Source: an uncultured Alphaproteobacteria bacterium
GTDB taxonomy: Bacteria; Pseudomonadota; Alphaproteobacteria; Rickettsiales; CAIJLX01
NCBI GenBank assembly: GCA_903821695.1
Contig: CAIJLX010000022.1
Coordinates: forward strand, 12,406 to 76,405
DNA length: 64,000 nucleotides
Direction: 5' to 3'
Shown here: positions 1-64,000 of the stretch, piece after piece
How the letters are laid out: each line of letters opens with the position of its first letter
Position numbering within the stretch: the stretch's first letter is position 1
The notes under the pieces: generated by a model
Database searches by the model: none
What the model saw: only the letters and a program-made list of their open reading frames with translations
Told to the model about the DNA's origin: nothing
Translations under genes and position numbers: made by a program

Positions 1-1
1 T

Positions 2-286
2 ATTTTTGCAAATGGCGATGGCGCTTATACCATTACCGGTGGCACTGGTGCGGATAGCTTTATGGGCGCTATTGCAGATGCCTTCATTACTGATTTTCAA
101 CTCTCGGCAGATAAGGCAGTTTTTTCTGACAGTATCTTTGCTGATGTTATAGCTGCTCTTGCAGCACAAACTTATGATGCCACAACAGAAGTAGCAACGA
201 TAACGCTACCTTTCGGAGGGCAACTAATTTTTCAAAATGTTCCCGAACCTCTTTCCACTAGTGATATTATGATTATTACTGGATAA
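2..286 (+). CDS. C-terminal part of an RTX/hemolysin-type Ca2+-binding secreted protein (5' truncated by window edge)
   Basis: The frame is open from base 2: IFANGDGAYTITGGTGADSFMG, with a GGxGxD nonapeptide, then an ITDF...DK tail typical of T1SS substrates. Stop at 284-286. Confidence 0.7.
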   Translation: MFANGDGAYTITGGTGADSFMGAIADAFITDFQLSADKAVFSDSIFADVIAALAAQTYDATTEVATITLPFGGQLIFQNVPEPLSTSDIMIITG

Positions 287-323
287 TCCTGGAAATTTCA
301 CACAGGACATATAAAACATAGAC

Positions 324-938
324 ATGACCTATACATTATACAAAAACGACCTTCCCGCTGGCTTTGAACTTTCTGGAGACTTAGCAATTGATACCGAAAC
401 CATGGGGCTTAACCCATTGCGGGATCGGTTGTGCTTGATTCAGATTAGCAATGGCGATGGCAAGGCGCATCTCGTGGCGTTTGATGGCAAAGATTATTCG
501 GCACCGAATTTGAAGAAGCTTATGGCAAACTCCAACAGCACCAAGATTTTCCATTTTGCACGGTTTGATGTGGCGGTGATGAAGCATTATCTGAACATCG
601 ATGTTGCGCCTATCTATTGCACCAAAATTGCATCTAAACTTGTGCGCACCTATACGGACCGCCATGGCCTTAAAGATATCTGCAGAGAACTACTGAGCGT
701 AGAGATTTCCAAGTATCAGCAAAGTTCGGATTGGGGTAGTGCGGAGTTAACACCAGAGCAATGCCATTATGCGGCGTCTGATGTATTTTATTTGCATCGC
801 TTACGGGAAAAACTGGATGTGATGTTGAAACGAACCGGTCGCGCAAACATCGCCAAAGAATGCTTCGATTTCTTGCCTACACGTGCGGCGCTAGATTTAT
901 CAGGCTGGGCGGAAACTGATATCTTTGCGCATAGCTAA
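324..938 (+). CDS. rnd: Ribonuclease D (short DEDDy 3'-5' exonuclease, no HRDC domain)
   Basis: Motifs AIDTETMG, FHFARFD and YAASDV; 204 aa; GGA SD-like sequence upstream. Confidence 0.9.
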   Translation: MTYTLYKNDLPAGFELSGDLAIDTETMGLNPLRDRLCLIQISNGDGKAHLVAFDGKDYSAPNLKKLMANSNSTKIFHFARFDVAVMKHYLNIDVAPIYCTKIASKLVRTYTDRHGLKDICRELLSVEISKYQQSSDWGSAELTPEQCHYAASDVFYLHRLREKLDVMLKRTGRANIAKECFDFLPTRAALDLSGWAETDIFAHS

Positions 939-1609
939 GCCGACTTTGGCCGCAGCACGTAGCCCTGCCCCCATACTGATTGCAGATATTTAGGCTGGCG
1001 AGGGTCGGACTCTAGTTTTTTGCGGAGGCGGGTGATTTGGACATCGACGGAACGTTCGCTGATGCCGTTCAGGCGTTTCGATAGGTTTTCGCGGGAGATG
1101 GGTTGGCCGATTTGTTCGCAGAGAATTTCTAATAATTTGATTTCGGTGGAGGTTAAAAATACGGCAACTCCGGCTTGGGTAAGCTCGCCGGTTGAGGCAT
1201 CGAAACGAAAATCACCGAACGTCAATTCCTTGCTTCTTGCAGGAGGGGTGCGGCGGAGGATGTTTTCGATGCGCAGTAATAATTCGCGGGGCTCGAAAGG
1301 TTTGACCAGATAGTCATCGGCGCCGCTTTCTAGGCCTTTGATGCGGTCGGCGACTTCGCCCATGGCGGTTAGCATGAGGATGGGAACGGGCTGTTCCAGG
1401 CGGATGGATTGGGTGAGTTGGACGCCATCTTCGCCCGGCATCATCACATCCACAATCAGCAGATCATATTGTTTTTCTTTAAGCTTTTCGCGGGCAATGC
1501 CAGCATTTTCAGCGGCATCGACGTGATAGCCTTCGGCGACGAGGAATTCGGTGAGAAGCTCGCGCAACCGGGTATCGTCATCGACCACCAATATTAATTT
1601 TTCATTCAT
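935..1609 (-). CDS. OmpR/PhoB-family DNA-binding response regulator
   Basis: Receiver domain (VVDDD, DVMMPGEDG, LTA, DDYLVKPF) and winged-helix C-terminus (RSVDVQITRLRKKLE, VWGQGY). Confidence 0.93.
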   Translation of the reverse strand: MNEKLILVVDDDTRLRELLTEFLVAEGYHVDAAENAGIAREKLKEKQYDLLIVDVMMPGEDGVQLTQSIRLEQPVPILMLTAMGEVADRIKGLESGADDYLVKPFEPRELLLRIENILRRTPPARSKELTFGDFRFDASTGELTQAGVAVFLTSTEIKLLEILCEQIGQPISRENLSKRLNGISERSVDVQITRLRKKLESDPRQPKYLQSVWGQGYVLRPKSA

Positions 1610-1680
1610 TTTGCTTGGAAAACTGGAAAAAAAGAATTAAAAGAACGCTCTCTTTTATAGCAGCCTTAAGGAATTTTTCT

Positions 1681-2553
1681 ATGCAAATAGTGCCCTTTGA
1701 CGACCGTGATGGGTTTATCTGGAAGAACGGCAAACTTCTCCCCTGGAGAGAAGCGAAGCTCCATGTGATGAGCCATGGCCTCCATTATGGTTCCTCTGTG
1801 TTTGAAGGTGAACGGGCATATAACGGCAAAATCTTTAAGTCTCGTGAGCATTCTGCACGCCTGCACCGCTCCGGCGAATTGCTCGGCTTCAAGGTTCCTT
1901 ATACGATTGATCAGCTTGAGGCTGCAAAAACCGAAGTACTGAAAGCCAATGGCGTTTCGAATGCCTATGTTCGTGCATTCGCTTGGCGTGGCTCGGAGAA
2001 GATGGCGATTTCGGCTGCTAACACGACCATTCATGTTGCGATTGCTACTTGGGAAATGCCAACTTATTTCGCGGCGGAACTCAAAGCAAAAGGCTTGGAT
2101 CTTTGCTGGGCGGATTATAAACGCCCCTCCCCTGAAACAGCCCCGAGCGAAGCAAAAGCGGCAGGGCTTTATATGATCTGCACAATCAGCAAACATAAGG
2201 CCGAAGCTTCGGGTTTTCATGATGCGTTAATGCTCGATTATCGTGGCTTTGTTGCGGAAGCAACGGGCGCGAATTTCTTTATGGTGGTTGATGGTGAATT
2301 ACATACGCCGAAGCCAGATTGTTTTTTGAATGGCATCACCCGCATGACTGTGATCGACCTCGCGAAGAAGCGTGGTATTAAAGTTGTCGAGCGCCACATT
2401 AAGCCGGAAGACTTGGTAAACGCACAGGAAGCCTTCTTAACCGGGACCGCAGCAGAAATTACGCCAATCGGCACAATCGGCGATTACAAGTTTGTCCCTG
2501 CTGCCGTGACCCAACAACTGATCGCGGATTACGAAGCGCTTACGCGAGCGTAA
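1681..2553 (+). CDS. ilvE: Branched-chain amino acid aminotransferase (PLP class IV)
   Basis: LHYGSSVFEG, EAKAAGLY, EATGANFF, LNGITR, AFLTGTAAEITP. Start moved to ATG 1681, which follows an AAGGA SD. Confidence 0.92.
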   Translation: MQIVPFDDRDGFIWKNGKLLPWREAKLHVMSHGLHYGSSVFEGERAYNGKIFKSREHSARLHRSGELLGFKVPYTIDQLEAAKTEVLKANGVSNAYVRAFAWRGSEKMAISAANTTIHVAIATWEMPTYFAAELKAKGLDLCWADYKRPSPETAPSEAKAAGLYMICTISKHKAEASGFHDALMLDYRGFVAEATGANFFMVVDGELHTPKPDCFLNGITRMTVIDLAKKRGIKVVERHIKPEDLVNAQEAFLTGTAAEITPIGTIGDYKFVPAAVTQQLIADYEALTRA

Positions 2554-3562
2554 AGAGAAAATCCGCAAGCTGGATGCCACCTAAGCCAGCACTAACGCCA
2601 GAGATCACGGCGAGATCAATGCCGCCTGCTTGAATCAATGCGCCATCGGCTTGTTGAATGATGGTTGGCGTGCCAGCAAAATTGAGCACCACGATTTTGT
2701 CAACGCCTGGTATAAAATCGAGAATAACATCAGAGTCGGAAGTATCGGCACCCAATATATCGAATACAAAGCTGTCTATTCCATCTCCACCACGAATCGT
2801 ATCGTGACCAAGATTACCAAAAATCGTGTCATCACCAATGTCACCCATGAGTTGATCAGCACCATTACCGCCTAGTAGCGAATCATTCTCTTTGCCTCCA
2901 AAGATAATATCATTCCCACCACCGCCATCGATTATATCATCACCTGCATTGCCTTGAAGAAGATCTTCCCCTTCATCACCCATCAGGCTATCGGCATCAT
3001 CATTGCCATAAATAGTATCATTGCCTATGCCCGCAGAAACCGTGTCCGCGCCGGCATCGCCGCTAATGACATCATTTCCTTCTGCGCCAATAATGCTATC
3101 GGTCCCCTCACCACCAAGAACCAGATCAATACCTGCACCTGCATCGATTGTATCATTGCCGAGGTCACCCCTTAAGATATCATTGCTATTACCGCCAAAA
3201 ATTGAATCGTCACCTTGACCACCAAAGATGCTGTCGACCTCATCGCCGCCATCCACTGTATCATCGCCTGCATTACCATACATGTGATCAGAACCAGAGC
3301 CACCGGCGATATAATCATCGCCCAATCCTCCTTCAAGTGAGTCGTTACCGAGATCACCACTCAAACTATCATCATCCTTACCGCCATAAATCGTGTCATC
3401 GCCACGGCCGCCGAAAATTGTATCATTCTCCGTGTTGCCATGCAGATAATCGGAACCTGTACCACCGGCGATATAATCATTACCCTCATTGCCCTGTACT
3501 ATGTCCACATCCGCGGTGGCATAGATCGTATCCGCATTTAATGTTCCAACGAATCTGACCAT
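2540..3562 (-). CDS. RTX-repeat Ca2+-binding protein, probable type I secretion substrate
   Basis: Nearly the whole protein is tandem GGxGxDx(L/I)x nonapeptides, followed by an ILDFIPGVDKI C-terminal tail. No signal peptide. Confidence 0.9.
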   Translation of the reverse strand: MVRFVGTLNADTIYATADVDIVQGNEGNDYIAGGTGSDYLHGNTENDTIFGGRGDDTIYGGKDDDSLSGDLGNDSLEGGLGDDYIAGGSGSDHMYGNAGDDTVDGGDEVDSIFGGQGDDSIFGGNSNDILRGDLGNDTIDAGAGIDLVLGGEGTDSIIGAEGNDVISGDAGADTVSAGIGNDTIYGNDDADSLMGDEGEDLLQGNAGDDIIDGGGGNDIIFGGKENDSLLGGNGADQLMGDIGDDTIFGNLGHDTIRGGDGIDSFVFDILGADTSDSDVILDFIPGVDKIVVLNFAGTPTIIQQADGALIQAGGIDLAVISGVSAGLGGIQLADFLFTLA

Positions 3563-3563
3563 A

Positions 3564-4313
3564 TTAATTATCCTCTAATATTTGTGCGTTGTGCTTGCTG
3601 ATTAATGCACGCAATTCTTGTGCGACTTTGTCGAGTGCCGCTACATCGGTCGAGCGGCACACCAAACTTACTCCTAATTTACCGTCGCGGATAAAGGGGT
3701 AACTGCCGATTTCAACATTCGGATTGGCTTCTTGTATCGCGGTGAGTTCGGCGGCGATATAGCCTTCCGTAACGGTTGCAGAAATCGTGCGAGACAACGT
3801 TACTGCTCCACCTTTTATGCGAGCACTTACACCATCCAACATCGCCTGCATAATTCGTGGCACGCCCGCCATTACATAAACATTTTCTAATATAAATCCT
3901 GGCGCGGCGGAAACAGGGTTATCAATCAATTCGGCGCCTTCTGGAATATCAGCCATTTTGAGACGCGCGGCGTTGATGTCTTCGGGTTTATAATGTTTGC
4001 GTAACCGGGCTTCGGCTTCCGGGTGGCGTAATAATTTTTTGCCAAAGGCTTTGGCGATGGTGGCGGTGGTAATATCATCGTGGGTTGGGCCGATGCCGCC
4101 GGAGGTGAAAACATAATCATTGCGGCCGCTCAAAGATTGCACCGCTTCGATAATCGCGTTTTCGTTATCGGAAACCACGCGGCACTCGACTAATCGCACC
4201 CCTAATTTGCCCAAGGTTTTCGCCAAATAATTAAGGTTTGCATCCTGCGTTCTACCGGATAGAATTTCATTACCAATAATCAGTAGCGCAGCTGTCGGTT
4301 GTAGGTTATGCAT
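3564..4313 (-). CDS. CinA/molybdopterin-binding-domain protein (competence/damage-inducible family)
   Basis: IIGNEILSGRTQDAN, SGGIGPTHDDIT, AGVPRIM. Confidence 0.85.
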   Translation of the reverse strand: MHNLQPTAALLIIGNEILSGRTQDANLNYLAKTLGKLGVRLVECRVVSDNENAIIEAVQSLSGRNDYVFTSGGIGPTHDDITTATIAKAFGKKLLRHPEAEARLRKHYKPEDINAARLKMADIPEGAELIDNPVSAAPGFILENVYVMAGVPRIMQAMLDGVSARIKGGAVTLSRTISATVTEGYIAAELTAIQEANPNVEIGSYPFIRDGKLGVSLVCRSTDVAALDKVAQELRALISKHNAQILEDN

Positions 4314-4360
4314 ATGACCATCGGTTTTAACATAACTTTCTGAAAGATAATAGTTTATTC

Positions 4361-5149
4361 ATGTCTGAACGTATTATTTTGCACCCGGAGGAAGATTTCG
4401 TCGCCATGCGCAAAGCGGGCAAGCTTGCCGCCGAGATCCTCGATTTCATCACCCCGCACGTCGTTCCGGGTGTTACGACCGATGCATTAAACACACTCTG
4501 CCACGATAAAATTACTGAGGCCGGTGCTATCGCCGCCCCCTTAAATTATCGCGGATTTCCGAAGTCTATTTGTACTTCGATCAACCACGTTGTCTGCCAT
4601 GGAATCCCTAGCGAAAAGAAGCTCGCGAAAGGTGATATCGTCAATATCGATGTGACCGTCATCGTCGATGGCTGGCATGGCGATACCAGCCGCATGTATT
4701 ATGTCGGCACCCCCTCCGTTCTTGCCCGTCGTTTGTGCGAAGCAACATATGAAGCGATGATGCGTGGGATTGAACTGGTGAAACCAGGTGCAACTTTGGG
4801 CGATATTGGCTCCGCCATTCAGCAATATGCGGAAAAGCAGAAATTTTCAGTGGTTCGGGATTTCTGCGGACATGGGATTGGGAAGATATTCCACACCGCC
4901 CCCAACGTGCTGCATTATGGCAAAGCAGGCACCGGTGGCAGGCTAGAACAAGGCATGTTTTTCACCATCGAACCCATGGTAAATGCAGGTAAATTTGATA
5001 CAGTTATCCTCTCCGATGGCTGGACGGCGGTGACCCGAGATCGCTCTCTTTCGGCCCAATTTGAGCATACCATTGGGGTAACTAAGGATGGATTTGAGAT
5101 TTTTACCCTTTCCCCCAAAGGTTGGAACTGCCCGCCCTATAAATCCTAG
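4361..5149 (+). CDS. map: Type I methionine aminopeptidase
   Basis: NHVVCHGIP, DVT, GDTSR, GHGIG, IEPM, QFEHT metal-binding motifs. Confidence 0.97.
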   Translation: MSERIILHPEEDFVAMRKAGKLAAEILDFITPHVVPGVTTDALNTLCHDKITEAGAIAAPLNYRGFPKSICTSINHVVCHGIPSEKKLAKGDIVNIDVTVIVDGWHGDTSRMYYVGTPSVLARRLCEATYEAMMRGIELVKPGATLGDIGSAIQQYAEKQKFSVVRDFCGHGIGKIFHTAPNVLHYGKAGTGGRLEQGMFFTIEPMVNAGKFDTVILSDGWTAVTRDRSLSAQFEHTIGVTKDGFEIFTLSPKGWNCPPYKS

Positions 5150-5208
5150 ATTTTAGGCCTTTTTTTTGGTATTCTGGGGTTACGAACATGTAGTTCAGGA
5201 GGGTACTT

Positions 5209-5472
5209 ATGCACGATATGCAACGCTTGCTGGAAAGCTACCGGCTCACCACCGCAGAGATCACGTATCATCTGCCGGATTTCCCCATTTTCCTACAGAC
5301 CTATCTTTGGCAAGACCTCGATATTGCCCCTGATTTCCCGACCTTGAAAAAGTTCTTAGGCTTTTGGGAGCGCTCATTAGATGGCCGGCTGCATTCAGTC
5401 AAAATCGCCCATTGCGAGTTGATTAAACCCTCCGAGATGCGCTTTGCCAAAGGCGAATTTTATTTACACTAA
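5209..5472 (+). CDS. usg: Usg family protein
   Basis: YRLTTAEITYHLPD...LQTYLWQDLD.APDFP.L..FL.FW...LDG.LHSV pattern; SD AGGAGG. Confidence 0.85.
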   Translation: MHDMQRLLESYRLTTAEITYHLPDFPIFLQTYLWQDLDIAPDFPTLKKFLGFWERSLDGRLHSVKIAHCELIKPSEMRFAKGEFYLH

Positions 5473-5497
5473 GCCTCAAGCGCAGTAGCACGGAGGC

Positions 5498-6466
5498 ATG
5501 AAAGTTCTGCATCTGATGCTCAGCCAAGGCCTGGGCGGTATCGAACAAGTCTTCCTCGATTATACCGCTATGTTACGTGCCGAAGGCATCGAGGTGATCC
5601 CCGTCATCCACCCCAACGCCGCCATCCGCCCACAAGTACCGGATGCGATTGCACTGCATAACTGGGGAAGCTGGGACATATTTGCAAAAATGCATATGAA
5701 CAAACTCATCCGCACTCATCAACCCGATATCGTATTAACCCACGGCAATCGCGCATTGGCATTCGGCAAACAATTCAAAGGCAAGCTTGTCCCGGTTGCC
5801 CATAATTATTGGTTCAAACATTTCAAAGGCCTCAAAAACGCGATCGCCATCACGGAAGATATCGCCCAGAAATTAGAAGTCGCAAACGTCGCCGTTATCC
5901 CCAATGTGGTCTCCGTCCCTACCACCATGCCTACCCGTGCGCCCTATCATAAACCACCCATCATCGGAACCATGGGAAGGTTCGTGCATAAAAAAGGATT
6001 CGATAATTTTATTCATGCGCTTGCGAAATTAGATGCCCACTTCACTGCTTTAATCGGCGGTCAGGGAGAGGAAGAATTAGCACTCAAGTCTCTAGTCCAA
6101 AAACTTGGACTAGAGAAGAAAGTAAAATTCATCGGCTGGGTCAAAAACAAAAAAGAGTTCTTCGATCAGATCGATATTTTCTGCCTACCCTCTCGCAGCG
6201 AGCCATTCGGCATCGTATTGCTTGAAGCCTTCGCCCATGGCGTGCCGGTGGTGAGCTCTATGAACGAAGGCGCCAGTGTGATCGCTCGCAATAAGCATGA
6301 TGCAATTTTGTGTGAAGAGGGTAAACTAGCCGAAGGTTTGGCAGCGATGTTGAAAGATGAAGCAGTAGCTCGAACTATCGCCACCAACGCCCTCGAAACT
6401 GTCGGCCAATATAAGCCTTCGCTTATAGGCAAGAAACTAAAAAACGTATTAGAAAACGCCCTATGA
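5498..6466 (+). CDS. GT4 family glycosyltransferase
   Basis: N-terminal GGIE motif, GRFVHKKG and PSRSEPFGIVLLEA (ExF-x7-E). Confidence 0.9.
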   Translation: MKVLHLMLSQGLGGIEQVFLDYTAMLRAEGIEVIPVIHPNAAIRPQVPDAIALHNWGSWDIFAKMHMNKLIRTHQPDIVLTHGNRALAFGKQFKGKLVPVAHNYWFKHFKGLKNAIAITEDIAQKLEVANVAVIPNVVSVPTTMPTRAPYHKPPIIGTMGRFVHKKGFDNFIHALAKLDAHFTALIGGQGEEELALKSLVQKLGLEKKVKFIGWVKNKKEFFDQIDIFCLPSRSEPFGIVLLEAFAHGVPVVSSMNEGASVIARNKHDAILCEEGKLAEGLAAMLKDEAVARTIATNALETVGQYKPSLIGKKLKNVLENAL

Positions 6467-7230
6467 AACACCTACTCGAACATCGCGGATTACTCCATCT
6501 GACTGGTGATGATGTGCGCTCATTTTTGCAGGGGCTATTAACGAATGATATTCACAAACTCACACCTGAAAAAAGTCTCTATGCAGCTTTGCTCACGCCG
6601 CAAGGAAAATTTCTCTATGATTTTTTTGTGTATGATTGGCAAGGCGGAGTGCTCCTCGAATATTATAAACCGATGGCAGCCGACATACTCAAAAAACTAA
6701 CACTCTATCGCCTGCGCTCGAAAATCACCTTCACTGATGTCAGCGACCAATATATGACGATTGCAGCCTGGGGCGATGAACAACCCAACCTCAAAGATCC
6801 TCGCCACGAAAAAATGGGCATGCGTTATATTACTGCTGAAAAACTATCCGACAATTTGGTGCCTGCGAGCGAGTATCACGCCCATCGTATTGCGCTTACC
6901 ATTCCGGAAATGCCGGATGATTTGATTAGCGGCGATTCATTTCCACTACTTAGCAATATGGAAGAGTTGCATGCCATCGATTATCAGAAGGGATGTTATG
7001 TGGGCCAAGAAGTTACTGCCCGCAGCAAATATCGCGGCAATCTTCGCAAGAAAATTTGGACAGTAAAAATAGAAGGTGATGCACCTGCGCCCGGCACACC
7101 AATCCGCATCGGCCAACGTGTGGTCGGTACGATGTTAAGCCACGCGAATGATTTGGGTTTGGCGCAAATAGAAAATGAAGTTGCGGCGCAAAAGCTACAG
7201 GCTGAGAAAGCAACGCTCACTATCCTATAA
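6463..7230 (+). CDS. ygfZ: YgfZ/IBA57 folate-binding Fe-S assembly protein
   Basis: KGCYVGQE signature and LLTPQGK. Confidence 0.92.
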   Translation: MKHLLEHRGLLHLTGDDVRSFLQGLLTNDIHKLTPEKSLYAALLTPQGKFLYDFFVYDWQGGVLLEYYKPMAADILKKLTLYRLRSKITFTDVSDQYMTIAAWGDEQPNLKDPRHEKMGMRYITAEKLSDNLVPASEYHAHRIALTIPEMPDDLISGDSFPLLSNMEELHAIDYQKGCYVGQEVTARSKYRGNLRKKIWTVKIEGDAPAPGTPIRIGQRVVGTMLSHANDLGLAQIENEVAAQKLQAEKATLTIL

Positions 7231-7263
7231 ATAAAAATGGGGCAGCGTTTCTGCTGCCCCATT
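7231..7263 (-). terminator. Intrinsic terminator for the flgE operon
   Basis: AATGGGGCAGC-N6-GCTGCCCCATT stem followed by a T-run on the minus strand, between convergent ygfZ and flgE. Confidence 0.75.
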
Positions 7264-7281
7264 CCCATTACATTAGCTTGC

Positions 7282-9423
7282 CTAGCGTAACATATCCGTC
7301 AATTTTTGTAGAAGACCGTCTACCGTTGTAATCGTCTTCGTATTTGCTTCATAAGAACGCTGAGCAACGATCATGCTGGTAAGCTCGTTCGAAAGTTCAG
7401 TGCTCGAGTTTTCAAGCGACTCAGGTGAAACTACACCTACGCCACTTTGCCCTGCTTGCTTCAGTGTAAATTCACCCGAAATATCGCTTTGTTTGTAGGC
7501 GTTGCCGGTTGTCGCGCCCAAACCATTGATGTTTGGGAAATCCGCCAACGGAATTTTATACACTTTGCGTGATTGGCCGTTGCTATAGTTGAACGAGATG
7601 ATGCCATCTTTATCAATCGAAACCGAAGTTAGCAGACCTGCGCCCGCACCATCTTGATCAATAAAGCGTACATCGTTACCACCGTCGAACTGTGTTACGC
7701 CATCGGTTTTACCGATTTCGGTTGCGCCCACTGTTCCGACTGGCTGACCTGCTGTACCGAAGTTGAGATCAATCTCACTCGCGATCGCCTGGTTCGCCCA
7801 AGCAATTTCCACCTTCTGCAAGAGACCCGCAGAAACGTTACGCAAGCTGCCATCGCCGTTAAAGGTCAGCGTTCCACTTGCCACCAATCCATCCGAACGT
7901 GTGGAAACAATTTCTGTCGGGGTTGCAGCATATAATTCTACTGCCCATTGGTTATTACCAATTTTAGCAGCGCTATAAATGAAATCATGGCCAACACCCA
8001 AACCGTCAAATAAGGTAATGTTTTTGCTGAAGATATTCGCTTTAATCTTCCCGGATGCAATGTTATTACCACCGACGTTCAGTGCGTTATACACCGGATC
8101 CAATACACCCGTTGGAATACCGAATTCATCAGCAGCACCGATGAAGTTGTTCGCCACACCAGGCGCAGCATCCAAGAACTCAATGGTTGCTAATGGATCG
8201 GTTGCAAAGATTCGCATTTGCGGATCGCTTGTTGTGCTCGTGATGGACGAAGTAATTCCTGATTTGGTAGCGATTACGTTTTTCAATCCATCGAATGTAT
8301 TAAAGCGATCAAGACCTCCGGCAAAGCTTGCGATACCTAACTCACCTACGATATCCGTCGCACCACCTAGGTTCGGGCCATCAACGTTCGTAAATGTCAC
8401 CGCATCGTTTGCATCCCGTGAAGAAACATAGAGACGGTTATTAGTAACGCGTGCAGTTAATCCTGGTGTATTGTTAATGGCGTCTGCCAGGGTTTGCAGA
8501 CTATTAAATCTACCATTGATAGGGTCCGGGCTATTGCTCAATGTAAAGTCGACAGTACCCGATGAGGTGGAGCTAATTCTAAGTATATCAAGCTCATCCG
8601 TTGCGCCAATTGAAAAGGAGCCCGAGGTTGTTGTGGCACCAAGAATACCAGCACCAACGGTTACATCAACGCTTTCCGCAAAACCACCATAGTTGAAAGT
8701 AGTCGTATTCGTACCGTTAATACGCACAGCGAATGACTCACCCGTTGCAAGACCTGAGGTACCACCTGGAGCAATAACGCTGGTTGAGGTGAAAGTAGGT
8801 CCACCGTTAAAGTCTGCAACTGAAACTGGGAGAACGATATCTGCACCTTGGCCAGGAATGGTTTGCTCGGTTGCTTTCAAGTTATGGCCAAAAGATACTT
8901 TCGTGGTTGCTTGTGCTACGGTTGAGCCGCGCGTGTTCACAATCACTAAGCTATCCAAACGTGCGTTTGGCGTGGTGTCCAAGTTACCTGGTTCACCCGG
9001 CAAACGCGCCTGGTTATCAAGCGGCCATGCTTGCAGATAATAACCAGCGGCGTTTTGTAAGTTGCCTCTGCTATCCGTACGGAATGAACCAGCACGGGTA
9101 TAAAGATAGGTTCCAGTTCCATCGTTCTTATCGTTGACCACCATGAAACCTTTACCGGAAATAGCAACGTCGGTTGAAACGCCGGTTGGCTGAATAAGAC
9201 CCTGGCCATCAATCGCACTACGTGTTCTTGCCAATGCGCCGCCACCACCACCACTAGCAGAAGAAAGACCAGTGCTGCCCGTGACCAATGAGGAAAATGT
9301 TGCAGCCTCAGTTTTATAACCAACAGTGTTAATGTTGGATATGTTGTTAGAGATACTGCTGATCGCCGTACCTTGTGAGTTGATTCCGGTTACTCCCGAA
9401 AATAAAGATCCATAAAGACTCAT
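7282..9423 (-). CDS. flgE: Flagellar hook protein FlgE, enlarged (713 aa)
   Basis: N-terminal SNNISNINTVGYK, TDVAISGKGF, YTRAGSF; C-terminal LENSSTELSNELTSMIVAQRSYEANTK. Downstream of flgD; SD AGGAGG. Confidence 0.93.
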   Translation of the reverse strand: MSLYGSLFSGVTGINSQGTAISSISNNISNINTVGYKTEAATFSSLVTGSTGLSSASGGGGGALARTRSAIDGQGLIQPTGVSTDVAISGKGFMVVNDKNDGTGTYLYTRAGSFRTDSRGNLQNAAGYYLQAWPLDNQARLPGEPGNLDTTPNARLDSLVIVNTRGSTVAQATTKVSFGHNLKATEQTIPGQGADIVLPVSVADFNGGPTFTSTSVIAPGGTSGLATGESFAVRINGTNTTTFNYGGFAESVDVTVGAGILGATTTSGSFSIGATDELDILRISSTSSGTVDFTLSNSPDPINGRFNSLQTLADAINNTPGLTARVTNNRLYVSSRDANDAVTFTNVDGPNLGGATDIVGELGIASFAGGLDRFNTFDGLKNVIATKSGITSSITSTTSDPQMRIFATDPLATIEFLDAAPGVANNFIGAADEFGIPTGVLDPVYNALNVGGNNIASGKIKANIFSKNITLFDGLGVGHDFIYSAAKIGNNQWAVELYAATPTEIVSTRSDGLVASGTLTFNGDGSLRNVSAGLLQKVEIAWANQAIASEIDLNFGTAGQPVGTVGATEIGKTDGVTQFDGGNDVRFIDQDGAGAGLLTSVSIDKDGIISFNYSNGQSRKVYKIPLADFPNINGLGATTGNAYKQSDISGEFTLKQAGQSGVGVVSPESLENSSTELSNELTSMIVAQRSYEANTKTITTVDGLLQKLTDMLR

Positions 9424-9474
9424 AAAAACCTCCTTGTTAAATTTGTTTCAATATATGTGATAATGATTTGCTGC

Positions 9475-10170
9475 TTACTGAACCGAGACAATATCCTCCA
9501 GAGGCACTATTTGCCCTTGATCCAACACGACGTTCGTTTTGCCGCCATCAATGCCAACACTCATGACCTTGTCATAAATATAAGTTGTCGCAGCGGTGCT
9601 ATTGCTGTCGCCATCCACCACAGCAACCACAATTTTGTAATTGCCATTATCAACGCGGTTGCCTGATGCATTTTTTGCATCCCATATGACGTTCTGTTTG
9701 CCTTCCGCATTTTTACCCGCGAATGATCCAATTAAGTTTCCAGCATCATCTGAAATGCTGATCAGTGTATTGCTGGTGCCCGCTGGAACATCATAGCTAA
9801 ACTTCACATCGCCAGTGCTAGAGACAACAAATGTATCGCCTTCTACCTGAGCCGTTTTGCCAATGTAATTGACCGCGGACGAAAGCTGCGCGCTCACCGT
9901 AGTGCCAGATTGCAAGCCGATCAATTTATCCAACTTGGTGTTGGTGTTCGTTTGCTGCTCCACTTGTGAAAGGCTCGCCACTTGTTGTGTCCACGCACTT
10001 GGATCGGTTGGGTTGGTCGGGTCTTGGTTCTTCAACTGTGTGACCAACAGTTTGAGGAACGTCGCCTCATCCAGACCTAAGTTCGATTTGGTAGAGCCAG
10101 TCTCATCCGTACTTTTTGCGATGGTGGATGTTGCCGGATTGGTTGCTGAACTAATGCTATCGAGTGCCAT
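9475..10170 (-). CDS. flgD: Flagellar hook capping protein FlgD
   Basis: FLKLLVTQLKNQDPTNP, SQVEQQ, WDAKN..G....G.Y. Confidence 0.93.
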   Translation of the reverse strand: MALDSISSATNPATSTIAKSTDETGSTKSNLGLDEATFLKLLVTQLKNQDPTNPTDPSAWTQQVASLSQVEQQTNTNTKLDKLIGLQSGTTVSAQLSSAVNYIGKTAQVEGDTFVVSSTGDVKFSYDVPAGTSNTLISISDDAGNLIGSFAGKNAEGKQNVIWDAKNASGNRVDNGNYKIVVAVVDGDSNSTAATTYIYDKVMSVGIDGGKTNVVLDQGQIVPLEDIVSVQ

Positions 10171-10182
10171 GATGGTTCTCCT

Positions 10183-12015
10183 TTAAACGTGTAAATCGAC
10201 TAAATTATTGAGATTGATATAACGCGCTGCAAGCGAAGCACTCTCAATCGTTTGCTTCAAATCTGAGTTGGAGGATTGCTGCTGCGCATGGCCTCCCTCA
10301 TTCTTTTGCTGCTGGTTGCTTTGTGCAAATTGACCGGCAAAACTATCCTGCCCACGAAGGCTGAATTGCAGATTGCTTGCATCTGCTTTAATGCCCGAAT
10401 CCGAAAGCGAACGTTGCAGCGCACCCATATCGCCTTTCAGCATTTCGAGTGTTTCTTTATGTTCTGCCACAATCGAAATATGCGGGCGATCGCCGCCATT
10501 CCACTCTAACTTCACATCCACTTTGCCCAAATCGACAGGGTCCAAATGAATAGTGATATTTTGTTTGCCCGCTGGTAGATGCGCAATTTTCATCGCGATT
10601 TGCTCCGCTGGTGAAGCAATCGTTTTGCTCAACTGATCCGCAAAATCATGGGCAGTTTCTGCATGTTGAGCAACTTTATGTGGCGCTGCTGGATTTAGCT
10701 GCACATCGTTGATTGCCGTTTTTTCATCCGTTGCTTTCACCGATTCAATGGTTTCAGTTCCCGATTTTTTCTGGCTAAATTGCTGAAGCTGATTTTGCTG
10801 CTGGCTTACCTGACTGACTGCCTGTGGGGTTACCGTAGTCGTCGCATTGCTCTGCAACGTAGGATCAATTTTCTCAGCTAGTTTTTTCGCATCACCTTCA
10901 GAAGGCAATGGCGCTGGTTTTGTAACCGTTGGCTGTACAGCATTCGCAACCACTACTGTTACCTTCGCCTCTTCTTGCACCTTAGGTAATGGTGTGCCGG
11001 CTGCTAGATTTTTCAAGCGAGCCAATGCATCTTCCACCGTTTGCGAGACATCATCTTTTGGCGCTGGCGTGTTTACAATAATAGTATTGCTTGGAGCAAC
11101 AGCAGGTTTATCGGCTGTTGCTGGCTGCTGAGCAAGTAATGCAACTTTGTTATTCGCCTCCTCTAAGTCGCTTGTATTTAATTGGCTGCCAACTTCTGGC
11201 TGAGTCAATGCAGTCGTCGCACGATAGGCGCTCAGCGTTTTATCCTGTAATGCCTGAAGCACTTTGTTATCAAGTGGCTGAGGCGCCGGATTATTATTCA
11301 CCACATCATTCTGTGGCACTTGAATTTGCGCTATATCCTGCTGCACCGGCTGCTTGACGATGGTGTTATTTAATAAATTCTGTGCCTGCGCTAATAAGCT
11401 TTCTTTCTTTTGAACGCCTTGGTTTTGCAGCAACTGATAAGCCGCGATAGCATCGCTATGTGTAGTTGTTGGGATTTCATCAGCAGATGCCAATGTATCC
11501 GTGACAGGGGGCACTACATATGAGGTATTCTGCACCTGCCCCAGTGTGCCGCCGACTACAGTATCATTGCCCTCACCACCAAAAATGGTCTCTGGCTGAA
11601 TAGGCGTTTCTTGTACTTGTGCCGCTACCTGCACCTCTGTAATTGCTTCTGCTTTTACTGGCACCGGTGTAGATTGCTGCACCGTTAAACCAGCCAATAC
11701 AGATTGCAACGCACCCAACGAATTATCGACGGTCTTTTCTTCCGGCTTCGATACATCAACTGGCTTAGCAGGTAAAATTTTCCCCGTGGAGGTAAATTTT
11801 TCCTGTTTTGGCAATGCGTTATTCTGTCCGAGCAGTAGGGTAAAAATATCCGTCGTCGGTGTATTTGTTGCCGTTGTTGCATTCACGCCAAACAGGCTGG
11901 AACCCGCCAGAGGATTCGCGGAAAGCAGTCCGCCTTGCCCACTATTCGCGGTCGGCGCAGCCCCTCCTCCGGGGCTCATCATCTGTATAAAGTTAAGTGC
12001 GGTAAAATCTGCCAT
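10183..12015 (-). CDS. fliK: Flagellar hook-length control protein FliK (610 aa)
   Basis: Long Q/P/T/A-rich low-complexity region, then a C-terminal domain (IHLDPVDLGKVDV, LQRSLSDSG); upstream of flgD-flgE. Start moved to ATG 12015 because the TTG at 12045 lies in the sigma54 box. Confidence 0.85.
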   Translation of the reverse strand: MADFTALNFIQMMSPGGGAAPTANSGQGGLLSANPLAGSSLFGVNATTATNTPTTDIFTLLLGQNNALPKQEKFTSTGKILPAKPVDVSKPEEKTVDNSLGALQSVLAGLTVQQSTPVPVKAEAITEVQVAAQVQETPIQPETIFGGEGNDTVVGGTLGQVQNTSYVVPPVTDTLASADEIPTTTHSDAIAAYQLLQNQGVQKKESLLAQAQNLLNNTIVKQPVQQDIAQIQVPQNDVVNNNPAPQPLDNKVLQALQDKTLSAYRATTALTQPEVGSQLNTSDLEEANNKVALLAQQPATADKPAVAPSNTIIVNTPAPKDDVSQTVEDALARLKNLAAGTPLPKVQEEAKVTVVVANAVQPTVTKPAPLPSEGDAKKLAEKIDPTLQSNATTTVTPQAVSQVSQQQNQLQQFSQKKSGTETIESVKATDEKTAINDVQLNPAAPHKVAQHAETAHDFADQLSKTIASPAEQIAMKIAHLPAGKQNITIHLDPVDLGKVDVKLEWNGGDRPHISIVAEHKETLEMLKGDMGALQRSLSDSGIKADASNLQFSLRGQDSFAGQFAQSNQQQKNEGGHAQQQSSNSDLKQTIESASLAARYINLNNLVDLHV

Positions 12016-12028
12016 ACGCCAGTTAATA

Positions 12029-12045
12029 TGCGTGAAGCGTGCCAA
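12029..12045 (-). promoter_or_regulatory. Sigma54 (RpoN) -24/-12 promoter of fliK-flgD-flgE
   Basis: Minus strand TTGGCACGCTTCACGCA: TGGCAC with exact GG-N10-GC spacing, just upstream of the fliK ATG. Alphaproteobacterial hook operons are typically sigma54-dependent. Confidence 0.75.
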
Positions 12046-12119
12046 TCTTGTAACATACTGAAATATAAGAATTAAATTTTAGTGCTGACTTTTTATGCAG
12101 GAAACTATTATCACACTGC

Positions 12120-14105
12120 ATGCGTTTAAAAATACATTCTGCCTATCAACCCGCCGGTGATCAGCCGGAAGCGATCCGCCAACTGGTTAAAGGATTAAGC
12201 GAAAAGAGACGTGACCAAGTACTGCTCGGCGTCACGGGCTCCGGCAAAACATTTACCATGGCGCATGTCATTGAACAAACCCAACGCCCTGCCCTTATCC
12301 TTGCTCACAACAAAACGTTGGCAGCGCAGCTATATGCAGAGATGAAAAGTTTTTTCCCCGACAACGCTGTGGAATATTTCGTCTCGTATTACGATTACTA
12401 CCAACCCGAAGCCTATATCGCCCGTACCGATACCTTCATCGAAAAGGATTCCGCGATCAACGATCAGATCGATCGCCTACGCCACTCCGCTACCCGCTCA
12501 TTGCTAGAGCGGCGTGATGTCATCGTAGTCTCCAGTGTCTCGTGCATTTACGGTATCGGCGCACCAGAGCTTTATTTACAGATGTCGTTCTCGCTCAAAA
12601 AAGGTGAACGCCACAATATGAAATCGATCACTCAAAAGTTGGTGGAGATTCAATATGAGCGGCACGATATGGATTTTCAGCGTGGTAGCTTCCGAGTGCG
12701 TGGTGATAACCTTGATGTGTTCCCCTCTCACCTTGAAGATCGCGCCTGGCGCATCAGCTTCTTCGGCGATGAAGTCGAGACGATCTATGAGTTTGATGCG
12801 CTGACCGGCGAAAAAGTGCGTTCACTGGATGCCGTGACTATATTTGCCAAGAGCCATTATGTGACTCCACGCCCGACGATGTTGCAGGCAGTCGACATGA
12901 TCAAAAAGGATCTCAAAGTTCGCCTAAAAGAATTGCAGAGCCAAAATAAATTGCTCGAAGTGCAACGTCTCGAACAACGTACACAGTTTGATATGGAGAT
13001 GATTGTTGAAACCGGCATGTGCAAAGGTATCGAAAATTATTCCCGCTATCTCTCCGGCAAAAAACCCGGCGAGCCCCCACCAACGCTGATCGAATATCTC
13101 CCTAAAGATGCGCTCATCTTCATCGACGAAAGCCACGTCACCGTTCCTCAAATCGGCGGCATGTATGCCGGCGACCGCAGCCGTAAAACAACATTGGTTG
13201 AACATGGCTTCCGCCTTCCCTCCGCCATGGATAACCGACCTCTTAAGTTTGAAGAGTTTGAAGCACTGCGGGGCCAAACCGTTTATGTATCAGCGACTCC
13301 TTCGACTTATGAGCTAGAACTCACCGGCGGTGAAATCGCTCGCCAAGTCATCCGCCCGACTGGCCTTGTAGACCCTGTTTGCATTATTCGCCCAGCTACT
13401 TCTCAGGTTGATGATTTGCTCGGGGAATGTAAAAAAGTAACCCAAGCTGGCGGACGTGTATTGGTTACGACACTCACAAAACGGATGGCGGAGGACTTGA
13501 CCGACTATATGCAAGAGGCGGGAATCAAGGTACAATATCTGCACTCAGATATTGATACGTTGGAGCGCGTCGAAATTATCCGTAATCTGCGCCATGGGAT
13601 TATTGAAGTGCTTATTGGTGTGAACCTTTTGCGTGAAGGTCTGGATATTCCAGAATGTAAATTGGTTGCGATATTGGATGCGGATAAAGAAGGTTTTTTG
13701 CGCTCCAAGACAGCACTCATACAGACAATCGGTCGTGCCGCCCGTAATGTTGATGGCCGAGTGGTTTTATATGCGGACAACATGACCAAGTCGCTTAAAG
13801 GTGCACTTGAGGAAACGGAATATCGCCGCAATATCCAAATCGAACATAATAAAAAACATGGCATTACGCCGGCGAGTATCCATAAGGCCGTGACCGAAAC
13901 ATTGCGGGTGGAAGAAAAGATCCACGAAGAAATTGCGCCTGCCGATAATACGATTGCCGCAATGCTTAAAGATGGAAAATCGCTCGATAAGACAATTGAG
14001 AAAATGAAAAAACAGATGCTCAACCATGCCGCGAATTTGGAATTTGAAGAGGCCGCCAATTTGCGTGACCAGCTGCACCAGCTGGAAAAAATGGCGTTAT
14101 CCTAA
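12120..14105 (+). CDS. uvrB: Excinuclease ABC subunit B
   Basis: [45 protein letters not shown] and a C-terminal UVR coiled coil. Confidence 0.98.
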
Positions 14106-14375
14106 ATAATAGACCAGCAAATTTTGCAGGAAATAAAGCCCGACAAAAAGAATAATGGCGGAGAGATCAACCCCATTGATCGGCGGCACAACTTTGCGAA
14201 TGCGGTCTAGTACCGGCTCTGTCAGCTTGGTAAGCACTTGATAAATTTTTGCGATGACGGGTTGATAGGGATTGACGATTTTAAAATAAATCAGCCAGAA
14301 CAGAATAATCTGCGCCATTAGCACCCAGCTATAAAGGCTGAGCAATGTAACAATGAGATTTACAAACGGATTCAT
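14097..14375 (-). CDS. YggT family membrane protein
   Basis: LTEPVL..IRK..PP..G.DLS motif with hydrophobic helices; start moved to ATG 14375. Confidence 0.85.
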
Positions 14376-14393
14376 GCTACTACCATATACAAC

Positions 14394-14816
14394 ATGACAA
14401 CCACCTGTACCATCAAAATCGAATTCGATGCCGCCAAGCGCCTGATGGATTTTACCGGCCCCTGCAACCACCTGCATGGCTATCACCACATTATCGAAGC
14501 ACAATTCGCCGCCAAAGGCAGAACCGGTAATATCGTAATGGATTTTGCTGAGATCGAAAAAATATTAGGCAACTGGATTGTGCAGAATTGGGATCATAAC
14601 GTGATTTTGAATGCGAAAGACAAAGCACTCGGCAGCAGCATTTCCACGATCACCAATCAAAATGTTTTTTATCTTAAGCAAGACCCTTCCGCTGAAGCAC
14701 TTGCGGAATATGTATTAAAAACCGTTTGCCCTAGCTTGTTTAAAAAACACAAGGTTAAGTGCATAAGCATACGTTTATATGATGCGCCCAGCCGCTGGGT
14801 TGAATCACGGATTTAA
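14394..14816 (+). CDS. QueD/PTPS-like T-fold protein with degenerate Zn site
   Basis: FDAAKRL...GPCNHLHGY...WDHNVILN...PSAE follows the 6-carboxytetrahydropterin synthase pattern, but two His ligands are substituted. Confidence 0.75.
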   Translation: MTTTCTIKIEFDAAKRLMDFTGPCNHLHGYHHIIEAQFAAKGRTGNIVMDFAEIEKILGNWIVQNWDHNVILNAKDKALGSSISTITNQNVFYLKQDPSAEALAEYVLKTVCPSLFKKHKVKCISIRLYDAPSRWVESRI

Positions 14817-15383
14817 GAGTGTTTTTTTCCAGCTTCCATTGCTGCGAGTAAATTGCTGGCGATGATGTAAGCGGAAATCTACCTCTTCCCAAAATTCAAA
14901 ATTATTCGGCACCACGCGATAACCCAACCAGTGCGGCGGGCGGGGAATATCGTGCCCTTCAAATTTCAGGCGATAGTGATTCATGCGCTCCATCAACACA
15001 TCTCGATTTTCCAGTATTTCGGATTGCTGTGAGGCCCACGCGCCAAGCTGGCTTTCGCGGCGGCGGGTAGCAAAATAAGCATCTGCTTCGGCAGCGGTGA
15101 CTTGATCAACATTGCCTTCAATGCGGATTTGGCGTTGCAATTCCATCCAATAAAACAACAATCCTGCTTTGGGGTTTTGTTTTAAATCATGGCCCTTGTG
15201 GCTGAGGGAGTTGGTATAAAACACGAAGCCTTTTTCGTTCCACTCTTTGAGCAATACAATTCTGGCGGAAGGTTGGCCATCGGCATTGGCTGTTGCCACT
15301 GTCATGGCCGTTGGTTCGCGCATACCACTGGCTTTAGCATCGCCCATCCAGGTTGCAAATAAGGCAAATGGATTATCGCTCAT
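14805..15383 (-). CDS. pdxH: Pyridoxamine 5'-phosphate oxidase
   Basis: PSARIVLLK, FYTN..S.KG, RQIRIEG, SQQS, PHWLGYR, EFWE, RLH.R. Confidence 0.95.
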   Translation of the reverse strand: MSDNPFALFATWMGDAKASGMREPTAMTVATANADGQPSARIVLLKEWNEKGFVFYTNSLSHKGHDLKQNPKAGLLFYWMELQRQIRIEGNVDQVTAAEADAYFATRRRESQLGAWASQQSEILENRDVLMERMNHYRLKFEGHDIPRPPHWLGYRVVPNNFEFWEEVDFRLHHRQQFTRSNGSWKKTLLNP

Positions 15384-15925
15384 ATACGTTTACTCAGCCA
15401 GATTGCGGCACGGCTTCCGACTTTGATGACGCCGGTTAAAATATCATAGCCAGGGGCAAGTTCCGCTTCTTCTTCCAAGCCGATATCACGGTGATGGTTT
15501 TCGTCAGCACGGAATTCGGCAATTTTTTGTTTGAGCTTGGGGTCGAGGTCTTGCTCTTCTTGCTCGGCATAATGTTGATCGATCACTTCTTCAACCGCCA
15601 CGGTGCATGCCATCGCCACTCTGGAACCCATCATCGCAGTTGCAGCACCAAGGGCATATCCGGCTACGTGCCAGAGTGGCAGCAAGGCTGTCGGGCGCAC
15701 GCGGTGTTCCGGGATCGCTTTTTCGAAATAGCTTAAATGCGCGGCTTCCTGTTCCCACATCTCGCGGATTTTGGCTTCGTGGCGGGTTCCTTTTAAGATG
15801 CGGAGTTGGCCTTCATAGATGCGGCGGGCGCCATATTCCCCAGCGTGGTTTACACGCAAAATTTGGGCGAGGCTGTCTTTGGGGTTTCGGTCGCCGGGTA
15901 GGACTAATTTTGTCTGCTTCGCCAT
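15380..15925 (-). CDS. coq7: Demethoxyubiquinone hydroxylase (Coq7 di-iron family)
   Basis: RVNHAGEYGA, ExxH (EAAH), AVEEVI..HY, DENH di-iron ligands. Confidence 0.92.
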   Translation of the reverse strand: MAKQTKLVLPGDRNPKDSLAQILRVNHAGEYGARRIYEGQLRILKGTRHEAKIREMWEQEAAHLSYFEKAIPEHRVRPTALLPLWHVAGYALGAATAMMGSRVAMACTVAVEEVIDQHYAEQEEQDLDPKLKQKIAEFRADENHHRDIGLEEEAELAPGYDILTGVIKVGSRAAIWLSKRI

Positions 15926-16398
15926 AATGCCACCCCACTAAGCCCTAATGCATAAAACATGTTCCAGGCGGCCATGGATAATCCTAAAAATATAAATGCA
16001 GGCTCATCGCAGCGGACAGTCGAAGCATTGAGGATAGAGGCAGTCAATGCTTCCATTGAAGTGGGGTAAGCGTCGGTAGTGCAATCCACCGGACCCGTCC
16101 ACCATTTTTTCTCAACGCCGGTATGATAACCAGCAATCGCCGCATCAGCGAGGAGCAAGAGAGCAACGATGAGGAAGACATATTTCAGGCGTTCCGTTGG
16201 AACTTTGCTGTAAAAAATCAGCGGCGTTAGCAGCAACATGACGATGCCATAGGGCCAGCGTTGTAGCAGGCATAGATGGCACGGGCGCAGGTCGAAACCG
16301 AACTGTGAAATAAGCGCACCAGCGAGTGCAGCAGCACTCGCCAGCCAAAAGAAACCAAACCAGAAGCGTGGGTTTGCTATTCTGTTATTTTGCGCCAT
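15904..16398 (-). CDS. dsbB: Disulfide bond formation protein B
   Basis: PCHLCLLQRWP CxxC, four TM segments and a second Cys pair (VDCT, VRCD). Confidence 0.9.
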   Translation of the reverse strand: MAQNNRIANPRFWFGFFWLASAAALAGALISQFGFDLRPCHLCLLQRWPYGIVMLLLTPLIFYSKVPTERLKYVFLIVALLLLADAAIAGYHTGVEKKWWTGPVDCTTDAYPTSMEALTASILNASTVRCDEPAFIFLGLSMAAWNMFYALGLSGVALWRSRQN

Positions 16399-18740
16399 AG
16401 ACCTTTGATGATAGATTGACGTGCTGCATCATGATCGCCCATTGCAGATGCCGGTTGGCTTGCTTGCTGTGGACGTTCTTCTAATTTTACTGCCGCCCCA
16501 CCGTTATTAAAGTTCTCGCGTGGACGTTGGCTTTGCTGGCCATCGCGGTAACGGTAACGTTGCTGCTGGCCACCGCCGCCATTCGCTTCACCTGCATCAT
16601 TCGCTGGTGTTGCTCCGGCTTGATTTGCGGAAAGCTGCTGCTGGGAAGGAGCATGCGGTTGACCATCTGCACGTGGCGGACGGTTATCACGGTTACGGCC
16701 ACCACGACGGCGACGATTGCGCCCGCCGCGTTCGCCACCACGCTCGCCCCCTCTATCGTTGCGAGGATTGCGGTCGTCTCTATCACCGCGTACTTCTTCA
16801 ATTTTGTTCTTCGGTGGCGCGAAACTGGAGAGATCTTCCTCTTCACCTTCAACCGCCTCCTCTGGCGCAAAGCTATCCAGCTGAATGGGCGCAGCCTGCT
16901 CTTTCACTTCAGATTCCGGCTTATTGTCGCGGCGTTTTTTGCTTAATACGGAGCTATTCTTATCCAGCAAGAAGTTATGCGCGATCAATGTAAGATCTGC
17001 ACGGATCACCACCTTCACGCCATAATTGCTTTCGATTGCCGTCAAATCCTGGCGCTTGCTGTTAAGCACAAACACGGCCACTTCCGGCGAGCAACCCAAA
17101 TGTATCTCTTCAAATTTACCTTTCGCAGCTTCATTCTCAATCGCGCGGATAATATCGACCGCGACAGAGTCATGCGAGCGCATCATGCCCGTGCCGTTGC
17201 AATGTGGGCAGGTCACAGTGTTTGATTCGAGGAAGCTCGAACGCAGACGCTGGCGTGACATTTCCATCAAACCAAATGGACTAATACGACCTACTTGAAT
17301 ACGTGCACGATCGGTTGAAAGTGCATCTTTCAACGCACGTTCTACGGCACGACGGTTGCGCCCCTCGCCCATATCGATAAAGTCGATCACAACCAATCCA
17401 GCCAAATCTCGCAGGCGCAATTGGCGGGAGATTTCATAGGCAGCTTCGAGGTTGGTTTTCGCGGCGGTTTCTTCGACATTGCGCTCTTTCGTCGCACGGC
17501 CGGAGTTGACGTCGATGGAGACCAACGCCTCAGTTGGGTTGATCACGATATAGCCGCCGGATTTCAGATAGGCGCGGTTATCGTATAATTTCACCAACTC
17601 ATCTTCGATTTGGTATTTGCGGAAGATTGGCATTTTTTCCGTAAATTGCTTCACCCGCGCCGCATGGCTCGGGAGGAACATTTTCATCGTTTCGCGGGTA
17701 TTATTATAAGTCTCTTCACCCTCCACCACGATCTCCTCGATCGAGGCATGATACATATCGCGGATGAAGCGTTTAATCAGGTTACCCTCTTCATAGACCA
17801 GTGTCGGTGCTTCGCTAGAAACCGCCATTTCTCGGACGCTATTCCATAGCTTCTGCAGATATTCAAAATCGCGTTTAATATCTTGTTTGTTCCTATCCAC
17901 ACCAGCTGTGCGGATGATCATGCTACCACCATCTGGCATTTCCAGATCATGCATAATTTCACGCAGGCGACGGCGGTCTTCATTGCTCGAAATGCGACGT
18001 GACAAACCACCTTGGCTTGGGGTGTTTGGCATAAACACGCAATAACGGCCCGCAATCGAAATATAGGTCGTCAGCGATGCGCCTTTATTGCCGCGCTCTT
18101 CTTTAACCACTTGGATCAAGACGATCTGGTTGCGCTTAATTACATCCTGAATTTTATATTTGCGGTAGAGGCTAGAACGCTTCACCGTAGGCGCATCGGA
18201 ATCTTGCCCGATAACATCTACTTCCGGATCCGTTTCCATCGGCTCAGCATACTCACGGTTTTCGCCTGTATCAGCCTGTGATTCAGTCGGCGAAATGGTC
18301 GCAAATGCATTCTCAACCGCGACTTCTTGTGCAGAAGCTGATTTTTCTTCGGTAGGAGTCACTTGCTCCGCTACTTCAGGCTGAGCGCTATCTGCCAACA
18401 AAGGCTGAGGTGCCGCATCGGGGTTTTGTTCCGCAGCATCAGCTTCGGCGGCTTCTTTGGATTCTAATTCTTTGAATTTTTCCTTATCCGAGGTGGGGAT
18501 TTGGAAATAATCATAATGAATTTCGGCGAACGGCAAAAAGCCTTGGCGATTGCCACCATATTCGACAAAAGCCGCCTGAAGCGAAGGCTCCACACGGGTT
18601 ACTTTCGCGAGGTATATATTACCTTTTAGGAGCTTTTTAGCTGCTGTTTCGAAATCAAATTCTTCGAGGCGGCCGTCATCAGCGATGACAATCCGCGGCT
18701 CCTCGGGGTGAGCCCCGTCAATGAGAATGCGTCTAACCAT
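16377..18740 (-). CDS. rne: Ribonuclease E (Rne/Rng family)
   Basis: KGNIYLAKVTRVEPSLQAAFV, S1 domain with acidic insertion, IDVNSG, IDFIDM, CPHC.G.G and an R/G/Q-rich disordered C-terminus. Confidence 0.96.
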   Translation of the reverse strand: MVRRILIDGAHPEEPRIVIADDGRLEEFDFETAAKKLLKGNIYLAKVTRVEPSLQAAFVEYGGNRQGFLPFAEIHYDYFQIPTSDKEKFKELESKEAAEADAAEQNPDAAPQPLLADSAQPEVAEQVTPTEEKSASAQEVAVENAFATISPTESQADTGENREYAEPMETDPEVDVIGQDSDAPTVKRSSLYRKYKIQDVIKRNQIVLIQVVKEERGNKGASLTTYISIAGRYCVFMPNTPSQGGLSRRISSNEDRRRLREIMHDLEMPDGGSMIIRTAGVDRNKQDIKRDFEYLQKLWNSVREMAVSSEAPTLVYEEGNLIKRFIRDMYHASIEEIVVEGEETYNNTRETMKMFLPSHAARVKQFTEKMPIFRKYQIEDELVKLYDNRAYLKSGGYIVINPTEALVSIDVNSGRATKERNVEETAAKTNLEAAYEISRQLRLRDLAGLVVIDFIDMGEGRNRRAVERALKDALSTDRARIQVGRISPFGLMEMSRQRLRSSFLESNTVTCPHCNGTGMMRSHDSVAVDIIRAIENEAAKGKFEEIHLGCSPEVAVFVLNSKRQDLTAIESNYGVKVVIRADLTLIAHNFLLDKNSSVLSKKRRDNKPESEVKEQAAPIQLDSFAPEEAVEGEEEDLSSFAPPKNKIEEVRGDRDDRNPRNDRGGERGGERGGRNRRRRGGRNRDNRPPRADGQPHAPSQQQLSANQAGATPANDAGEANGGGGQQQRYRYRDGQQSQRPRENFNNGGAAVKLEERPQQASQPASAMGDHDAARQSIIKGLWRKITE

Positions 18741-18933
18741 GGGAAATTCCTTTTAAAGTTCAATAGCATGCCGGTTGGGGCCACGCGCACGCGGCTCGCC
18801 GGAATTTGGGTAACACCGGCGAAAAGGGCCCGGAAAGGAGCCAAGACAGCCAGTAAAATGAAAATGAGTGGGTTAAGAAGTGACATACTGCCCTTCATCA
18901 TCCACAGCCTCGCAAAAATTGCAACGCAGAACC

Positions 18934-19644
18934 TTAGGAAATATCTTCCAGCAGAATTTTCAATGTCTTAGAGCGAATTTCCCGGCGGAATAGGACATAG
19001 ACGACCCAGGCCGTGGCGCCCATGAATAACGTAGGGTGAATAAACCAGGAAAGCGCTGCCAATCCAAAGTAATAGCCCCGCAGGCCGTTATTGAAATTCG
19101 CGGCGGCGATGGAGAGCATTTTGGTGATGCGCTCGGCATGTTTATGGGCCCGCTTATTATCCTCGCGAATGATGGGCGCTCCGGCGATCAAGATCGAGGT
19201 ATAATTAAACTGCCGCATCGCCCAGGTGAATTTGAAGAAGGCGTAAATGAATACGACCATCAACACGATAACCTTCGCCTCCCACACCACGACGCTATTG
19301 GTGGTGACGAACGGGAGCTGGCGGAGAATGGCGAGGCCCTCAGTGCCCTTGGTGAGCATGGTGAGCAAACCGGCGAGCAAGAAGATGGTGGTGGAGGTAA
19401 AAAAGGTAACGCTGCCCATCACATTGCTCGCGACCTTGGCATCAACCATCCGGTTATCGCGCTTGAGCATCTCTAGCATCCAGTTCATACGGTGTTGATA
19501 CATCACACGCACCAACATTATCACATCCGAATCACGGCGATAATCAGCATAATAAGAATAGCACGCCCACAGGCCGACGAACCACACCAGCGCGATGATA
19601 TCGGCTAGCAATACCGGTATTCCATATAGCATGACTTCGGTCAT
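18934..19644 (-). CDS. DUF599 family membrane protein
   Basis: W..M..R..R..D...........FF.ST, F..F.W..RQ.NY, FN.GLR.YYF pattern. Confidence 0.8.
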
Positions 19645-20423
19645 AAACCTAATAGCTCCCGTGTGGCCTTGCTTACATCGGGCTGCCGCATCAACGACTC
19701 ACCCACTAAGAATGCTTCATAACCAAATTCCTGCAACTGCACAATATCCGCATGCGTCGAAATCCCACTCTCGGCGATTTTTATTTTGTCGGATGGGATG
19801 AGCGCGGCCAGATCTTTCGAAGTTTGCAACGTCACCTCCAATGTTTTAAGGTTACGATTATTCACCCCCAACAATGGTGATTTTAACTTGAGTGCCCGCT
19901 CTAGCTCTTCCTTGTCATGCACCTCAACGAGTACACTCATCCCAAGCCCCAGCGCAATACCTTCAAGCTCTGCTGCCTGCTCATCCGAAAGCGCTGCCAT
20001 AATCAACAAAATGCAATCCGCTCCGAGCGCACGAGATTCGATAATTTGATAAGGCTCCAACATAAAATCTTTGCGCAAGATCGGAAGCGACACCGCCGCC
20101 CTCACCTGCACCAAATATTCATCCTGCCCTTGAAAATAAGGCTCATCCGTCAACACCGAAAGGCATGTCGCCCCACCAGATTCATAAGCTTTCGCTAATG
20201 TCTTGGGGTCAAAATCTTCACGGATAATTCCTTTGCTTGGCGAAGCTTTTTTAATCTCTGCAATCAACCCCGTTTTATTTTTCTTTAGCGCCTGCGCAAA
20301 TCCACGTGGCGGCGTTTGCTGCATGGCACGCTGTGCTAACTCCGCAATCGGCACACGCGATTTTTGCTGCGCAATATGCGCCCGCTTCTTCTCACAAATT
20401 TGTTCAAGCGTGTTCGTTGGCAT
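19641..20423 (-). CDS. trpC: Indole-3-glycerol phosphate synthase
   Basis: [44 protein letters not shown]. Confidence 0.97.
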
Positions 20424-21414
20424 TGGTAATCTCTATCACTCGGGTCAGTGTGTCATAGGCCTTTTTAGTTTGGATGGCATCCAGCGCTTCGGCATAAGCC
20501 AGTGCGAAATCTTCATAGCTATATTTACCGGCAACAACCAATGCAGCAGACGCATTGACTCGGACAGCTTCGCGGAATGCATCCGAACCTTTGCCTAAAA
20601 ACAAATGACGAATGGCAGTCGCATTATAAGTGGCGTCACCACCTTCGATCTCTTCCAAATTATAATATGCGTCCGGACTTATATTTATTTCTTTGCCATT
20701 TAAGAGTGCCAATGTTTTTGCAGTGACGCTAATTTCATCCATGCCATCTTCGCCATGCACAATCATCGCCCGCTCGATGCCGAGATATTCCGCCACCTTC
20801 GCAAACACCGGCACCAACGCCGCACTCGGCACACCAATTAATTGTCCTTTCACACGAGCAGGATTTGCTAATGGGCCAACGAGATTAAAGATCGTGCGGA
20901 AACCGAGTTGCTTACGGACATCCATCACCCGCCGCATCACAGGGTGATATTGCGGCGCGAATAAAAATGCGAAGTTGGTTTCCTGCAAACAAGTTTCCAT
21001 CGCCTCTGCTGGCAAATCAATTTTTATTCCGAGTGCTTCCAATACATCGGCCGAGCCAGAGGCGGATGAGATGGCACGATTACCATGTTTCGCAACCGGC
21101 ACTCCGCATGCAGCAACAACGAAGGAAGCGGCGGTGGAAATATTTAATGTGTTGAGGCCGTCGCCACCTGTGCCGCATAAATCAATCGTACCCGCAGGTG
21201 CATTGAAGGGTGCGGCTTTTGTACGCAGCACTTTTGCGGCGCCAGCGATTTCTTCTGCAGTTTCGCCACGTAGTTTTAATGCGGTGAGTAGAGAGCCGAT
21301 TTGGCCTTGGTTATCAGCAGCACCATTCATGATCGCTTGGAATGTTTTTTCCGATTCCTCAAGTGTCAGTGTCTCGCCCGCCACCACTTTTTTGAGCATT
21401 TTCTCGAGGATCAT
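20404..21414 (-). CDS. trpD: Anthranilate phosphoribosyltransferase
   Basis: [42 protein letters not shown]. Confidence 0.97.
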
Positions 21415-21977
21415 AACATCCCGATGAAGTTCTGGATCAATTGATGACCATGTTCGCTGGCGATGCTTTCTGGGTGGAACTGTACGCCGTGAATGGCATA
21501 TTGTTTATGCTGCAATCCCATGATGGTGCCATCGGCGGTTTCGGCGGTTACTTCTAATTCTGCTGGCAATGTTTTGCGTTCGACGATCAAAGAATGATAA
21601 CGAGTGGCTTTGAACGGGCTTGGAATATCTTTGAACAACCCTTTGTTGGTGTGCGTCACATCACTCACTTTACCATGCATCGGTTTATCACCTCGGATCA
21701 CTTTGCCACCGAAAGCTTGGCCGATGGCTTGGTGGCCTAAGCATACACCCAGCAGCGGAACTTTGCCGGCAGCTTTTTGGATGAGCTCTAGGCAGATGCC
21801 TGCTTTGTCCGGGTCGCATGGGCCGGGCGAGAGTATGATGCCTTTGGGGCTTAAGGCGAGAGCTGCACCGGCTGTGATTTCGTCGTTGCGTTTGACGGTG
21901 ACTTCGACGCCTTTGGTGGCGACATAGTGCAGCAAGTTATAGGTGAAGCTGTCGTAATTATCGATGAGTAGGATCAT
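21411..21977 (-). CDS. trpG: Anthranilate synthase component II (glutamine amidotransferase)
   Basis: IDNYDSFT, SPGP, GVCLGHQ, RYHSL, QFHPES. Confidence 0.96.
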   Translation of the reverse strand: MILLIDNYDSFTYNLLHYVATKGVEVTVKRNDEITAGAALALSPKGIILSPGPCDPDKAGICLELIQKAAGKVPLLGVCLGHQAIGQAFGGKVIRGDKPMHGKVSDVTHTNKGLFKDIPSPFKATRYHSLIVERKTLPAELEVTAETADGTIMGLQHKQYAIHGVQFHPESIASEHGHQLIQNFIGML

Positions 21978-23446
21978 AAAAACCCCTCAATTTCCTGTAG
22001 TGCTTTAATGAGTGCGCCGGCTTTGTTGATTGTTTCCTGGTATTCGGCTTCGGGGTCGCTTTCAGCAACGACGCCGCCACCGGCTTGTACATATAACATA
22101 CCATCTTTTACCAAGCCTGTCCGCAGGGCGATGCAATTATCCATATCACCATTGGCGGAAAAATAACCAACGCAGCCACCGTAAAAACTTCGGCGCACAT
22201 GTTCAAGCTCATCAATAATTTCCATCGCCCGGATTTTGGGGGCGCCGGAAACAGTGCCCGCAGGGAAGCCGGCAATTAATGCATCAATTGCATCATGATT
22301 TGGAGCAAGTTCGCCTTCTACGTTCGAGACAATATGCATGACATGGCTATAACGCTCGATGGTCATTTTTTCGGTGACGTTGACAGTGCCAGGTTTAGCG
22401 ACACGGCTTACATCATTGCGGCCCAAATCGAGCAGCATTAAATGTTCCGAAATTTCTTTCTGATCAGCGAGTAATTCTTTTTCGAGTGCGAGATCTTCTT
22501 GTGTCGTGACCCCACGTTTGCGGGTGCCAGCGATTGGGCGGATGGTGACTTTGCCTTCACGTAGACGCACCAAAATTTCTGGGCTCGAACCAACCAATGC
22601 ACCCTGCCCCCAATCGAGATAAAATAAGAACGGCGATGGGTTTAAATGGCGCAGTGAGCGATAGAGTGAGAAGGCCGAATAAAGACATGGAACAGAAAGG
22701 CGTTGCGAAGGAACGACTTGGAAAATATCTCCTGCTTCGACATATTCGACCGCCTTCTTTACCATAGCGTGATAGCCTTCTCGGCCGGTGGAGCTCGCAA
22801 GAGTGGTGATGTCTATTTTCTTTGGAGCTCTGCTATGGGGACTATAGCGCATAGCGATGCGTGGTTTGTTGAGTTTGGCGAGCGCCTCTTGGATCAAGTT
22901 ACCCGCTTTTTTATAGGCATCTTCCGGGTTGAGGATGGAAGAATAAATGGGGCTTACTAATATAATATCGTCTTTGACCGAATCAAAAATAACGATCAAT
23001 TGTGGACGCACGAAAAGAGATTCGGGGATGCCTAATGTATCTTTATTCTTATCCGGCAGGCGTTCCATATAACGCACCATGTCGTAACCCATATAGCCGA
23101 AAATGCCGGCGGCCATTGGCGGAAGATCGGCGGGGATTTCCAATTTAGATGCAGCGATGAATTTGCGCAGCGAATCAAATGGCCCAGCTTTTTCGAGCTT
23201 ACCGTTGAGGCTTGCTTTTCCGTTTTCGCATTTCCATGTCTGGTCTGGCTTTAGGCAAATGAAGGAATAACGACCCCGGGATTCGCCACCCTGGACAGAT
23301 TCGAAGAGGGCGCAGAATTGGCCTTCCTCTTTGAGCGCCATCAAAGCGGAGACGGGCGTTTCGCGGTCAGCCGGAATTTTTAAGCAAACAATTTGTCCGG
23401 CGCCTTTGGCATATGCTTTTGCAAACGAGGTAAAATCTGGAACCAC
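21974..23446 (-). CDS. trpE: Anthranilate synthase component I
   Basis: LFESV.GGE..GRYS, GDIFQVV, NPSPF, SSPE, PIAGTR, EHLMLLDLGRND, PAGTVSGAPK; GTG start. Confidence 0.96.
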   Translation of the reverse strand: MVPDFTSFAKAYAKGAGQIVCLKIPADRETPVSALMALKEEGQFCALFESVQGGESRGRYSFICLKPDQTWKCENGKASLNGKLEKAGPFDSLRKFIAASKLEIPADLPPMAAGIFGYMGYDMVRYMERLPDKNKDTLGIPESLFVRPQLIVIFDSVKDDIILVSPIYSSILNPEDAYKKAGNLIQEALAKLNKPRIAMRYSPHSRAPKKIDITTLASSTGREGYHAMVKKAVEYVEAGDIFQVVPSQRLSVPCLYSAFSLYRSLRHLNPSPFLFYLDWGQGALVGSSPEILVRLREGKVTIRPIAGTRKRGVTTQEDLALEKELLADQKEISEHLMLLDLGRNDVSRVAKPGTVNVTEKMTIERYSHVMHIVSNVEGELAPNHDAIDALIAGFPAGTVSGAPKIRAMEIIDELEHVRRSFYGGCVGYFSANGDMDNCIALRTGLVKDGMLYVQAGGGVVAESDPEAEYQETINKAGALIKALQEIEGFL

Positions 23447-23449
23447 AAG

Positions 23450-24916
23450 CTATTCTGCCTCTCTGGTCGCGCGGGTCGTAATTTTGACCGGCGTTTTTTG
23501 TTGCAGATAGAGAGTATATTGTGCGAGCAGATCTTCAAACACACCTTCGCGCATTAGCTCCTGTTGCGTTGCAATTTCTTTTTCCGTGAGCGGTGTCGCC
23601 GGAATCACCGATGCTAATTCACCAACCACGAAGCCACCCGCCTCAAGCGGGTATACACCCTTCACAAGACCTTTGCTGGCCTGAAATAATTGCTGCACAA
23701 ATTCTTCCGGCAGCGATTCTGTTTTGCCACGGCTAATAGGATTTGAGCGCTGCACGTTCAAACCTTCCGCTGTAGAAACTGCAGCAAGCTTTTCACCCTT
23801 GGAAAGACGTTGCACAATTTTCTCTGCTTTGTCTTTCATCAACCGTTCGAGCTCTGCAGCCTTCCAGGTGGCAACTACTTTTTCTTGCACTTTCGCGAGT
23901 GGTTGCTCAGCCATTGGCACAATGGCGTCTACACGCATGACATAATAAGTTGCCTGATCTTGCGAGAGCAGCAGGCCAGATTCATTGCCCTGCTCAATGC
24001 CGAATGCTTTTTGTACGAATGCTTCGCCATCTGGCAGATCTTTCGCTGGAGTCAACATTTCTAGCTTCTCGATCTGTTTCAATTTTAAGTTCAGATTTTT
24101 TGCGAGCTCTTCCATGCTCGCGCCACCTGCCAATGCATCTTCTACTTTATTGGCGAGCGCATAGAGGGTTTCTGCCGTCGCATCTTTGCCCAAGTCTTGC
24201 TTAGAAAACGTGACATAGCTAACCTTTCTGGATTCCGGAAGAGCGAAATCTTTTTTATGGGCATCATAAAATGCAGCAAGCGCAGCTGGCTCTGGCTGCT
24301 CAGGCACATTCACATTACTTGGCAATATTTCAACATATTCCGCCACACGCTTTTGGCCATCAATCGCATGTAGTATACTCACCTTCATTTTTGGCGCAGT
24401 TGAATCCGCCGTAATAGCCTGCACTAAAAACATAACAGCGATATTCTGCTTCAAGCCTTCGATATAGCCCGCTTCATCTTGCCCCATATTCCACAGGGTC
24501 TGCTTAAACCGCTCGCGATCAAACTTACCATCCTTATCGCGGAACGCAGGATTACCCGCGATTAATTTCGTAATCACACTATCATCCACCCGCAGACCAG
24601 CATTCTCGGCGCCCTGCTTTAGGAGCTCTTCCTGCACCATCTGTTTCAAAATCATACTTTCGACATTCATCGCCTTCATCATTTCATCCGGCACTTGGCC
24701 GCCGAACATCTGGCGAATATGTGCCGTTTGGCGACGTACTTCTTCTGCTAACCGGGCATTGCTAATACCGACGCCACCTACGGTCGCTGCGTTATTACCG
24801 CCGCCGGAAGTCTGCACAAAATCGCCTATTCCCCACACGACGAAGGAAAGCACGATCAACCCCATAAAGATTTTTAATATTATACCGCCGGTGAAGCCGC
24901 GCATGGATTGTAGCAT
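23450..24916 (-). CDS. SurA N-domain/PpiD-like periplasmic chaperone
   Basis: N-terminal membrane anchor, SFVVWGIGD, G.FD...F...L; sits in the usual position upstream of trpE. Confidence 0.85.
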   Translation of the reverse strand: MLQSMRGFTGGIILKIFMGLIVLSFVVWGIGDFVQTSGGGNNAATVGGVGISNARLAEEVRRQTAHIRQMFGGQVPDEMMKAMNVESMILKQMVQEELLKQGAENAGLRVDDSVITKLIAGNPAFRDKDGKFDRERFKQTLWNMGQDEAGYIEGLKQNIAVMFLVQAITADSTAPKMKVSILHAIDGQKRVAEYVEILPSNVNVPEQPEPAALAAFYDAHKKDFALPESRKVSYVTFSKQDLGKDATAETLYALANKVEDALAGGASMEELAKNLNLKLKQIEKLEMLTPAKDLPDGEAFVQKAFGIEQGNESGLLLSQDQATYYVMRVDAIVPMAEQPLAKVQEKVVATWKAAELERLMKDKAEKIVQRLSKGEKLAAVSTAEGLNVQRSNPISRGKTESLPEEFVQQLFQASKGLVKGVYPLEAGGFVVGELASVIPATPLTEKEIATQQELMREGVFEDLLAQYTLYLQQKTPVKITTRATREAE

Positions 24917-25075
24917 TTTATAACCTTTCTAATGAACGGTCTCAACTAGCAGAAAATCTGCTGTTGTGGCAAGTACGTAACTAATTCCTGTGCATCTAAA
25001 AATTATTGATTGCTTGTGCGTGAGCGGCGAGTTATGTATGAGTCAGTTTTTGTTAACGCTATTGTATTATTATAT

Positions 25076-25606
25076 ATGACGAATTCTTCGAACCCTCCTT
25101 CTAATACTACTCGCCGTGATTTTATGGTATTGGCCGCCACTGCAACTGCTGGTGTTGGCGCTGCCGTTGCTGCATGGCCGTTAGTCAATTCCATGAACCC
25201 TGCCGCTGACGTATTGGCACTTGCTTCCACTGAAGTGGATTTAAGTGCGGTACAGCCCGGGCAATCCATCACCGTGATGTGGCGCGGCAAACCAGTTTTT
25301 GTGCGTCACCGCACGCCAGAACAAATCGCGAGCGCAAAAGCGGATGATAACGCTCCTATGAGCGATCCAGAGCCAGACGCACAACGCGTTAAAAAAGGCA
25401 AAGAACAATGGTTGATCCTCGTTGGCGTGTGCACCCATTTAGGTTGCGTGCCAATGGGCAGCCAAGGTGATTTCGGTGGCTGGCTCTGCCCTTGCCACGG
25501 CTCGCATTATGATGCTTCCGGCCGTATTCGCAAAGGCCCAGCGCCGTTGAACCTCGCCGTTCCGCCCTATGAATTCTTATCAGACACTTCTATTCGCATT
25601 GGATAA
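25076..25606 (+). CDS. petA: Ubiquinol-cytochrome c reductase Rieske Fe-S subunit
   Basis: Tat motif TRRDF, CTHLGC and CPCHGS; start moved to ATG 25076. Confidence 0.97.
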
Positions 25607-25621
25607 ATTAGAGTAACCCCT

Positions 25622-26836
25622 ATGGCAGCTGCACCAAGAGAACAAAAACCAGGACTTATCGGGTGGATTGATTATCGCCTTCCCATCTTCACCTTCATGG
25701 ATGAGCAGCTTAATCAATACCAAACACCTAAAAACTTGAACTACGCTTGGAACTTTGGCTCACTCGCTGGCCTCGCCCTTATCATCCAAATCGTCACCGG
25801 CATTGTGCTCGCGATGAATTATACCCCACACACCAGCATGGCGTTTGATAGCGTTGAACGCATTATGCGCGAAGTGAATTTCGGCTGGTTGATTCGTTAT
25901 ACTCATGCGGTTGGCGCCTCGATGTTCTTCGTGGTGGTCTATCTTCATATTCTGCGTGGCCTGTTTTACGGTTCTTATAAATCTCCCCGCGAAATCTTGT
26001 GGTTCCTCGGCATCTTCATTTTCCTTTCGATGATGGCAACTGCGTTCATGGGTTATGTTCTGCCATGGGGCCAGATGAGCTTCTGGGGCGCAACCGTAAT
26101 TACCAACCTGTTCTCAGCTATTCCAGTGGTTGGCGAGAGCATTGTTACCTGGCTTTGGGGCGGTTTCTCGGTTGATAACCCAACCCTCAATCGCTTCTTC
26201 AGCTTGCATTATCTGCTGCCATTCGTGATCCTCGGTATCGTGGTGCTTCACATCGTTGCACTCCACACCACCGGCTCAGGGAATCCAACGGGTGTTGAAC
26301 CAAAAACTGCGAAGGATACCGTTCCTTTCAACCCATATTATACCATTAAAGACATGTTTGGTTATGGCGTGTTCTTGATTGTGTTCTTCGGCTTTGTGTT
26401 CTTTGCACCGAACTATCTGGGCCATCCTGATAACTACATTAAAGCGAACCCAATGGTGACTCCGGCGCATATCGTGCCTGAATGGTATTTCTTGCCGTTC
26501 TATGCGATCTTGCGCGCAATCCCGGATAAACTCGGTGGCGTAATCGCTATGTTTGGCGCTATCGCTATCTTGTTTGCGCTGCCTTGGCTTGATAAATCAC
26601 CAGTAAAAAGCGGACACTATCGCCCATTGTTTAAGCCTTTCTTCTGGCTGTTTGCGGCGAACTTTATTTTCCTAGGCTATCTCGGTGCGCAAGTACCAGA
26701 AGGTTGGTATGTTGTCGCTAGCCGTATCGCCCTGGTTTATTATTTCGCTTATTTCCTGGTGGTTCTGCCTTGGCTCTCTAAACACGAGAAACCATTGCCA
26801 CTGCCTGCCTCCATCCACGAAAGTATGAAGAAGTAA
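25622..26836 (+). CDS. petB: Cytochrome b
   Basis: Four heme His ligands, WGQMSFWGA and PEWY. Confidence 0.98.
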
Positions 26837-26837
26837 C

Positions 26838-27587
26838 ATGCGCGCACTCTTATTTGCAGTATCCCTTTTAACCGTTAGTGGCGCCTTTGCTTCCAGCGGC
26901 CACCACCTCAAAGAAGTCAGCTGGCCCTTCGACGGCATCTTCGGCACCTTTGATCGTCAGGCTGCTCAGCGTGGCTATCAAGTGTACAAAGAAGTGTGCG
27001 CCTCTTGCCACTCCATGAGCCTGAAATCCTTCCGCAACCTGCAGGAAATTGGTTTCAGCGAAGCAGAAGTAAAGTCGATTGCTGCTAGCTATACCGTAAA
27101 AGATGGTCCCAACGATGCCGGTGAAATGTTCGACCGCCCCGGTCGCCCATCCGACCATTTCGTTTCCCCATTCCCAAATGAAAAGGCTGCTCGCGCTGCG
27201 AATAACGGTGCCTATCCGCCTGATCAATCCCTACTTATTAAAGCACGTCATGATGGCGCAAATTACGTTTATTCCCTCCTTACAGGCTATGATGAAGCTA
27301 AACCTGCAGACTTACAGCTGGGTGCTGGCATGAGCTACAACCCTTATTTCCCAGGCATGCAGATTGGCATGTCCAAACCGCTGCAAGACGGTCAAATCAC
27401 TTATGCGGACGGCACCAAAGCCACCGTCGATCAAATGTCGCGCGATGTTGTTGTATTCCTGCAATGGGCTGCAGAACCAGAAATGGAACACCGCAAACAA
27501 ATGGGTATCAAAGTACTGTTGTTCTTATTCGTAATGACCGGTCTGCTCTATGTTGCGAAGAAGCGCATCTGGTCTCAGATCAAATAA
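26838..27587 (+). CDS. petC: Cytochrome c1
   Basis: Signal peptide, CASCH, PPDQS, NPYF and a C-terminal anchor after AAEPE. Confidence 0.97.
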   Translation: MRALLFAVSLLTVSGAFASSGHHLKEVSWPFDGIFGTFDRQAAQRGYQVYKEVCASCHSMSLKSFRNLQEIGFSEAEVKSIAASYTVKDGPNDAGEMFDRPGRPSDHFVSPFPNEKAARAANNGAYPPDQSLLIKARHDGANYVYSLLTGYDEAKPADLQLGAGMSYNPYFPGMQIGMSKPLQDGQITYADGTKATVDQMSRDVVVFLQWAAEPEMEHRKQMGIKVLLFLFVMTGLLYVAKKRIWSQIK

Positions 27588-27601
27588 CTTAAATGAATAC
27601 T

Positions 27602-27638
27602 AATAAAAAAGGGTGCCAATTTGGCACCCTTTTTTATT
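27602..27638. terminator. Bidirectional intrinsic terminator between petC and rnj
   Basis: Perfect 18-bp inverted repeat AATAAAAAAGGGTGCCAA-T-TTGGCACCCTTTTTTATT. Confidence 0.9.
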
Positions 27639-27645
27639 GTCCTAA

Positions 27646-29304
27646 TTAAACCCGCATCACCTGCACTTCGATGGTGGGGTATTTGCCGATCTCGGTCTTT
27701 GCGATTCGCTTCAGCGCATTGCGCACCTGTTTCACAATGGCATCATTTGGCGCACGGTTTTGTAGCTCGACTACGCCAGCCACTTCTTGCTCCATCACTT
27801 GCAGCAATTCCCGGTCATCCTCATCATCCAGCATACCGGGTGCCGCAATTTTAGGCGAGGTCAGCAGATCACCTTTCACATTCAGCACCACGGTGCAGAA
27901 CAACACGCCATCATTTAAGATGCGGCGACGTAATTTTAGCACCGGCGAATCGGTCGGTAACAGATAGTTCCCATCCACCGCCAAATACCCCCATGGCACT
28001 ACTGCGAGCTTCTCTGGCTTGCCGGGTGCTAAGTTGACGAGGTCACCATTGGCGATCTCGATCGTCTGCGGCACGCCCCAGGTCTTGGCCCATTTACAAT
28101 GTTCGTGTAGATGCACCGCCTCTCCATGCACTGGCACAGCGATGTTCGGGCGCACTAACTCATACATCTTCTTCAGCTCATCCCGCGAAGGGTGGCCGGA
28201 TACATGCACGAAATGATCTTTCTCGGTTAGGATCTCGATGCCACGTTTCACCAGCTGGTTAAACAGCGCGAAAATCCGCTTATCATTGCCCGGGATAATT
28301 TTAGAGGAGAAGATGATCGTATCTTTTGGAACCAAACGCAAAGTCGGTAGCAGATCATTGGCCAACTTATTGGTCGCCGCCAAAGGTTCACCCTGACAGC
28401 CCGTGCAAATCACCAGCAATTTATCTCGTGGGAAGCGACGTGCTTCCTGATCGCTCAAAAATTCCGGTACATCTTGTAGATATCCTGCTTCACGCCCAGC
28501 TTCAGTAATCCGCCACAGCGAACGGCCGATCATCACCACTTTACGGCCATTGGCCGCCGCTGCACGAGCAATGGTTTCCACGCGAGCGATGTTGGAAGCG
28601 AATGTTGTCACTGCAACCAATTGCTTACACTCACCGATCAGCTTCGTGAGGCTCTCGCGCAGATCACCTTCGGAGCCTGAATGGCCGGCGCTTAATACGT
28701 TGGTCGAATCACACACCATCGCGAGCACGCCCTCATCGCCATATTGCTTGAGGCGGGCATAATCGGAAGCGGGGCCAACAAGTGGTTTATCATCAAACTT
28801 CCAATCACCCGTATGCATCACAGTGCCATGGCGGGTTTTAACGGCGATCGCTTGCATCTCCGGAATCGAGTGAGTGAGATGGATCATCTCAAGCGAGAAA
28901 GGCCCAACCTCAAAACGGCTATTAAATGGGAGAACTTTCAGCTTCACCTTATTGATCGCATCAGGGAATTCTTGCAGTTTGGCTTTCAAGACTTCGGCGG
29001 TAAACGGAGTTGCATAGATCGGACACTTGATTTGCTGCCAGAGATAAGTCAGCGCACCGAGGTGATCTTCATGGGCATGAGTTAACACTAGGCCGAGGAA
29101 GTTATCACCCAGGGTATGAACAAATTCGATATTCGGAGCGATCATGTCGATGCCAGGAAGCTGTTCTTTATCGGCAAAACCAGCGCCGAGATCGATCATG
29201 ATCCATTTACCATCGAGGTGATAGAGGTTCACATTCATGCCAATTTCGCCTGAGCCGCCCAACGGAAGGAACATCAGGTTGTCTTTATATTTTTGTAAAT
29301 TCAT
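27646..29304 (-). CDS. rnj: Ribonuclease J
   Basis: LGGSGEIGMN, THAHEDHLG, HSIPE, TGDWK, CDSTN, HVSGH, PVHGE. Confidence 0.96.
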   Translation of the reverse strand: MNLQKYKDNLMFLPLGGSGEIGMNVNLYHLDGKWIMIDLGAGFADKEQLPGIDMIAPNIEFVHTLGDNFLGLVLTHAHEDHLGALTYLWQQIKCPIYATPFTAEVLKAKLQEFPDAINKVKLKVLPFNSRFEVGPFSLEMIHLTHSIPEMQAIAVKTRHGTVMHTGDWKFDDKPLVGPASDYARLKQYGDEGVLAMVCDSTNVLSAGHSGSEGDLRESLTKLIGECKQLVAVTTFASNIARVETIARAAAANGRKVVMIGRSLWRITEAGREAGYLQDVPEFLSDQEARRFPRDKLLVICTGCQGEPLAATNKLANDLLPTLRLVPKDTIIFSSKIIPGNDKRIFALFNQLVKRGIEILTEKDHFVHVSGHPSRDELKKMYELVRPNIAVPVHGEAVHLHEHCKWAKTWGVPQTIEIANGDLVNLAPGKPEKLAVVPWGYLAVDGNYLLPTDSPVLKLRRRILNDGVLFCTVVLNVKGDLLTSPKIAAPGMLDDEDDRELLQVMEQEVAGVVELQNRAPNDAIVKQVRNALKRIAKTEIGKYPTIEVQVMRV

Positions 29305-30071
29305 AGATTCCTTTGCGCGATGAGATAGAGCCCGTGCAGCGTTAAATCTGGCTCCACACGATCAATTTGGTTTGTTGCCTTGCCATATAGACTGGAAAGC
29401 CCGCCGGTTGCTAGCACTTTCACCGGATGGCCAAGCTCAGCCTTGATCCGGCCGAGGATCCCCTCGACCAGGCCGAGATAGCCATAAAACACACCGGACT
29501 GCATACAGCGAACGGTATTGGTGCCAATCACGGACTCCGGCTTCGTAATCTCCACCTCCGGCAAGCGAGCCGCCGCTTTTTGCAGCGCATCGAGCGAGAG
29601 ATTGACGCCAGGAGCGATCACGCCACCACAATAATTACCTTCAGCGTTCACAATATCAAATGTTGTCGCTGTACCAAAATCGACAATCACCGCCGGGCCC
29701 TTCAATAAATCAAATGCAGCGATGGTATTAACCAGGCGATCCGCCCCTACTTCATGCGGGCTATCCACCAAAGCTTGTACACCTAATTTCAGTTTTTTGA
29801 GATGCACCACCATTGGCTCCACCTTGCAATAATTTTTGGCAAAGCTGGTCAAAGCGAACATGAGCTGTGGCACCACGCAGGAAATGATGACTTGCGAGAT
29901 GCTCTCGATCTTCAATTTCTGCAATTCCAAAAATTGGGAGAAATTGAGCGCGAGTTCATCTGCCGTACGCTTCGGATCAGTCGCGAGGCGGCAGCGGGCA
30001 CGCACTTCGCCTTTATCGCCGATCAGGGCTAAAACGATGTTGGTATTCCCCGCATCAATTGCAAGCAGCAT
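29301..30071 (-). CDS. coaX: Type III pantothenate kinase
   Basis: IDAGNTN, GADR, DFGTATTFD, GG.IAPG, ATGG; start at ATG 30071. Confidence 0.94.
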   Translation of the reverse strand: MLLAIDAGNTNIVLALIGDKGEVRARCRLATDPKRTADELALNFSQFLELQKLKIESISQVIISCVVPQLMFALTSFAKNYCKVEPMVVHLKKLKLGVQALVDSPHEVGADRLVNTIAAFDLLKGPAVIVDFGTATTFDIVNAEGNYCGGVIAPGVNLSLDALQKAAARLPEVEITKPESVIGTNTVRCMQSGVFYGYLGLVEGILGRIKAELGHPVKVLATGGLSSLYGKATNQIDRVEPDLTLHGLYLIAQRNL

Positions 30072-30636
30072 TGTATTCCTTTTCCATTGGGCCAAAGCCA
30101 TTCAAACGCCAAGATTCATAGCGTAATCTCAGGCTTTCAGCAAGGAATGCCGTTACTTCTGCCAGGGATAGAGCCGAATAGAGATGCAGCGAGGTGGTTG
30201 GGTATTCCGGGATATCAGGATGCGAGGCAACATTGAGCCCGATCCCGATAATGACCGAGGGCGGCACTTTCCCCTTCGTCACCGTCTCAACCAATATCCC
30301 ACATATTTTTTTGCCCTCAACCAACACATCATTGGGCGCTTTGAGTTTAGGCTTCAGCCCCTGTCCTTTCAGCACATCCATGACCGCAAGGCCCGCCATC
30401 TTTACAAAATCCTGCGCCTGGGCATGAGGTATTTCTGGATAGAGCATCAGTGAGGCGTAGAGGTTGCCGGTTTCTGAAATCCAGTTGCGCTGGTTGCTTC
30501 CCCTGCCCTTGGTTTGGGCTTCGGCAACTAGCATCAGCCCATGTTCGGGTTTGGTCAGCGCACGGGATTTTGCTTCATCATTGCTGCTTGCCACTATGCC
30601 GATGGGGCATAAGGTAATGACTTCCAGTGATCGCAT
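30055..30636 (-). CDS. birA: Biotin--protein ligase, minimal catalytic domain only (193 aa)
   Basis: SSN, QTKGRG...W, K.PND, KICGIL.E, GIGLN; conserved position after nuoN. Confidence 0.88.
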   Translation of the reverse strand: MRSLEVITLCPIGIVASSNDEAKSRALTKPEHGLMLVAEAQTKGRGSNQRNWISETGNLYASLMLYPEIPHAQAQDFVKMAGLAVMDVLKGQGLKPKLKAPNDVLVEGKKICGILVETVTKGKVPPSVIIGIGLNVASHPDIPEYPTTSLHLYSALSLAEVTAFLAESLRLRYESWRLNGFGPMEKEYNAACN

Positions 30637-32114
30637 TATTGGCCGAGCGTGAAAGCTGCTTCGCGCGCAATCTGCACCAGCGGCGTCGGATAGAGGAATG
30701 CAAACAGCGTAAATGCCGCTGTTATCGCTATCACAAACTTATGCGCAAACGGAATAACCGGGATATCGAGCGGCGCCGTAGCCTCATCAAAATACATCAG
30801 CTTAATAATTTTAAGATAATAGAACGCCGCTATCACGCTTGAGAGAACACCGACGACCGCCAACCAATAATAGCCACGCTCGATCACCGGCAAGAACACA
30901 TAAAACTTCGCAAAGAAACCAGCGAACGGAGGAATGCCTGCCATTGAGAACATAAAGATACTAATCACCGCTGCTATCACCGGCTGGCGTGTAGCAAGGC
31001 CTTTAAAATCATCCAGCTCCTCAGCCGCTTTTCCATTGCGCTTCAGTTGCAATACAGCACCAAACATACCCGCCGTCATCACGCTATAAATCAGCAGATA
31101 AATCAGCACACCTTGAATGCCCGCAATGCTGCCCGAAGAAATCCCAAGCAATAAATATCCCACATGTCCGACGGAGCTATAAGCAAGCAGACGCTTAATA
31201 TTCGTCTGGCGAAGTGCGGCAATCGCCCCCACCACCATCGACGCCACAGCTGCTGCAATTGTAATCTGATTCCACTGCACCACTAATCCAGAGAGCGGCT
31301 GCATGAGGAAGCGAAGCGTAATCACCAACACAGCAACTTTAGGTGCCGAAGCAAAAAATGCCGTGATGACAGTCGGCGCACCTTGATAGACATCTGGCGC
31401 CCACATATGGAAAGGTGCAGCAGACATTTTGAAAAACATCGCAACCAGTATCAGAATAATTCCGAGCAATGCGCCAACTGGCAATGGACCAACGTGCCGT
31501 GAATAAAACTCAATCATCTTTGCAAAATCCGCTGTGCCACTAAAACCATAAACGAGCGAACAACCAAATAAAAAGATGCCAGAGGCGAGTGCTCCCAACA
31601 CAAAATATTTCACACCCGCTTCTGCGCAAAGCAGATTATCGCGATTGCTCGCTGCGAGAATATAAAGCGACAAACTCATCAATTCGAGTGCGACATAAAA
31701 GGAGAGCAGGTGATTTGCGGCCACCATCAACATCATCCCAAGCAACGAGAATAACATCAGCGCTAATGTTTCAAATGTAATCCAACTTTCTGTTTTTGCT
31801 GAGCCATGTAACAGGCCTAATATCAATGCTGCCGCAAGTACGATTATAATCTTTGCGGCGACGACAAAATTATTCAGCAACAACAAACCGCCAAACAAAT
31901 AGTTCGTATCATTATAATTTTGCCCCATCGCTATAAGGGAGGTCGATTCTTCCCAGCGCTGTGTTAGTGCAAATAGTACGACAAGCAGAACAACAATTGC
32001 GGTTTTGATAAAAAAGCCAACGCGATTTTGTTTCGTGAACGCACCCGCGACCAAAGCCAAGAGGCCTGCGCCTGCAACAATCAATTCCGGTGTTAACATA
32101 ATAAAATTTAACAT
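30636..32114 (-). CDS. nuoN: NADH-quinone oxidoreductase subunit N
   Basis: LELMSL, EAGVKYF, FK..AAPFHMWAPDVYQGAP, KRLLAYSS, AGIPP. Confidence 0.97.
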   Translation of the reverse strand: MLNFIMLTPELIVAGAGLLALVAGAFTKQNRVGFFIKTAIVVLLVVLFALTQRWEESTSLIAMGQNYNDTNYLFGGLLLLNNFVVAAKIIIVLAAALILGLLHGSAKTESWITFETLALMLFSLLGMMLMVAANHLLSFYVALELMSLSLYILAASNRDNLLCAEAGVKYFVLGALASGIFLFGCSLVYGFSGTADFAKMIEFYSRHVGPLPVGALLGIILILVAMFFKMSAAPFHMWAPDVYQGAPTVITAFFASAPKVAVLVITLRFLMQPLSGLVVQWNQITIAAAVASMVVGAIAALRQTNIKRLLAYSSVGHVGYLLLGISSGSIAGIQGVLIYLLIYSVMTAGMFGAVLQLKRNGKAAEELDDFKGLATRQPVIAAVISIFMFSMAGIPPFAGFFAKFYVFLPVIERGYYWLAVVGVLSSVIAAFYYLKIIKLMYFDEATAPLDIPVIPFAHKFVIAITAAFTLFAFLYPTPLVQIAREAAFTLGQ

Positions 32115-32116
32115 GC

Positions 32117-33622
32117 TTATTCCGCCGGTTTCATAATGATTTCTGTTTTACTCGTCTGCACTTGCTGCAACAAATGTTGCACCGAAGCATGCACAGGTTT
32201 TAAAATCAGGCTTGGGTAAATACCCAACAAAATTGCGAGCACCGCCATCGGTAACAGAATCGCCACTTCACGCGTATCTACATCCGTAATTTTCTTCAGT
32301 TTTGCATTGGTCAATTCGCCGAACACCACCCGCTTATATAGCCAGAGCATGTATGCCGCACCCAACACAACACCCGTTCCAATTAGCGCCATCACAATTG
32401 TGTTATCTTGGAACACGCCCATTAATACGAGGAATTCGCCGACAAAACCAGACGTGCCCGGCAAGCCCACAGAGGCCATCATAAACACCATAAACAGCAA
32501 TGCATAATAAGGCATGCGCTCAACGAGACCGCCGTAGAAAGTGATTTCGCGCGTATGCATGCGGTCATAAATAACCCCAACGCACATGAACAATGCAGCC
32601 GACACAATACCATGACTCAGCATCTGGAAAATACCGCCTTCGATACCTTGCACATTGAGCGCAAATGTTCCGGCGGTGACATAGGCCATATGCGCGATCG
32701 AAGAGTACGCGATTAGCTTTTTCATATCCTGCTGCATGAGCGCAACAAGTGACGTATAAATCACGGCTATGATGCTAAGGATGTAAACAAAATCAGCGAA
32801 ATAGATCGAGGCGTTTGGCAGCATTGGAAGTGACAAGCGCAAGAATCCATAGCCACCTAATTTAAGCAAAATACCAGCCAGAATCATTGAGCCTGCAGTT
32901 GGTGCTTGCACGTGTGCATCTGGCAACCAGGTGTGAACAGGCCACATTGGAACTTTGACGGCAAACGAAGCAAAGAATGCGAGCCACAACCATTTTTGCG
33001 CAGAGAGCGGCAGCTGTGGTGCCTTGTTCATCAGGTCTGGAATGCTCATCGTATTGCCCTGATAATAGAGATAGAGAATCGCGAGCAATAACAGCACTGA
33101 TCCGAGCAATGTATAAAGGAAGAATTTGAATGCGGCATAGACGCGATCTTTGCCGCCCCAGATGCCGATAATGAAGAACATTGGGATGAGCACGGCTTCA
33201 AAGAAGAAATAGAACATCACGAAATCAAGGCTTAAAAATACGCCGAGGATGAGTGTTTCGAGCAATAGGAATAATGCCATGTAGCCAGGCACTTTTTTCT
33301 CGATATTTTCCCAGCTGGCGAGAATGCAGAATGGCATGAGTAATGTGGTGAGCAATACGAACCATAGCGAGATGCCATCTAGGCCGAGATAATAACCGAT
33401 ACCGGCATTTTTGATCCAGGCGGTGTGTTCTACGAATTGGAATGCGGCGGATGTACCATCGAATTTCGCGAGTATGACGAGGGATAATAGGAACGTTATG
33501 ATCGAGGTTACTAATGCAATGATGCGTGATGATTTTTCTTCGTTGCGCGCGCAGAGAAGAATCGCTAATGCGCCGAAAGCGGGTAAGAAAATGAGGGAGG
33601 AGAGGAATGGGAAGTTGCTCAT
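32117..33622 (-). CDS. nuoM: NADH-quinone oxidoreductase subunit M
   Basis: FEAVLIPM, KVPMWPVHTWLPDAHV.APT, LLKLG.YG, KKLIAYSS, FVGEF. Confidence 0.97.
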   Translation of the reverse strand: MSNFPFLSSLIFLPAFGALAILLCARNEEKSSRIIALVTSIITFLLSLVILAKFDGTSAAFQFVEHTAWIKNAGIGYYLGLDGISLWFVLLTTLLMPFCILASWENIEKKVPGYMALFLLLETLILGVFLSLDFVMFYFFFEAVLIPMFFIIGIWGGKDRVYAAFKFFLYTLLGSVLLLLAILYLYYQGNTMSIPDLMNKAPQLPLSAQKWLWLAFFASFAVKVPMWPVHTWLPDAHVQAPTAGSMILAGILLKLGGYGFLRLSLPMLPNASIYFADFVYILSIIAVIYTSLVALMQQDMKKLIAYSSIAHMAYVTAGTFALNVQGIEGGIFQMLSHGIVSAALFMCVGVIYDRMHTREITFYGGLVERMPYYALLFMVFMMASVGLPGTSGFVGEFLVLMGVFQDNTIVMALIGTGVVLGAAYMLWLYKRVVFGELTNAKLKKITDVDTREVAILLPMAVLAILLGIYPSLILKPVHASVQHLLQQVQTSKTEIIMKPAE

Positions 33623-33623
33623 A

Positions 33624-35537
33624 TTATTGCATCCATACCCAGGTGATTACGCCAACTAAGCCCAACAGCATCGCGAAGGCATAATGATAGAGATAGCCGC
33701 TTTGCAATTTTGAAAGGCGACCGCCGAACCAATAGGAAAGTTGTGAAACGCCGTTGGGTCCGAGACCGTCGACAATTTTTACATCGCCCACTTGCCAGAA
33801 GAAAGTGCCGAGCGCTTTTGCAGGACGTACGAACAGGAATTCATAGAGCTCATCGACATACCATTTATTGTAGAAGAGAACATAAATTGGGCGGAAAATT
33901 TGGGTCATTTTTGTAGGTAACGATGGTACTAGCAGATAGAAAATATAGGCTAGTGTGATGCCAGCGAGTGCTACAAATTTTGTCCAAAGTGGGTGTTCGC
34001 CGTGGTGGAGGAATGGGTTGTGTTCGCTGAGCGATACAAGTGCACCACGCCAGAAGCTGTAATCGCCATCGACCATTTTGAATACTTCCTCGCCGAGATA
34101 GCCGGAGAAGAGTGCGCCGAGGACTAAGACGATAAGTGGCACTAACATGATGGCAGGAGATTCATGCACGTGATCCCACACTTTTTTGCTGCAACGTGGT
34201 TTGCCGTGGAAGGTCAAAATCAATAAGCGCCAGGAATAAAATGCGGTGAGGAAGGAAGTAAGCTCCCCGACATAAAATGCATAATGTGCGAATGGGCTTT
34301 CGGAGCCATGCGCCGCATGCAAGATCGCATTTTTGGAATAGTAACCGGCGAAGAATGGGATACCCGCAATTGCGAGTGAGCCGATCCAGAAAAGAGCATA
34401 AGTGAATGGAATTTTTTTCCAGAGGCCACCCATTTTTTGCATGTCTTGCTCGCCGGACATTGCGTGGATTACGCTACCTGCGCCTAAAAACAAGAGGGCT
34501 TTGAAAAAGGCATGGGTCATGAGGTGGAACACGCCAGCGGAATAAGCGGAAACGCCGCACGCGAAGAACATATAACCAAGCTGCGAGCAGGTGGAATAAG
34601 CGATTACTTTTTTGATATCGTTTTGGGTAAGTGCGATGGTGGCGGCAAACAGTGCGGTGGTGGCGCCGACAACGGTGATGAGCATTAAGGCGATCGGTGC
34701 ATATTCATAGAGTGGTGACATGCGGGCAACGAGGAATACACCGGCGGTTACCATCGTTGCGGCGTGGATTAATGCGGAAACCGGGGTTGGGCCTTCCATG
34801 GCGTCTGGCAACCAGGTGTGCAAACCGAGCTGGGCGGATTTGCCCATTGCGCCGATGAAGAGCAAAATGCCGATGAGGGTGAGAGCGTGAATGTCATAAC
34901 CCAATACGGTATAGACAGCGCTTACTTGGTTTGGCACAGCAGCGAAAATATCGGCAAAATGGATGCTACCAAAGATGGTGAAGGTTAGCAGCAAACCGAG
35001 CATAAAGCCTAGATCGCCCACGCGATTTACGATGAATGCTTTCATAGCAGCAGCGTTGGCGGAGGGACGTTTATACCAGAAGCCGATTAATAAATACGAG
35101 CAGAGGCCTACGCCTTCCCAGCCTAAGAAAAGTTGCAGCAGATTATCGGCGGTTACCAGCATCAACATGAAGAAGGTGAAGAGCGACAAGTAGGAGAAGA
35201 AGCGTGGGGTGTGTTCGTCATCATGCATGTAGCCGATGGAATAAATATGAACGACAGCGGAGACCCAGGTGACGACGACTAGCATCACGGCGGTCAATAC
35301 ATCAACACGGATGACCCAATCAATCGAGAGGGTGCCGGAGGAAATCCAGTTAAAGAGATGGAGGGTATAAGACTGACCATCGATTGCGACGTTTTTGAAA
35401 GTGATGCCAGCGAGGATGGCGGCGATGACCAGAAAACCGGAGGTAACATATTGCGCGAGATGCTCGTTAATACGGCGGGTGTTTAGGCCTACTACCAACG
35501 CGCTTAACAATGGCAAAAAGACGATCCAACCTGCCAT
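33624..35537 (-). CDS. nuoL: NADH-quinone oxidoreductase subunit L
   Basis: GWEGVG, KSAQ..LHTWLPDAMEGPTPVSALIHAATMV, DIKKVIAYST, HAFFKA. Confidence 0.97.
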   Translation of the reverse strand: MAGWIVFLPLLSALVVGLNTRRINEHLAQYVTSGFLVIAAILAGITFKNVAIDGQSYTLHLFNWISSGTLSIDWVIRVDVLTAVMLVVVTWVSAVVHIYSIGYMHDDEHTPRFFSYLSLFTFFMLMLVTADNLLQLFLGWEGVGLCSYLLIGFWYKRPSANAAAMKAFIVNRVGDLGFMLGLLLTFTIFGSIHFADIFAAVPNQVSAVYTVLGYDIHALTLIGILLFIGAMGKSAQLGLHTWLPDAMEGPTPVSALIHAATMVTAGVFLVARMSPLYEYAPIALMLITVVGATTALFAATIALTQNDIKKVIAYSTCSQLGYMFFACGVSAYSAGVFHLMTHAFFKALLFLGAGSVIHAMSGEQDMQKMGGLWKKIPFTYALFWIGSLAIAGIPFFAGYYSKNAILHAAHGSESPFAHYAFYVGELTSFLTAFYSWRLLILTFHGKPRCSKKVWDHVHESPAIMLVPLIVLVLGALFSGYLGEEVFKMVDGDYSFWRGALVSLSEHNPFLHHGEHPLWTKFVALAGITLAYIFYLLVPSLPTKMTQIFRPIYVLFYNKWYVDELYEFLFVRPAKALGTFFWQVGDVKIVDGLGPNGVSQLSYWFGGRLSKLQSGYLYHYAFAMLLGLVGVITWVWMQ

Positions 35538-35538
35538 A

Positions 35539-35850
35539 TCAACCCTTCATCACATTGATATCCTCAACCGCGATCGAGCCACGGTTGCGGAAATAGACGA
35601 CTAGAATTGCGAGGCCAATCGCAGCTTCTGCAGCAGCGACGGTAAGTATAAACATGGTAAAGATTTGTCCGACTACATCGCCCATATAAGCGGAGAAAGC
35701 GACGAAGTTGATGTTCACGGAGAGGAGCATTAATTCGATCGACATTAATAATGTGATTACGTTTTTACGGTTCAGGAAAATGCCGCAGACACCGATGGTA
35801 AACAGCAGCGAGGCGAGCACGAGATAATGTAGGAGCGTGATCTGCATCAT
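35539..35850 (-). CDS. nuoK: NADH-quinone oxidoreductase subunit K
   Basis: SIELML and [10 protein letters not shown], with both conserved Glu. Confidence 0.96.
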
Positions 35851-36461
35851 ATGCCCTTACCCGATTTTACTTTCACCATCGAGACCGAATCTGCCACATT
35901 GCGATGCACCTGTTTGCGGATATTTTGGCGGCGGACGCCTGGGCGATGGCGCAGTGTCAGCACGATTGCACCGATCATCGCCACCAGCAGAATGGCGCCC
36001 GAAATAATAAATGGGTATGCGTATTGCGTATATAACACATGGCCGATTGCCTCGGCGTTTGTTCCTTTTACGCCCGCAACAACTGGTGTTGGTTCAGCTG
36101 CAAATTTTACGGTGGAAGCTTGCAGGATTAAAAATAACTGAACGAACATGATTGCTGCAACGGCGCCACCGAAGGGGAGATAACGCAAGAAGCCGGCTTT
36201 GAGTTCGGCGAAATTAATATCGAGCATCATCACAACGAATAGGAACAACACTGCGACGGCGCCAACATAAACAATCACCAACGTCATCGCGAGATATTCG
36301 GCGCCTAGCAGAACGAACAGGCCAGCAGCGTTAAAGAAGCAGAAGATGAGGAATAGGATAGAATGCACGGGGTTTTTGGCGGAGACGACCATCACGCCAG
36401 AAAGAACAGATAAAAACGCAAAGACGTAAAATAGAAGGGGTATCAGCATCTTGTCTGACAT
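35847..36461 (-). CDS. nuoJ: NADH-quinone oxidoreductase subunit J
   Basis: [37 protein letters not shown]. Confidence 0.96.
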
Positions 36462-37406
36462 TCATACTGATTGAAGCTCACGAGGTCTAGGTAAATTTTC
36501 AAGCAGATGTTTCCGAATATATTCGGCCGCACGGGCGGCTTCATTCAGACCCAAATCGAAGGTGCGTTTTGGGTCAAATGCGCTCAATGGCCCCGCCTTT
36601 TCCGCCGCATAAAAGGAATGGTGCAATTGCTGATATTGGAAAAAACGACCTTCCGGCGCATAAATCCAGGTCGGCTTGCCGCTCGATACGGCTTCGGACA
36701 CCATGCGGGCGGAATCGCCTGTCACCACCACATGCTCAGCCAGTGACAACATTATCGCATAAGGGTTAGGATTAATGGCACGACGTTTAAAATCATAAAT
36801 AAAGTTGGGCTGCGGCAAATAATCAATCAATGCCTGCGAAATTTTCAGTGGTGTACGTGGGCTAGTCGTCGCGAGCACCGTTCCGCCTTGCGCCTTTAAG
36901 GTTTCGACAATAGCGATAATATCTTCTTCCTTGACGTCATCACCCACATGTACGCCACCAACCAATAGTGCGATCACTGGCGATTGCAGTTTGAGGCCCT
37001 CGAGGAACGGATATTTCCCTGTCAGAAAATCCGCCTTCGCCCGGTTGAGGCGATCTGGATTTACTTTATTAATATAGCCGGTGGTGAGGAATATATCGTC
37101 ATACCTTGGTAGCGGCTCATGGTTTGGAGCGATGACCAGGTCGAAGAAATCCAAATCCGGACCCGGATCCAAAATCGAAACCGTAGGCACTGCGCCTTGC
37201 AATAAATGTTTAAACGCAACGGCATGGGGTGCTGCAATAGCGCCACAGGAAAGAATCACATCAGGCTTTTGCAAATGGGTAAAAGATTGGAACCCTTCGC
37301 GTTCAATTTCGGCAACGCTGATGATTTGGATAGAGCCCAAATGCTCAGCGACAGCTTCAGCCATCACCGTACGGTGTGAATCATCTGAGATGATGAGGGT
37401 ATGCAT
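36462..37406 (-). CDS. ELM1/GtrOC1 (DUF1022)-family GT-B-fold protein
   Basis: I.DP.....FDLVIAP.HE, ALLVGG, TTS.RTP, NPY...L..A...VVTGDS..MVSEA..SGKP pattern. Confidence 0.8.
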   Translation of the reverse strand: MHTLIISDDSHRTVMAEAVAEHLGSIQIISVAEIEREGFQSFTHLQKPDVILSCGAIAAPHAVAFKHLLQGAVPTVSILDPGPDLDFFDLVIAPNHEPLPRYDDIFLTTGYINKVNPDRLNRAKADFLTGKYPFLEGLKLQSPVIALLVGGVHVGDDVKEEDIIAIVETLKAQGGTVLATTSPRTPLKISQALIDYLPQPNFIYDFKRRAINPNPYAIMLSLAEHVVVTGDSARMVSEAVSSGKPTWIYAPEGRFFQYQQLHHSFYAAEKAGPLSAFDPKRTFDLGLNEAARAAEYIRKHLLENLPRPRELQSV

Positions 37407-37888
37407 CAGCGGTACGGCGCATCCGCCGCCAGACGTCCGGCGATTTCGGTTTCCCAGCGCTCGCCATTGGCTAGCAGTTTGTTTTTATTATAGAGCAGTT
37501 CTTCATGCGTTTCGGTCGCATATTCAAAATTCGGCCCTTCCACAATGGCATCCACCGGGCATGCTTCCTCGCAGAACCCACAATAAATGCATTTGGTCAT
37601 ATCAATATCATAACGCGTGGTGCGGCGGCTGCCATCATCCCGCACTTCGGCTTCAATGGTGATCGCCTGCGCCGGGCAAATCGCCTCGCATAATTTACAA
37701 GCAATGCAACGCTCCTCACCATTCGCATAACGCCGCAGCGCATGTTCACCACGGAAACGAGGGCTCAATGGCCCCTTCTCATACGGATAATCAATCGTCA
37801 CCGGCCGCTTGAACATGTAGCGCAGCGTCAACGACATCCCGCTCAAAAGCTCAGTCAACAATAACGAACGTGCAAACTTATCGATCAT
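37406..37888 (-). CDS. nuoI: NADH-quinone oxidoreductase subunit I
   Basis: Two CxxCxxCxxxCP ferredoxin motifs; SPRFRGEH. Confidence 0.97.
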
Positions 37889-37897
37889 AGGTAAGTA

Positions 37898-37925
37898 GTT
37901 CTACAGAGAACAAAAAAATTTGCAA
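37898..37925 (-). promoter_or_regulatory. Putative sigma70 promoter of the nuoI-ELM1-nuoJKLMN operon
   Basis: Minus strand TTGCAA-N16-TAGAAC, with the ATG 9 nt later and no SD; immediately after an upstream terminator. Confidence 0.5.
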
Positions 37926-37931
37926 GAAGGC

Positions 37932-37970
37932 AAAAAAAGAGGAGGCAAACCCAATGGATATGCCTCCTCT
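37932..37970 (-). terminator. Intrinsic terminator closing the csrA islet
   Basis: Minus strand AGAGGAGGCA-N13-TGCCTCCTCT followed by a T-run. Confidence 0.85.
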
Positions 37971-37971
37971 C

Positions 37972-38073
37972 TTACTTGGAAAAACTAGAATCACGCTGAA
38001 GTGCGTTGGTATGTACGTGAAGAATAAATTTCTTCAACGTGATTCCGTTTCCTGATCTCGAGAAAATTACCAT
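37972..38073 (-). CDS. Putative 33-aa small ORF (MVIFSRSGNGITLKKFILHVHTNALQRDSSFSK)
   Basis: ATG 38073 has GAGGGA 9 nt upstream, is in frame with csrA, and stops just before the terminator. No recognisable homology. Confidence 0.25.
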   Translation of the reverse strand: MVIFSRSGNGITLKKFILHVHTNALQRDSSFSK

Positions 38074-38103
38074 CAACAGTAATCCCTCAAGACCAGCTTT
38101 TGT

Positions 38104-38325
38104 TCATTGATCACCAGCATGTTCCTCCAGCTTTAGATCAATATAGGTGATCGCCTGACCATCACCCAGCTCTTCATCTTCTCTGAGCTCTTCCCGGACG
38201 ATGTTCATATCCCTTGGTGCCTCAATACCTATTCTCACAGTATTGTGGTCGATTCTGACGATCGTCACCGTGACGTTCTGTCCGATCAAAATCTTTTCGC
38301 CAGGCTTTCGAGAAAGTACCAGCAT
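38104..38325 (-). CDS. csrA: Carbon storage regulator CsrA/RsmA family RNA-binding protein
   Basis: MLVLSRK.GE.I.IG....V.......VRIGIEAP....I.REEL plus an acidic tail; SD AAGGGGGA 7 nt upstream. Confidence 0.92.
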   Translation of the reverse strand: MLVLSRKPGEKILIGQNVTVTIVRIDHNTVRIGIEAPRDMNIVREELREDEELGDGQAITYIDLKLEEHAGDQ

Positions 38326-38441
38326 GGTACAATCCCCCTTATCTACCAGCTCCGCTGGTGTTATGGGAACTCAAGAGATGCGTGCAGTTCACATAACAAA
38401 TGTGAACTAATCCATTTATGCACTGCATCCCTTTCGTTCCC
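38326..38441 (-). promoter_or_regulatory. Structured GGA-rich RNA element upstream of csrA (leader or sRNA)
   Basis: 77-nt imperfect hairpin at 38365-38441, ACCAGC-GGA-GCTGGT hairpin at 38345-38359, and five GGA motifs including the SD. Confidence 0.55.
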
Positions 38442-38545
38442 GTAAAAGGCATTTTCAAGAAATTAGTAAGCAAAAAACCAATAAGAAACATTGTCATAAT
38501 ACCCAACCAATATGACAAAATGATGACAGCTAGCCTCAATAATCC

Positions 38546-38620
38546 CGTCATCCCGGCGGAGGCCGGGAGGGGATCCATCTTTCTGTCGGGGCCGTGGATC
38601 CCGGCCTCCGCCGGGATGGC
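38546..38620. repeat. CGTC-type REP-like palindrome pair (inverted dimer)
   Basis: CGTCATCCCGGCGGAGGCCGGGA(GGGG)ATCCA ... TGGATCCCGGCCTCCGCCGGGATGGC, directly downstream of the xerC stop. Confidence 0.8.
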
Positions 38621-38632
38621 TTGGGGAGGTTT

Positions 38633-39523
38633 TTAGGCCCTCGGAAACAATTTTTGGTAGTTTTCGGCCATTTGTAGGGGGGTTAGGTGGGTGTAGATTT
38701 GGGTGGTGGAGAGGCTGGCGTGGCCTAGGCATTCTTGGATCACCTTTAAATCGGCACCGTTGCTCAGCATATGGGTCGCGAAAGAGTGCCTTAGGGCATG
38801 GGGGGTAAGGTGTTCGGGGAGTTGTAGCGTTTTTCGCAATTTTTGAATATTTCTTTGAAATACAGCAGGTTGCAGGCGTTTTCCTCGGCTGCCGATGAAT
38901 AAAGCAGGCTCTAGCGGATAGGGGCGGATATCTAGATAATCTTTAATGGCGGCTCGGGCTTCCTCCAAAAACGGGACTAAACGCTCCTTATTTCCCTTGC
39001 CAATGACCCGTAACATGGCGCCTTTGCTATCGCTGATATTGAGGGCTAGGGCCTCGGAAATACGCAATCCGGCGGCATAAAGTAGGGTAAAAAGGGCCAA
39101 ATCCCGCCGTGCCATCCAGCCTTCGTCCCATATTTCAAGAATTCCAGCCCGGGATTCCTTGGCTTGGCCGATGGAAATGGCTCGTGGCAACCTTTTAGGC
39201 CGTTTCGGGCTTTTGAGTGCCTTAACGGCCGGGTTTTGGATGTCATAGCGGCGAGCTAGAAAGGTAAAGAAACTGCGGAGAGTAGCCAAGGCCCTAGCGT
39301 TTGAGCCGATGGCGAGTTTTTCGGTGACTCGGGCACTCATCCAACTGCGCAGATCGGTGACACTTAATTTTTTGAGAGCTTCGAGGGTGAGGCTCGCCTC
39401 GTTATGTTTCTGCCAAAAGGCTACAAAATGGCCCATATCATAGCGATAATTGCCGATCGTGCGTGGAGAGCAGCGTTTTTCCTGTCTTAAATAATTTAGC
39501 CACTCTTCCATTGCGTCCTGCAT
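38633..39523 (-). CDS. xerC: Tyrosine recombinase XerC
   Basis: GLRISE, GKGNKER, PHALRHSFATH and LGHASLSTTQIY: catalytic R-K-H-R-H-Y intact. Start moved to ATG 39523. Confidence 0.9.
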   Translation of the reverse strand: MQDAMEEWLNYLRQEKRCSPRTIGNYRYDMGHFVAFWQKHNEASLTLEALKKLSVTDLRSWMSARVTEKLAIGSNARALATLRSFFTFLARRYDIQNPAVKALKSPKRPKRLPRAISIGQAKESRAGILEIWDEGWMARRDLALFTLLYAAGLRISEALALNISDSKGAMLRVIGKGNKERLVPFLEEARAAIKDYLDIRPYPLEPALFIGSRGKRLQPAVFQRNIQKLRKTLQLPEHLTPHALRHSFATHMLSNGADLKVIQECLGHASLSTTQIYTHLTPLQMAENYQKLFPRA

Positions 39524-39544
39524 GTGCCTATTGTAAATCGCCTC

Positions 39545-40414
39545 ATGCAGATTTTCCACACTCTTCGCAGCTATCCGAAACCGACGGCCCTCGCGATTGG
39601 CAATTTCGATGGCGTGCATCAAGGCCACCAGGCAATTATCGCCGAAGCCAAAAGCAAAGGCCTCACCCCTGCCCTGCTCACCTTTTATCCGCATCCGTCA
39701 AAACTTTTTCGCCCCGATAATCATGCGCTGCGGATTAATACGTTGGCCGATAATTTCCACCTACTCGCAAAAACAGGATTGGAAGTCATCTTCCTCCAAC
39801 ATTTCCACGCACCCTTTTCCAAAACCGAAGCGGAACATTTCATTAAAGATGATCTGATCGCCCGCTATCATGCTGAACATATTATCGTCGGCGAAGATTT
39901 CGTCTTCGGCCACCAACGCAAAGGCAACACGGAATTATTGCAAGCAGCCGGCCTCAAGGTTACTTGCCTAAAACCAGTGATGGTGGAAGGTGCAGCTTGT
40001 TCTTCGACTCGCATCCGCAAAGCAATAACGGAAGGCGATATCACCAACGCCAATCTATTATTAGGCCGTCCATTTGCAATCACCAGCAATGTCCGCCAAG
40101 GCCAACAAAAAGGCCGCACGATTGGGTTTCCGACGCTCAATCTTAAACTACGCGAGGGTTTGGTTGTTCCGCGATATGGGGTTTATGCGGTTTCGATCGC
40201 GGGTCAAAAAGCGATTGCCAATTTCGGTGTGCGGCCGACGGTAACAGAAGATAAAACACCAACATTAGAAGTACATCTCATTCAACCCAAAATCATTCCC
40301 GATTATGGTGATAAACTAACCGTCGAATTCCATCGCTTCATCCGCCCTGAGCAGCGCTTCGCTAATATAGAAGCTTTGCAAAAGCAAATTGCACAGGATA
40401 TAGAAGCGCTATGA
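39545..40414 (+). CDS. ribF: Bifunctional riboflavin kinase/FAD synthetase
   Basis: GNFDGVHQGH, G.DF.FG, SSTRIR, GRTIGFPT.N, G.RPT, LEVH; start at ATG 39545. Confidence 0.95.
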   Translation: MQIFHTLRSYPKPTALAIGNFDGVHQGHQAIIAEAKSKGLTPALLTFYPHPSKLFRPDNHALRINTLADNFHLLAKTGLEVIFLQHFHAPFSKTEAEHFIKDDLIARYHAEHIIVGEDFVFGHQRKGNTELLQAAGLKVTCLKPVMVEGAACSSTRIRKAITEGDITNANLLLGRPFAITSNVRQGQQKGRTIGFPTLNLKLREGLVVPRYGVYAVSIAGQKAIANFGVRPTVTEDKTPTLEVHLIQPKIIPDYGDKLTVEFHRFIRPEQRFANIEALQKQIAQDIEAL

Positions 40415-40893
40415 AAAATCCGATTCGTAATGGCCTACTCATTGCCGCCCTCGTTTTTATCGCCGATCAACTTTCCAAATGGTGGATGCTCGATGTAGTG
40501 AATATCACTGAGCGTGCCCCGATTGAGGTGACCTCGTTTTTCAAATTGGTAATGGTGTGGAATCGTGGTGTCAGCTTCGGGATGATGAATGACATACCGC
40601 ATTCGCATTTATTATTCAGCGGCTTGGCTTTCCTCATTTGCTGCTTCCTGGTGATTTGGTTGATGAAAGCAACCCATTGGTTGATCCTGGTCGGCGTTGG
40701 CCTCATTATTGGTGGGGCAATGGCGAATATGGTTGATCGGTTGCGGTTTGAGGCGGTCTCGGATTTCTTTTATTTTCATATTGCAGATTTTTACTGGCCA
40801 GCGTTTAATATCGCGGATGCGGCCATCTGCATCGGCGCCTTCTGTATTATTATTGAAAGTGTGATATCCAATAAACATGAAAAAAATTCTTAG
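40411..40893 (+). CDS. lspA: Lipoprotein signal peptidase II
   Basis: DQLSK, NRGVSFG, N..DR, V.DF, FNIAD. Confidence 0.95.
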   Translation: MKNPIRNGLLIAALVFIADQLSKWWMLDVVNITERAPIEVTSFFKLVMVWNRGVSFGMMNDIPHSHLLFSGLAFLICCFLVIWLMKATHWLILVGVGLIIGGAMANMVDRLRFEAVSDFFYFHIADFYWPAFNIADAAICIGAFCIIIESVISNKHEKNS

Positions 40894-41446
40894 CATCATA
40901 CCTCTCATTTGCCTGATCGGCTGCACTGGCTCTGAAGTCAAAAGCAACTTGGGCCTCAAGAAAAAATCGCCGGATGAATTCATGGTGCTCGCCCACCCTG
41001 CCCTCACCGTGCCGCCAAGTTTTGATCTGCCGGATCCGCAAGCTGCAAGCATCAGCGCTGCAAAAGATTCCAGTGCGAAGCAAGTGCTGTTTGGTGCGAG
41101 CAAGCTCAAGCCAGAAACGAAAACAAAAACCAATTCCAAGAAAGCGAGTGCAGAAAGTTTGTTCTTAAGCAAAGCAGGCGTCGACCACACCCAGGGTAAC
41201 ATCCGCGATATTTTGGATGATGATTTGCGTGCGGAGCAACCACCTGCGGAAGTGCAAGAAGAAAAAGGATTCTTCGGCCGCCTCTTCACGCCTATTAAGT
41301 TAGATGAAAAACCAGACCCTATCGTGAACCCCGTTGCTGAAAAAGAGCGCATTAAAGAAAGCAAAGCAAAGGGCGAGAAGATTGATGGTGATGATGCAGC
41401 GACCATCCAACCCAAGGGCGAATCTGTCCTCGATAGAATTTTTTAA
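40877..41446 (+). CDS. DUF3035-like lipoprotein
   Basis: Lipobox LIGC, PDEF.V..HP.L.VPP.F.LP.P; usual neighbour of lspA. Confidence 0.8.
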   Translation: MKKILSIIPLICLIGCTGSEVKSNLGLKKKSPDEFMVLAHPALTVPPSFDLPDPQAASISAAKDSSAKQVLFGASKLKPETKTKTNSKKASAESLFLSKAGVDHTQGNIRDILDDDLRAEQPPAEVQEEKGFFGRLFTPIKLDEKPDPIVNPVAEKERIKESKAKGEKIDGDDAATIQPKGESVLDRIF

Positions 41447-41449
41447 GCA

Positions 41450-42652
41450 ATGCTGACTCAGACCATTTCACACAACGCTGACCCTAGCTTCACGGCAAAA
41501 GGTCTAGAAGCATTTAAGGCTTTCTTAAATTCCGGAAGCCCGCATCTCGCTGTGCTTAAAAAAACGGATGACCTCAAAGAAATTGCGCCACTCGCCAATC
41601 GCATCCGCAATCACTTTTCCGCATTGATCGTAGTCGGAACCGGTGGCTCAAGCCTCGGCGGAAAAATGCTGTATGAGTTGCGTGACACTTCCCGCAAATG
41701 CCCCGTCATTCATTTTTTAGAAAATGTCGATCCAACCGGAACGCAGGATGTATTCAATACCCTCGATTGGCCTAAAACATTTTTCCTCTTCGTCAGCAAA
41801 TCCGGCGGCACACTCGAAACATTGAGCCAAGTGTTGTTGGTGCTCAAACATCTCGAGCCAAACAGCATCGCCCAACAATGCGCTGCGATTAGTGATCCGA
41901 AAGACAGTGCCCTACGTCAAATCTGCACCGGCTTAAAAATTCCCGTCTATGACCACGAAGCAGAAATCGGCGGCCGCTATTCCGTATTCAGCAATGTCGG
42001 TTTATTGCCTGCCGCCGTTGCTGGTCTCGATGTCATGGGCCTGCGCGAAGGCGCCATCGAATATAGCAAAAACGCTGGTGAGGCGATTGCATCTGCTGCC
42101 TCTTACCACATGCAAATGATGCAGCAAAAAACCAATCTGCATGTATTAATGCCTTATAGCGAACGCCTCAAATCTCTAACGGATTGGCACCGCCAACTCT
42201 GGGCCGAAAGCATCGGCAAAGAGGGCAAAGGTACGACACCGATTCGTGCACTTGGTGCTGTCGACCAACATAGCCAAATTCAGCTTTATCTCGGCGGCCC
42301 GAAAGATAAATATTTTACGTTCCTCGCGACCGATCAAAAGCACATGGGCGAATCGATTTGGCCCGATCATTTGAAGCTGCCGGAGCATCCGGATATCGCT
42401 TACCTCAAAGGCAAAACATTGGGTGATATTATTGATGCCGAACAATGGGCTACGATTGAAACATTTAAATCGCATAAGCTCCCGGTGCGTGTATTGAAGC
42501 TCGCGGATTGCAGAGAGCGCACCATCGGCGCATTGCTGATGCATTTCATTTTGGAAACCATCATCACGGCTGCGCTGATGAATGTAAATCCATACGACCA
42601 ACCCGCCGTTGAAGACGGCAAAAAACTGGCGAAGAAAATGCTGGCCGTATGA
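41450..42652 (+). CDS. pgi: Glucose-6-phosphate isomerase (short form)
   Basis: GTGGSSLG, SKSGGT.ET, IGGRYS, QLWAES.GK, DQHSQ.Q, PYDQPAVE.GK. Confidence 0.93.
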   Translation: MLTQTISHNADPSFTAKGLEAFKAFLNSGSPHLAVLKKTDDLKEIAPLANRIRNHFSALIVVGTGGSSLGGKMLYELRDTSRKCPVIHFLENVDPTGTQDVFNTLDWPKTFFLFVSKSGGTLETLSQVLLVLKHLEPNSIAQQCAAISDPKDSALRQICTGLKIPVYDHEAEIGGRYSVFSNVGLLPAAVAGLDVMGLREGAIEYSKNAGEAIASAASYHMQMMQQKTNLHVLMPYSERLKSLTDWHRQLWAESIGKEGKGTTPIRALGAVDQHSQIQLYLGGPKDKYFTFLATDQKHMGESIWPDHLKLPEHPDIAYLKGKTLGDIIDAEQWATIETFKSHKLPVRVLKLADCRERTIGALLMHFILETIITAALMNVNPYDQPAVEDGKKLAKKMLAV

Positions 42653-44397
42653 ACCTAATACGTTTGCTTCCATCCGTAGTGGTCAGTCGTATTGCCGCCG
42701 GGGAAGTGATTGAACGCCCTGCCTCCGCACTCAAAGAACTTCTTGAAAATGCATTAGATGCGGGTGCAAGCCGAGTCGAAATCACTCTCGAGCAAAGTGG
42801 CAAAAACTTGATCCGCATTTCCGATAATGGTGTCGGCATGTCTCGCGAAGGAATGGAACTTGCTGTCGAACGCCATGCCACATCGAAGCTGCCGGATGAC
42901 GATTTATTCCACATCCAAACATTCGGTTTTCGCGGCGAAGCATTGCCCTCGATCGGTTCCGTCAGTCGCTTAAAAATAACCAGCTCAGCCAGAGGCAGCA
43001 ACGAAGCCTGGTCACTCAAAATCGAAGGCGGGGAAAAATTTCCATCCGAACCCGCACCTCGTCGCGAAGGCACCGAAGTTGAAGTGCGTGATTTATTTTA
43101 CGCTACCCCCGCCCGCCTCAAATTTTTAAAATCCGAGAAGACGGAATTGCAGCAATGCATCCAAGTTATCGAGCGCATGGCACTGGCCTATCCGCATGTT
43201 TCCTTCCTCGTTTATTCCGATGGAAAACCTAGCCGCAAATACGATGCAGGCACTCACACCCAACGCATCGCTGCCGTGCTCGGAAAAGATTTTACCGAAA
43301 ACACATTGCCGATCGAAATTACACGCGAAGCGATGAGCCTATCCGGCTTCGCAGGCCTACCAACTTTCAGCCGCAACACCGCCAGCGAACAATATTTCTT
43401 CATCAATAATCGCCCGGTGAAAGAGAAGTCATTGCATGGTGCCGTGCGTGCAGCCTATCAAGATTTCATCTCCCACACGCAACATGCACAAGTGTTGCTC
43501 TTCATCGATATTCCACCAGAAGAAATCGACGTCAACGTCCACCCCGCCAAAACCGAAGTGCGTTTCCGTGATGGCAGAGAAGTCACCGGCATGATCATCA
43601 CCGCCCTCCGCCATGCCCTCACCGGCGCCGGCCATCGTGCGAGCAATACTGTTTCTGGTTCTGCTCTAAATGCATTTAGCAGCAGCCCGATTTCCTATGC
43701 CTATGCACCACGCCCCTCCACTTCCTCTTATGTGCGTGAGCCAGCGGCGATGCTCTATCAACCATTGCCACAAGCACGTGATACCGCACCTGAGCAACAA
43801 CCAGATTATCAACATTTTCCACTGGGCGCCGCACTCGCACAATTGCATGAAACATATATTTTGGCGCAGACAGTCGATGGGTTTGTGATGGTCGATCAAC
43901 ATGCGGCGCATGAACGACTCGTTTATGAAAAAATGAAAAACCAGCGTGGCAAAGAAGCAGTTAAAACACAGCGACTTTTATTGCCCGAAATGGTCGAATT
44001 GACGAGTGGCAAAGTGCACGCGATTTCGGAACATCGTGAGGCATTGGCAGAGATAGGCATCATCGTCGAGCTGGCTGGTGATTCGGCGATCGTTGTGCGT
44101 GAACTTCCTTCTATTTTAAAAGATACAGATATTCAAAAATTGATCCGGGCGATTGCGGATGATTTGGAAGAACATGGGCAACCACTTGCGGCACATGGGG
44201 CAATCGAACATATCTGCGAAACTGCGGCGTGCCATGGTAGCATTCGTGCCGGTAGACGGTTGACGATTGCGGAGATGAATGCGTTGTTACGCGAAATGGA
44301 AGCGACGCCACATTCCGGTCAATGCAACCATGGCCGCCCGACTTATATTACGTTGAAGCGCAGCGATATTGAGAAATTTTTTGGCCGCACCGGATGA
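42649..44397 (+). CDS. mutL: DNA mismatch repair endonuclease MutL
   Basis: IAAGEVIERP, DNG.G, GFRGEAL, DVNVHPAK, DQHAAHER, ACH, CNHGRP. Confidence 0.98.
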   Translation: MNLIRLLPSVVVSRIAAGEVIERPASALKELLENALDAGASRVEITLEQSGKNLIRISDNGVGMSREGMELAVERHATSKLPDDDLFHIQTFGFRGEALPSIGSVSRLKITSSARGSNEAWSLKIEGGEKFPSEPAPRREGTEVEVRDLFYATPARLKFLKSEKTELQQCIQVIERMALAYPHVSFLVYSDGKPSRKYDAGTHTQRIAAVLGKDFTENTLPIEITREAMSLSGFAGLPTFSRNTASEQYFFINNRPVKEKSLHGAVRAAYQDFISHTQHAQVLLFIDIPPEEIDVNVHPAKTEVRFRDGREVTGMIITALRHALTGAGHRASNTVSGSALNAFSSSPISYAYAPRPSTSSYVREPAAMLYQPLPQARDTAPEQQPDYQHFPLGAALAQLHETYILAQTVDGFVMVDQHAAHERLVYEKMKNQRGKEAVKTQRLLLPEMVELTSGKVHAISEHREALAEIGIIVELAGDSAIVVRELPSILKDTDIQKLIRAIADDLEEHGQPLAAHGAIEHICETAACHGSIRAGRRLTIAEMNALLREMEATPHSGQCNHGRPTYITLKRSDIEKFFGRTG

Positions 44398-45206
44398 GCG
44401 CTGATTTTTTAATTTTCAATCGCGCACTCAAAAAACACCAGCGAGAGCGGGCAGTCAAAACCCTTCCTAATTCCGATTTTTTATATCACGAAGCGGCCGC
44501 ACGTTTGGCTGATCGGCTTGATGCAATTAATCGCGAATTTCCTCTAACGTTAGATTTAGGCACACGTGGTGGGCTGCTGACACCGATGTTGAAAGAGCAT
44601 CCTTCAGTAAAAACTATTTTTGGATCTGATCTGGCAAAAGCCTGGGCTACAGATTTTGTCTGCGATGAAGAATTTTTGCCGCTCAAAGTTAGCTCACTCA
44701 ATTTGATTACGAGTTTGCTGAATTTGCATTGGGTGAATGATTTGCCAGGTGCGCTGATTCAAATTCGGCAGGCACTTGCGCCAGACGGTTTGTTTCTGGG
44801 TTCAATGTTCGGCGGGATGACATTGCATGAATTGCGGCAGGCACAAGTGCAGGCGGAGATGGAACTCTATGGCGGCATCTCGCCTCGCATTTCACCCTTC
44901 ACCGATGTGCGCGAAATGGCAGGGCTATTGCAACGTGCAGGATTTGCGCTGCCGGTAGCAGATACCGAAACGGTGACGGTGTTTTATCAGGATGCTTATA
45001 CGTTGATGCGGGATTTGAAGGCGATGGGCGAGAATAATGCCCTACTCAAACGGCCGAATAATTTTATGAGCAAGCGGGCGTTTTCATTAATCGCCAAAAA
45101 ATATCAGGAACTGTTTGGAAGTGTGGAAGGTATACCGGCGACGTTTGAAATTATTACGATGACGGGGTGGAATGAGCCTAAAACTTCCGGAGGGCGAACC
45201 CCTTAA
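44394..45206 (+). CDS. SAM-dependent methyltransferase-fold protein, NDUFAF5-like
   Basis: LDLG.RGG, LHWVNDLPG.L.QI...L.PDG.F, TL.ELR, SP..SPF, LLQRAGF.LPV.D. Confidence 0.85.
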   Translation: MSADFLIFNRALKKHQRERAVKTLPNSDFLYHEAAARLADRLDAINREFPLTLDLGTRGGLLTPMLKEHPSVKTIFGSDLAKAWATDFVCDEEFLPLKVSSLNLITSLLNLHWVNDLPGALIQIRQALAPDGLFLGSMFGGMTLHELRQAQVQAEMELYGGISPRISPFTDVREMAGLLQRAGFALPVADTETVTVFYQDAYTLMRDLKAMGENNALLKRPNNFMSKRAFSLIAKKYQELFGSVEGIPATFEIITMTGWNEPKTSGGRTP

Positions 45207-45222
45207 GAACTCCCTCCGGAAG
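45184..45222. repeat. 11-bp inverted repeat at the 3' end of the methyltransferase gene (possible terminator or REP remnant)
   Basis: CTTCCGGAGGG-N17-CCCTCCGGAAG; no U-tract. Confidence 0.4.
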
Positions 45223-45296
45223 AATCTCTGATGACGCATCGCCTAAAAGAGAATGATTCTTAATATCAAGTGAGGCCTGCCCCGTCAATATTTATT

Positions 45297-46166
45297 TTAT
45301 GGGATCAGTAAAATTTTTCCGGTGTGCTTAAAATTCTCCATTTTCTCGAATGCTTTTGCCACATCAGTAAGCGGAAATGTACCATCGATAATAGGTCTAA
45401 TCTCTCCGCTCTCAATTTTTGGCCACCAGAATTCGCGAAGGGTTTCGAGGATCTCATATCGCTCCTGCAGGGGCCTAGAGGAAAAGGTGGAGCCGATGAT
45501 CGATAGGTTTTTAAGTAATAATTTACCCATCGGCAATTCGGCTTTGCTGCCTTCGATTAAGCCGATGATGAGGAGTTTGCCGAATGGGTTTAGCGCATCG
45601 ATATTTTTTTGTAAGTACGGTGCCCCAACCATATCGAGAATAATATCGAAGCCACCGGCAGCAACGAAATCGTCCTGCTTATAATTGATTGCTTTTGTGG
45701 CGCCGAGTTTAATGGCGAGTGCGCATTTCTCTGGGCTGCCACAGGTCACGGATACTTCTGCTCCGATAGTGCGGGCCATTTGGATTGCCATGATGCCTAT
45801 GCCACTGGTGCCACCATGCACTAACAAACTATCGGTTGGTTTTAGACGGGCGAGTAAGAAGAGATTGAGATAGACCGTTGCCATCGCTTCTGGCAATGCG
45901 GCAGCATGGGTGAGCGGTAGGTTGGCGGGGGCGGGTAATGCCATGGCTTCGATGACGGTGACGATTGGGTTGAAGCCATCTTCTACCAATGCGCAGACTT
46001 TATCACCGATTGCGAAACGGCGGGCCTCTTTGCCCATGTTTGTGACGGTGCCGGACACTTCCATGCCGGGTTTGGCGCCTTTGCGATACATGCCTTTTTG
46101 GATATATAAATCGGCACGGTTGAGGCCGATGGCGGCTACTTTGATTTTGATATCGTAGGGGTTCAT
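45297..46166 (-). CDS. NAD(P)H-quinone oxidoreductase, PIG3/zeta-crystallin family
   Basis: GLNRAD, PGMEVSG, AAALPE, HGGTSGIG, DIILD.VG, HTGKI; start at ATG 46166. Confidence 0.88.
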   Translation of the reverse strand: MNPYDIKIKVAAIGLNRADLYIQKGMYRKGAKPGMEVSGTVTNMGKEARRFAIGDKVCALVEDGFNPIVTVIEAMALPAPANLPLTHAAALPEAMATVYLNLFLLARLKPTDSLLVHGGTSGIGIMAIQMARTIGAEVSVTCGSPEKCALAIKLGATKAINYKQDDFVAAGGFDIILDMVGAPYLQKNIDALNPFGKLLIIGLIEGSKAELPMGKLLLKNLSIIGSTFSSRPLQERYEILETLREFWWPKIESGEIRPIIDGTFPLTDVAKAFEKMENFKHTGKILLIP

Positions 46167-47155
46167 TTGCGCTCCAGGAGGCAGACGGTTTCTAAATGAT
46201 GGGTCCAATGGAATTGATCGACAGCGACCATTTCTTTGATGGCGAATCCGGCATCGGATAAAATTTTGATATCACGACTCAGCGTTTGCGGATGGCATGA
46301 AATCATCACGATGCGCTTCACCTCCGAACGGGCAAGCGCTTTACATTGCGGCCCTGCACCATTGCGAGGTGGGTTCAACACGGCGACATCAACGCCCGGA
46401 ATTTCTTGGTGCTGCACAGGGAATCGTTCGATATCACGTGCTGCAGCAGTGATGCGGGCTTGGCCTTTTAATGCAGCTACGGCTTTGTCAGACATTTCGA
46501 AAGCGAGCACAGGAGCTTTCTTGGCGAGCAGGAAACTATAGGTGCCGATGCCGCAAAAAAACTCGGCGATTTTTTTGGCTTTGGGGATCATGCGGTCGAT
46601 GGTGTTGGTGATCGCTTGTTGACCTTCGGCGGTGGGTTGGAGGAAGGCGCCGGCGGGCATATCGATCCAGGTGTCGGAAAACTGCATTCTGATTTTATGA
46701 CGCATGAGAGCGATGCTGTCGTTCACCACGATAGAGGCGATGTTATGTTTTTCGGCGAAGGATTTTAGGATAGCGAGTGGTGGCTCTCTCTTCATGGTGA
46801 GCACTAATTCAATGCCGCTATCGGCCATCGTCACGAATATTTTTTCCGGCTTTAGCGATTTAGCCAAGGTTTGCAGCGGAATAATCAGCTCGTCCATTTC
46901 TGGGACCACTGCCAGGCAATGATCAATCGGTACCAGCTCATGGCTCTGCGGGGCGAAGAAGCCTAACTTGCCGCTGGCATCCACTTTAAACTCCGCCCGG
47001 CGGCGGCTTGCGGGTTTGCCCCAGATGTAGCTGATGTTCTGGCCGGGAAACAGCTGGGTGAGCACTTCCGCTTTATGCGCACGATAGGCCGCCTCGTCCA
47101 GATGTTGGAGTTGGCAACCGCCGCATTTTGGATAATAGATACATGGTGCATTCAT
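46163..47155 (-). CDS. RlmD/RlmC/TrmA-family m5U RNA methyltransferase (no TRAM domain)
   Basis: C..Y..CGGCQLQH Fe-S motif, AFLQ, FCG.G, NPPR, SC.P, HLE. Confidence 0.88.
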   Translation of the reverse strand: MNAPCIYYPKCGGCQLQHLDEAAYRAHKAEVLTQLFPGQNISYIWGKPASRRRAEFKVDASGKLGFFAPQSHELVPIDHCLAVVPEMDELIIPLQTLAKSLKPEKIFVTMADSGIELVLTMKREPPLAILKSFAEKHNIASIVVNDSIALMRHKIRMQFSDTWIDMPAGAFLQPTAEGQQAITNTIDRMIPKAKKIAEFFCGIGTYSFLLAKKAPVLAFEMSDKAVAALKGQARITAAARDIERFPVQHQEIPGVDVAVLNPPRNGAGPQCKALARSEVKRIVMISCHPQTLSRDIKILSDAGFAIKEMVAVDQFHWTHHLETVCLLERK

Positions 47156-47196
47156 CGGTCTTGCCAAAATTTCTTAAATCCCTATAAGCAATAGTT

Positions 47197-47619
47197 ATGC
47201 GTTATACATATACCCTGTTACTCTCGGCAACGTTTGTTTCAACGGCGGCTTTCGCCCAACACCAGTTCCGCGACCAAATGGAGCCTTATCCTTATACGGA
47301 TGAAGCTGCTGTCGCCAATCAGAAACCGCTGATGGTGATCCGCTATAACCAAGAAAACGTCTATTACCAGACACCATTGTTCAATGCAGTCAGCAAAACC
47401 TTACAAGTAAAACCAACCGCTCAGTTCACTTTCGTTTCCAAAGTACCCGTCACTGGCCAGCCGGAAAAAGATAGCCGTGCCGAAGAGCAAGCTCACAGCA
47501 ACTGGCAAAATATTCTGCAAACGCTGAGTGATATCGGCCTTCCCGAAAAACAAATGACCGTGCGCTTTGAGAAATCCAACAAAGTGCTCAATAACGAAAT
47601 CTTGGTTTTCGTTCAGTAA
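47197..47619 (+). CDS. Exported hypothetical protein
   Basis: Sec signal ending AFA; coherent 140-aa ORF with a divergent promoter (TTGCCA-N16-TATAAG). Confidence 0.75.
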   Translation: MRYTYTLLLSATFVSTAAFAQHQFRDQMEPYPYTDEAAVANQKPLMVIRYNQENVYYQTPLFNAVSKTLQVKPTAQFTFVSKVPVTGQPEKDSRAEEQAHSNWQNILQTLSDIGLPEKQMTVRFEKSNKVLNNEILVFVQ

Positions 47620-47633
47620 TTCACAGTATTTAT

Positions 47634-47702
47634 CGTCATTTCGAACGCAGTGAGAAATCTGTGGACGTGTGCTTCAGATTTCTCACTGCGTTCGAAATGA
47701 CG
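47634..47702. repeat. CGTC-type REP-like perfect inverted repeat
   Basis: 28-bp arms CGTCATTTCGAACGCAGTGAGAAATCTG / CAGATTTCTCACTGCGTTCGAAATGACG with a 13-nt spacer. Confidence 0.85.
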
Positions 47703-47740
47703 CGGACTTACATATTTTATGTGGCCTGGTTTCAGGCAAT

Positions 47741-47771
47741 AAAAAAGGGCGCCTTTTGGGCGCCCTTTTTT
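47741..47771. terminator. Bidirectional intrinsic terminator after rpmJ
   Basis: AAAAAAGGGCGCC-N5-GGCGCCCTTTTTT. Confidence 0.88.
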
Positions 47772-47786
47772 GCATTTGCTAAAGCC

Positions 47787-47912
47787 TTAACCTTGGCGCG
47801 CTTTGAAGCGTGGGTTTGCTTTGTTAATTACGTAAATACGGCCTTTGCGACGTACTACGCGGCAGTTCTTGTCGCGCTTTTTTGCAGATTTGAGTGAGCT
47901 TAAAACTTTCAT
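47787..47912 (-). CDS. rpmJ: 50S ribosomal protein L36, zinc-independent type (missed by the ORF track)
   Basis: Manual translation [41 protein letters not shown]; SD AGGAG. Confidence 0.96.
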
Positions 47913-49774
47913 AACCGTATCTCCTGTAGGCGCGGAGTGTTACTCAAGTTTTCCGGCTCTGTCAATTCCTTCTGTTTGAATACCCCATGAATGGTCTTTT
48001 CCCAATGGTGCAGCTTACCGCTAAACAGCTGATATACCGCACGAATACTCGCTATTGTGTGCAAAAACCAATAGAAGGGAAAAATCGGCACGGCGAGCAG
48101 CATATCCCACCATTTATGACGCCATAACACCGCCAGCGCGATAACCAGATGCACACCCATCCCGCCAAACATATTAAAGACCATGAGATTATAGAGCCAA
48201 TCCGGCATCGCATAATCACCGTAATAAGCCAGCAGCGAGAGAGTAATAATCACCGGCGTAATGATAAAAGCGAACGAGGCCGAACCAATAAACAACACAA
48301 ACCCCAGCACCCCCTTAAGCCCCAGCGCCTTCATCGTCCGCTTAGGGTGCCGCAGATGAACAAAGAATGTCTGAATATACCCCTTCACCCAACGCGTACG
48401 CTGCGTAATCCAGTTTTTGAATCTGTTGGGTGCTTCCTCTAGAGTGAGGCTGTCAAGAATCCGGGTTTGATAACCCGCCTCTGCCAGCCGCAAGCCGAGA
48501 TCCGCATCCTCAGTCACGTTATACGGATCCCACGCATGAATGGATTTGAGCACTTGGGTACGGAAGTGATTGCTGGTCCCACCCAACGGCATCGGCAAGC
48601 CTAAACGCTCTAGACCATAGAGCATCGCATCAAACCACATGGCGTATTCGAGCGAGAACATCCGGGTGAGCAAATTATCGCGGCGATTATAATAATTGAG
48701 GCGAGCCTGCACACAGCCAAGTTTCTTGCCATATTCAGCAAACATTTGTGCCGCTTTGCGTAGCTGTTGCGGCTCCGGCACATCCTCCGCATCATAGATG
48801 GTGGCCAAGGTGCCTTTGGCAAACTGCAGAGCATAATTACAGGCCTTCGGTTTGGTTTGCGGCTTGGAATGTGGCACCCGTACGATATGGAAAATACGTT
48901 CCGGTTTTTGAGCGATGAGGTTTTGGATGGTGTCGCTGTCATCCTCCTCCACAATCAATTTCACATCTAGTTTATCCTTCGGATAATCGAGTGCTCGAAT
49001 TGCTTGGATCAATGATTTGACGGTTGAGGCTGGCTCCTTAAAGAGCGGCACGAAAATAGTATAAGTCGGCAAATCTGCATCGGCGATAATGCGGTGGGTT
49101 TGAGGCTTTTCGCTGTAAAAATAACCAGCCCAAAAGATGTGGAACTTAAATAGCATTGCGAGCAAGTAGACGCCGTTGATAACGGCAAGCAGACCTAAGG
49201 TTGAAGCCTCAAAAAAGAATGCGGCAAACAATAGGCAGAGAAATATCGGTAGCCAAAAATTGCGCTTACGCCGCAGCATAAATAGTCGGCGGGCGGAGCG
49301 TTGCGGCTCGAACCGCCAGAGCTGTTGCACGGCATGCTCGCATAAGGCGCTGCCAGCATGAAGCTGCACTTGCTCGTAAATATCGTGCGGCGTAGCGAGT
49401 ACGCATTCGACGGGTTCTTCGAATAGAACCTCTAGTTTTTTTTGTGTGTTTTCTTGTGCGGGTTCGGCCATTGCGATTAACAGCTTTCCCCCTTCCCTGC
49501 GCCAGGGGATTATCTGCATGGGGAGATAGGAATGTGTGTGGTCGGAATCGAATAAGGGATGGTCGCATGGGTGATCGCGTAGGTTTACAAATCGTAGGCC
49601 CAATAGCTGAGCTAGCACAGTGTAGAGTTCGAGGTGATGTAGTGCACCGAGGCTTACTAAGATTTCACCCAAGCGTGCACCGGATTTGGTTTGGATCTCT
49701 AATGCTTGCGTAAGTTGTTGTTCGGTGATGCTTCCGGCGGCAAGCAGCGCTTCGCCCAAACGCACGCCCAGCAT
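47909..49774 (-). CDS. Processive GT2 glycosyltransferase with N-terminal MshEN (c-di-GMP-binding) domain
   Basis: Tandem RLGxxLLxxG...LxxQ motifs; YDAED, TEDADLG, QRTRW; TM helices before and after the catalytic domain. Confidence 0.88.
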
Positions 49775-50583
49775 TAGAAGCGATACCAGATGCTAAAGAG
49801 GCCGCCGGTGCCTTCGCCGGTATTGCGCTCATATACCGTTTGGAACATGCCTACTTGCAGTGACCATTTTGGTGAAAACCAATAGAGGCCGGAAAGCTGA
49901 AGCTTCACCAAATCATAATCAAATGCGTTGCTTAATAATGCGCTACCGCTGCCTGTACCTGCGCCATCAGCGGCGAAGGTGCCTTGCGCTTCACCGATGA
50001 TTTGCCAATGCTCCGCCACCCGATAACCCAATGTGGTTGCCAGCCGCCATTCATCGCCTGGCACTTCGGTGCGTACGCGATAAGCAACTTCATTATTCCA
50101 ATAATGTCTGCCTTGGTTGCCAAAATTACGGCCATAGAGAAGGCGCATTTCATAATCAAGCTGCTCTTGGCCGAGTGTTGGTAAATCGTTTTTATCATAG
50201 CCCCCGGGAAGTTTGACCAACGGCTGGATCGAGATCACGTTTTGGCCATCATTATAAAGCCGGGTGCGGATGAATATTTCGCTATCGGCGAGGTTGGAAT
50301 TGGTTTGCTCATCACCAAACATTTTTTGAGTCACATACTGGAAGCTTGGCGAAATTCCTAAAGTCACCGTATTGGTGAGGCCATATTCGATATAGGGGTT
50401 ATATTCGTATTTTTTATAAGGCTCTTGCGAGGAGGAATTGCCATGTTCATCGACATAGCGATCGCTGGTGTAATAGGTGAAGTTATTGATAACTTGGCCT
50501 TCGCCTTCGTTCAATGTCCAGGCGGCGGCGTGTAGCTCCGTGCAGATCAGCAGCCCTAGCAACAATGCAAGGGCTATCCGCAT
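49774..50583 (-). CDS. Putative outer-membrane beta-barrel protein
   Basis: Signal peptide, alternating aromatic/polar strands (EYGL, YGRNF, LGYRV) and a C-terminal beta-signal ...SIWYRF. Confidence 0.75.
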   Translation of the reverse strand: MRIALALLLGLLICTELHAAAWTLNEGEGQVINNFTYYTSDRYVDEHGNSSSQEPYKKYEYNPYIEYGLTNTVTLGISPSFQYVTQKMFGDEQTNSNLADSEIFIRTRLYNDGQNVISIQPLVKLPGGYDKNDLPTLGQEQLDYEMRLLYGRNFGNQGRHYWNNEVAYRVRTEVPGDEWRLATTLGYRVAEHWQIIGEAQGTFAADGAGTGSGSALLSNAFDYDLVKLQLSGLYWFSPKWSLQVGMFQTVYERNTGEGTGGLFSIWYRF

Positions 50584-50584
50584 C

Positions 50585-51064
50585 CTAGTGCAGCTTTCGT
50601 TCGATGTCTTGGAACGCTTTGGAGAGAATCTCCTCTGCGACTTCTGGGCTCATGCTTTCCAGGATCAGCGTGCGGGCTACTTCCATGGTGATATCCATCG
50701 CATTCGAGCGCAGATCGGTCATCACCGAGGATTCAGCTTGAGCAATTTTTTGCATTGCTAATTCGGTGCGCTTGGTAAGTGCATTTTCGAGCACTTCTTT
50801 TGCTTCTTGTGTGATGCGCTCTGCTTCAAGGCGGGCATGGGCCAGGATTGCTTGCACTTGCTCGAGTGAGTGGCTTTGCTCAGCTTCGTAGCGCGCGAGC
50901 AATGCGGATGCTTCATTTTTCAAACGTGTTGCTTCTTCGAGTTCGCTTTTGATTTTTAAAATACGCGTATCAAGCGACGACAAAATCAATTTTTTGCCGG
51001 TTTTAAACATCAACGCCACGAACATGACAAATGCTAGTGCTACAAAAAACTTCTCATCAAACAT
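50585..51064 (-). CDS. atpF: ATP synthase F0 subunit b
   Basis: N-terminal TM helix, LD.R...I..EL.EA..L..EA coiled coil; position in the operon. Confidence 0.92.
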   Translation of the reverse strand: MFDEKFFVALAFVMFVALMFKTGKKLILSSLDTRILKIKSELEEATRLKNEASALLARYEAEQSHSLEQVQAILAHARLEAERITQEAKEVLENALTKRTELAMQKIAQAESSVMTDLRSNAMDITMEVARTLILESMSPEVAEEILSKAFQDIERKLH

Positions 51065-51551
51065 GTTTCTGCCTCATTTGGTTTGCGACCGCTTTTTCGA
51101 TGATTTCACGCGAAACCTCACGACCGGTTACCTTCTTTAATACTTCCTGTGTAAGCTCGACCGAAACCGGCACCACACGCTCTATTACTTGTTCTTTCGC
51201 TTTATTGATGGCGATTTGTGCATCCGCCATTTTGCGATGGAGCACTTTATCCAGATCGGCATTACGCGCAACGGCAAGAGCTTCCGCTTCTTTCTGAATT
51301 TCAGAAACCACTTCCGCCGCTCTGCTGCGTGCGGATTTGATCTGCACTTCGTTTTGCTGAGCTAGAACGTCCGATTGAATACGCGCCGCTTCCGCTACTT
51401 GCAGATCACCTTCGATCTGCTCACGGCGAGTTAACAGAACGCTGCCCAGGCGTGGCAGTCCCACTCGCGCCATCACAAAATAAAGTGCGGCAAACGAGAG
51501 GGCCAGCCAGAATACCTGGGACAGAATCCAATATGGGTCAAGCTGTGGCAT
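51057..51551 (-). CDS. ATP synthase F0 subunit b'
   Basis: MPQLD....SQ.FWL..SF..LY......LPR pattern. Confidence 0.92.
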   Translation of the reverse strand: MPQLDPYWILSQVFWLALSFAALYFVMARVGLPRLGSVLLTRREQIEGDLQVAEAARIQSDVLAQQNEVQIKSARSRAAEVVSEIQKEAEALAVARNADLDKVLHRKMADAQIAINKAKEQVIERVVPVSVELTQEVLKKVTGREVSREIIEKAVANQMRQKHV

Positions 51552-51569
51552 TCGCCAACGAACCTATAA

Positions 51570-51794
51570 TTATTTGCTTAAAACGATCATCGCGATCACG
51601 AAGGCGAGCAAGCCCATCAATTCCGCGAGAGCTGCACCAACGATACCCCATTTTACCAATTTTGATTCGGTAGCTGGGTTACGAGCAACGCCGTTCAGAA
51701 TTGCTGCGAAGATCATGCCTACGCCGATAGCTGCGCCCGCCATGGTCATTGCGGTTAAGCCTACGCCTACATATTTCAATGCTGATAAATCCAT
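51570..51794 (-). CDS. atpE: ATP synthase F0 subunit c
   Basis: GAAIGVG, RNP and the conserved Glu (ALAEL). Confidence 0.96.
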   Translation of the reverse strand: MDLSALKYVGVGLTAMTMAGAAIGVGMIFAAILNGVARNPATESKLVKWGIVGAALAELMGLLAFVIAMIVLSK

Positions 51795-51880
51795 TTTCTT
51801 TCTCCTTAATTAAAACAAAAAACAAACAATACTATAAAAAAAGCCGCCGAATCATAGCGATGCAATTCGTGATTGCAACC

Positions 51881-52618
51881 CTAATGTAAGTTCACCGCAT
51901 CGTTCAAATAAATACACAATAACATGGTGAAAATATAAGCTTGCAGGCAGGCGATGAAGATCTCAAACCCGATGAACATCACCAGGAATGCCTGTGGAAA
52001 AATACCCCAAACGCCGAGCGTCACTACGAAGCCAGCGAAAATTTTCAGCAATACGTGGCCCGCAATCATGTTCGCAGCAAGACGAATCGAAAGGCTAACT
52101 GGGCGAACGATATAAGAAACAAGCTCAATCGGCACAATCAAAGGCATGATCCAGCTTGGCACCCCCTCTGGCACAAACAAGGCGAAGAAGTGTGTGCCGT
52201 GGCGGACGATACCATAGAGGGTCACGATCAAGAATAAGGTCGCAGCGAGGGCAAAGGTAACTGCGATATGGCTGGTAGCGGTGAAGCTATATGGCGTCAT
52301 CCCCAGAAGGTTACAGAATAAGATGAACATGAAGGCAGAAAAGATCAGCGGGAAGAATTTTAGGCCATCTTTGCCGACGTTTTCCATGATCATACCGGCG
52401 ATGAATTCATAGAGCATTTCGGCAGCACATTGTAAGCGGCCGGGGATTATTGCGCGATAACGGGTCGCACCCATCATGAAGAAGATAATGCAGGAGGTCG
52501 CAAGCACCATGAAGAGTGATGCATTAGTAAAGCTTAGGTCGAAACTGCCCATTTTAAAATCAAAAATGGGATGAATTTCAAACTGCGCAAGCGGGCTGTG
52601 GCCGTGATTTTCTGTCAT
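51881..52618 (-). CDS. atpB: ATP synthase F0 subunit a
   Basis: PGRLQ, NLLGM.P, RPVSLSIRL.ANM.AGH, LQAYIF. Confidence 0.97.
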   Translation of the reverse strand: MTENHGHSPLAQFEIHPIFDFKMGSFDLSFTNASLFMVLATSCIIFFMMGATRYRAIIPGRLQCAAEMLYEFIAGMIMENVGKDGLKFFPLIFSAFMFILFCNLLGMTPYSFTATSHIAVTFALAATLFLIVTLYGIVRHGTHFFALFVPEGVPSWIMPLIVPIELVSYIVRPVSLSIRLAANMIAGHVLLKIFAGFVVTLGVWGIFPQAFLVMFIGFEIFIACLQAYIFTMLLCIYLNDAVNLH

Positions 52619-52639
52619 AAAAGATCAAGTATTGGGGGT

Positions 52640-52912
52640 TTAATCGCGCCCTGTATGCCCGATTTCATCCTTCGATGCAAGCCTGAACATATTCCAAAAT
52701 GCAGCGACCATCCCAAGCACAATAAATACCACAAAAAGCCAGGGCTGCGTGCCCAGCCAATCATCCATAAACCAGCCAAACCCACCGCCCACCAACAGGC
52801 CTGCGATAATCTCTGAAAGAAACTGCCAGCCCAGGCTGCGCTCTGCGCGCTGGCTTGATTGATCCAGCTTTAATTTTGCTGCGGCAATTTTCTCTTCTAA
52901 CTCTTTGGTCAT
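52640..52912 (-). CDS. atpI: AtpZ/AtpI family protein
   Basis: G...GWF.D.WLGT.PW......LG..A.F.N; upstream of atpB. Confidence 0.88.
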   Translation of the reverse strand: MTKELEEKIAAAKLKLDQSSQRAERSLGWQFLSEIIAGLLVGGGFGWFMDDWLGTQPWLFVVFIVLGMVAAFWNMFRLASKDEIGHTGRD

Positions 52913-53571
52913 TATGGCTTAGGAGTAGCCAAGAACTTATCAATCATTGCTGAAAGCCCTGCTGCATCTGGCACACCATTATAGCGCTCGCCATTAACAA
53001 ATACTGTCGGTGTGCCAGCAACGGACAATTCTTGCGTACCGTCCATACGGCTTTTCACGACTGTTTCTTCAACTTTTTTATCAGCCAGGCATTTTTTGAA
53101 TGCTTTTTTGGTCATGCCTTGCTCGAGGGCAACGGCTTGTAAGTTAATTTCAAAATCCTTGCTAAAAGCCCATTTATCTTGGGTTTTATAGAGCTTACTG
53201 AGCATCTCCGACCGCTTATTTTCAGGCGTGCAATGCACCACCATGCCTGCGCGAAGGGCTGGGGCATTCAGTGGATAATCGCGGTAAATGAATTTGATTT
53301 TATTGGTCGCGATGTATTTTTTCTGGATTTCAGGGAATATGGTTTGATTAAACACTGCGCAATGTGGGCAGGACAGCGATGCATATTCAGTAACGGTGAC
53401 TTTCGCATCCGGGTTGCCTTGAATCCAATCGCCTTTTTGTGCCATCGCATAAGCTGGGTTCTTAGCGATAATGGCGTTCGCTTGCGGAGCTTGTGGCGCC
53501 ATGGTGGATTGCTCAGGCGCTGCCTCAGCGTTGAATGCAAATAAAGCCAGTGCCAAGATTAAATACCGCAT
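52912..53571 (-). CDS. DsbA family thiol-disulfide oxidoreductase
   Basis: Signal peptide, G.PDAKVT..EYAS..CPHC, GTPT.FVNG; start ATG 53571 with SD GAGGA. Confidence 0.9.
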   Translation of the reverse strand: MRYLILALALFAFNAEAAPEQSTMAPQAPQANAIIAKNPAYAMAQKGDWIQGNPDAKVTVTEYASLSCPHCAVFNQTIFPEIQKKYIATNKIKFIYRDYPLNAPALRAGMVVHCTPENKRSEMLSKLYKTQDKWAFSKDFEINLQAVALEQGMTKKAFKKCLADKKVEETVVKSRMDGTQELSVAGTPTVFVNGERYNGVPDAAGLSAMIDKFLATPKP

Positions 53572-53672
53572 AGTTTCCTCCATGAATGAGTCGATCAGTA
53601 TAAAATGTTTTAGGATTATCTCAAGCAAATGCTTGTGCCAGGTTATAGATCTGATTTAAACTAGAAAAAAAC

Positions 53673-54668
53673 ATGCAAAACACCCATTACGATAAAATAA
53701 AGGCCAGCCTCGAGGCCTCCCCCCGCCATTGGTTAGTAACGGGTGCCGCTGGCTTCATCGGCAGCCAGATTGTAGAAACTTTGCTTAAACTTTCGCAGCA
53801 GGTAACCGGTCTTGATAATTTCATGACCGGCACTCCAAAAAATATTGAGGCAGCGAAAAAACTCTCGCCTAAAAATTTCCGCTTTATAGAAGGTGATATC
53901 CGCGATGCCGCCCTCTGCGCTGAAGCAGTGCGTGGAGTTGATATCGTGCTGCATCATGCCGCATTAGGCAGTGTTCCTCATTCCATCTCTGATCCGCAAT
54001 TAGCCCATGCCATCAATGTGGATGGGTTTATGAATATGCTACTGGCAAGCAAAGAAGCAAAAGTGAAGCGCTTCGTCTATGCTAGCTCCTCTGCCTGTTA
54101 TGGCGACAGCACTGCCATCCCGGCCCGCGAAGGCGAGGAGGGTAATTTATTATCCCCTTATGCGGCAACCAAAGCGATTAATGATCTATATGCCCAAGTT
54201 TTCTCGAAGGCTTATAGCTTGCCGACGATTGGCCTGCGCTATTTCAACATTTTTGGTCCACGCCAGGATCCGAATGGACCCTATGCGGCGGTGATTCCGC
54301 TATGGATGAATAATCTGATGCAAGGTGCGCCATGCTTCATTAATGGTGATGGTGAAACCACGAGAGATTTTTGTTATGTTGATAATGCCGTGCAGGCTAA
54401 TATTTTGGCAGGTGTTGCACCACAGGAAGTGACTGGCGAGGTGCTGAATATTGCCGTTGGCACTAGCTCTACTTTGAATGAGTTATATGCCGCGATTCGC
54501 AATGAAATTGGCAGTCCTAAACCTGCCAGCTTCCGCGAGTTTCGTGAGGGGGATGTTCGGCATTCACTGGCCGATATTTCTAAGGCCAAGAAGCAGCTTG
54601 GCTATGCCCCCACCCATCAACTGAATGATGGCATCCGCGAAACGGTGAAGTGGTTTACCTCGCTTTAG
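53673..54668 (+). CDS. UDP-GlcNAc/GalNAc(A) 4-epimerase (WbpP/TviC-like SDR)
   Basis: GAAGFIG, H.AALGSVP.SI.DP, YASSS, SPYAATK, RYFNIFGPRQDPNG.YAAVIP. Confidence 0.88.
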   Translation: MQNTHYDKIKASLEASPRHWLVTGAAGFIGSQIVETLLKLSQQVTGLDNFMTGTPKNIEAAKKLSPKNFRFIEGDIRDAALCAEAVRGVDIVLHHAALGSVPHSISDPQLAHAINVDGFMNMLLASKEAKVKRFVYASSSACYGDSTAIPAREGEEGNLLSPYAATKAINDLYAQVFSKAYSLPTIGLRYFNIFGPRQDPNGPYAAVIPLWMNNLMQGAPCFINGDGETTRDFCYVDNAVQANILAGVAPQEVTGEVLNIAVGTSSTLNELYAAIRNEIGSPKPASFREFREGDVRHSLADISKAKKQLGYAPTHQLNDGIRETVKWFTSL

Positions 54669-56613
54669 TCTCAACCACGTCGTTGAGTATCACCGCACTA
54701 ATCTCTGTCAGCTGGCGTGGATATTGCGAAAGGAAGCGTTTAAACCGAGACGTATTTTCGCCCTGGCGGATCACCATAAAAATAGTTCCTGCAAACTCCA
54801 ACAATTGAAGGTCAGGAAGTGTTGGGCAATCGATGATAACGAGATCAAATTCTTCAGACAAAATATGCATGAGCGATTTCAATTTTTCTTGATCTTGCAA
54901 GAGATCATAATTTGCAGCTTCCGTGCCCGACGGAATAAACCACAGTTTCTCATCCACTGGATTCGCGAGCACTTGCTCAAGCGTTGCCTTACCCGCAATC
55001 AAATCCGAAAATCCTGGCACCTTGAGTGCAGAGAAATTTAGATGCAAAGAACCTTTCAGAATATCTCCATCAATCAACAAAACACGCTTTTTCTCGGATG
55101 CCAGAAGCGAGAAATTTGCAGCAAGAAAGGATTTACCCTGCTTCTCATGATGACTCGTAAACAGCAAAATATTATTGTGTGCACCGCTGGTAATATCATC
55201 AAGAATGGTCTTCAAGTTTCTTAATACTAATGCAGCATTATCAGTTACATCCATCAGATAATTATTCATACCCAAAGCTTTGCTTTTTTTCTCCGCCGAG
55301 TCACTATGCGGGATAGATGCAATGACAGGCAATTTAGTGACCTTCTTCAGCATTTCAGGATTGCGAATGTTGCGCAATCGAATATTGCCGAACAGTGTAA
55401 AGCATAGGCACAAAAACACGCCACCTACTCCACCAAGCACAGCAGCAATAGTAATCTTCATCCAATCGATCGTTTTCTCGATCACGGAAGGGCTGATGAC
55501 ATGTGCTTCACTCTTAATGATTTCACGCGAGAGCCTATTAATTTCAGCAGTGCTATCGAGGAATAATTGGCGGACAATAATGACTTCATCATTGAGCTGA
55601 TAAAACCGACGCTCGGCATCCGGCAATTTTACTATTTCAGGCTCAATACTATTGAGCTGTTTTTTGTAAGAGTCGATCTGTTCTGTGAATCCCAGCACCA
55701 CAGGATCTTGCGGTGCGTGGGTTGCAAGCAGTTCTGTTTTTCCTGATTCGAGATCACCGACTTTACTGCCTAAACCAGCAGCAAGTTGGATGAGCTCTAA
55801 TGTCTCCTCGGAAAAGGTTGATGTATCCTCTCTCGCGAGCGCTTCTTTTGCAACTTTTAATTGCGCTTGAATCTCTTTATTTTTAGCCCGCAAATTTGCC
55901 AATACATCTGCACGATTGCGGATGGTATTTTCGAGCGACTTGTCAACATAGACACCCATCAAGGTATCAAGAAAGTGTTTTGCAAATTCTGGTTCTTGAG
56001 CTGCAAAATGCAGCTCAATGCTGCTATCATTTATTTTGATGGCGCGGATATTTTTCTGTATCGTTTGCAGATAGGTTTCGGGTGACAATGGTGTAATAAT
56101 AAATTCCTCGCCCGCACCTGCTGCTAGGCTTGCCACCTTAATAGCAAAACCATTTTCTTTTACTTCTTCACCACCTGCTTTTCCTTGCAGGAGTGCCTTG
56201 CCGTAGGAATCATAGAGCACAAAGATTTCGTCAGCCTCCATCCGCAACTTAAACGGACTTTCCCAATAGGCTTTAGGTACCGTAAATTGCTCAAGCTCTA
56301 GGCTTAACATATCCATCCCCGTCAGCTGCTCCAACAAATGTGTGTTGTGCGCGACAAAGGCAGAAACACCCCCGGTGCTTTTCGCGATGGCTTCGGTAAG
56401 GTTTTGGTTGGAAAGGATAAGCCGCATAGCTGCATCAGCTGAAATTTGTGGCTCAATTTGCAGCTGGCCTCTGGCGGTGTTAATAACGGGGATACCAACA
56501 CTTCCAAGCACCGCTGTAACAACGCTTATAATAATCAGCAATAGATACCACCATTTGCCCCGATTCGGCGTTGGGGTAGTCGTATGTGAAAAAGGGGAGA
56601 ATCTTTGCTGCAT
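54655..56613 (-). CDS. Wzc-like polysaccharide co-polymerase/BY-kinase, degenerate
   Basis: Two TM helices, periplasmic coiled coil (HDP-like ...PQDPVV), Walker-like QGKS, LLIDGD and IIDCP; no C-terminal Tyr cluster. Confidence 0.8.
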   Translation of the reverse strand: MQQRFSPFSHTTTPTPNRGKWWYLLLIIISVVTAVLGSVGIPVINTARGQLQIEPQISADAAMRLILSNQNLTEAIAKSTGGVSAFVAHNTHLLEQLTGMDMLSLELEQFTVPKAYWESPFKLRMEADEIFVLYDSYGKALLQGKAGGEEVKENGFAIKVASLAAGAGEEFIITPLSPETYLQTIQKNIRAIKINDSSIELHFAAQEPEFAKHFLDTLMGVYVDKSLENTIRNRADVLANLRAKNKEIQAQLKVAKEALAREDTSTFSEETLELIQLAAGLGSKVGDLESGKTELLATHAPQDPVVLGFTEQIDSYKKQLNSIEPEIVKLPDAERRFYQLNDEVIIVRQLFLDSTAEINRLSREIIKSEAHVISPSVIEKTIDWMKITIAAVLGGVGGVFLCLCFTLFGNIRLRNIRNPEMLKKVTKLPVIASIPHSDSAEKKSKALGMNNYLMDVTDNAALVLRNLKTILDDITSGAHNNILLFTSHHEKQGKSFLAANFSLLASEKKRVLLIDGDILKGSLHLNFSALKVPGFSDLIAGKATLEQVLANPVDEKLWFIPSGTEAANYDLLQDQEKLKSLMHILSEEFDLVIIDCPTLPDLQLLEFAGTIFMVIRQGENTSRFKRFLSQYPRQLTEISAVILNDVVETKAR

Positions 56614-56710
56614 GGGTCTGTTTTTCTATGGTGCAATCCGCTATTTTGCAAGCTGGCAGTTCTTACCTTGCCTTTAAAACAGATTCCGCTACCCTCATCT
56701 GCCCATTATT

Positions 56711-59089
56711 ATGACCCAAGATCTCCTTATCCAGGCAGCTCAAGCCGAAAAAGCCAATAATCTTATCCAAGCTGATAAGTTATATGATGAGGCGCTCGCC
56801 AAAAACACCAATTATGAAACACTCATCGCAAGCTATCGCGTTGCCAAAAAATTGGGTAACCATCAAAAGGCAGCGAATGTTTTAGAAGCAGCATATCGGC
56901 TGCAACCTTCCCATAACCTCCGATTTGAACTGGCGGTTGCTTATCTGGATGCAGGCAAATTAAATGCCGCTGAAGAAATTGCCAGAGAAGGCTTAAAAAA
57001 GAAGCCCAAAGATTTTGGATTGGCGAATGCCTATGGTGTTATTTTGAAGCGACTGGGTCGCAGCGAAGAAGCCATCGAATATTTTCTGCTAGCAGCAAAA
57101 ATAGAAGGAACCAATTCCTCACCGCCAGTGAATCTCGGCAACACCTATATGATGGTGAATAAGCCCGCGAAGGCGGTGGAGTGGTTTAGCAAAGCTACCC
57201 GCCTTAACCCGAAAGATGGTGAAAATTTCCGTCTATTAGCAAACGCCCATATCCGGTTGGGAGATTATCCGAAAGGAATTTCGACTTTAGAACAAGCACT
57301 CGTGCGCTCTCCTAAAAACATCAAGGCGCGTATCGATATTTTTGGCATTTATTTAAAGGACAAAGATTACAGTGCGGCACTGCATCAACTTGAACTAGGG
57401 TTTCAAAGCTTCCCCAATCACCCCCTTTTAATCCGCAATAAAGTGATTCTCCTGCGCCGTATGGGTCAGCATGATGAAGCGTTGCAGTTGCTAGAAGAGC
57501 TATTGAAGCAAGAGCCAAACAATGATGAAACCTTGGCGGCACTGGGCGATCTTTACTACCAATCCTTAGGCAATCGGGAGAAGGCAAATTTTTATTATAA
57601 CAAGGCACTGCTGAGCAATCCGCAGAATTTTAATGCAGCGGCTCAATATTGCGAATGCTTGCTCAATAGCCGTTATGGCAGCGAGGCGGAGCATATTGCA
57701 AAGGCCTATGAAGTTGCCTGCAACTTGCTCGAAAACCAAGTTGATACATTAAAAATTGCGGCTTCGGTACAGGGCATTTTTTTGCGGCTTCTTGATTATG
57801 ACCGTCTTGCTCAATTGGGCGATCGTAAGAAATTATTGAGTTATTGGTTAACGCAAATGAATGTGGGCGAATTGCATAATCAGCTGGGTCGCGTGCAAAC
57901 AATTGAAGATAGGCTTGAACTTGTTTCCATGCACCGTGCGTGGGGTGATAAAATAGATGCTATAGCCGCCAAGAATCCGATTATACGGCATAGCTCGCCT
58001 CACTCCTCCGACAAAATACGCATCGGGATTATGTCTTCGGATTTGCGTAACCATCCGGTAACGTATTTTGTACTGCCGATTTTGAAATATTATGACCGCA
58101 GTAAGTTTGAGCTCTATTGCTATTCGTTCTATCAAAAAGAAGCGGACATGATGCAGCAGAAAATTGTTGAGATGGTCGATAGTTTTAATTTAATGCCCTA
58201 TGCGACAGATCAGGCCGTGGCGCAAAAAATAGCCGATGATAAAATTGATATTTTGTTCGAGCTTGGCGGCACCACATTAATGAATAAAATCGAAGTCTGT
58301 TCCTATCGCCCTGCGCCTATTCAAGTAAGCTGGCTTGGCTATCCGCATTCGAGTGGCCTCAGCACCATCGATTATATTTTGGTCGATCCATATATCAACC
58401 CTGAGCAGCCTGGATTGCTGATCGAAAGACCGTTCCTCTTGCCTGAAAGCTGGGTCAGCTTAGACGAGCTCGGTTTTTATGACATACCCATTGAACCGGG
58501 CATACCGGAGCAGAAAAATGGCTGGGTCACTTTTGGCACCGCCAACAACCCCTATAAATATACACCCAAATGTTTCGAGACATGGGCAGCGATTATGCGC
58601 CAGGTTCCGAATTCCCGCTTCCTGTTTATCCGCCCGGAAGGTGACGTTGAATATTTCAAACAAAATGCGATTGGCCATTTTACCAAGCATGGCATCGAAG
58701 CAGAGCGTATTGTCTTCTCGCCAATACGTGGCAAGCATATGCCACATTATAACAAAATTGATATCGCTCTTGACCCCTTCCCGCACGTCGGCGGCACGAC
58801 AACCTGCGAAGCCCTCTGGATGGGTGTGCCGACGATTACCTTGGTTGGCCCCGCCTTTTTTGAGCGCCTAAGTTATAGCAATTTGAGCAATGCAGGCTTA
58901 GGTGAATGTTGTGCATTTGACCTCGATTCCTATATCAGCAAAGCAGTGACACTTGCCAATGACCCAGAAAAAAGGCTTTATTTACGCCATCATTTACGCC
59001 AGCAGATTTCGGAAAACCCATTAGGGCAACCCGAACGCTTCGTAAGAAATTTTGAACAGAAGATTTTAGAAATAATGGGGAAAGCATGA
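56711..59089 (+). CDS. TPR-repeat GT41 (OGT/SPINDLY-like) protein glycosyltransferase
   Basis: Multiple TPRs, then RIGIMSSDLRNHPV, RPAPIQVSWLGYP.SSGL, FG..NN..K, DPFP..GGTTTCEALWMGVP. Confidence 0.88.
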   Translation: MTQDLLIQAAQAEKANNLIQADKLYDEALAKNTNYETLIASYRVAKKLGNHQKAANVLEAAYRLQPSHNLRFELAVAYLDAGKLNAAEEIAREGLKKKPKDFGLANAYGVILKRLGRSEEAIEYFLLAAKIEGTNSSPPVNLGNTYMMVNKPAKAVEWFSKATRLNPKDGENFRLLANAHIRLGDYPKGISTLEQALVRSPKNIKARIDIFGIYLKDKDYSAALHQLELGFQSFPNHPLLIRNKVILLRRMGQHDEALQLLEELLKQEPNNDETLAALGDLYYQSLGNREKANFYYNKALLSNPQNFNAAAQYCECLLNSRYGSEAEHIAKAYEVACNLLENQVDTLKIAASVQGIFLRLLDYDRLAQLGDRKKLLSYWLTQMNVGELHNQLGRVQTIEDRLELVSMHRAWGDKIDAIAAKNPIIRHSSPHSSDKIRIGIMSSDLRNHPVTYFVLPILKYYDRSKFELYCYSFYQKEADMMQQKIVEMVDSFNLMPYATDQAVAQKIADDKIDILFELGGTTLMNKIEVCSYRPAPIQVSWLGYPHSSGLSTIDYILVDPYINPEQPGLLIERPFLLPESWVSLDELGFYDIPIEPGIPEQKNGWVTFGTANNPYKYTPKCFETWAAIMRQVPNSRFLFIRPEGDVEYFKQNAIGHFTKHGIEAERIVFSPIRGKHMPHYNKIDIALDPFPHVGGTTTCEALWMGVPTITLVGPAFFERLSYSNLSNAGLGECCAFDLDSYISKAVTLANDPEKRLYLRHHLRQQISENPLGQPERFVRNFEQKILEIMGKA

Positions 59090-59856
59090 AAGCAGTAATC
59101 CTAGCTGGCGGAAAAGGCACCCGCATCACCGAAGAGTCCGCCACCCGTCCAAAACCGATGATCGAGATCGGCGGCATGCCTATCCTTTGGCACATCATGA
59201 AAATTTACTCCAAACATGGCGTAAACGATTTTGTTATTTGCCTTGGCTATAAGGGATATATCATCAAAGAATATTTCGCGAATTATGTTCGTCACCAATC
59301 CGACATCACCATCGACCTCACCAAAAACAAAATCGAATATCATTCCGGCAAAGCCGAGCCTTGGCGCATCACGTTAGTCGATACGGGTGAAGAAACCCAA
59401 ACCGGCGGACGCATCAAACGTGTGCAGAAATATTTAGATAAAAACAAACCCTTCTGCCTCACCTATGGTGACGGCGTTTCGGATGTAAATATCAAAGCCC
59501 TCATCGCCCATCACAAAAAAGAAAAACGGGCGGCGACTGTCACCGCCGTTCAACCTTCCGGCCGTTTCGGCGCATTGGTAACACAAGGAAATAAAGTAAC
59601 CTCGTTCGTCGAAAAACCAAAAGGCGATGGTGGTATTATTAATGGCGGCTTCTTCGTACTCGAACCGGAAGTGATCAAATACATAAAAGACGACACCACC
59701 ATCTGGGAAAATGATCCGCTCGAAACACTCGCCACCCGTGGCCAACTCACCGCCTATAAACATTCCGGCTTCTGGCAACCGATGGACACCATGCGCGATA
59801 AAAATCACCTCGAGCAACTCTGGGCAACCGGCAAAGCCCCATGGAAAATATGGTAA
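59086..59856 (+). CDS. rfbF: Glucose-1-phosphate cytidylyltransferase
   Basis: LAGGKGTRI.EE....PKPM, TQTGGR, TYGDGV, INGGFF, GFWQPMDT.RD. Confidence 0.95.
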   Translation: MKAVILAGGKGTRITEESATRPKPMIEIGGMPILWHIMKIYSKHGVNDFVICLGYKGYIIKEYFANYVRHQSDITIDLTKNKIEYHSGKAEPWRITLVDTGEETQTGGRIKRVQKYLDKNKPFCLTYGDGVSDVNIKALIAHHKKEKRAATVTAVQPSGRFGALVTQGNKVTSFVEKPKGDGGIINGGFFVLEPEVIKYIKDDTTIWENDPLETLATRGQLTAYKHSGFWQPMDTMRDKNHLEQLWATGKAPWKIW

Positions 59857-60896
59857 GTAATTTCTGGCAGAATAAGAAGGTATTACTCACCGGCCACACC
59901 GGCTTCAAAGGGGTGTGGGCTGCGTTATGGCTAAAACAGATGGGCGCCTCCGTCACCGGCATCGCCCTCGAACCAGACAATAAATTTTACGACATTATGA
60001 ACCACCTACCCGGCATCAAAAATCATACTTGCGATATCCGAGACCGCAAAGCACTTCTTCCCATCTTAAAAGAGGCCGCCCCCGATATAGTGATCCACAT
60101 GGCCGCTCAATCCTTGGTCCGGAAATCTTACCACGATCCACTTACCACGTTCGAAACCAACATCCTCGGCACTGCCAATATCTTATATCTCTTGCGCGAA
60201 CTCCCTACCCCGCCGCAAGTCGTCTTGGTCATCACCAGCGACAAAGTTTACGAAAATACAGAGACTGGAATTCCGCTCAAAGAAACCGACCGCTTCGGTG
60301 GCGATGATCCCTATAGTGCCTCCAAAGCCTGCACCGAAATCGTCACCGCTTCGATGCGCAAAAGCTATTTCAAAGATACCATCGTCGCGACCGCCAGAGC
60401 TGGTAATGTTATCGGCGGCGGCGATTGGTCTGAAGATCGCTTGATCCCCGATATCATCCGGAGCCTCGAAAACAATACACCCTTTACTCTACGCAACCCG
60501 AACTCCACTCGCCCATGGCAACATGTGCTCGATGTATTACATGGCTATTTCGTCTATATCGAAGCCCTCGCCCAGAAAAAAGAAATCCCCCTCTCCCTCA
60601 ATTTCGGCCCATCTGATGAGGCCTGCATCCCCGCCGGCGAGATCGTAAGCAAAATGGAAAAAGCATTAGGCAGCACCCCACGCAAAGAAGCTAGCGCGCC
60701 TTCCACCCTCGCTGAAAAGACATTATTGCATCTTGATTCGAGCCTCGCTGCCAAAGCCCTAAAATGGCGCCCCAAGCTCTCAATCGATGAATCCATTAAC
60801 TGGACTGCAAGCTGGTATGCCGCCTATTTAAAAGGCGAAGATATGAAGGCTTTCTCACTCCAACAACTCACCGCCCATGAAAGTTTACGCCCATGA
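59841..60896 (+). CDS. rfbG: CDP-glucose 4,6-dehydratase
   Basis: TGHTGFKG.W, H.AAQ.LVR.SY.DP, TSDKVY, DPYSASK, RAGNVIGGGDW, RPWQHVL. Confidence 0.94.
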   Translation: MENMVSNFWQNKKVLLTGHTGFKGVWAALWLKQMGASVTGIALEPDNKFYDIMNHLPGIKNHTCDIRDRKALLPILKEAAPDIVIHMAAQSLVRKSYHDPLTTFETNILGTANILYLLRELPTPPQVVLVITSDKVYENTETGIPLKETDRFGGDDPYSASKACTEIVTASMRKSYFKDTIVATARAGNVIGGGDWSEDRLIPDIIRSLENNTPFTLRNPNSTRPWQHVLDVLHGYFVYIEALAQKKEIPLSLNFGPSDEACIPAGEIVSKMEKALGSTPRKEASAPSTLAEKTLLHLDSSLAAKALKWRPKLSIDESINWTASWYAAYLKGEDMKAFSLQQLTAHESLRP

Positions 60897-62119
60897 GTTT
60901 TCACTGCCGTTTCTGCAATACACTGCTCAAAAACACCTTCGTTGACTTGGGTTCAACACCACTCGCCAATAGCTATTTGCCAACCGCAGATGCACCTGAC
61001 CAATCCTATCCATTGCATGTTTATGTGTGCAGTAAATGCTACCTCGTGCAACTGCACCACACCGTCTCGCCAGAAAATATTTTTGGCCATTACGCTTACT
61101 TCTCTTCCTACTCCAGCAGCTGGCTCGAACACGCTACTCGCTTCTGCGACAAAATGAAAAAACGCCTGTCGCTAAATTCTTCCAGCAAGGTCGTAGAAAT
61201 CGCGAGTAATGATGGTTATCTGCTAAAGAATTTCGTCGCCGCAAACATCCCATGCCTCGGCGTTGAACCTGCCAAAAATGTCGCCGAAGTTGCTATCGCC
61301 AACGGTGTACCAACTGAGGTTGTTTTCTTCGGCAAAGCATCTGCCCAAGCACTCAAAGATAAAGGCCATGCTGCTGATCTAATCGCTGCTAATAACGTGC
61401 TCGCGCATGTACCCGATCTGAATGATTTTGTCGGTGGCTTTAAAGTGCTGCTCAAACCAGATGGCGTCATTTCCGTTGAGTGCCCACACTTGCTCAAACT
61501 CATCCAGCAAAACCAATTCGACACCATTTATCACGAGCATTATTCCTATTACTCCCTACTCACATTAGAAAAAATATTCGCCGCCCATGGCCTAGAAATT
61601 TTCGATGTAGAAGAACTCCCCACCCATGGTGGCAGCCTACGTATTTTTGCCTCGCATGCTGGCAAACCTCGTTGGCCTTCCTCGCCTGCTTTTGCGAAAG
61701 TGAAGCAAGATGAAAAACATGCAATGCTAGATAGCCTCGCTGGCTATGAAGGCTTCAGCAAACAAGTCAAAACTGTATGCGATGGTTTACTCACCTTTCT
61801 CAAACAGGAAAAGACAAAAGGTAAAAAAATTGCCGCCTATGGTGCAGCCGCAAAAGGTAATACCTTGCTCAATGTCTGTGGTATCAACACTGATTTAATT
61901 AGCTTCGTAGTCGATAAAAATACCGCCAAACAAAATCACTTTTTACCCGGCAGTAAAATCCCGATTTTTGGCCCCGAAAAAGTCTTTGCTGAAAAGCCTG
62001 ATTATCTCGTAATCTTACCTTGGAATATTGCCGAAGAAGTGCGCGAACAGATGAAAGATATTCGCAGCTGGGGCGGAAAATTTGTGACCGCCATTCCGCA
62101 ATTAAGGGTGTATGAATAA
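60893..62119 (+). CDS. NDP-hexose 3-C-methyltransferase (SAM- and Zn-dependent)
   Basis: Zn site CRFC...C..C..VQL; EIASNDG, NNVLAHV, IYHEH, HGGSLR, YGAAAKG.T. Confidence 0.88.
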   Translation: MSFHCRFCNTLLKNTFVDLGSTPLANSYLPTADAPDQSYPLHVYVCSKCYLVQLHHTVSPENIFGHYAYFSSYSSSWLEHATRFCDKMKKRLSLNSSSKVVEIASNDGYLLKNFVAANIPCLGVEPAKNVAEVAIANGVPTEVVFFGKASAQALKDKGHAADLIAANNVLAHVPDLNDFVGGFKVLLKPDGVISVECPHLLKLIQQNQFDTIYHEHYSYYSLLTLEKIFAAHGLEIFDVEELPTHGGSLRIFASHAGKPRWPSSPAFAKVKQDEKHAMLDSLAGYEGFSKQVKTVCDGLLTFLKQEKTKGKKIAAYGAAAKGNTLLNVCGINTDLISFVVDKNTAKQNHFLPGSKIPIFGPEKVFAEKPDYLVILPWNIAEEVREQMKDIRSWGGKFVTAIPQLRVYE

Positions 62120-62649
62120 TGCGTTTTGAAAAAACGGATATTGAAGGATTACTTTTAATTGAGCCAGAACGGCATACCGATAATCGCGGCTATTTCGCCC
62201 GCAGTTTTTGTGAAGAGGAATTGCAACAACAAGGCATTCCATTTCACATCCGTCAATCCAGCGTTTCGTTCAATCCACAACAAGGTACATTGCGTGGTAT
62301 GCACTTCCAACTCCACCCAAAACCGGAAGCGAAAATTGTCCGCTGCGTTCGGGGCAAGGCATTTGATGTCGTCATTGATTTAAGAAAAAATTCGAACACT
62401 TATTTGCGCTGGGTCGGCATGGAGCTTTCCGAAAAAAATGGTTCGAGTTTTTATATTCCAGTAGGGTGCGCTCACGGCTTTCTGACACTGCAACCTGATA
62501 CCGAAATGCTCTATATGATGGATATGGATTATGATGCTGCTAGCTCTGGTGGTGTGCGTTGGGATGACAAAGCATTTGGCATCAAGTGGCCTTCGCAACC
62601 AACGTTGATGTCGGATAAAGATGCCTCCTGGCCGGATTATGTCCGATAA
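62119..62649 (+). CDS. rfbC: RmlC/RfbC-family NDP-4-keto-6-deoxyhexose 3,5-epimerase
   Basis: D.RG.F, GTLRGMH.Q, E.K.VRC..G...DV..DLR, GCAHGF.TL, W.D. Confidence 0.9.
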   Translation: MRFEKTDIEGLLLIEPERHTDNRGYFARSFCEEELQQQGIPFHIRQSSVSFNPQQGTLRGMHFQLHPKPEAKIVRCVRGKAFDVVIDLRKNSNTYLRWVGMELSEKNGSSFYIPVGCAHGFLTLQPDTEMLYMMDMDYDAASSGGVRWDDKAFGIKWPSQPTLMSDKDASWPDYVR

Positions 62650-63538
62650 GATTATTTTGCTCACAGGAGCTTCCGGCTTTATTGGCCGGCATGTAGTAAC
62701 ACCTTTGCTTGAACGTGGTTATACGATTCACGCTATCACCCATACAAAACAGCCCTCAAAAGAAGTCATTTGGCATAATGCCGATCTACTAAATGCAAAA
62801 GAGCACCGGCAGATTATTGAGAAAATTCACCCACATTCTCTGCTGCATCTTGCCTGGTATGTGGAGCATGGAAAATTTTGGAATGCTCCAGAGAATGTAC
62901 TCTGGCAAGATGCGAGTATTGATCTATTTTCTTATGCAAAAACAGTGGGTGTTAAACGCCTGGTCAGCATCGGTACGTGCGCCGAATATGATTGGAATAG
63001 GAAGGATACAACGCCATTTAAAGAGAGCGATCCATGCCTTCCCCACACTCTCTATGGAAAGGCGAAATTGAGCGTATTTGAATCACTAAAATCGACGTAC
63101 ACCAATTTTGCTTGGGGTCGAATTTTCCATCTCTTTGGTAAGAGGGAACATACAGATCGACTCGTCTCTTCCGTGATTCATGCGCTCAAAAATGATCAGC
63201 CTGCTAAATGCACCTCGGGCAAACAAGTGCAGGATTTTATGGATGTTCAAGATGTCGGTGCAGCGATTGCTGCGTTGCTTGATTCGGAAGTGACAGGTCC
63301 TGTTAATATTGCTTCTGGCAAGGGAACTTCAGTTGCAGAAATGGCACTGATGATTGGTCGCTTGATGCAGAAAGAAAACTTGGTTCAATTAAATGCATTA
63401 CCAGATCGACCAGATACGCCTGCCTATATTGTAGCCGATATCGAACGCTTAAAACGTGAAGTAAGATTTACGCCTAGTTTTTCATTGGAAGAAAGATTGG
63501 CCCAATTGATAATCCCCGGCTCCGAGCTTGTAGTTTGA
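62639..63538 (+). CDS. NAD(P)-dependent sugar 4-ketoreductase/epimerase (SDR)
   Basis: TGASGFIG, HLAW, GTCAEY, YGKAK, W.RIF; start at ATG 62639. Confidence 0.85.
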   Translation: MSDKIILLTGASGFIGRHVVTPLLERGYTIHAITHTKQPSKEVIWHNADLLNAKEHRQIIEKIHPHSLLHLAWYVEHGKFWNAPENVLWQDASIDLFSYAKTVGVKRLVSIGTCAEYDWNRKDTTPFKESDPCLPHTLYGKAKLSVFESLKSTYTNFAWGRIFHLFGKREHTDRLVSSVIHALKNDQPAKCTSGKQVQDFMDVQDVGAAIAALLDSEVTGPVNIASGKGTSVAEMALMIGRLMQKENLVQLNALPDRPDTPAYIVADIERLKREVRFTPSFSLEERLAQLIIPGSELVV

Positions 63539-64000
63539 ACGTCACCCGTACGTATGATGTTATCATAATCGGTGCCGGTGCCGCCGGGCTGATGTGCGCC
63601 ATTGAAGCAGGTAAGCGTGGACGCAGTGTATTGGTGTTAGACCATGCCACCAAGCCCGCAGAAAAAATCCGGATCTCTGGCGGTGGCAGATGCAACTTCA
63701 CGAACATTCACACCACCCCCAAAAACTTCCTCTCCCAAAATCTTCATTTTTGCGTATCTGCATTGAGTCGCTACACGCCGAAAGACTTCATCTCCCTCGT
63801 CAACAAACACAACATCGCCTATCACGAAAAAACTCTAGGCCAGCTTTTCTGTGATAGATCCTCCCGCCAAATCATCGATATGTTGCTAGCCGAATGCGCC
63901 GCTGTAAATGTAGCCATCCAACTAAATACTAGTATCCGCAATATCGCTAAAACCGAAGTCGGATTTACCCTTACTACAGATGACAACAACTTCTCCTGCC
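63535..64000 (+). CDS. HI0933/YhiN (BaiN) family flavoprotein (3' truncated by window edge)
   Basis: TTG start overlapping the previous stop; DVIIIGAGAAG, KIRISGGGRCNFTN, GQLF. Confidence 0.9.
   Translation, partial: MNVTRTYDVIIIGAGAAGLMCAIEAGKRGRSVLVLDHATKPAEKIRISGGGRCNFTNIHTTPKNFLSQNLHFCVSALSRYTPKDFISLVNKHNIAYHEKTLGQLFCDRSSRQIIDMLLAECAAVNVAIQLNTSIRNIAKTEVGFTLTTDDNNFSC

Follow-up and report, generated by a model that had tools for sequence, protein, structure and literature searches.

A GT41 glycosyltransferase encoded with a CDP-sugar C-methylation pathway: a candidate protein O-glycosylation module in an uncultured member of the Rickettsiales

FlmG of Caulobacter crescentus is an experimentally shown flagellin glycosyltransferase that consists of a TPR domain, which binds flagellin, and a GT-B domain (PMC7591256). 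It is a soluble enzyme that acts in the cytoplasm, prior to export, and takes a cytidine-linked donor whose specificity is set by the GT-B domain (PMC7591256, bioRxiv 10.1101/2022.03.25.485807). In the enterobacterial flagellin glycosylation islands, GT41 enzymes (COG3914, SPINDLY-type) are encoded beside flagellin genes and sugar-nucleotide pathways, and one type of island carries the genes for CDP-4-keto-6-deoxy-D-glucose (De Maayer & Cowan 2016, PMC4875605). Here we describe an alphaproteobacterial locus in which a GT41 gene heads a CDP-sugar pathway, and for which FlmG serves, by analogy, as a working model of how the enzyme may act. The window, i.e. the whole stretch of DNA that was analysed, is 64,000 nucleotides long and contains the following features:

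53673 to 54668: TviC-like (UDP-sugar) epimerase, just upstream of the cassette
54655 to 56613, minus strand: Wzc-like kinase, just upstream of the cassette
56614 to 56710: divergent intergenic region of 97 nt between the Wzc-like and GT41 genes, the presumed operon promoter region
56711 to 59089, plus strand: TPR-GT41 glycosyltransferase, 792 aa (PF13844, 168 bits, cut-off 25, and TPR families)
59086 to 59856, plus strand: rfbF, glucose-1-phosphate cytidylyltransferase, 256 aa (TIGR02623 equivalog, 456 bits, cut-off 300)
59841 to 60896, plus strand: rfbG, CDP-glucose 4,6-dehydratase, 351 aa (TIGR02622 equivalog, 408 bits, cut-off 278)
60893 to 62119, plus strand: SAM-dependent NDP-4-keto-sugar C-methyltransferase with an N-terminal Zn ribbon, 408 aa (PF08421, PF13489 and PF08484)
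62119 to 62649, plus strand: RmlC-like NDP-4-keto-6-deoxyhexose 3,5- (or 5-) epimerase, 176 aa (PF00908, 212 bits; TIGR01221, 171 bits, cut-off 156)
62621 to 63538, plus strand: extended-SDR NDP-sugar 4-ketoreductase, the predicted last step, 305 aa (PF01370, 125 bits; weak RmlD matches)
63535 to 64000, plus strand: HI0933-like FAD protein, the seventh co-oriented gene (PF03486, 170 bits)

The six genes between 56711 and 63538 share the plus strand and overlap, in 5′ to 3′ order, by 4, 16, 4, 1 and 29 nt. An ORF check of the window and the family profiles bear out the coordinates and gene identities given in a preliminary description of this DNA, as well as its remark that the cassette lacks a flippase, a polymerase and a second glycosyltransferase, none of which is among the six genes. 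The flavoprotein gene begins at 63535, so that its first 4 nt are shared with the end of the reductase gene. No HI0933-like gene lies beside the cassette at four other loci (L087, L090, L092 and L093), and judging from this gene order it is probably outside the module. A promoter scan listed no plus-strand sigma-70-like site in 56614-56710, the sole match listed around the intergenic region being a weak minus-strand sigma-70-like one at 56733-56705, and by eye neither a sigma-54 site with correct spacing (TGGCAG-N8-TTGC) nor a sigma-28-like site was seen in the same 97 nt.

The five genes that follow the GT41 gene suggest a short biosynthetic route. RfbF would make CDP-D-glucose, from which RfbG, with its motifs GHTGFKG and YSASK intact, would produce CDP-4-keto-6-deoxy-D-glucose. 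The methyltransferase, whose Zn-ribbon motifs (CRFC, residues 5-8, and CSKC, 46-49) are also intact, would then add a C-methyl branch. This branch is most likely at C-3, since the closest solved relatives are all 3-C-methyltransferases, i.e. 4rv9 (E 5e-79), 5t64 and TcaB9 3ndi. The RmlC-like enzyme, for which the best solved relatives are RmlC enzymes (E 1e-43), would epimerise the sugar, and epimerisation at C-5 would yield an L-sugar. As a final step the reductase would act on the 4-keto group. This extended SDR has intact GASGFIG and YGKAK motifs, scores under every equivalog cut-off and matches only generic SDRs in the PDB, and its orthologues come after the epimerase gene in many cassettes. 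The predicted end product is a CDP-6-deoxy-3-C-methylhexose, worth about 160 Da on each modified residue; its stereochemistry and the position of the methyl group are predictions, and a 5-C-methyl (noviose-type) product is also compatible with the sequence.

In the GT41 protein, profile searches place TPR families over residues about 40-340. The best solved relative in a PDB sequence search is SPINDLY (E 1e-65 over residues 404-778), followed by OGT, and an AlphaFold2 model (pLDDT 91.3, pTM 0.80) has SPINDLY, OGT and XcOGT as its top Foldseek matches. The N-terminal TPR superhelix (about residues 1-420) is presumed to bind the acceptor, and the C-terminal GT-B domain (about 430-792) to bind the donor and carry out the transfer. 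Residues H448, K616 and T697/T698 are kept in every GT41 group aligned, while an RPE motif (641-643) is invariant in the clade of the window enzyme and variable in other GT41s. A profile search of the window genome found just one PF13844 gene, that of the cassette; Caulobacter vibrioides, included as a control, also gave a PF13844 match.

Co-occurrence of GT41 with rfbF, rfbG and C-methyltransferase genes had been proposed as a check on the module, and it is widespread. Within the stretch examined per locus, 31 of 59 GT41 orthologue loci carry the full RfbF/RfbG/C-methyltransferase/epimerase set and a further 16 carry part of it; among the other 12 loci, many lie on short contigs. Full cassettes occur in at least six named orders, with carriers that include a Bordetella MAG, an Acidoferrum MAG, Microvirga, Paracoccus, Acidisphaera, Roseicella, Phenylobacterium, Asticcacaulis and Rhizomicrobium, and the Roseomonas loci have a partial set only. 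The genes flanking the cassette vary between loci, and the compact cassette is found in the same form in the closest metagenomic relatives of the window locus. A tree built from 130 GT41 catalytic domains places the window enzyme in a 78-member clade (SH-aLRT 100) to which cassette linkage is confined; no CDP-sugar set is linked to the GT41s outside this clade, which share 24-39% identity with the window catalytic domain. Judged by gene order, then, the pairing of GT41 and CDP-sugar genes is no chance adjacency, and its conservation in unrelated genomic contexts (47 of 59 loci, full and partial sets together) supports the use by the GT41 enzyme of the CDP-sugar made by its neighbours. The linkage, the metagenomic cassettes and the confinement to one clade thus favour the central proposal of the preliminary description, namely that the enzyme moves a CDP-linked C-methyl-6-deoxyhexose onto protein, and we infer a CDP-linked donor for the window enzyme.

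A different destination for the sugar seems very unlikely to us, but has some evidence in its favour. The sugar could go to a non-protein glycan (LPS, capsule or exopolysaccharide), with the GT41-like enzyme acting on a glycan or lipid, or being unrelated to its neighbours and using UDP-GlcNAc, UDP-Glc or GDP-Fuc. The Wzc-like kinase and TviC-like epimerase genes immediately upstream, and an MshEN-GT2 gene 7 kb upstream of the cassette in the window, would suit such a role, although the first two are conserved beside the cassette in none of the other loci examined. On Sinorhizobium pSymB the same C-methyltransferase family occurs with RfbF and RfbG and, in the stretch examined, without a GT41. 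Furthermore, the donors of characterised GT41s are all UDP- or GDP-linked, according to PMC4875605 for UDP and, for the GDP-fucose of SPINDLY, to the entry titles of PDB 7y4i and 8dti. Against this, GT41 and cassette stay joined by overlapping reading frames in contexts that are otherwise unrelated, the cassette has no flippase, polymerase or initiating transferase, and the enzyme is modelled as a soluble TPR and GT-B protein with no membrane segment.

Our leading reading, to which we give about an even chance, takes the operon as a self-contained module for protein O-glycosylation in the cytoplasm that places the CDP-6-deoxy-3-C-methylhexose on protein, most likely on flagellin. The TPR superhelix would bind the protein acceptor and the inverting GT-B domain would move the sugar from CDP to Ser/Thr, the predicted residue type. 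The predicted acceptor is the lone flagellin, which would be modified before export. The preliminary description had named flagellin, FlgE and RTX proteins as possible substrates; flagellin has the stronger case, from islands and tree, RTX proteins have a weaker but real one from neighbouring genes, and nothing was found for FlgE.

The case for flagellin comes from the relatives of the window enzyme. Nested in the 78-row clade is a 65-row cassette clade (SH-aLRT 98), and the lineages outside this core adjoin flagellin genes. Four loci (L096, L097, L098 and L099) each unite RfbF, RfbG, C-methyltransferase, epimerase, GT41 and flagellin in one island, and L099 has the reductase too. In a 401-genome sample of the class, 13 genomes have the closest GT41 catalytic-domain matches, and in 9 of these the match lies 0.2-8 kb from a flagellin gene. 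Flagellin is present in 25 of 28 and in 13 of 13 carrier genomes, although it is common in these taxa and the first count therefore says little without a background rate. In two carriers that lack flagellin, Defluviicoccus vanus (a complete genome) and a Roseicyclus MAG, the cassette genes are frameshifted; with two cases, these frameshifts could be assembly errors. The window genome has a single flagellin gene (700 aa), beside fliD and fliS, with no glycosyltransferase near it. No flagellin gene adjoins the module in the window or in the whole 65-row subclade, apart from a weak match in L016. The flagellin-linked relatives share 29-37% identity with the window enzyme over the full length and 37-44% in the catalytic domain; divergence thus extends to the TPR parts, by which the acceptor would be selected.

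A serious rival, on balance a doubtful one, keeps the module and donor unchanged but gives this subclade a large protein with RTX repeats as its acceptor, such as an adhesin or another substrate of type I secretion. Glycosylation would take place in the cytoplasm, ahead of export, and the subclade would have switched acceptor after it left the flagellin loci. RTX proteins adjoin the module in several lineages. For example, the Rhizomicrobium electricum cassette has on one side a divergent gene for a 12,666-aa protein, with 89 RTX motifs in the part examined, and on the other a type I secretion set (AprE/HlyD-like, ABC and OEP genes). In L025 the GT41 gene is followed after 131 nt by the start of an RTX-repeat protein of >3,290 aa, the Roseomonas loci L011 and L012 have an RTX protein of >2,190 aa about 2 kb downstream, and an RTX and Ig-domain protein lies 4 kb upstream in L090, whose GT41 is the closest relative of the window enzyme among the tree rows (66%, catalytic domain). 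In the flanks examined, RTX ORFs were counted at 12 of 62 clade loci, among them a Hint-domain protein in L015 with no RTX match, against 1 of 38 other GT41 loci (Fisher p = 0.016), a test that ignores phylogeny and the high density of RTX genes in Alphaproteobacteria. RTX motifs occur in at least 14 ORFs of the window genome (2.1 Mb), and the TPR-less GT41 relatives HMW1C/NGT glycosylate secreted adhesins (PMC3012730). However, the majority of clade loci lack a nearby RTX gene, the nearest one in the window is about 53 kb off, and the adjoining RTX proteins are alike mainly in their repeats, so no shared orthologue emerges.

We think it less probable again that the same module and donor serve another protein, e.g. 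a pilin, a chemotaxis or regulatory protein, or several cytoplasmic proteins as with OGT and SPINDLY. The closest solved relative, SPINDLY, has many nuclear and cytosolic proteins as its targets. The surroundings of the compact cassette differ and mostly point to no acceptor, and in L087 a complete che operon lies directly upstream. Glycosylation of the pilin PilA needs the Synechococcus Ogt, a GT41, according to a preprint (bioRxiv 10.1101/2021.07.06.449578). Yet when all flanking ORFs were clustered, the only recurring neighbours were flagellin, in lineages outside the 65-row core, and RTX proteins, and a pathway dedicated to a rare sugar may suit the decoration of a surface structure better than regulation.

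With flagellin as the preferred acceptor, the locus can be compared with the known systems. SPINDLY transfers fucose, a 6-deoxy-L-hexose as the window sugar may be. This Arabidopsis GT41 protein O-fucosyltransferase (PDB 7y4i, 8dtf-8dti) has the same architecture of TPR superhelix and GT-B domain as the window enzyme and is its best fold match (Foldseek E 1e-36, TM about 0.6), with identity of only 24-25%; the two have in common a Lys (K616), a His (H448) and a TTT motif (696-698, window numbering). SPINDLY uses GDP-fucose on plant nuclear and cytosolic proteins, whereas the pathway linked to the window enzyme begins at CDP-glucose and adds a C-methyl branch. The GT41 N-glucosyltransferases HMW1C/NGT of Haemophilus and Actinobacillus (PMC3012730; PDB 3q3e, 8j30) share the catalytic domain at a weak match (E 3e-6; the window GT41 scores 33 bits against NF049992), and their cytoplasmic glycosylation of large secreted adhesins bears on the RTX alternative. 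Unlike the window enzyme they are TPR-less and very distant in sequence, and they use UDP-glucose or UDP-galactose and form an N-link to Asn.

The preliminary description knew of no characterised GT41 with a donor of this kind, and our literature search agrees, having found neither a GT41 using a cytidine-diphosphate donor nor a studied pairing of GT41 with a CDP-linked C-methyl sugar. Its phrase 'new protein glycosylation system' is too strong, as the window enzyme sits in a clade of flagellin-island GT41s, and GT41s of flagellin glycosylation islands have been catalogued before (PMC4875605). The enterobacterial island enzymes are described from comparative genomics only, mostly carry fused methyltransferase domains and were presumed to transfer GlcNAc derivatives; a C-methyltransferase, present in the window cassette, is not mentioned for those islands (PMC4875605). 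FlmG is a protein of 596 residues that transfers nonulosonic acids from CMP-Pse or CMP-Leg, whereas the window enzyme has 792 aa and is tied to a CDP-sugar pathway.

For the sugar itself, the nearest precedent is the CDP-vinelose of Azotobacter vinelandii, known from biochemistry of the 1960s as CDP-6-deoxy-3-C-methyl-2-O-methyl-L-talose; to our knowledge no other natural 3-C-methyl-6-deoxyhexose is linked to CDP. The enzymes predicted to make CDP-vinelose correspond to the five pathway genes of the window. The window cassette contains no O-methyltransferase, so its product would be without the O-methyl group of vinelose, while the L099 flagellin island carries an extra CmcI-like O-methyltransferase, as vinelose would need.

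Six open reading frames fill 56711-63538 on the plus strand, where the preliminary description had placed a candidate glycosylation module, and profile searches assign their products as listed here.

Genes of the six-gene cassette
56711-59089, plus strand: TPR-GT41 glycosyltransferase, 792 amino acids; PF13844 at 168.1 bits (cut-off 25), with TPR matches at about residues 40-340
59086-59856, plus strand: rfbF, glucose-1-phosphate cytidylyltransferase; TIGR02623 at 456 bits, above the equivalog cut-off
59841-60896, plus strand: rfbG, CDP-glucose 4,6-dehydratase; TIGR02622 at 408 bits, above the equivalog cut-off
60893-62119, plus strand: sugar C-methyltransferase; PF08421 (zinc ribbon), PF13489 (SAM) and PF08484 (C-terminal)
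62119-62649, plus strand: RmlC-type epimerase; TIGR01221 at 171 bits (cut-off 156)
62621-63538, plus strand: extended SDR, predicted 4-ketoreductase; GxxGxxG and YxxxK motifs, below every equivalog model

From gene to gene the reading frames overlap by 4, 16, 4, 1 and 29 nucleotides, a picture typical of translationally coupled operons, which these genes would appear to form. Inspection of the sequences found the catalytic and cofactor motifs of the cassette proteins intact. On the 5' side of the GT41 gene the first neighbour is a divergent Wzc-like kinase and the next a TviC-like epimerase. A gene for a HI0933-like flavoprotein, starting at 63535 on the plus strand, was considered as a seventh member and rejected; it overlaps the stop of the reductase gene, yet is absent beside the cassette elsewhere. 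The window comes from a contig of 85 kb, one of 111 in a genome of 2.1 Mb with a completeness score of 100%. The ATP synthase F0 operon in the window has both b and b' subunits, the usual alphaproteobacterial F0 arrangement. At 47909-50583 on the minus strand, a GT2 glycosyltransferase with an N-terminal MshEN domain, which is of the c-di-GMP-binding type, is preceded by a 269-amino-acid protein with no Pfam match; this pair is directly downstream of the F0 genes.

RfbF and RfbG make CDP-4-keto-6-deoxy-D-glucose by an established pathway. Profile matches and motifs show that the cytidylyltransferase, the 4,6-dehydratase, the epimerase and a predicted 4-ketoreductase of a CDP-6-deoxy-3-C-methylhexose pathway are all present. 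The remaining enzyme clearly belongs to the TylC3/TcaB9 type of C-methyltransferase, as judged by PF08421, PF08484 and the zinc-ribbon cysteines. Among solved structures, its nearest relatives (4rv9, deposited as D-mycarose 3-C-methyltransferase, 5t64 and TcaB9) are all 3-C-methyltransferases, so the methyl group is likely to be added at C-3. A possible alternative is a methyl group at C-5, giving a noviose-type product; NovU and other 5-C-methyltransferases share a family with the 3-C enzymes. Once epimerised and reduced at C-4, the sugar would be a CDP-6-deoxy-C-methylhexose, adding 160 Da to an acceptor. The C-methyltransferase is the only methyltransferase in 56711-63538, with no sugar O-methyltransferase there, therefore the product should not be vinelose itself. 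CmcI-like O-methyltransferases do occur at two related loci, L098 and L099. Nucleotide sugars of the vinelose type, in which a 3-C-methyl sugar is linked to CDP, were already known in the 1960s, and we know of no acceptor for them. The module may supply a biological role for these compounds. On pSymB of Sinorhizobium meliloti 1021 (7160-10227 of comparison locus L095), RfbF and RfbG are likewise grouped with a C-methyltransferase, which shares 55% identity with that of the window; the 19 kb of pSymB examined gave no GT41, epimerase or reductase match.

The window enzyme has the features of the GT41 family, namely the PF13844 match, the combination of TPR and GT-B domains, and the catalytic and phosphate-binding residues. 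The PF13844 match falls in two stretches that span both lobes. Among solved structures, Arabidopsis SPINDLY is the closest to it in sequence, with E 1e-65 for the catalytic domain, followed by human OGT, a Thermobaculum enzyme and the Xanthomonas OGT homologue. An AlphaFold2 model with 28 homologues as input (pLDDT 91.3, pTM 0.80) has a TPR superhelix of paired helices at residues 2-420, a GT-B domain of alternating strands and helices at 436-792, and no membrane segment; Foldseek searches with this model returned SPINDLY first, then human and fly OGT and XcOGT. Across 130 aligned GT41 domains, H448, K616 and T697/T698, which we take to be OGT H498, K842 and T921/T922, are at least 85% conserved in all three groups, and K616 and the TTT motif align with their SPINDLY counterparts. 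Since these residues are conserved across the GT41 groups, the window enzyme looks active.

The same 130 catalytic domains were used for a maximum-likelihood tree, unrooted and built with a quick search. One clade of 78, with SH-aLRT 100 and a long stem, takes in the window enzyme and a number of flagellin-linked islands. Inside it, a clade of 65 (SH-aLRT 98) holds the window enzyme and all of the compact cassettes that are not linked to flagellin, with the flagellin-linked lineages outside. The residues R641-P642-E643 are invariant in the clade of the window enzyme and variable in other aligned GT41s; they may have a part in donor choice.

The preliminary description proposed that this GT41 transfers a CDP-linked C-methyl-6-deoxyhexose, made by the neighbouring genes, onto protein. 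GT41 relatives were taken from one genome per species and from metagenomes, and their flanks were searched for five pathway proteins. Within the stretch examined, RfbF, RfbG, the C-methyltransferase and the epimerase occur together in 31 of 59 orthologue-clade loci and part of the set in 16 more; many of the other 12, which have no pathway gene, are short contigs or contig ends. Loci with the full cassette come from at least six named orders, and the hosts include Phenylobacterium, Paracoccus, Microvirga, Roseicella, Acidisphaera, Dankookia, Asticcacaulis, Rhizomicrobium, a Bordetella MAG and an Acidoferrum MAG. Roseomonas loci have only the epimerase and reductase, or both of these plus the C-methyltransferase. 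In the nearest metagenomic relatives (52-69% identity) this compact cassette recurs in very different surroundings, e.g. a chemotaxis operon, a two-component system, an acyltransferase, a cyclic-glucan synthase or a Fic protein. No CDP-sugar genes of their own were found for the GT41s outside the clade of 78, which are 24-39% identical to the window catalytic domain.

The linkage has been kept through so much rearrangement that the transferase and the pathway can be expected to work together, and we regard this as good evidence that they do. The proposed interpretation is strengthened accordingly by a co-occurrence that is conserved across varied contexts. We predict from gene linkage that the donor is a CDP-sugar and not UDP-GlcNAc, UDP-Glc or GDP-Fuc, and we hold it to be probable that the enzyme uses the product of its own cassette.

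The GT41 relatives in the class-level sample around the window genome belong to Alphaproteobacteria. Three genomes of the window's own order in that sample have no GT41 match, so the module appears to be accessory in this order. A search of plasmids found no full orthologue. Plasmid pRCB133 of Rhodobacter capsulatus SB1003 hosts a decayed remnant of the module (9001-11520 of locus L094): first a 214-amino-acid C-terminal piece of the GT41, 58% identical and bearing the annotation hypothetical, then rfbF and an rfbG broken into fragments. This remnant has no methyltransferase and no epimerase.

The GT41 family and the flagellin-linked relatives point to a protein side chain as the probable acceptor. 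Thirteen genomes with the closest GT41 catalytic-domain matches, drawn from the class-wide sample, were checked for flagellin genes. In nine of them the distance between the match and a flagellin gene is 0.2-8 kb, and in a tenth it is about 8-12 kb; the remaining three have flagellin on other contigs, mostly short. Transferase and pathway genes are found beside flagellin in relatives L096-L103, which fall outside the clade of 65, and four of these flagellin islands (L096-L099) also carry RfbF, RfbG, the C-methyltransferase and the epimerase.

A good example is the 19-kb flagellin island of a 1.8-Mb alphaproteobacterium (L099; genome G384, C2:60000-79900). This island contains fliD, three flagellins, a reductase, two tandem GT41 genes, a CmcI-like O-methyltransferase, a 294-amino-acid protein of no known kind, an epimerase, a C-methyltransferase, rfbG, rfbF and fliW, an enzyme set that would fit a vinelose-like sugar with both C-methyl and O-methyl groups. 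In another island (L098; genome G120, C5:273600-293500) the reductase is replaced at 7069-9903 by a DegT aminotransferase, an N-formyltransferase and a CmcI-like methyltransferase fusion, which predicts a 4-formamido C-methyl sugar as the putative product. The simplest reading is that the pairing of donor and enzyme arose in flagellin glycosylation islands and would later have become a portable six-gene unit. The tree is unrooted, and the direction of this change, from flagellin island to portable cassette, is one that we infer.

For the joint claim, that the GT41 uses the cassette product and that its acceptor is flagellin, we see the chances as evenly balanced. The sole flagellin gene of the window genome (C53:529-2631) lies beside fliD and fliS, on a different contig from the cassette, which is on C22; a FlgL-like gene is on C55. 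By these genes the genome codes for both flagellin and a flagellum. No glycosyltransferase was found near the flagellin gene on C53. At 700 amino acids the encoded flagellin is unusually long; its conserved N- and C-terminal helices flank a large central region. The arrangement in which transferase and pathway genes adjoin flagellin is not seen in the window, nor in the clade of 65, where no flagellin lies within 10 kb save for a weak match at locus L016. A search for a flagellar promoter ahead of the GT41 gene found neither a sigma-54 site with the correct spacing (TGGCAG-N8-TTGC) nor a sigma-28-like site. A sigma-70 scan of the gap 5' of this gene gave no plus-strand match and a single weak minus-strand match at 56733-56705, and the regions upstream of the GT41 and flagellin genes have no common motif. 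The promoter result is neutral for our reading, neither for nor against it.

Flagellin is encoded in 25/28 and 13/13 carrier genomes. The complete genome of Defluviicoccus vanus Ben 114 (L022, CP053923) has no flagellin match, and its rfbF and RmlC-like genes are each split by a frameshift (12163-15790), with the GT41, rfbG, methyltransferase and reductase genes intact; these frameshifts could be due to decay after loss of the flagellum, or to assembly error. In a Roseicyclus MAG without flagellin, rfbF and other cassette genes are likewise frameshifted. The carriage of flagellin, together with these two cases of decay (n = 2), is weakly consistent with a flagellin acceptor.

The preliminary description had also named RTX proteins as possible substrates, and it is possible, if rather unlikely, that a large RTX-repeat protein rather than flagellin is the acceptor of the module. 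In Rhizomicrobium electricum (L092, JAASQS010000003.1) the cassette lies between an RTX gene (1-9401) and a type I secretion set (17335-22165; AprE/HlyD-like, ABC and OEP components). This RTX gene is divergent from the cassette and has a called length of 12,666 residues; the 3,157 amino acids examined contain 89 RTX motifs. At L025 the RTX protein is longer than 3,290 amino acids and begins 131 nucleotides past the GT41 gene, in Roseomonas one of more than 2,190 amino acids lies 2 kb downstream, and at L090, which hosts the window enzyme's nearest relative in the tree, an RTX and Ig protein lies 4 kb upstream. RTX open reading frames occur in the flanks of 12 of 62 clade loci versus 1 of 38 other GT41 loci (p = 0.016, uncorrected for phylogeny or RTX-richness), although L015, counted among the 12, has as its large neighbour a Hint-domain protein that gave no RTX match. 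Furthermore, the RTX proteins that adjoin modules resemble each other mainly in their repeats, and the window genome is itself RTX-rich, with at least 14 open reading frames bearing four or more RTX nonapeptide motifs in 2.1 Mb. RTX-motif frames are found on contigs C22, C33, C50, C53, C75, C89, C91, C94, C97 and C106, the one in the window being at 2540-3562 on the minus strand. Two RTX frames are of about 2,100 amino acids; C50 and C97 hold paralogues that are 62% identical. We are similarly doubtful of the evolutionary form of this idea, in which the clade of 65, having left flagellin loci, was retargeted to giant RTX or type I-secreted adhesins that receive a CDP-derived, C-methyl-branched 6-deoxyhexose in the cytoplasm. 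If this is true, type I secretion substrates would gain their first reported glycosylation system, and such retargeting would give the first protein-linked branched-chain sugar, as far as we have found.

To our knowledge, all characterised GT41 enzymes use UDP- or GDP-sugar donors. If a GT41 were supplied with a CDP-sugar, the OGT/SPINDLY family would have a wider donor range than is known today, with natural variants at hand for studies of nucleotide choice. C-methyl-branched deoxysugars are mainly found in antibiotics and in a few lipopolysaccharides; we know of no example on a protein. Our literature search, whose coverage is incomplete, found no study of a GT41 with a CDP donor, no experimental study of a GT41 paired with a CDP-glucose/C-methyltransferase pathway, and none of a protein bearing a C-methyl-branched sugar. 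The module also occurs in cultivable bacteria (Asticcacaulis, Rhizomicrobium, Microvirga and Paragemmobacter). With six self-contained genes and cultivable hosts, its donor, product and acceptor are therefore directly testable by expression in E. coli.

By family, SPINDLY is the closest GT41 to the window enzyme. In Enterobacteriaceae, GT41s in flagellin islands have been catalogued, without biochemistry, and one type of flagellin island there has genes for CDP-4-keto-6-deoxyglucose (PMC4875605). FlmG of Caulobacter is a soluble protein with TPR and GT-B parts, the former binding flagellin and the latter setting donor specificity (PMC7591256; bioRxiv 10.1101/2022.03.25.485807). By analogy, the mechanism of the window system should be like that of FlmG. 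In kind, the system would belong with one that is already known, the cytoplasmic glycosylation of protein, probably flagellin, by a TPR-GT-B enzyme; what sets it apart is the predicted branched donor, linked to CDP, and its portable form of six genes.
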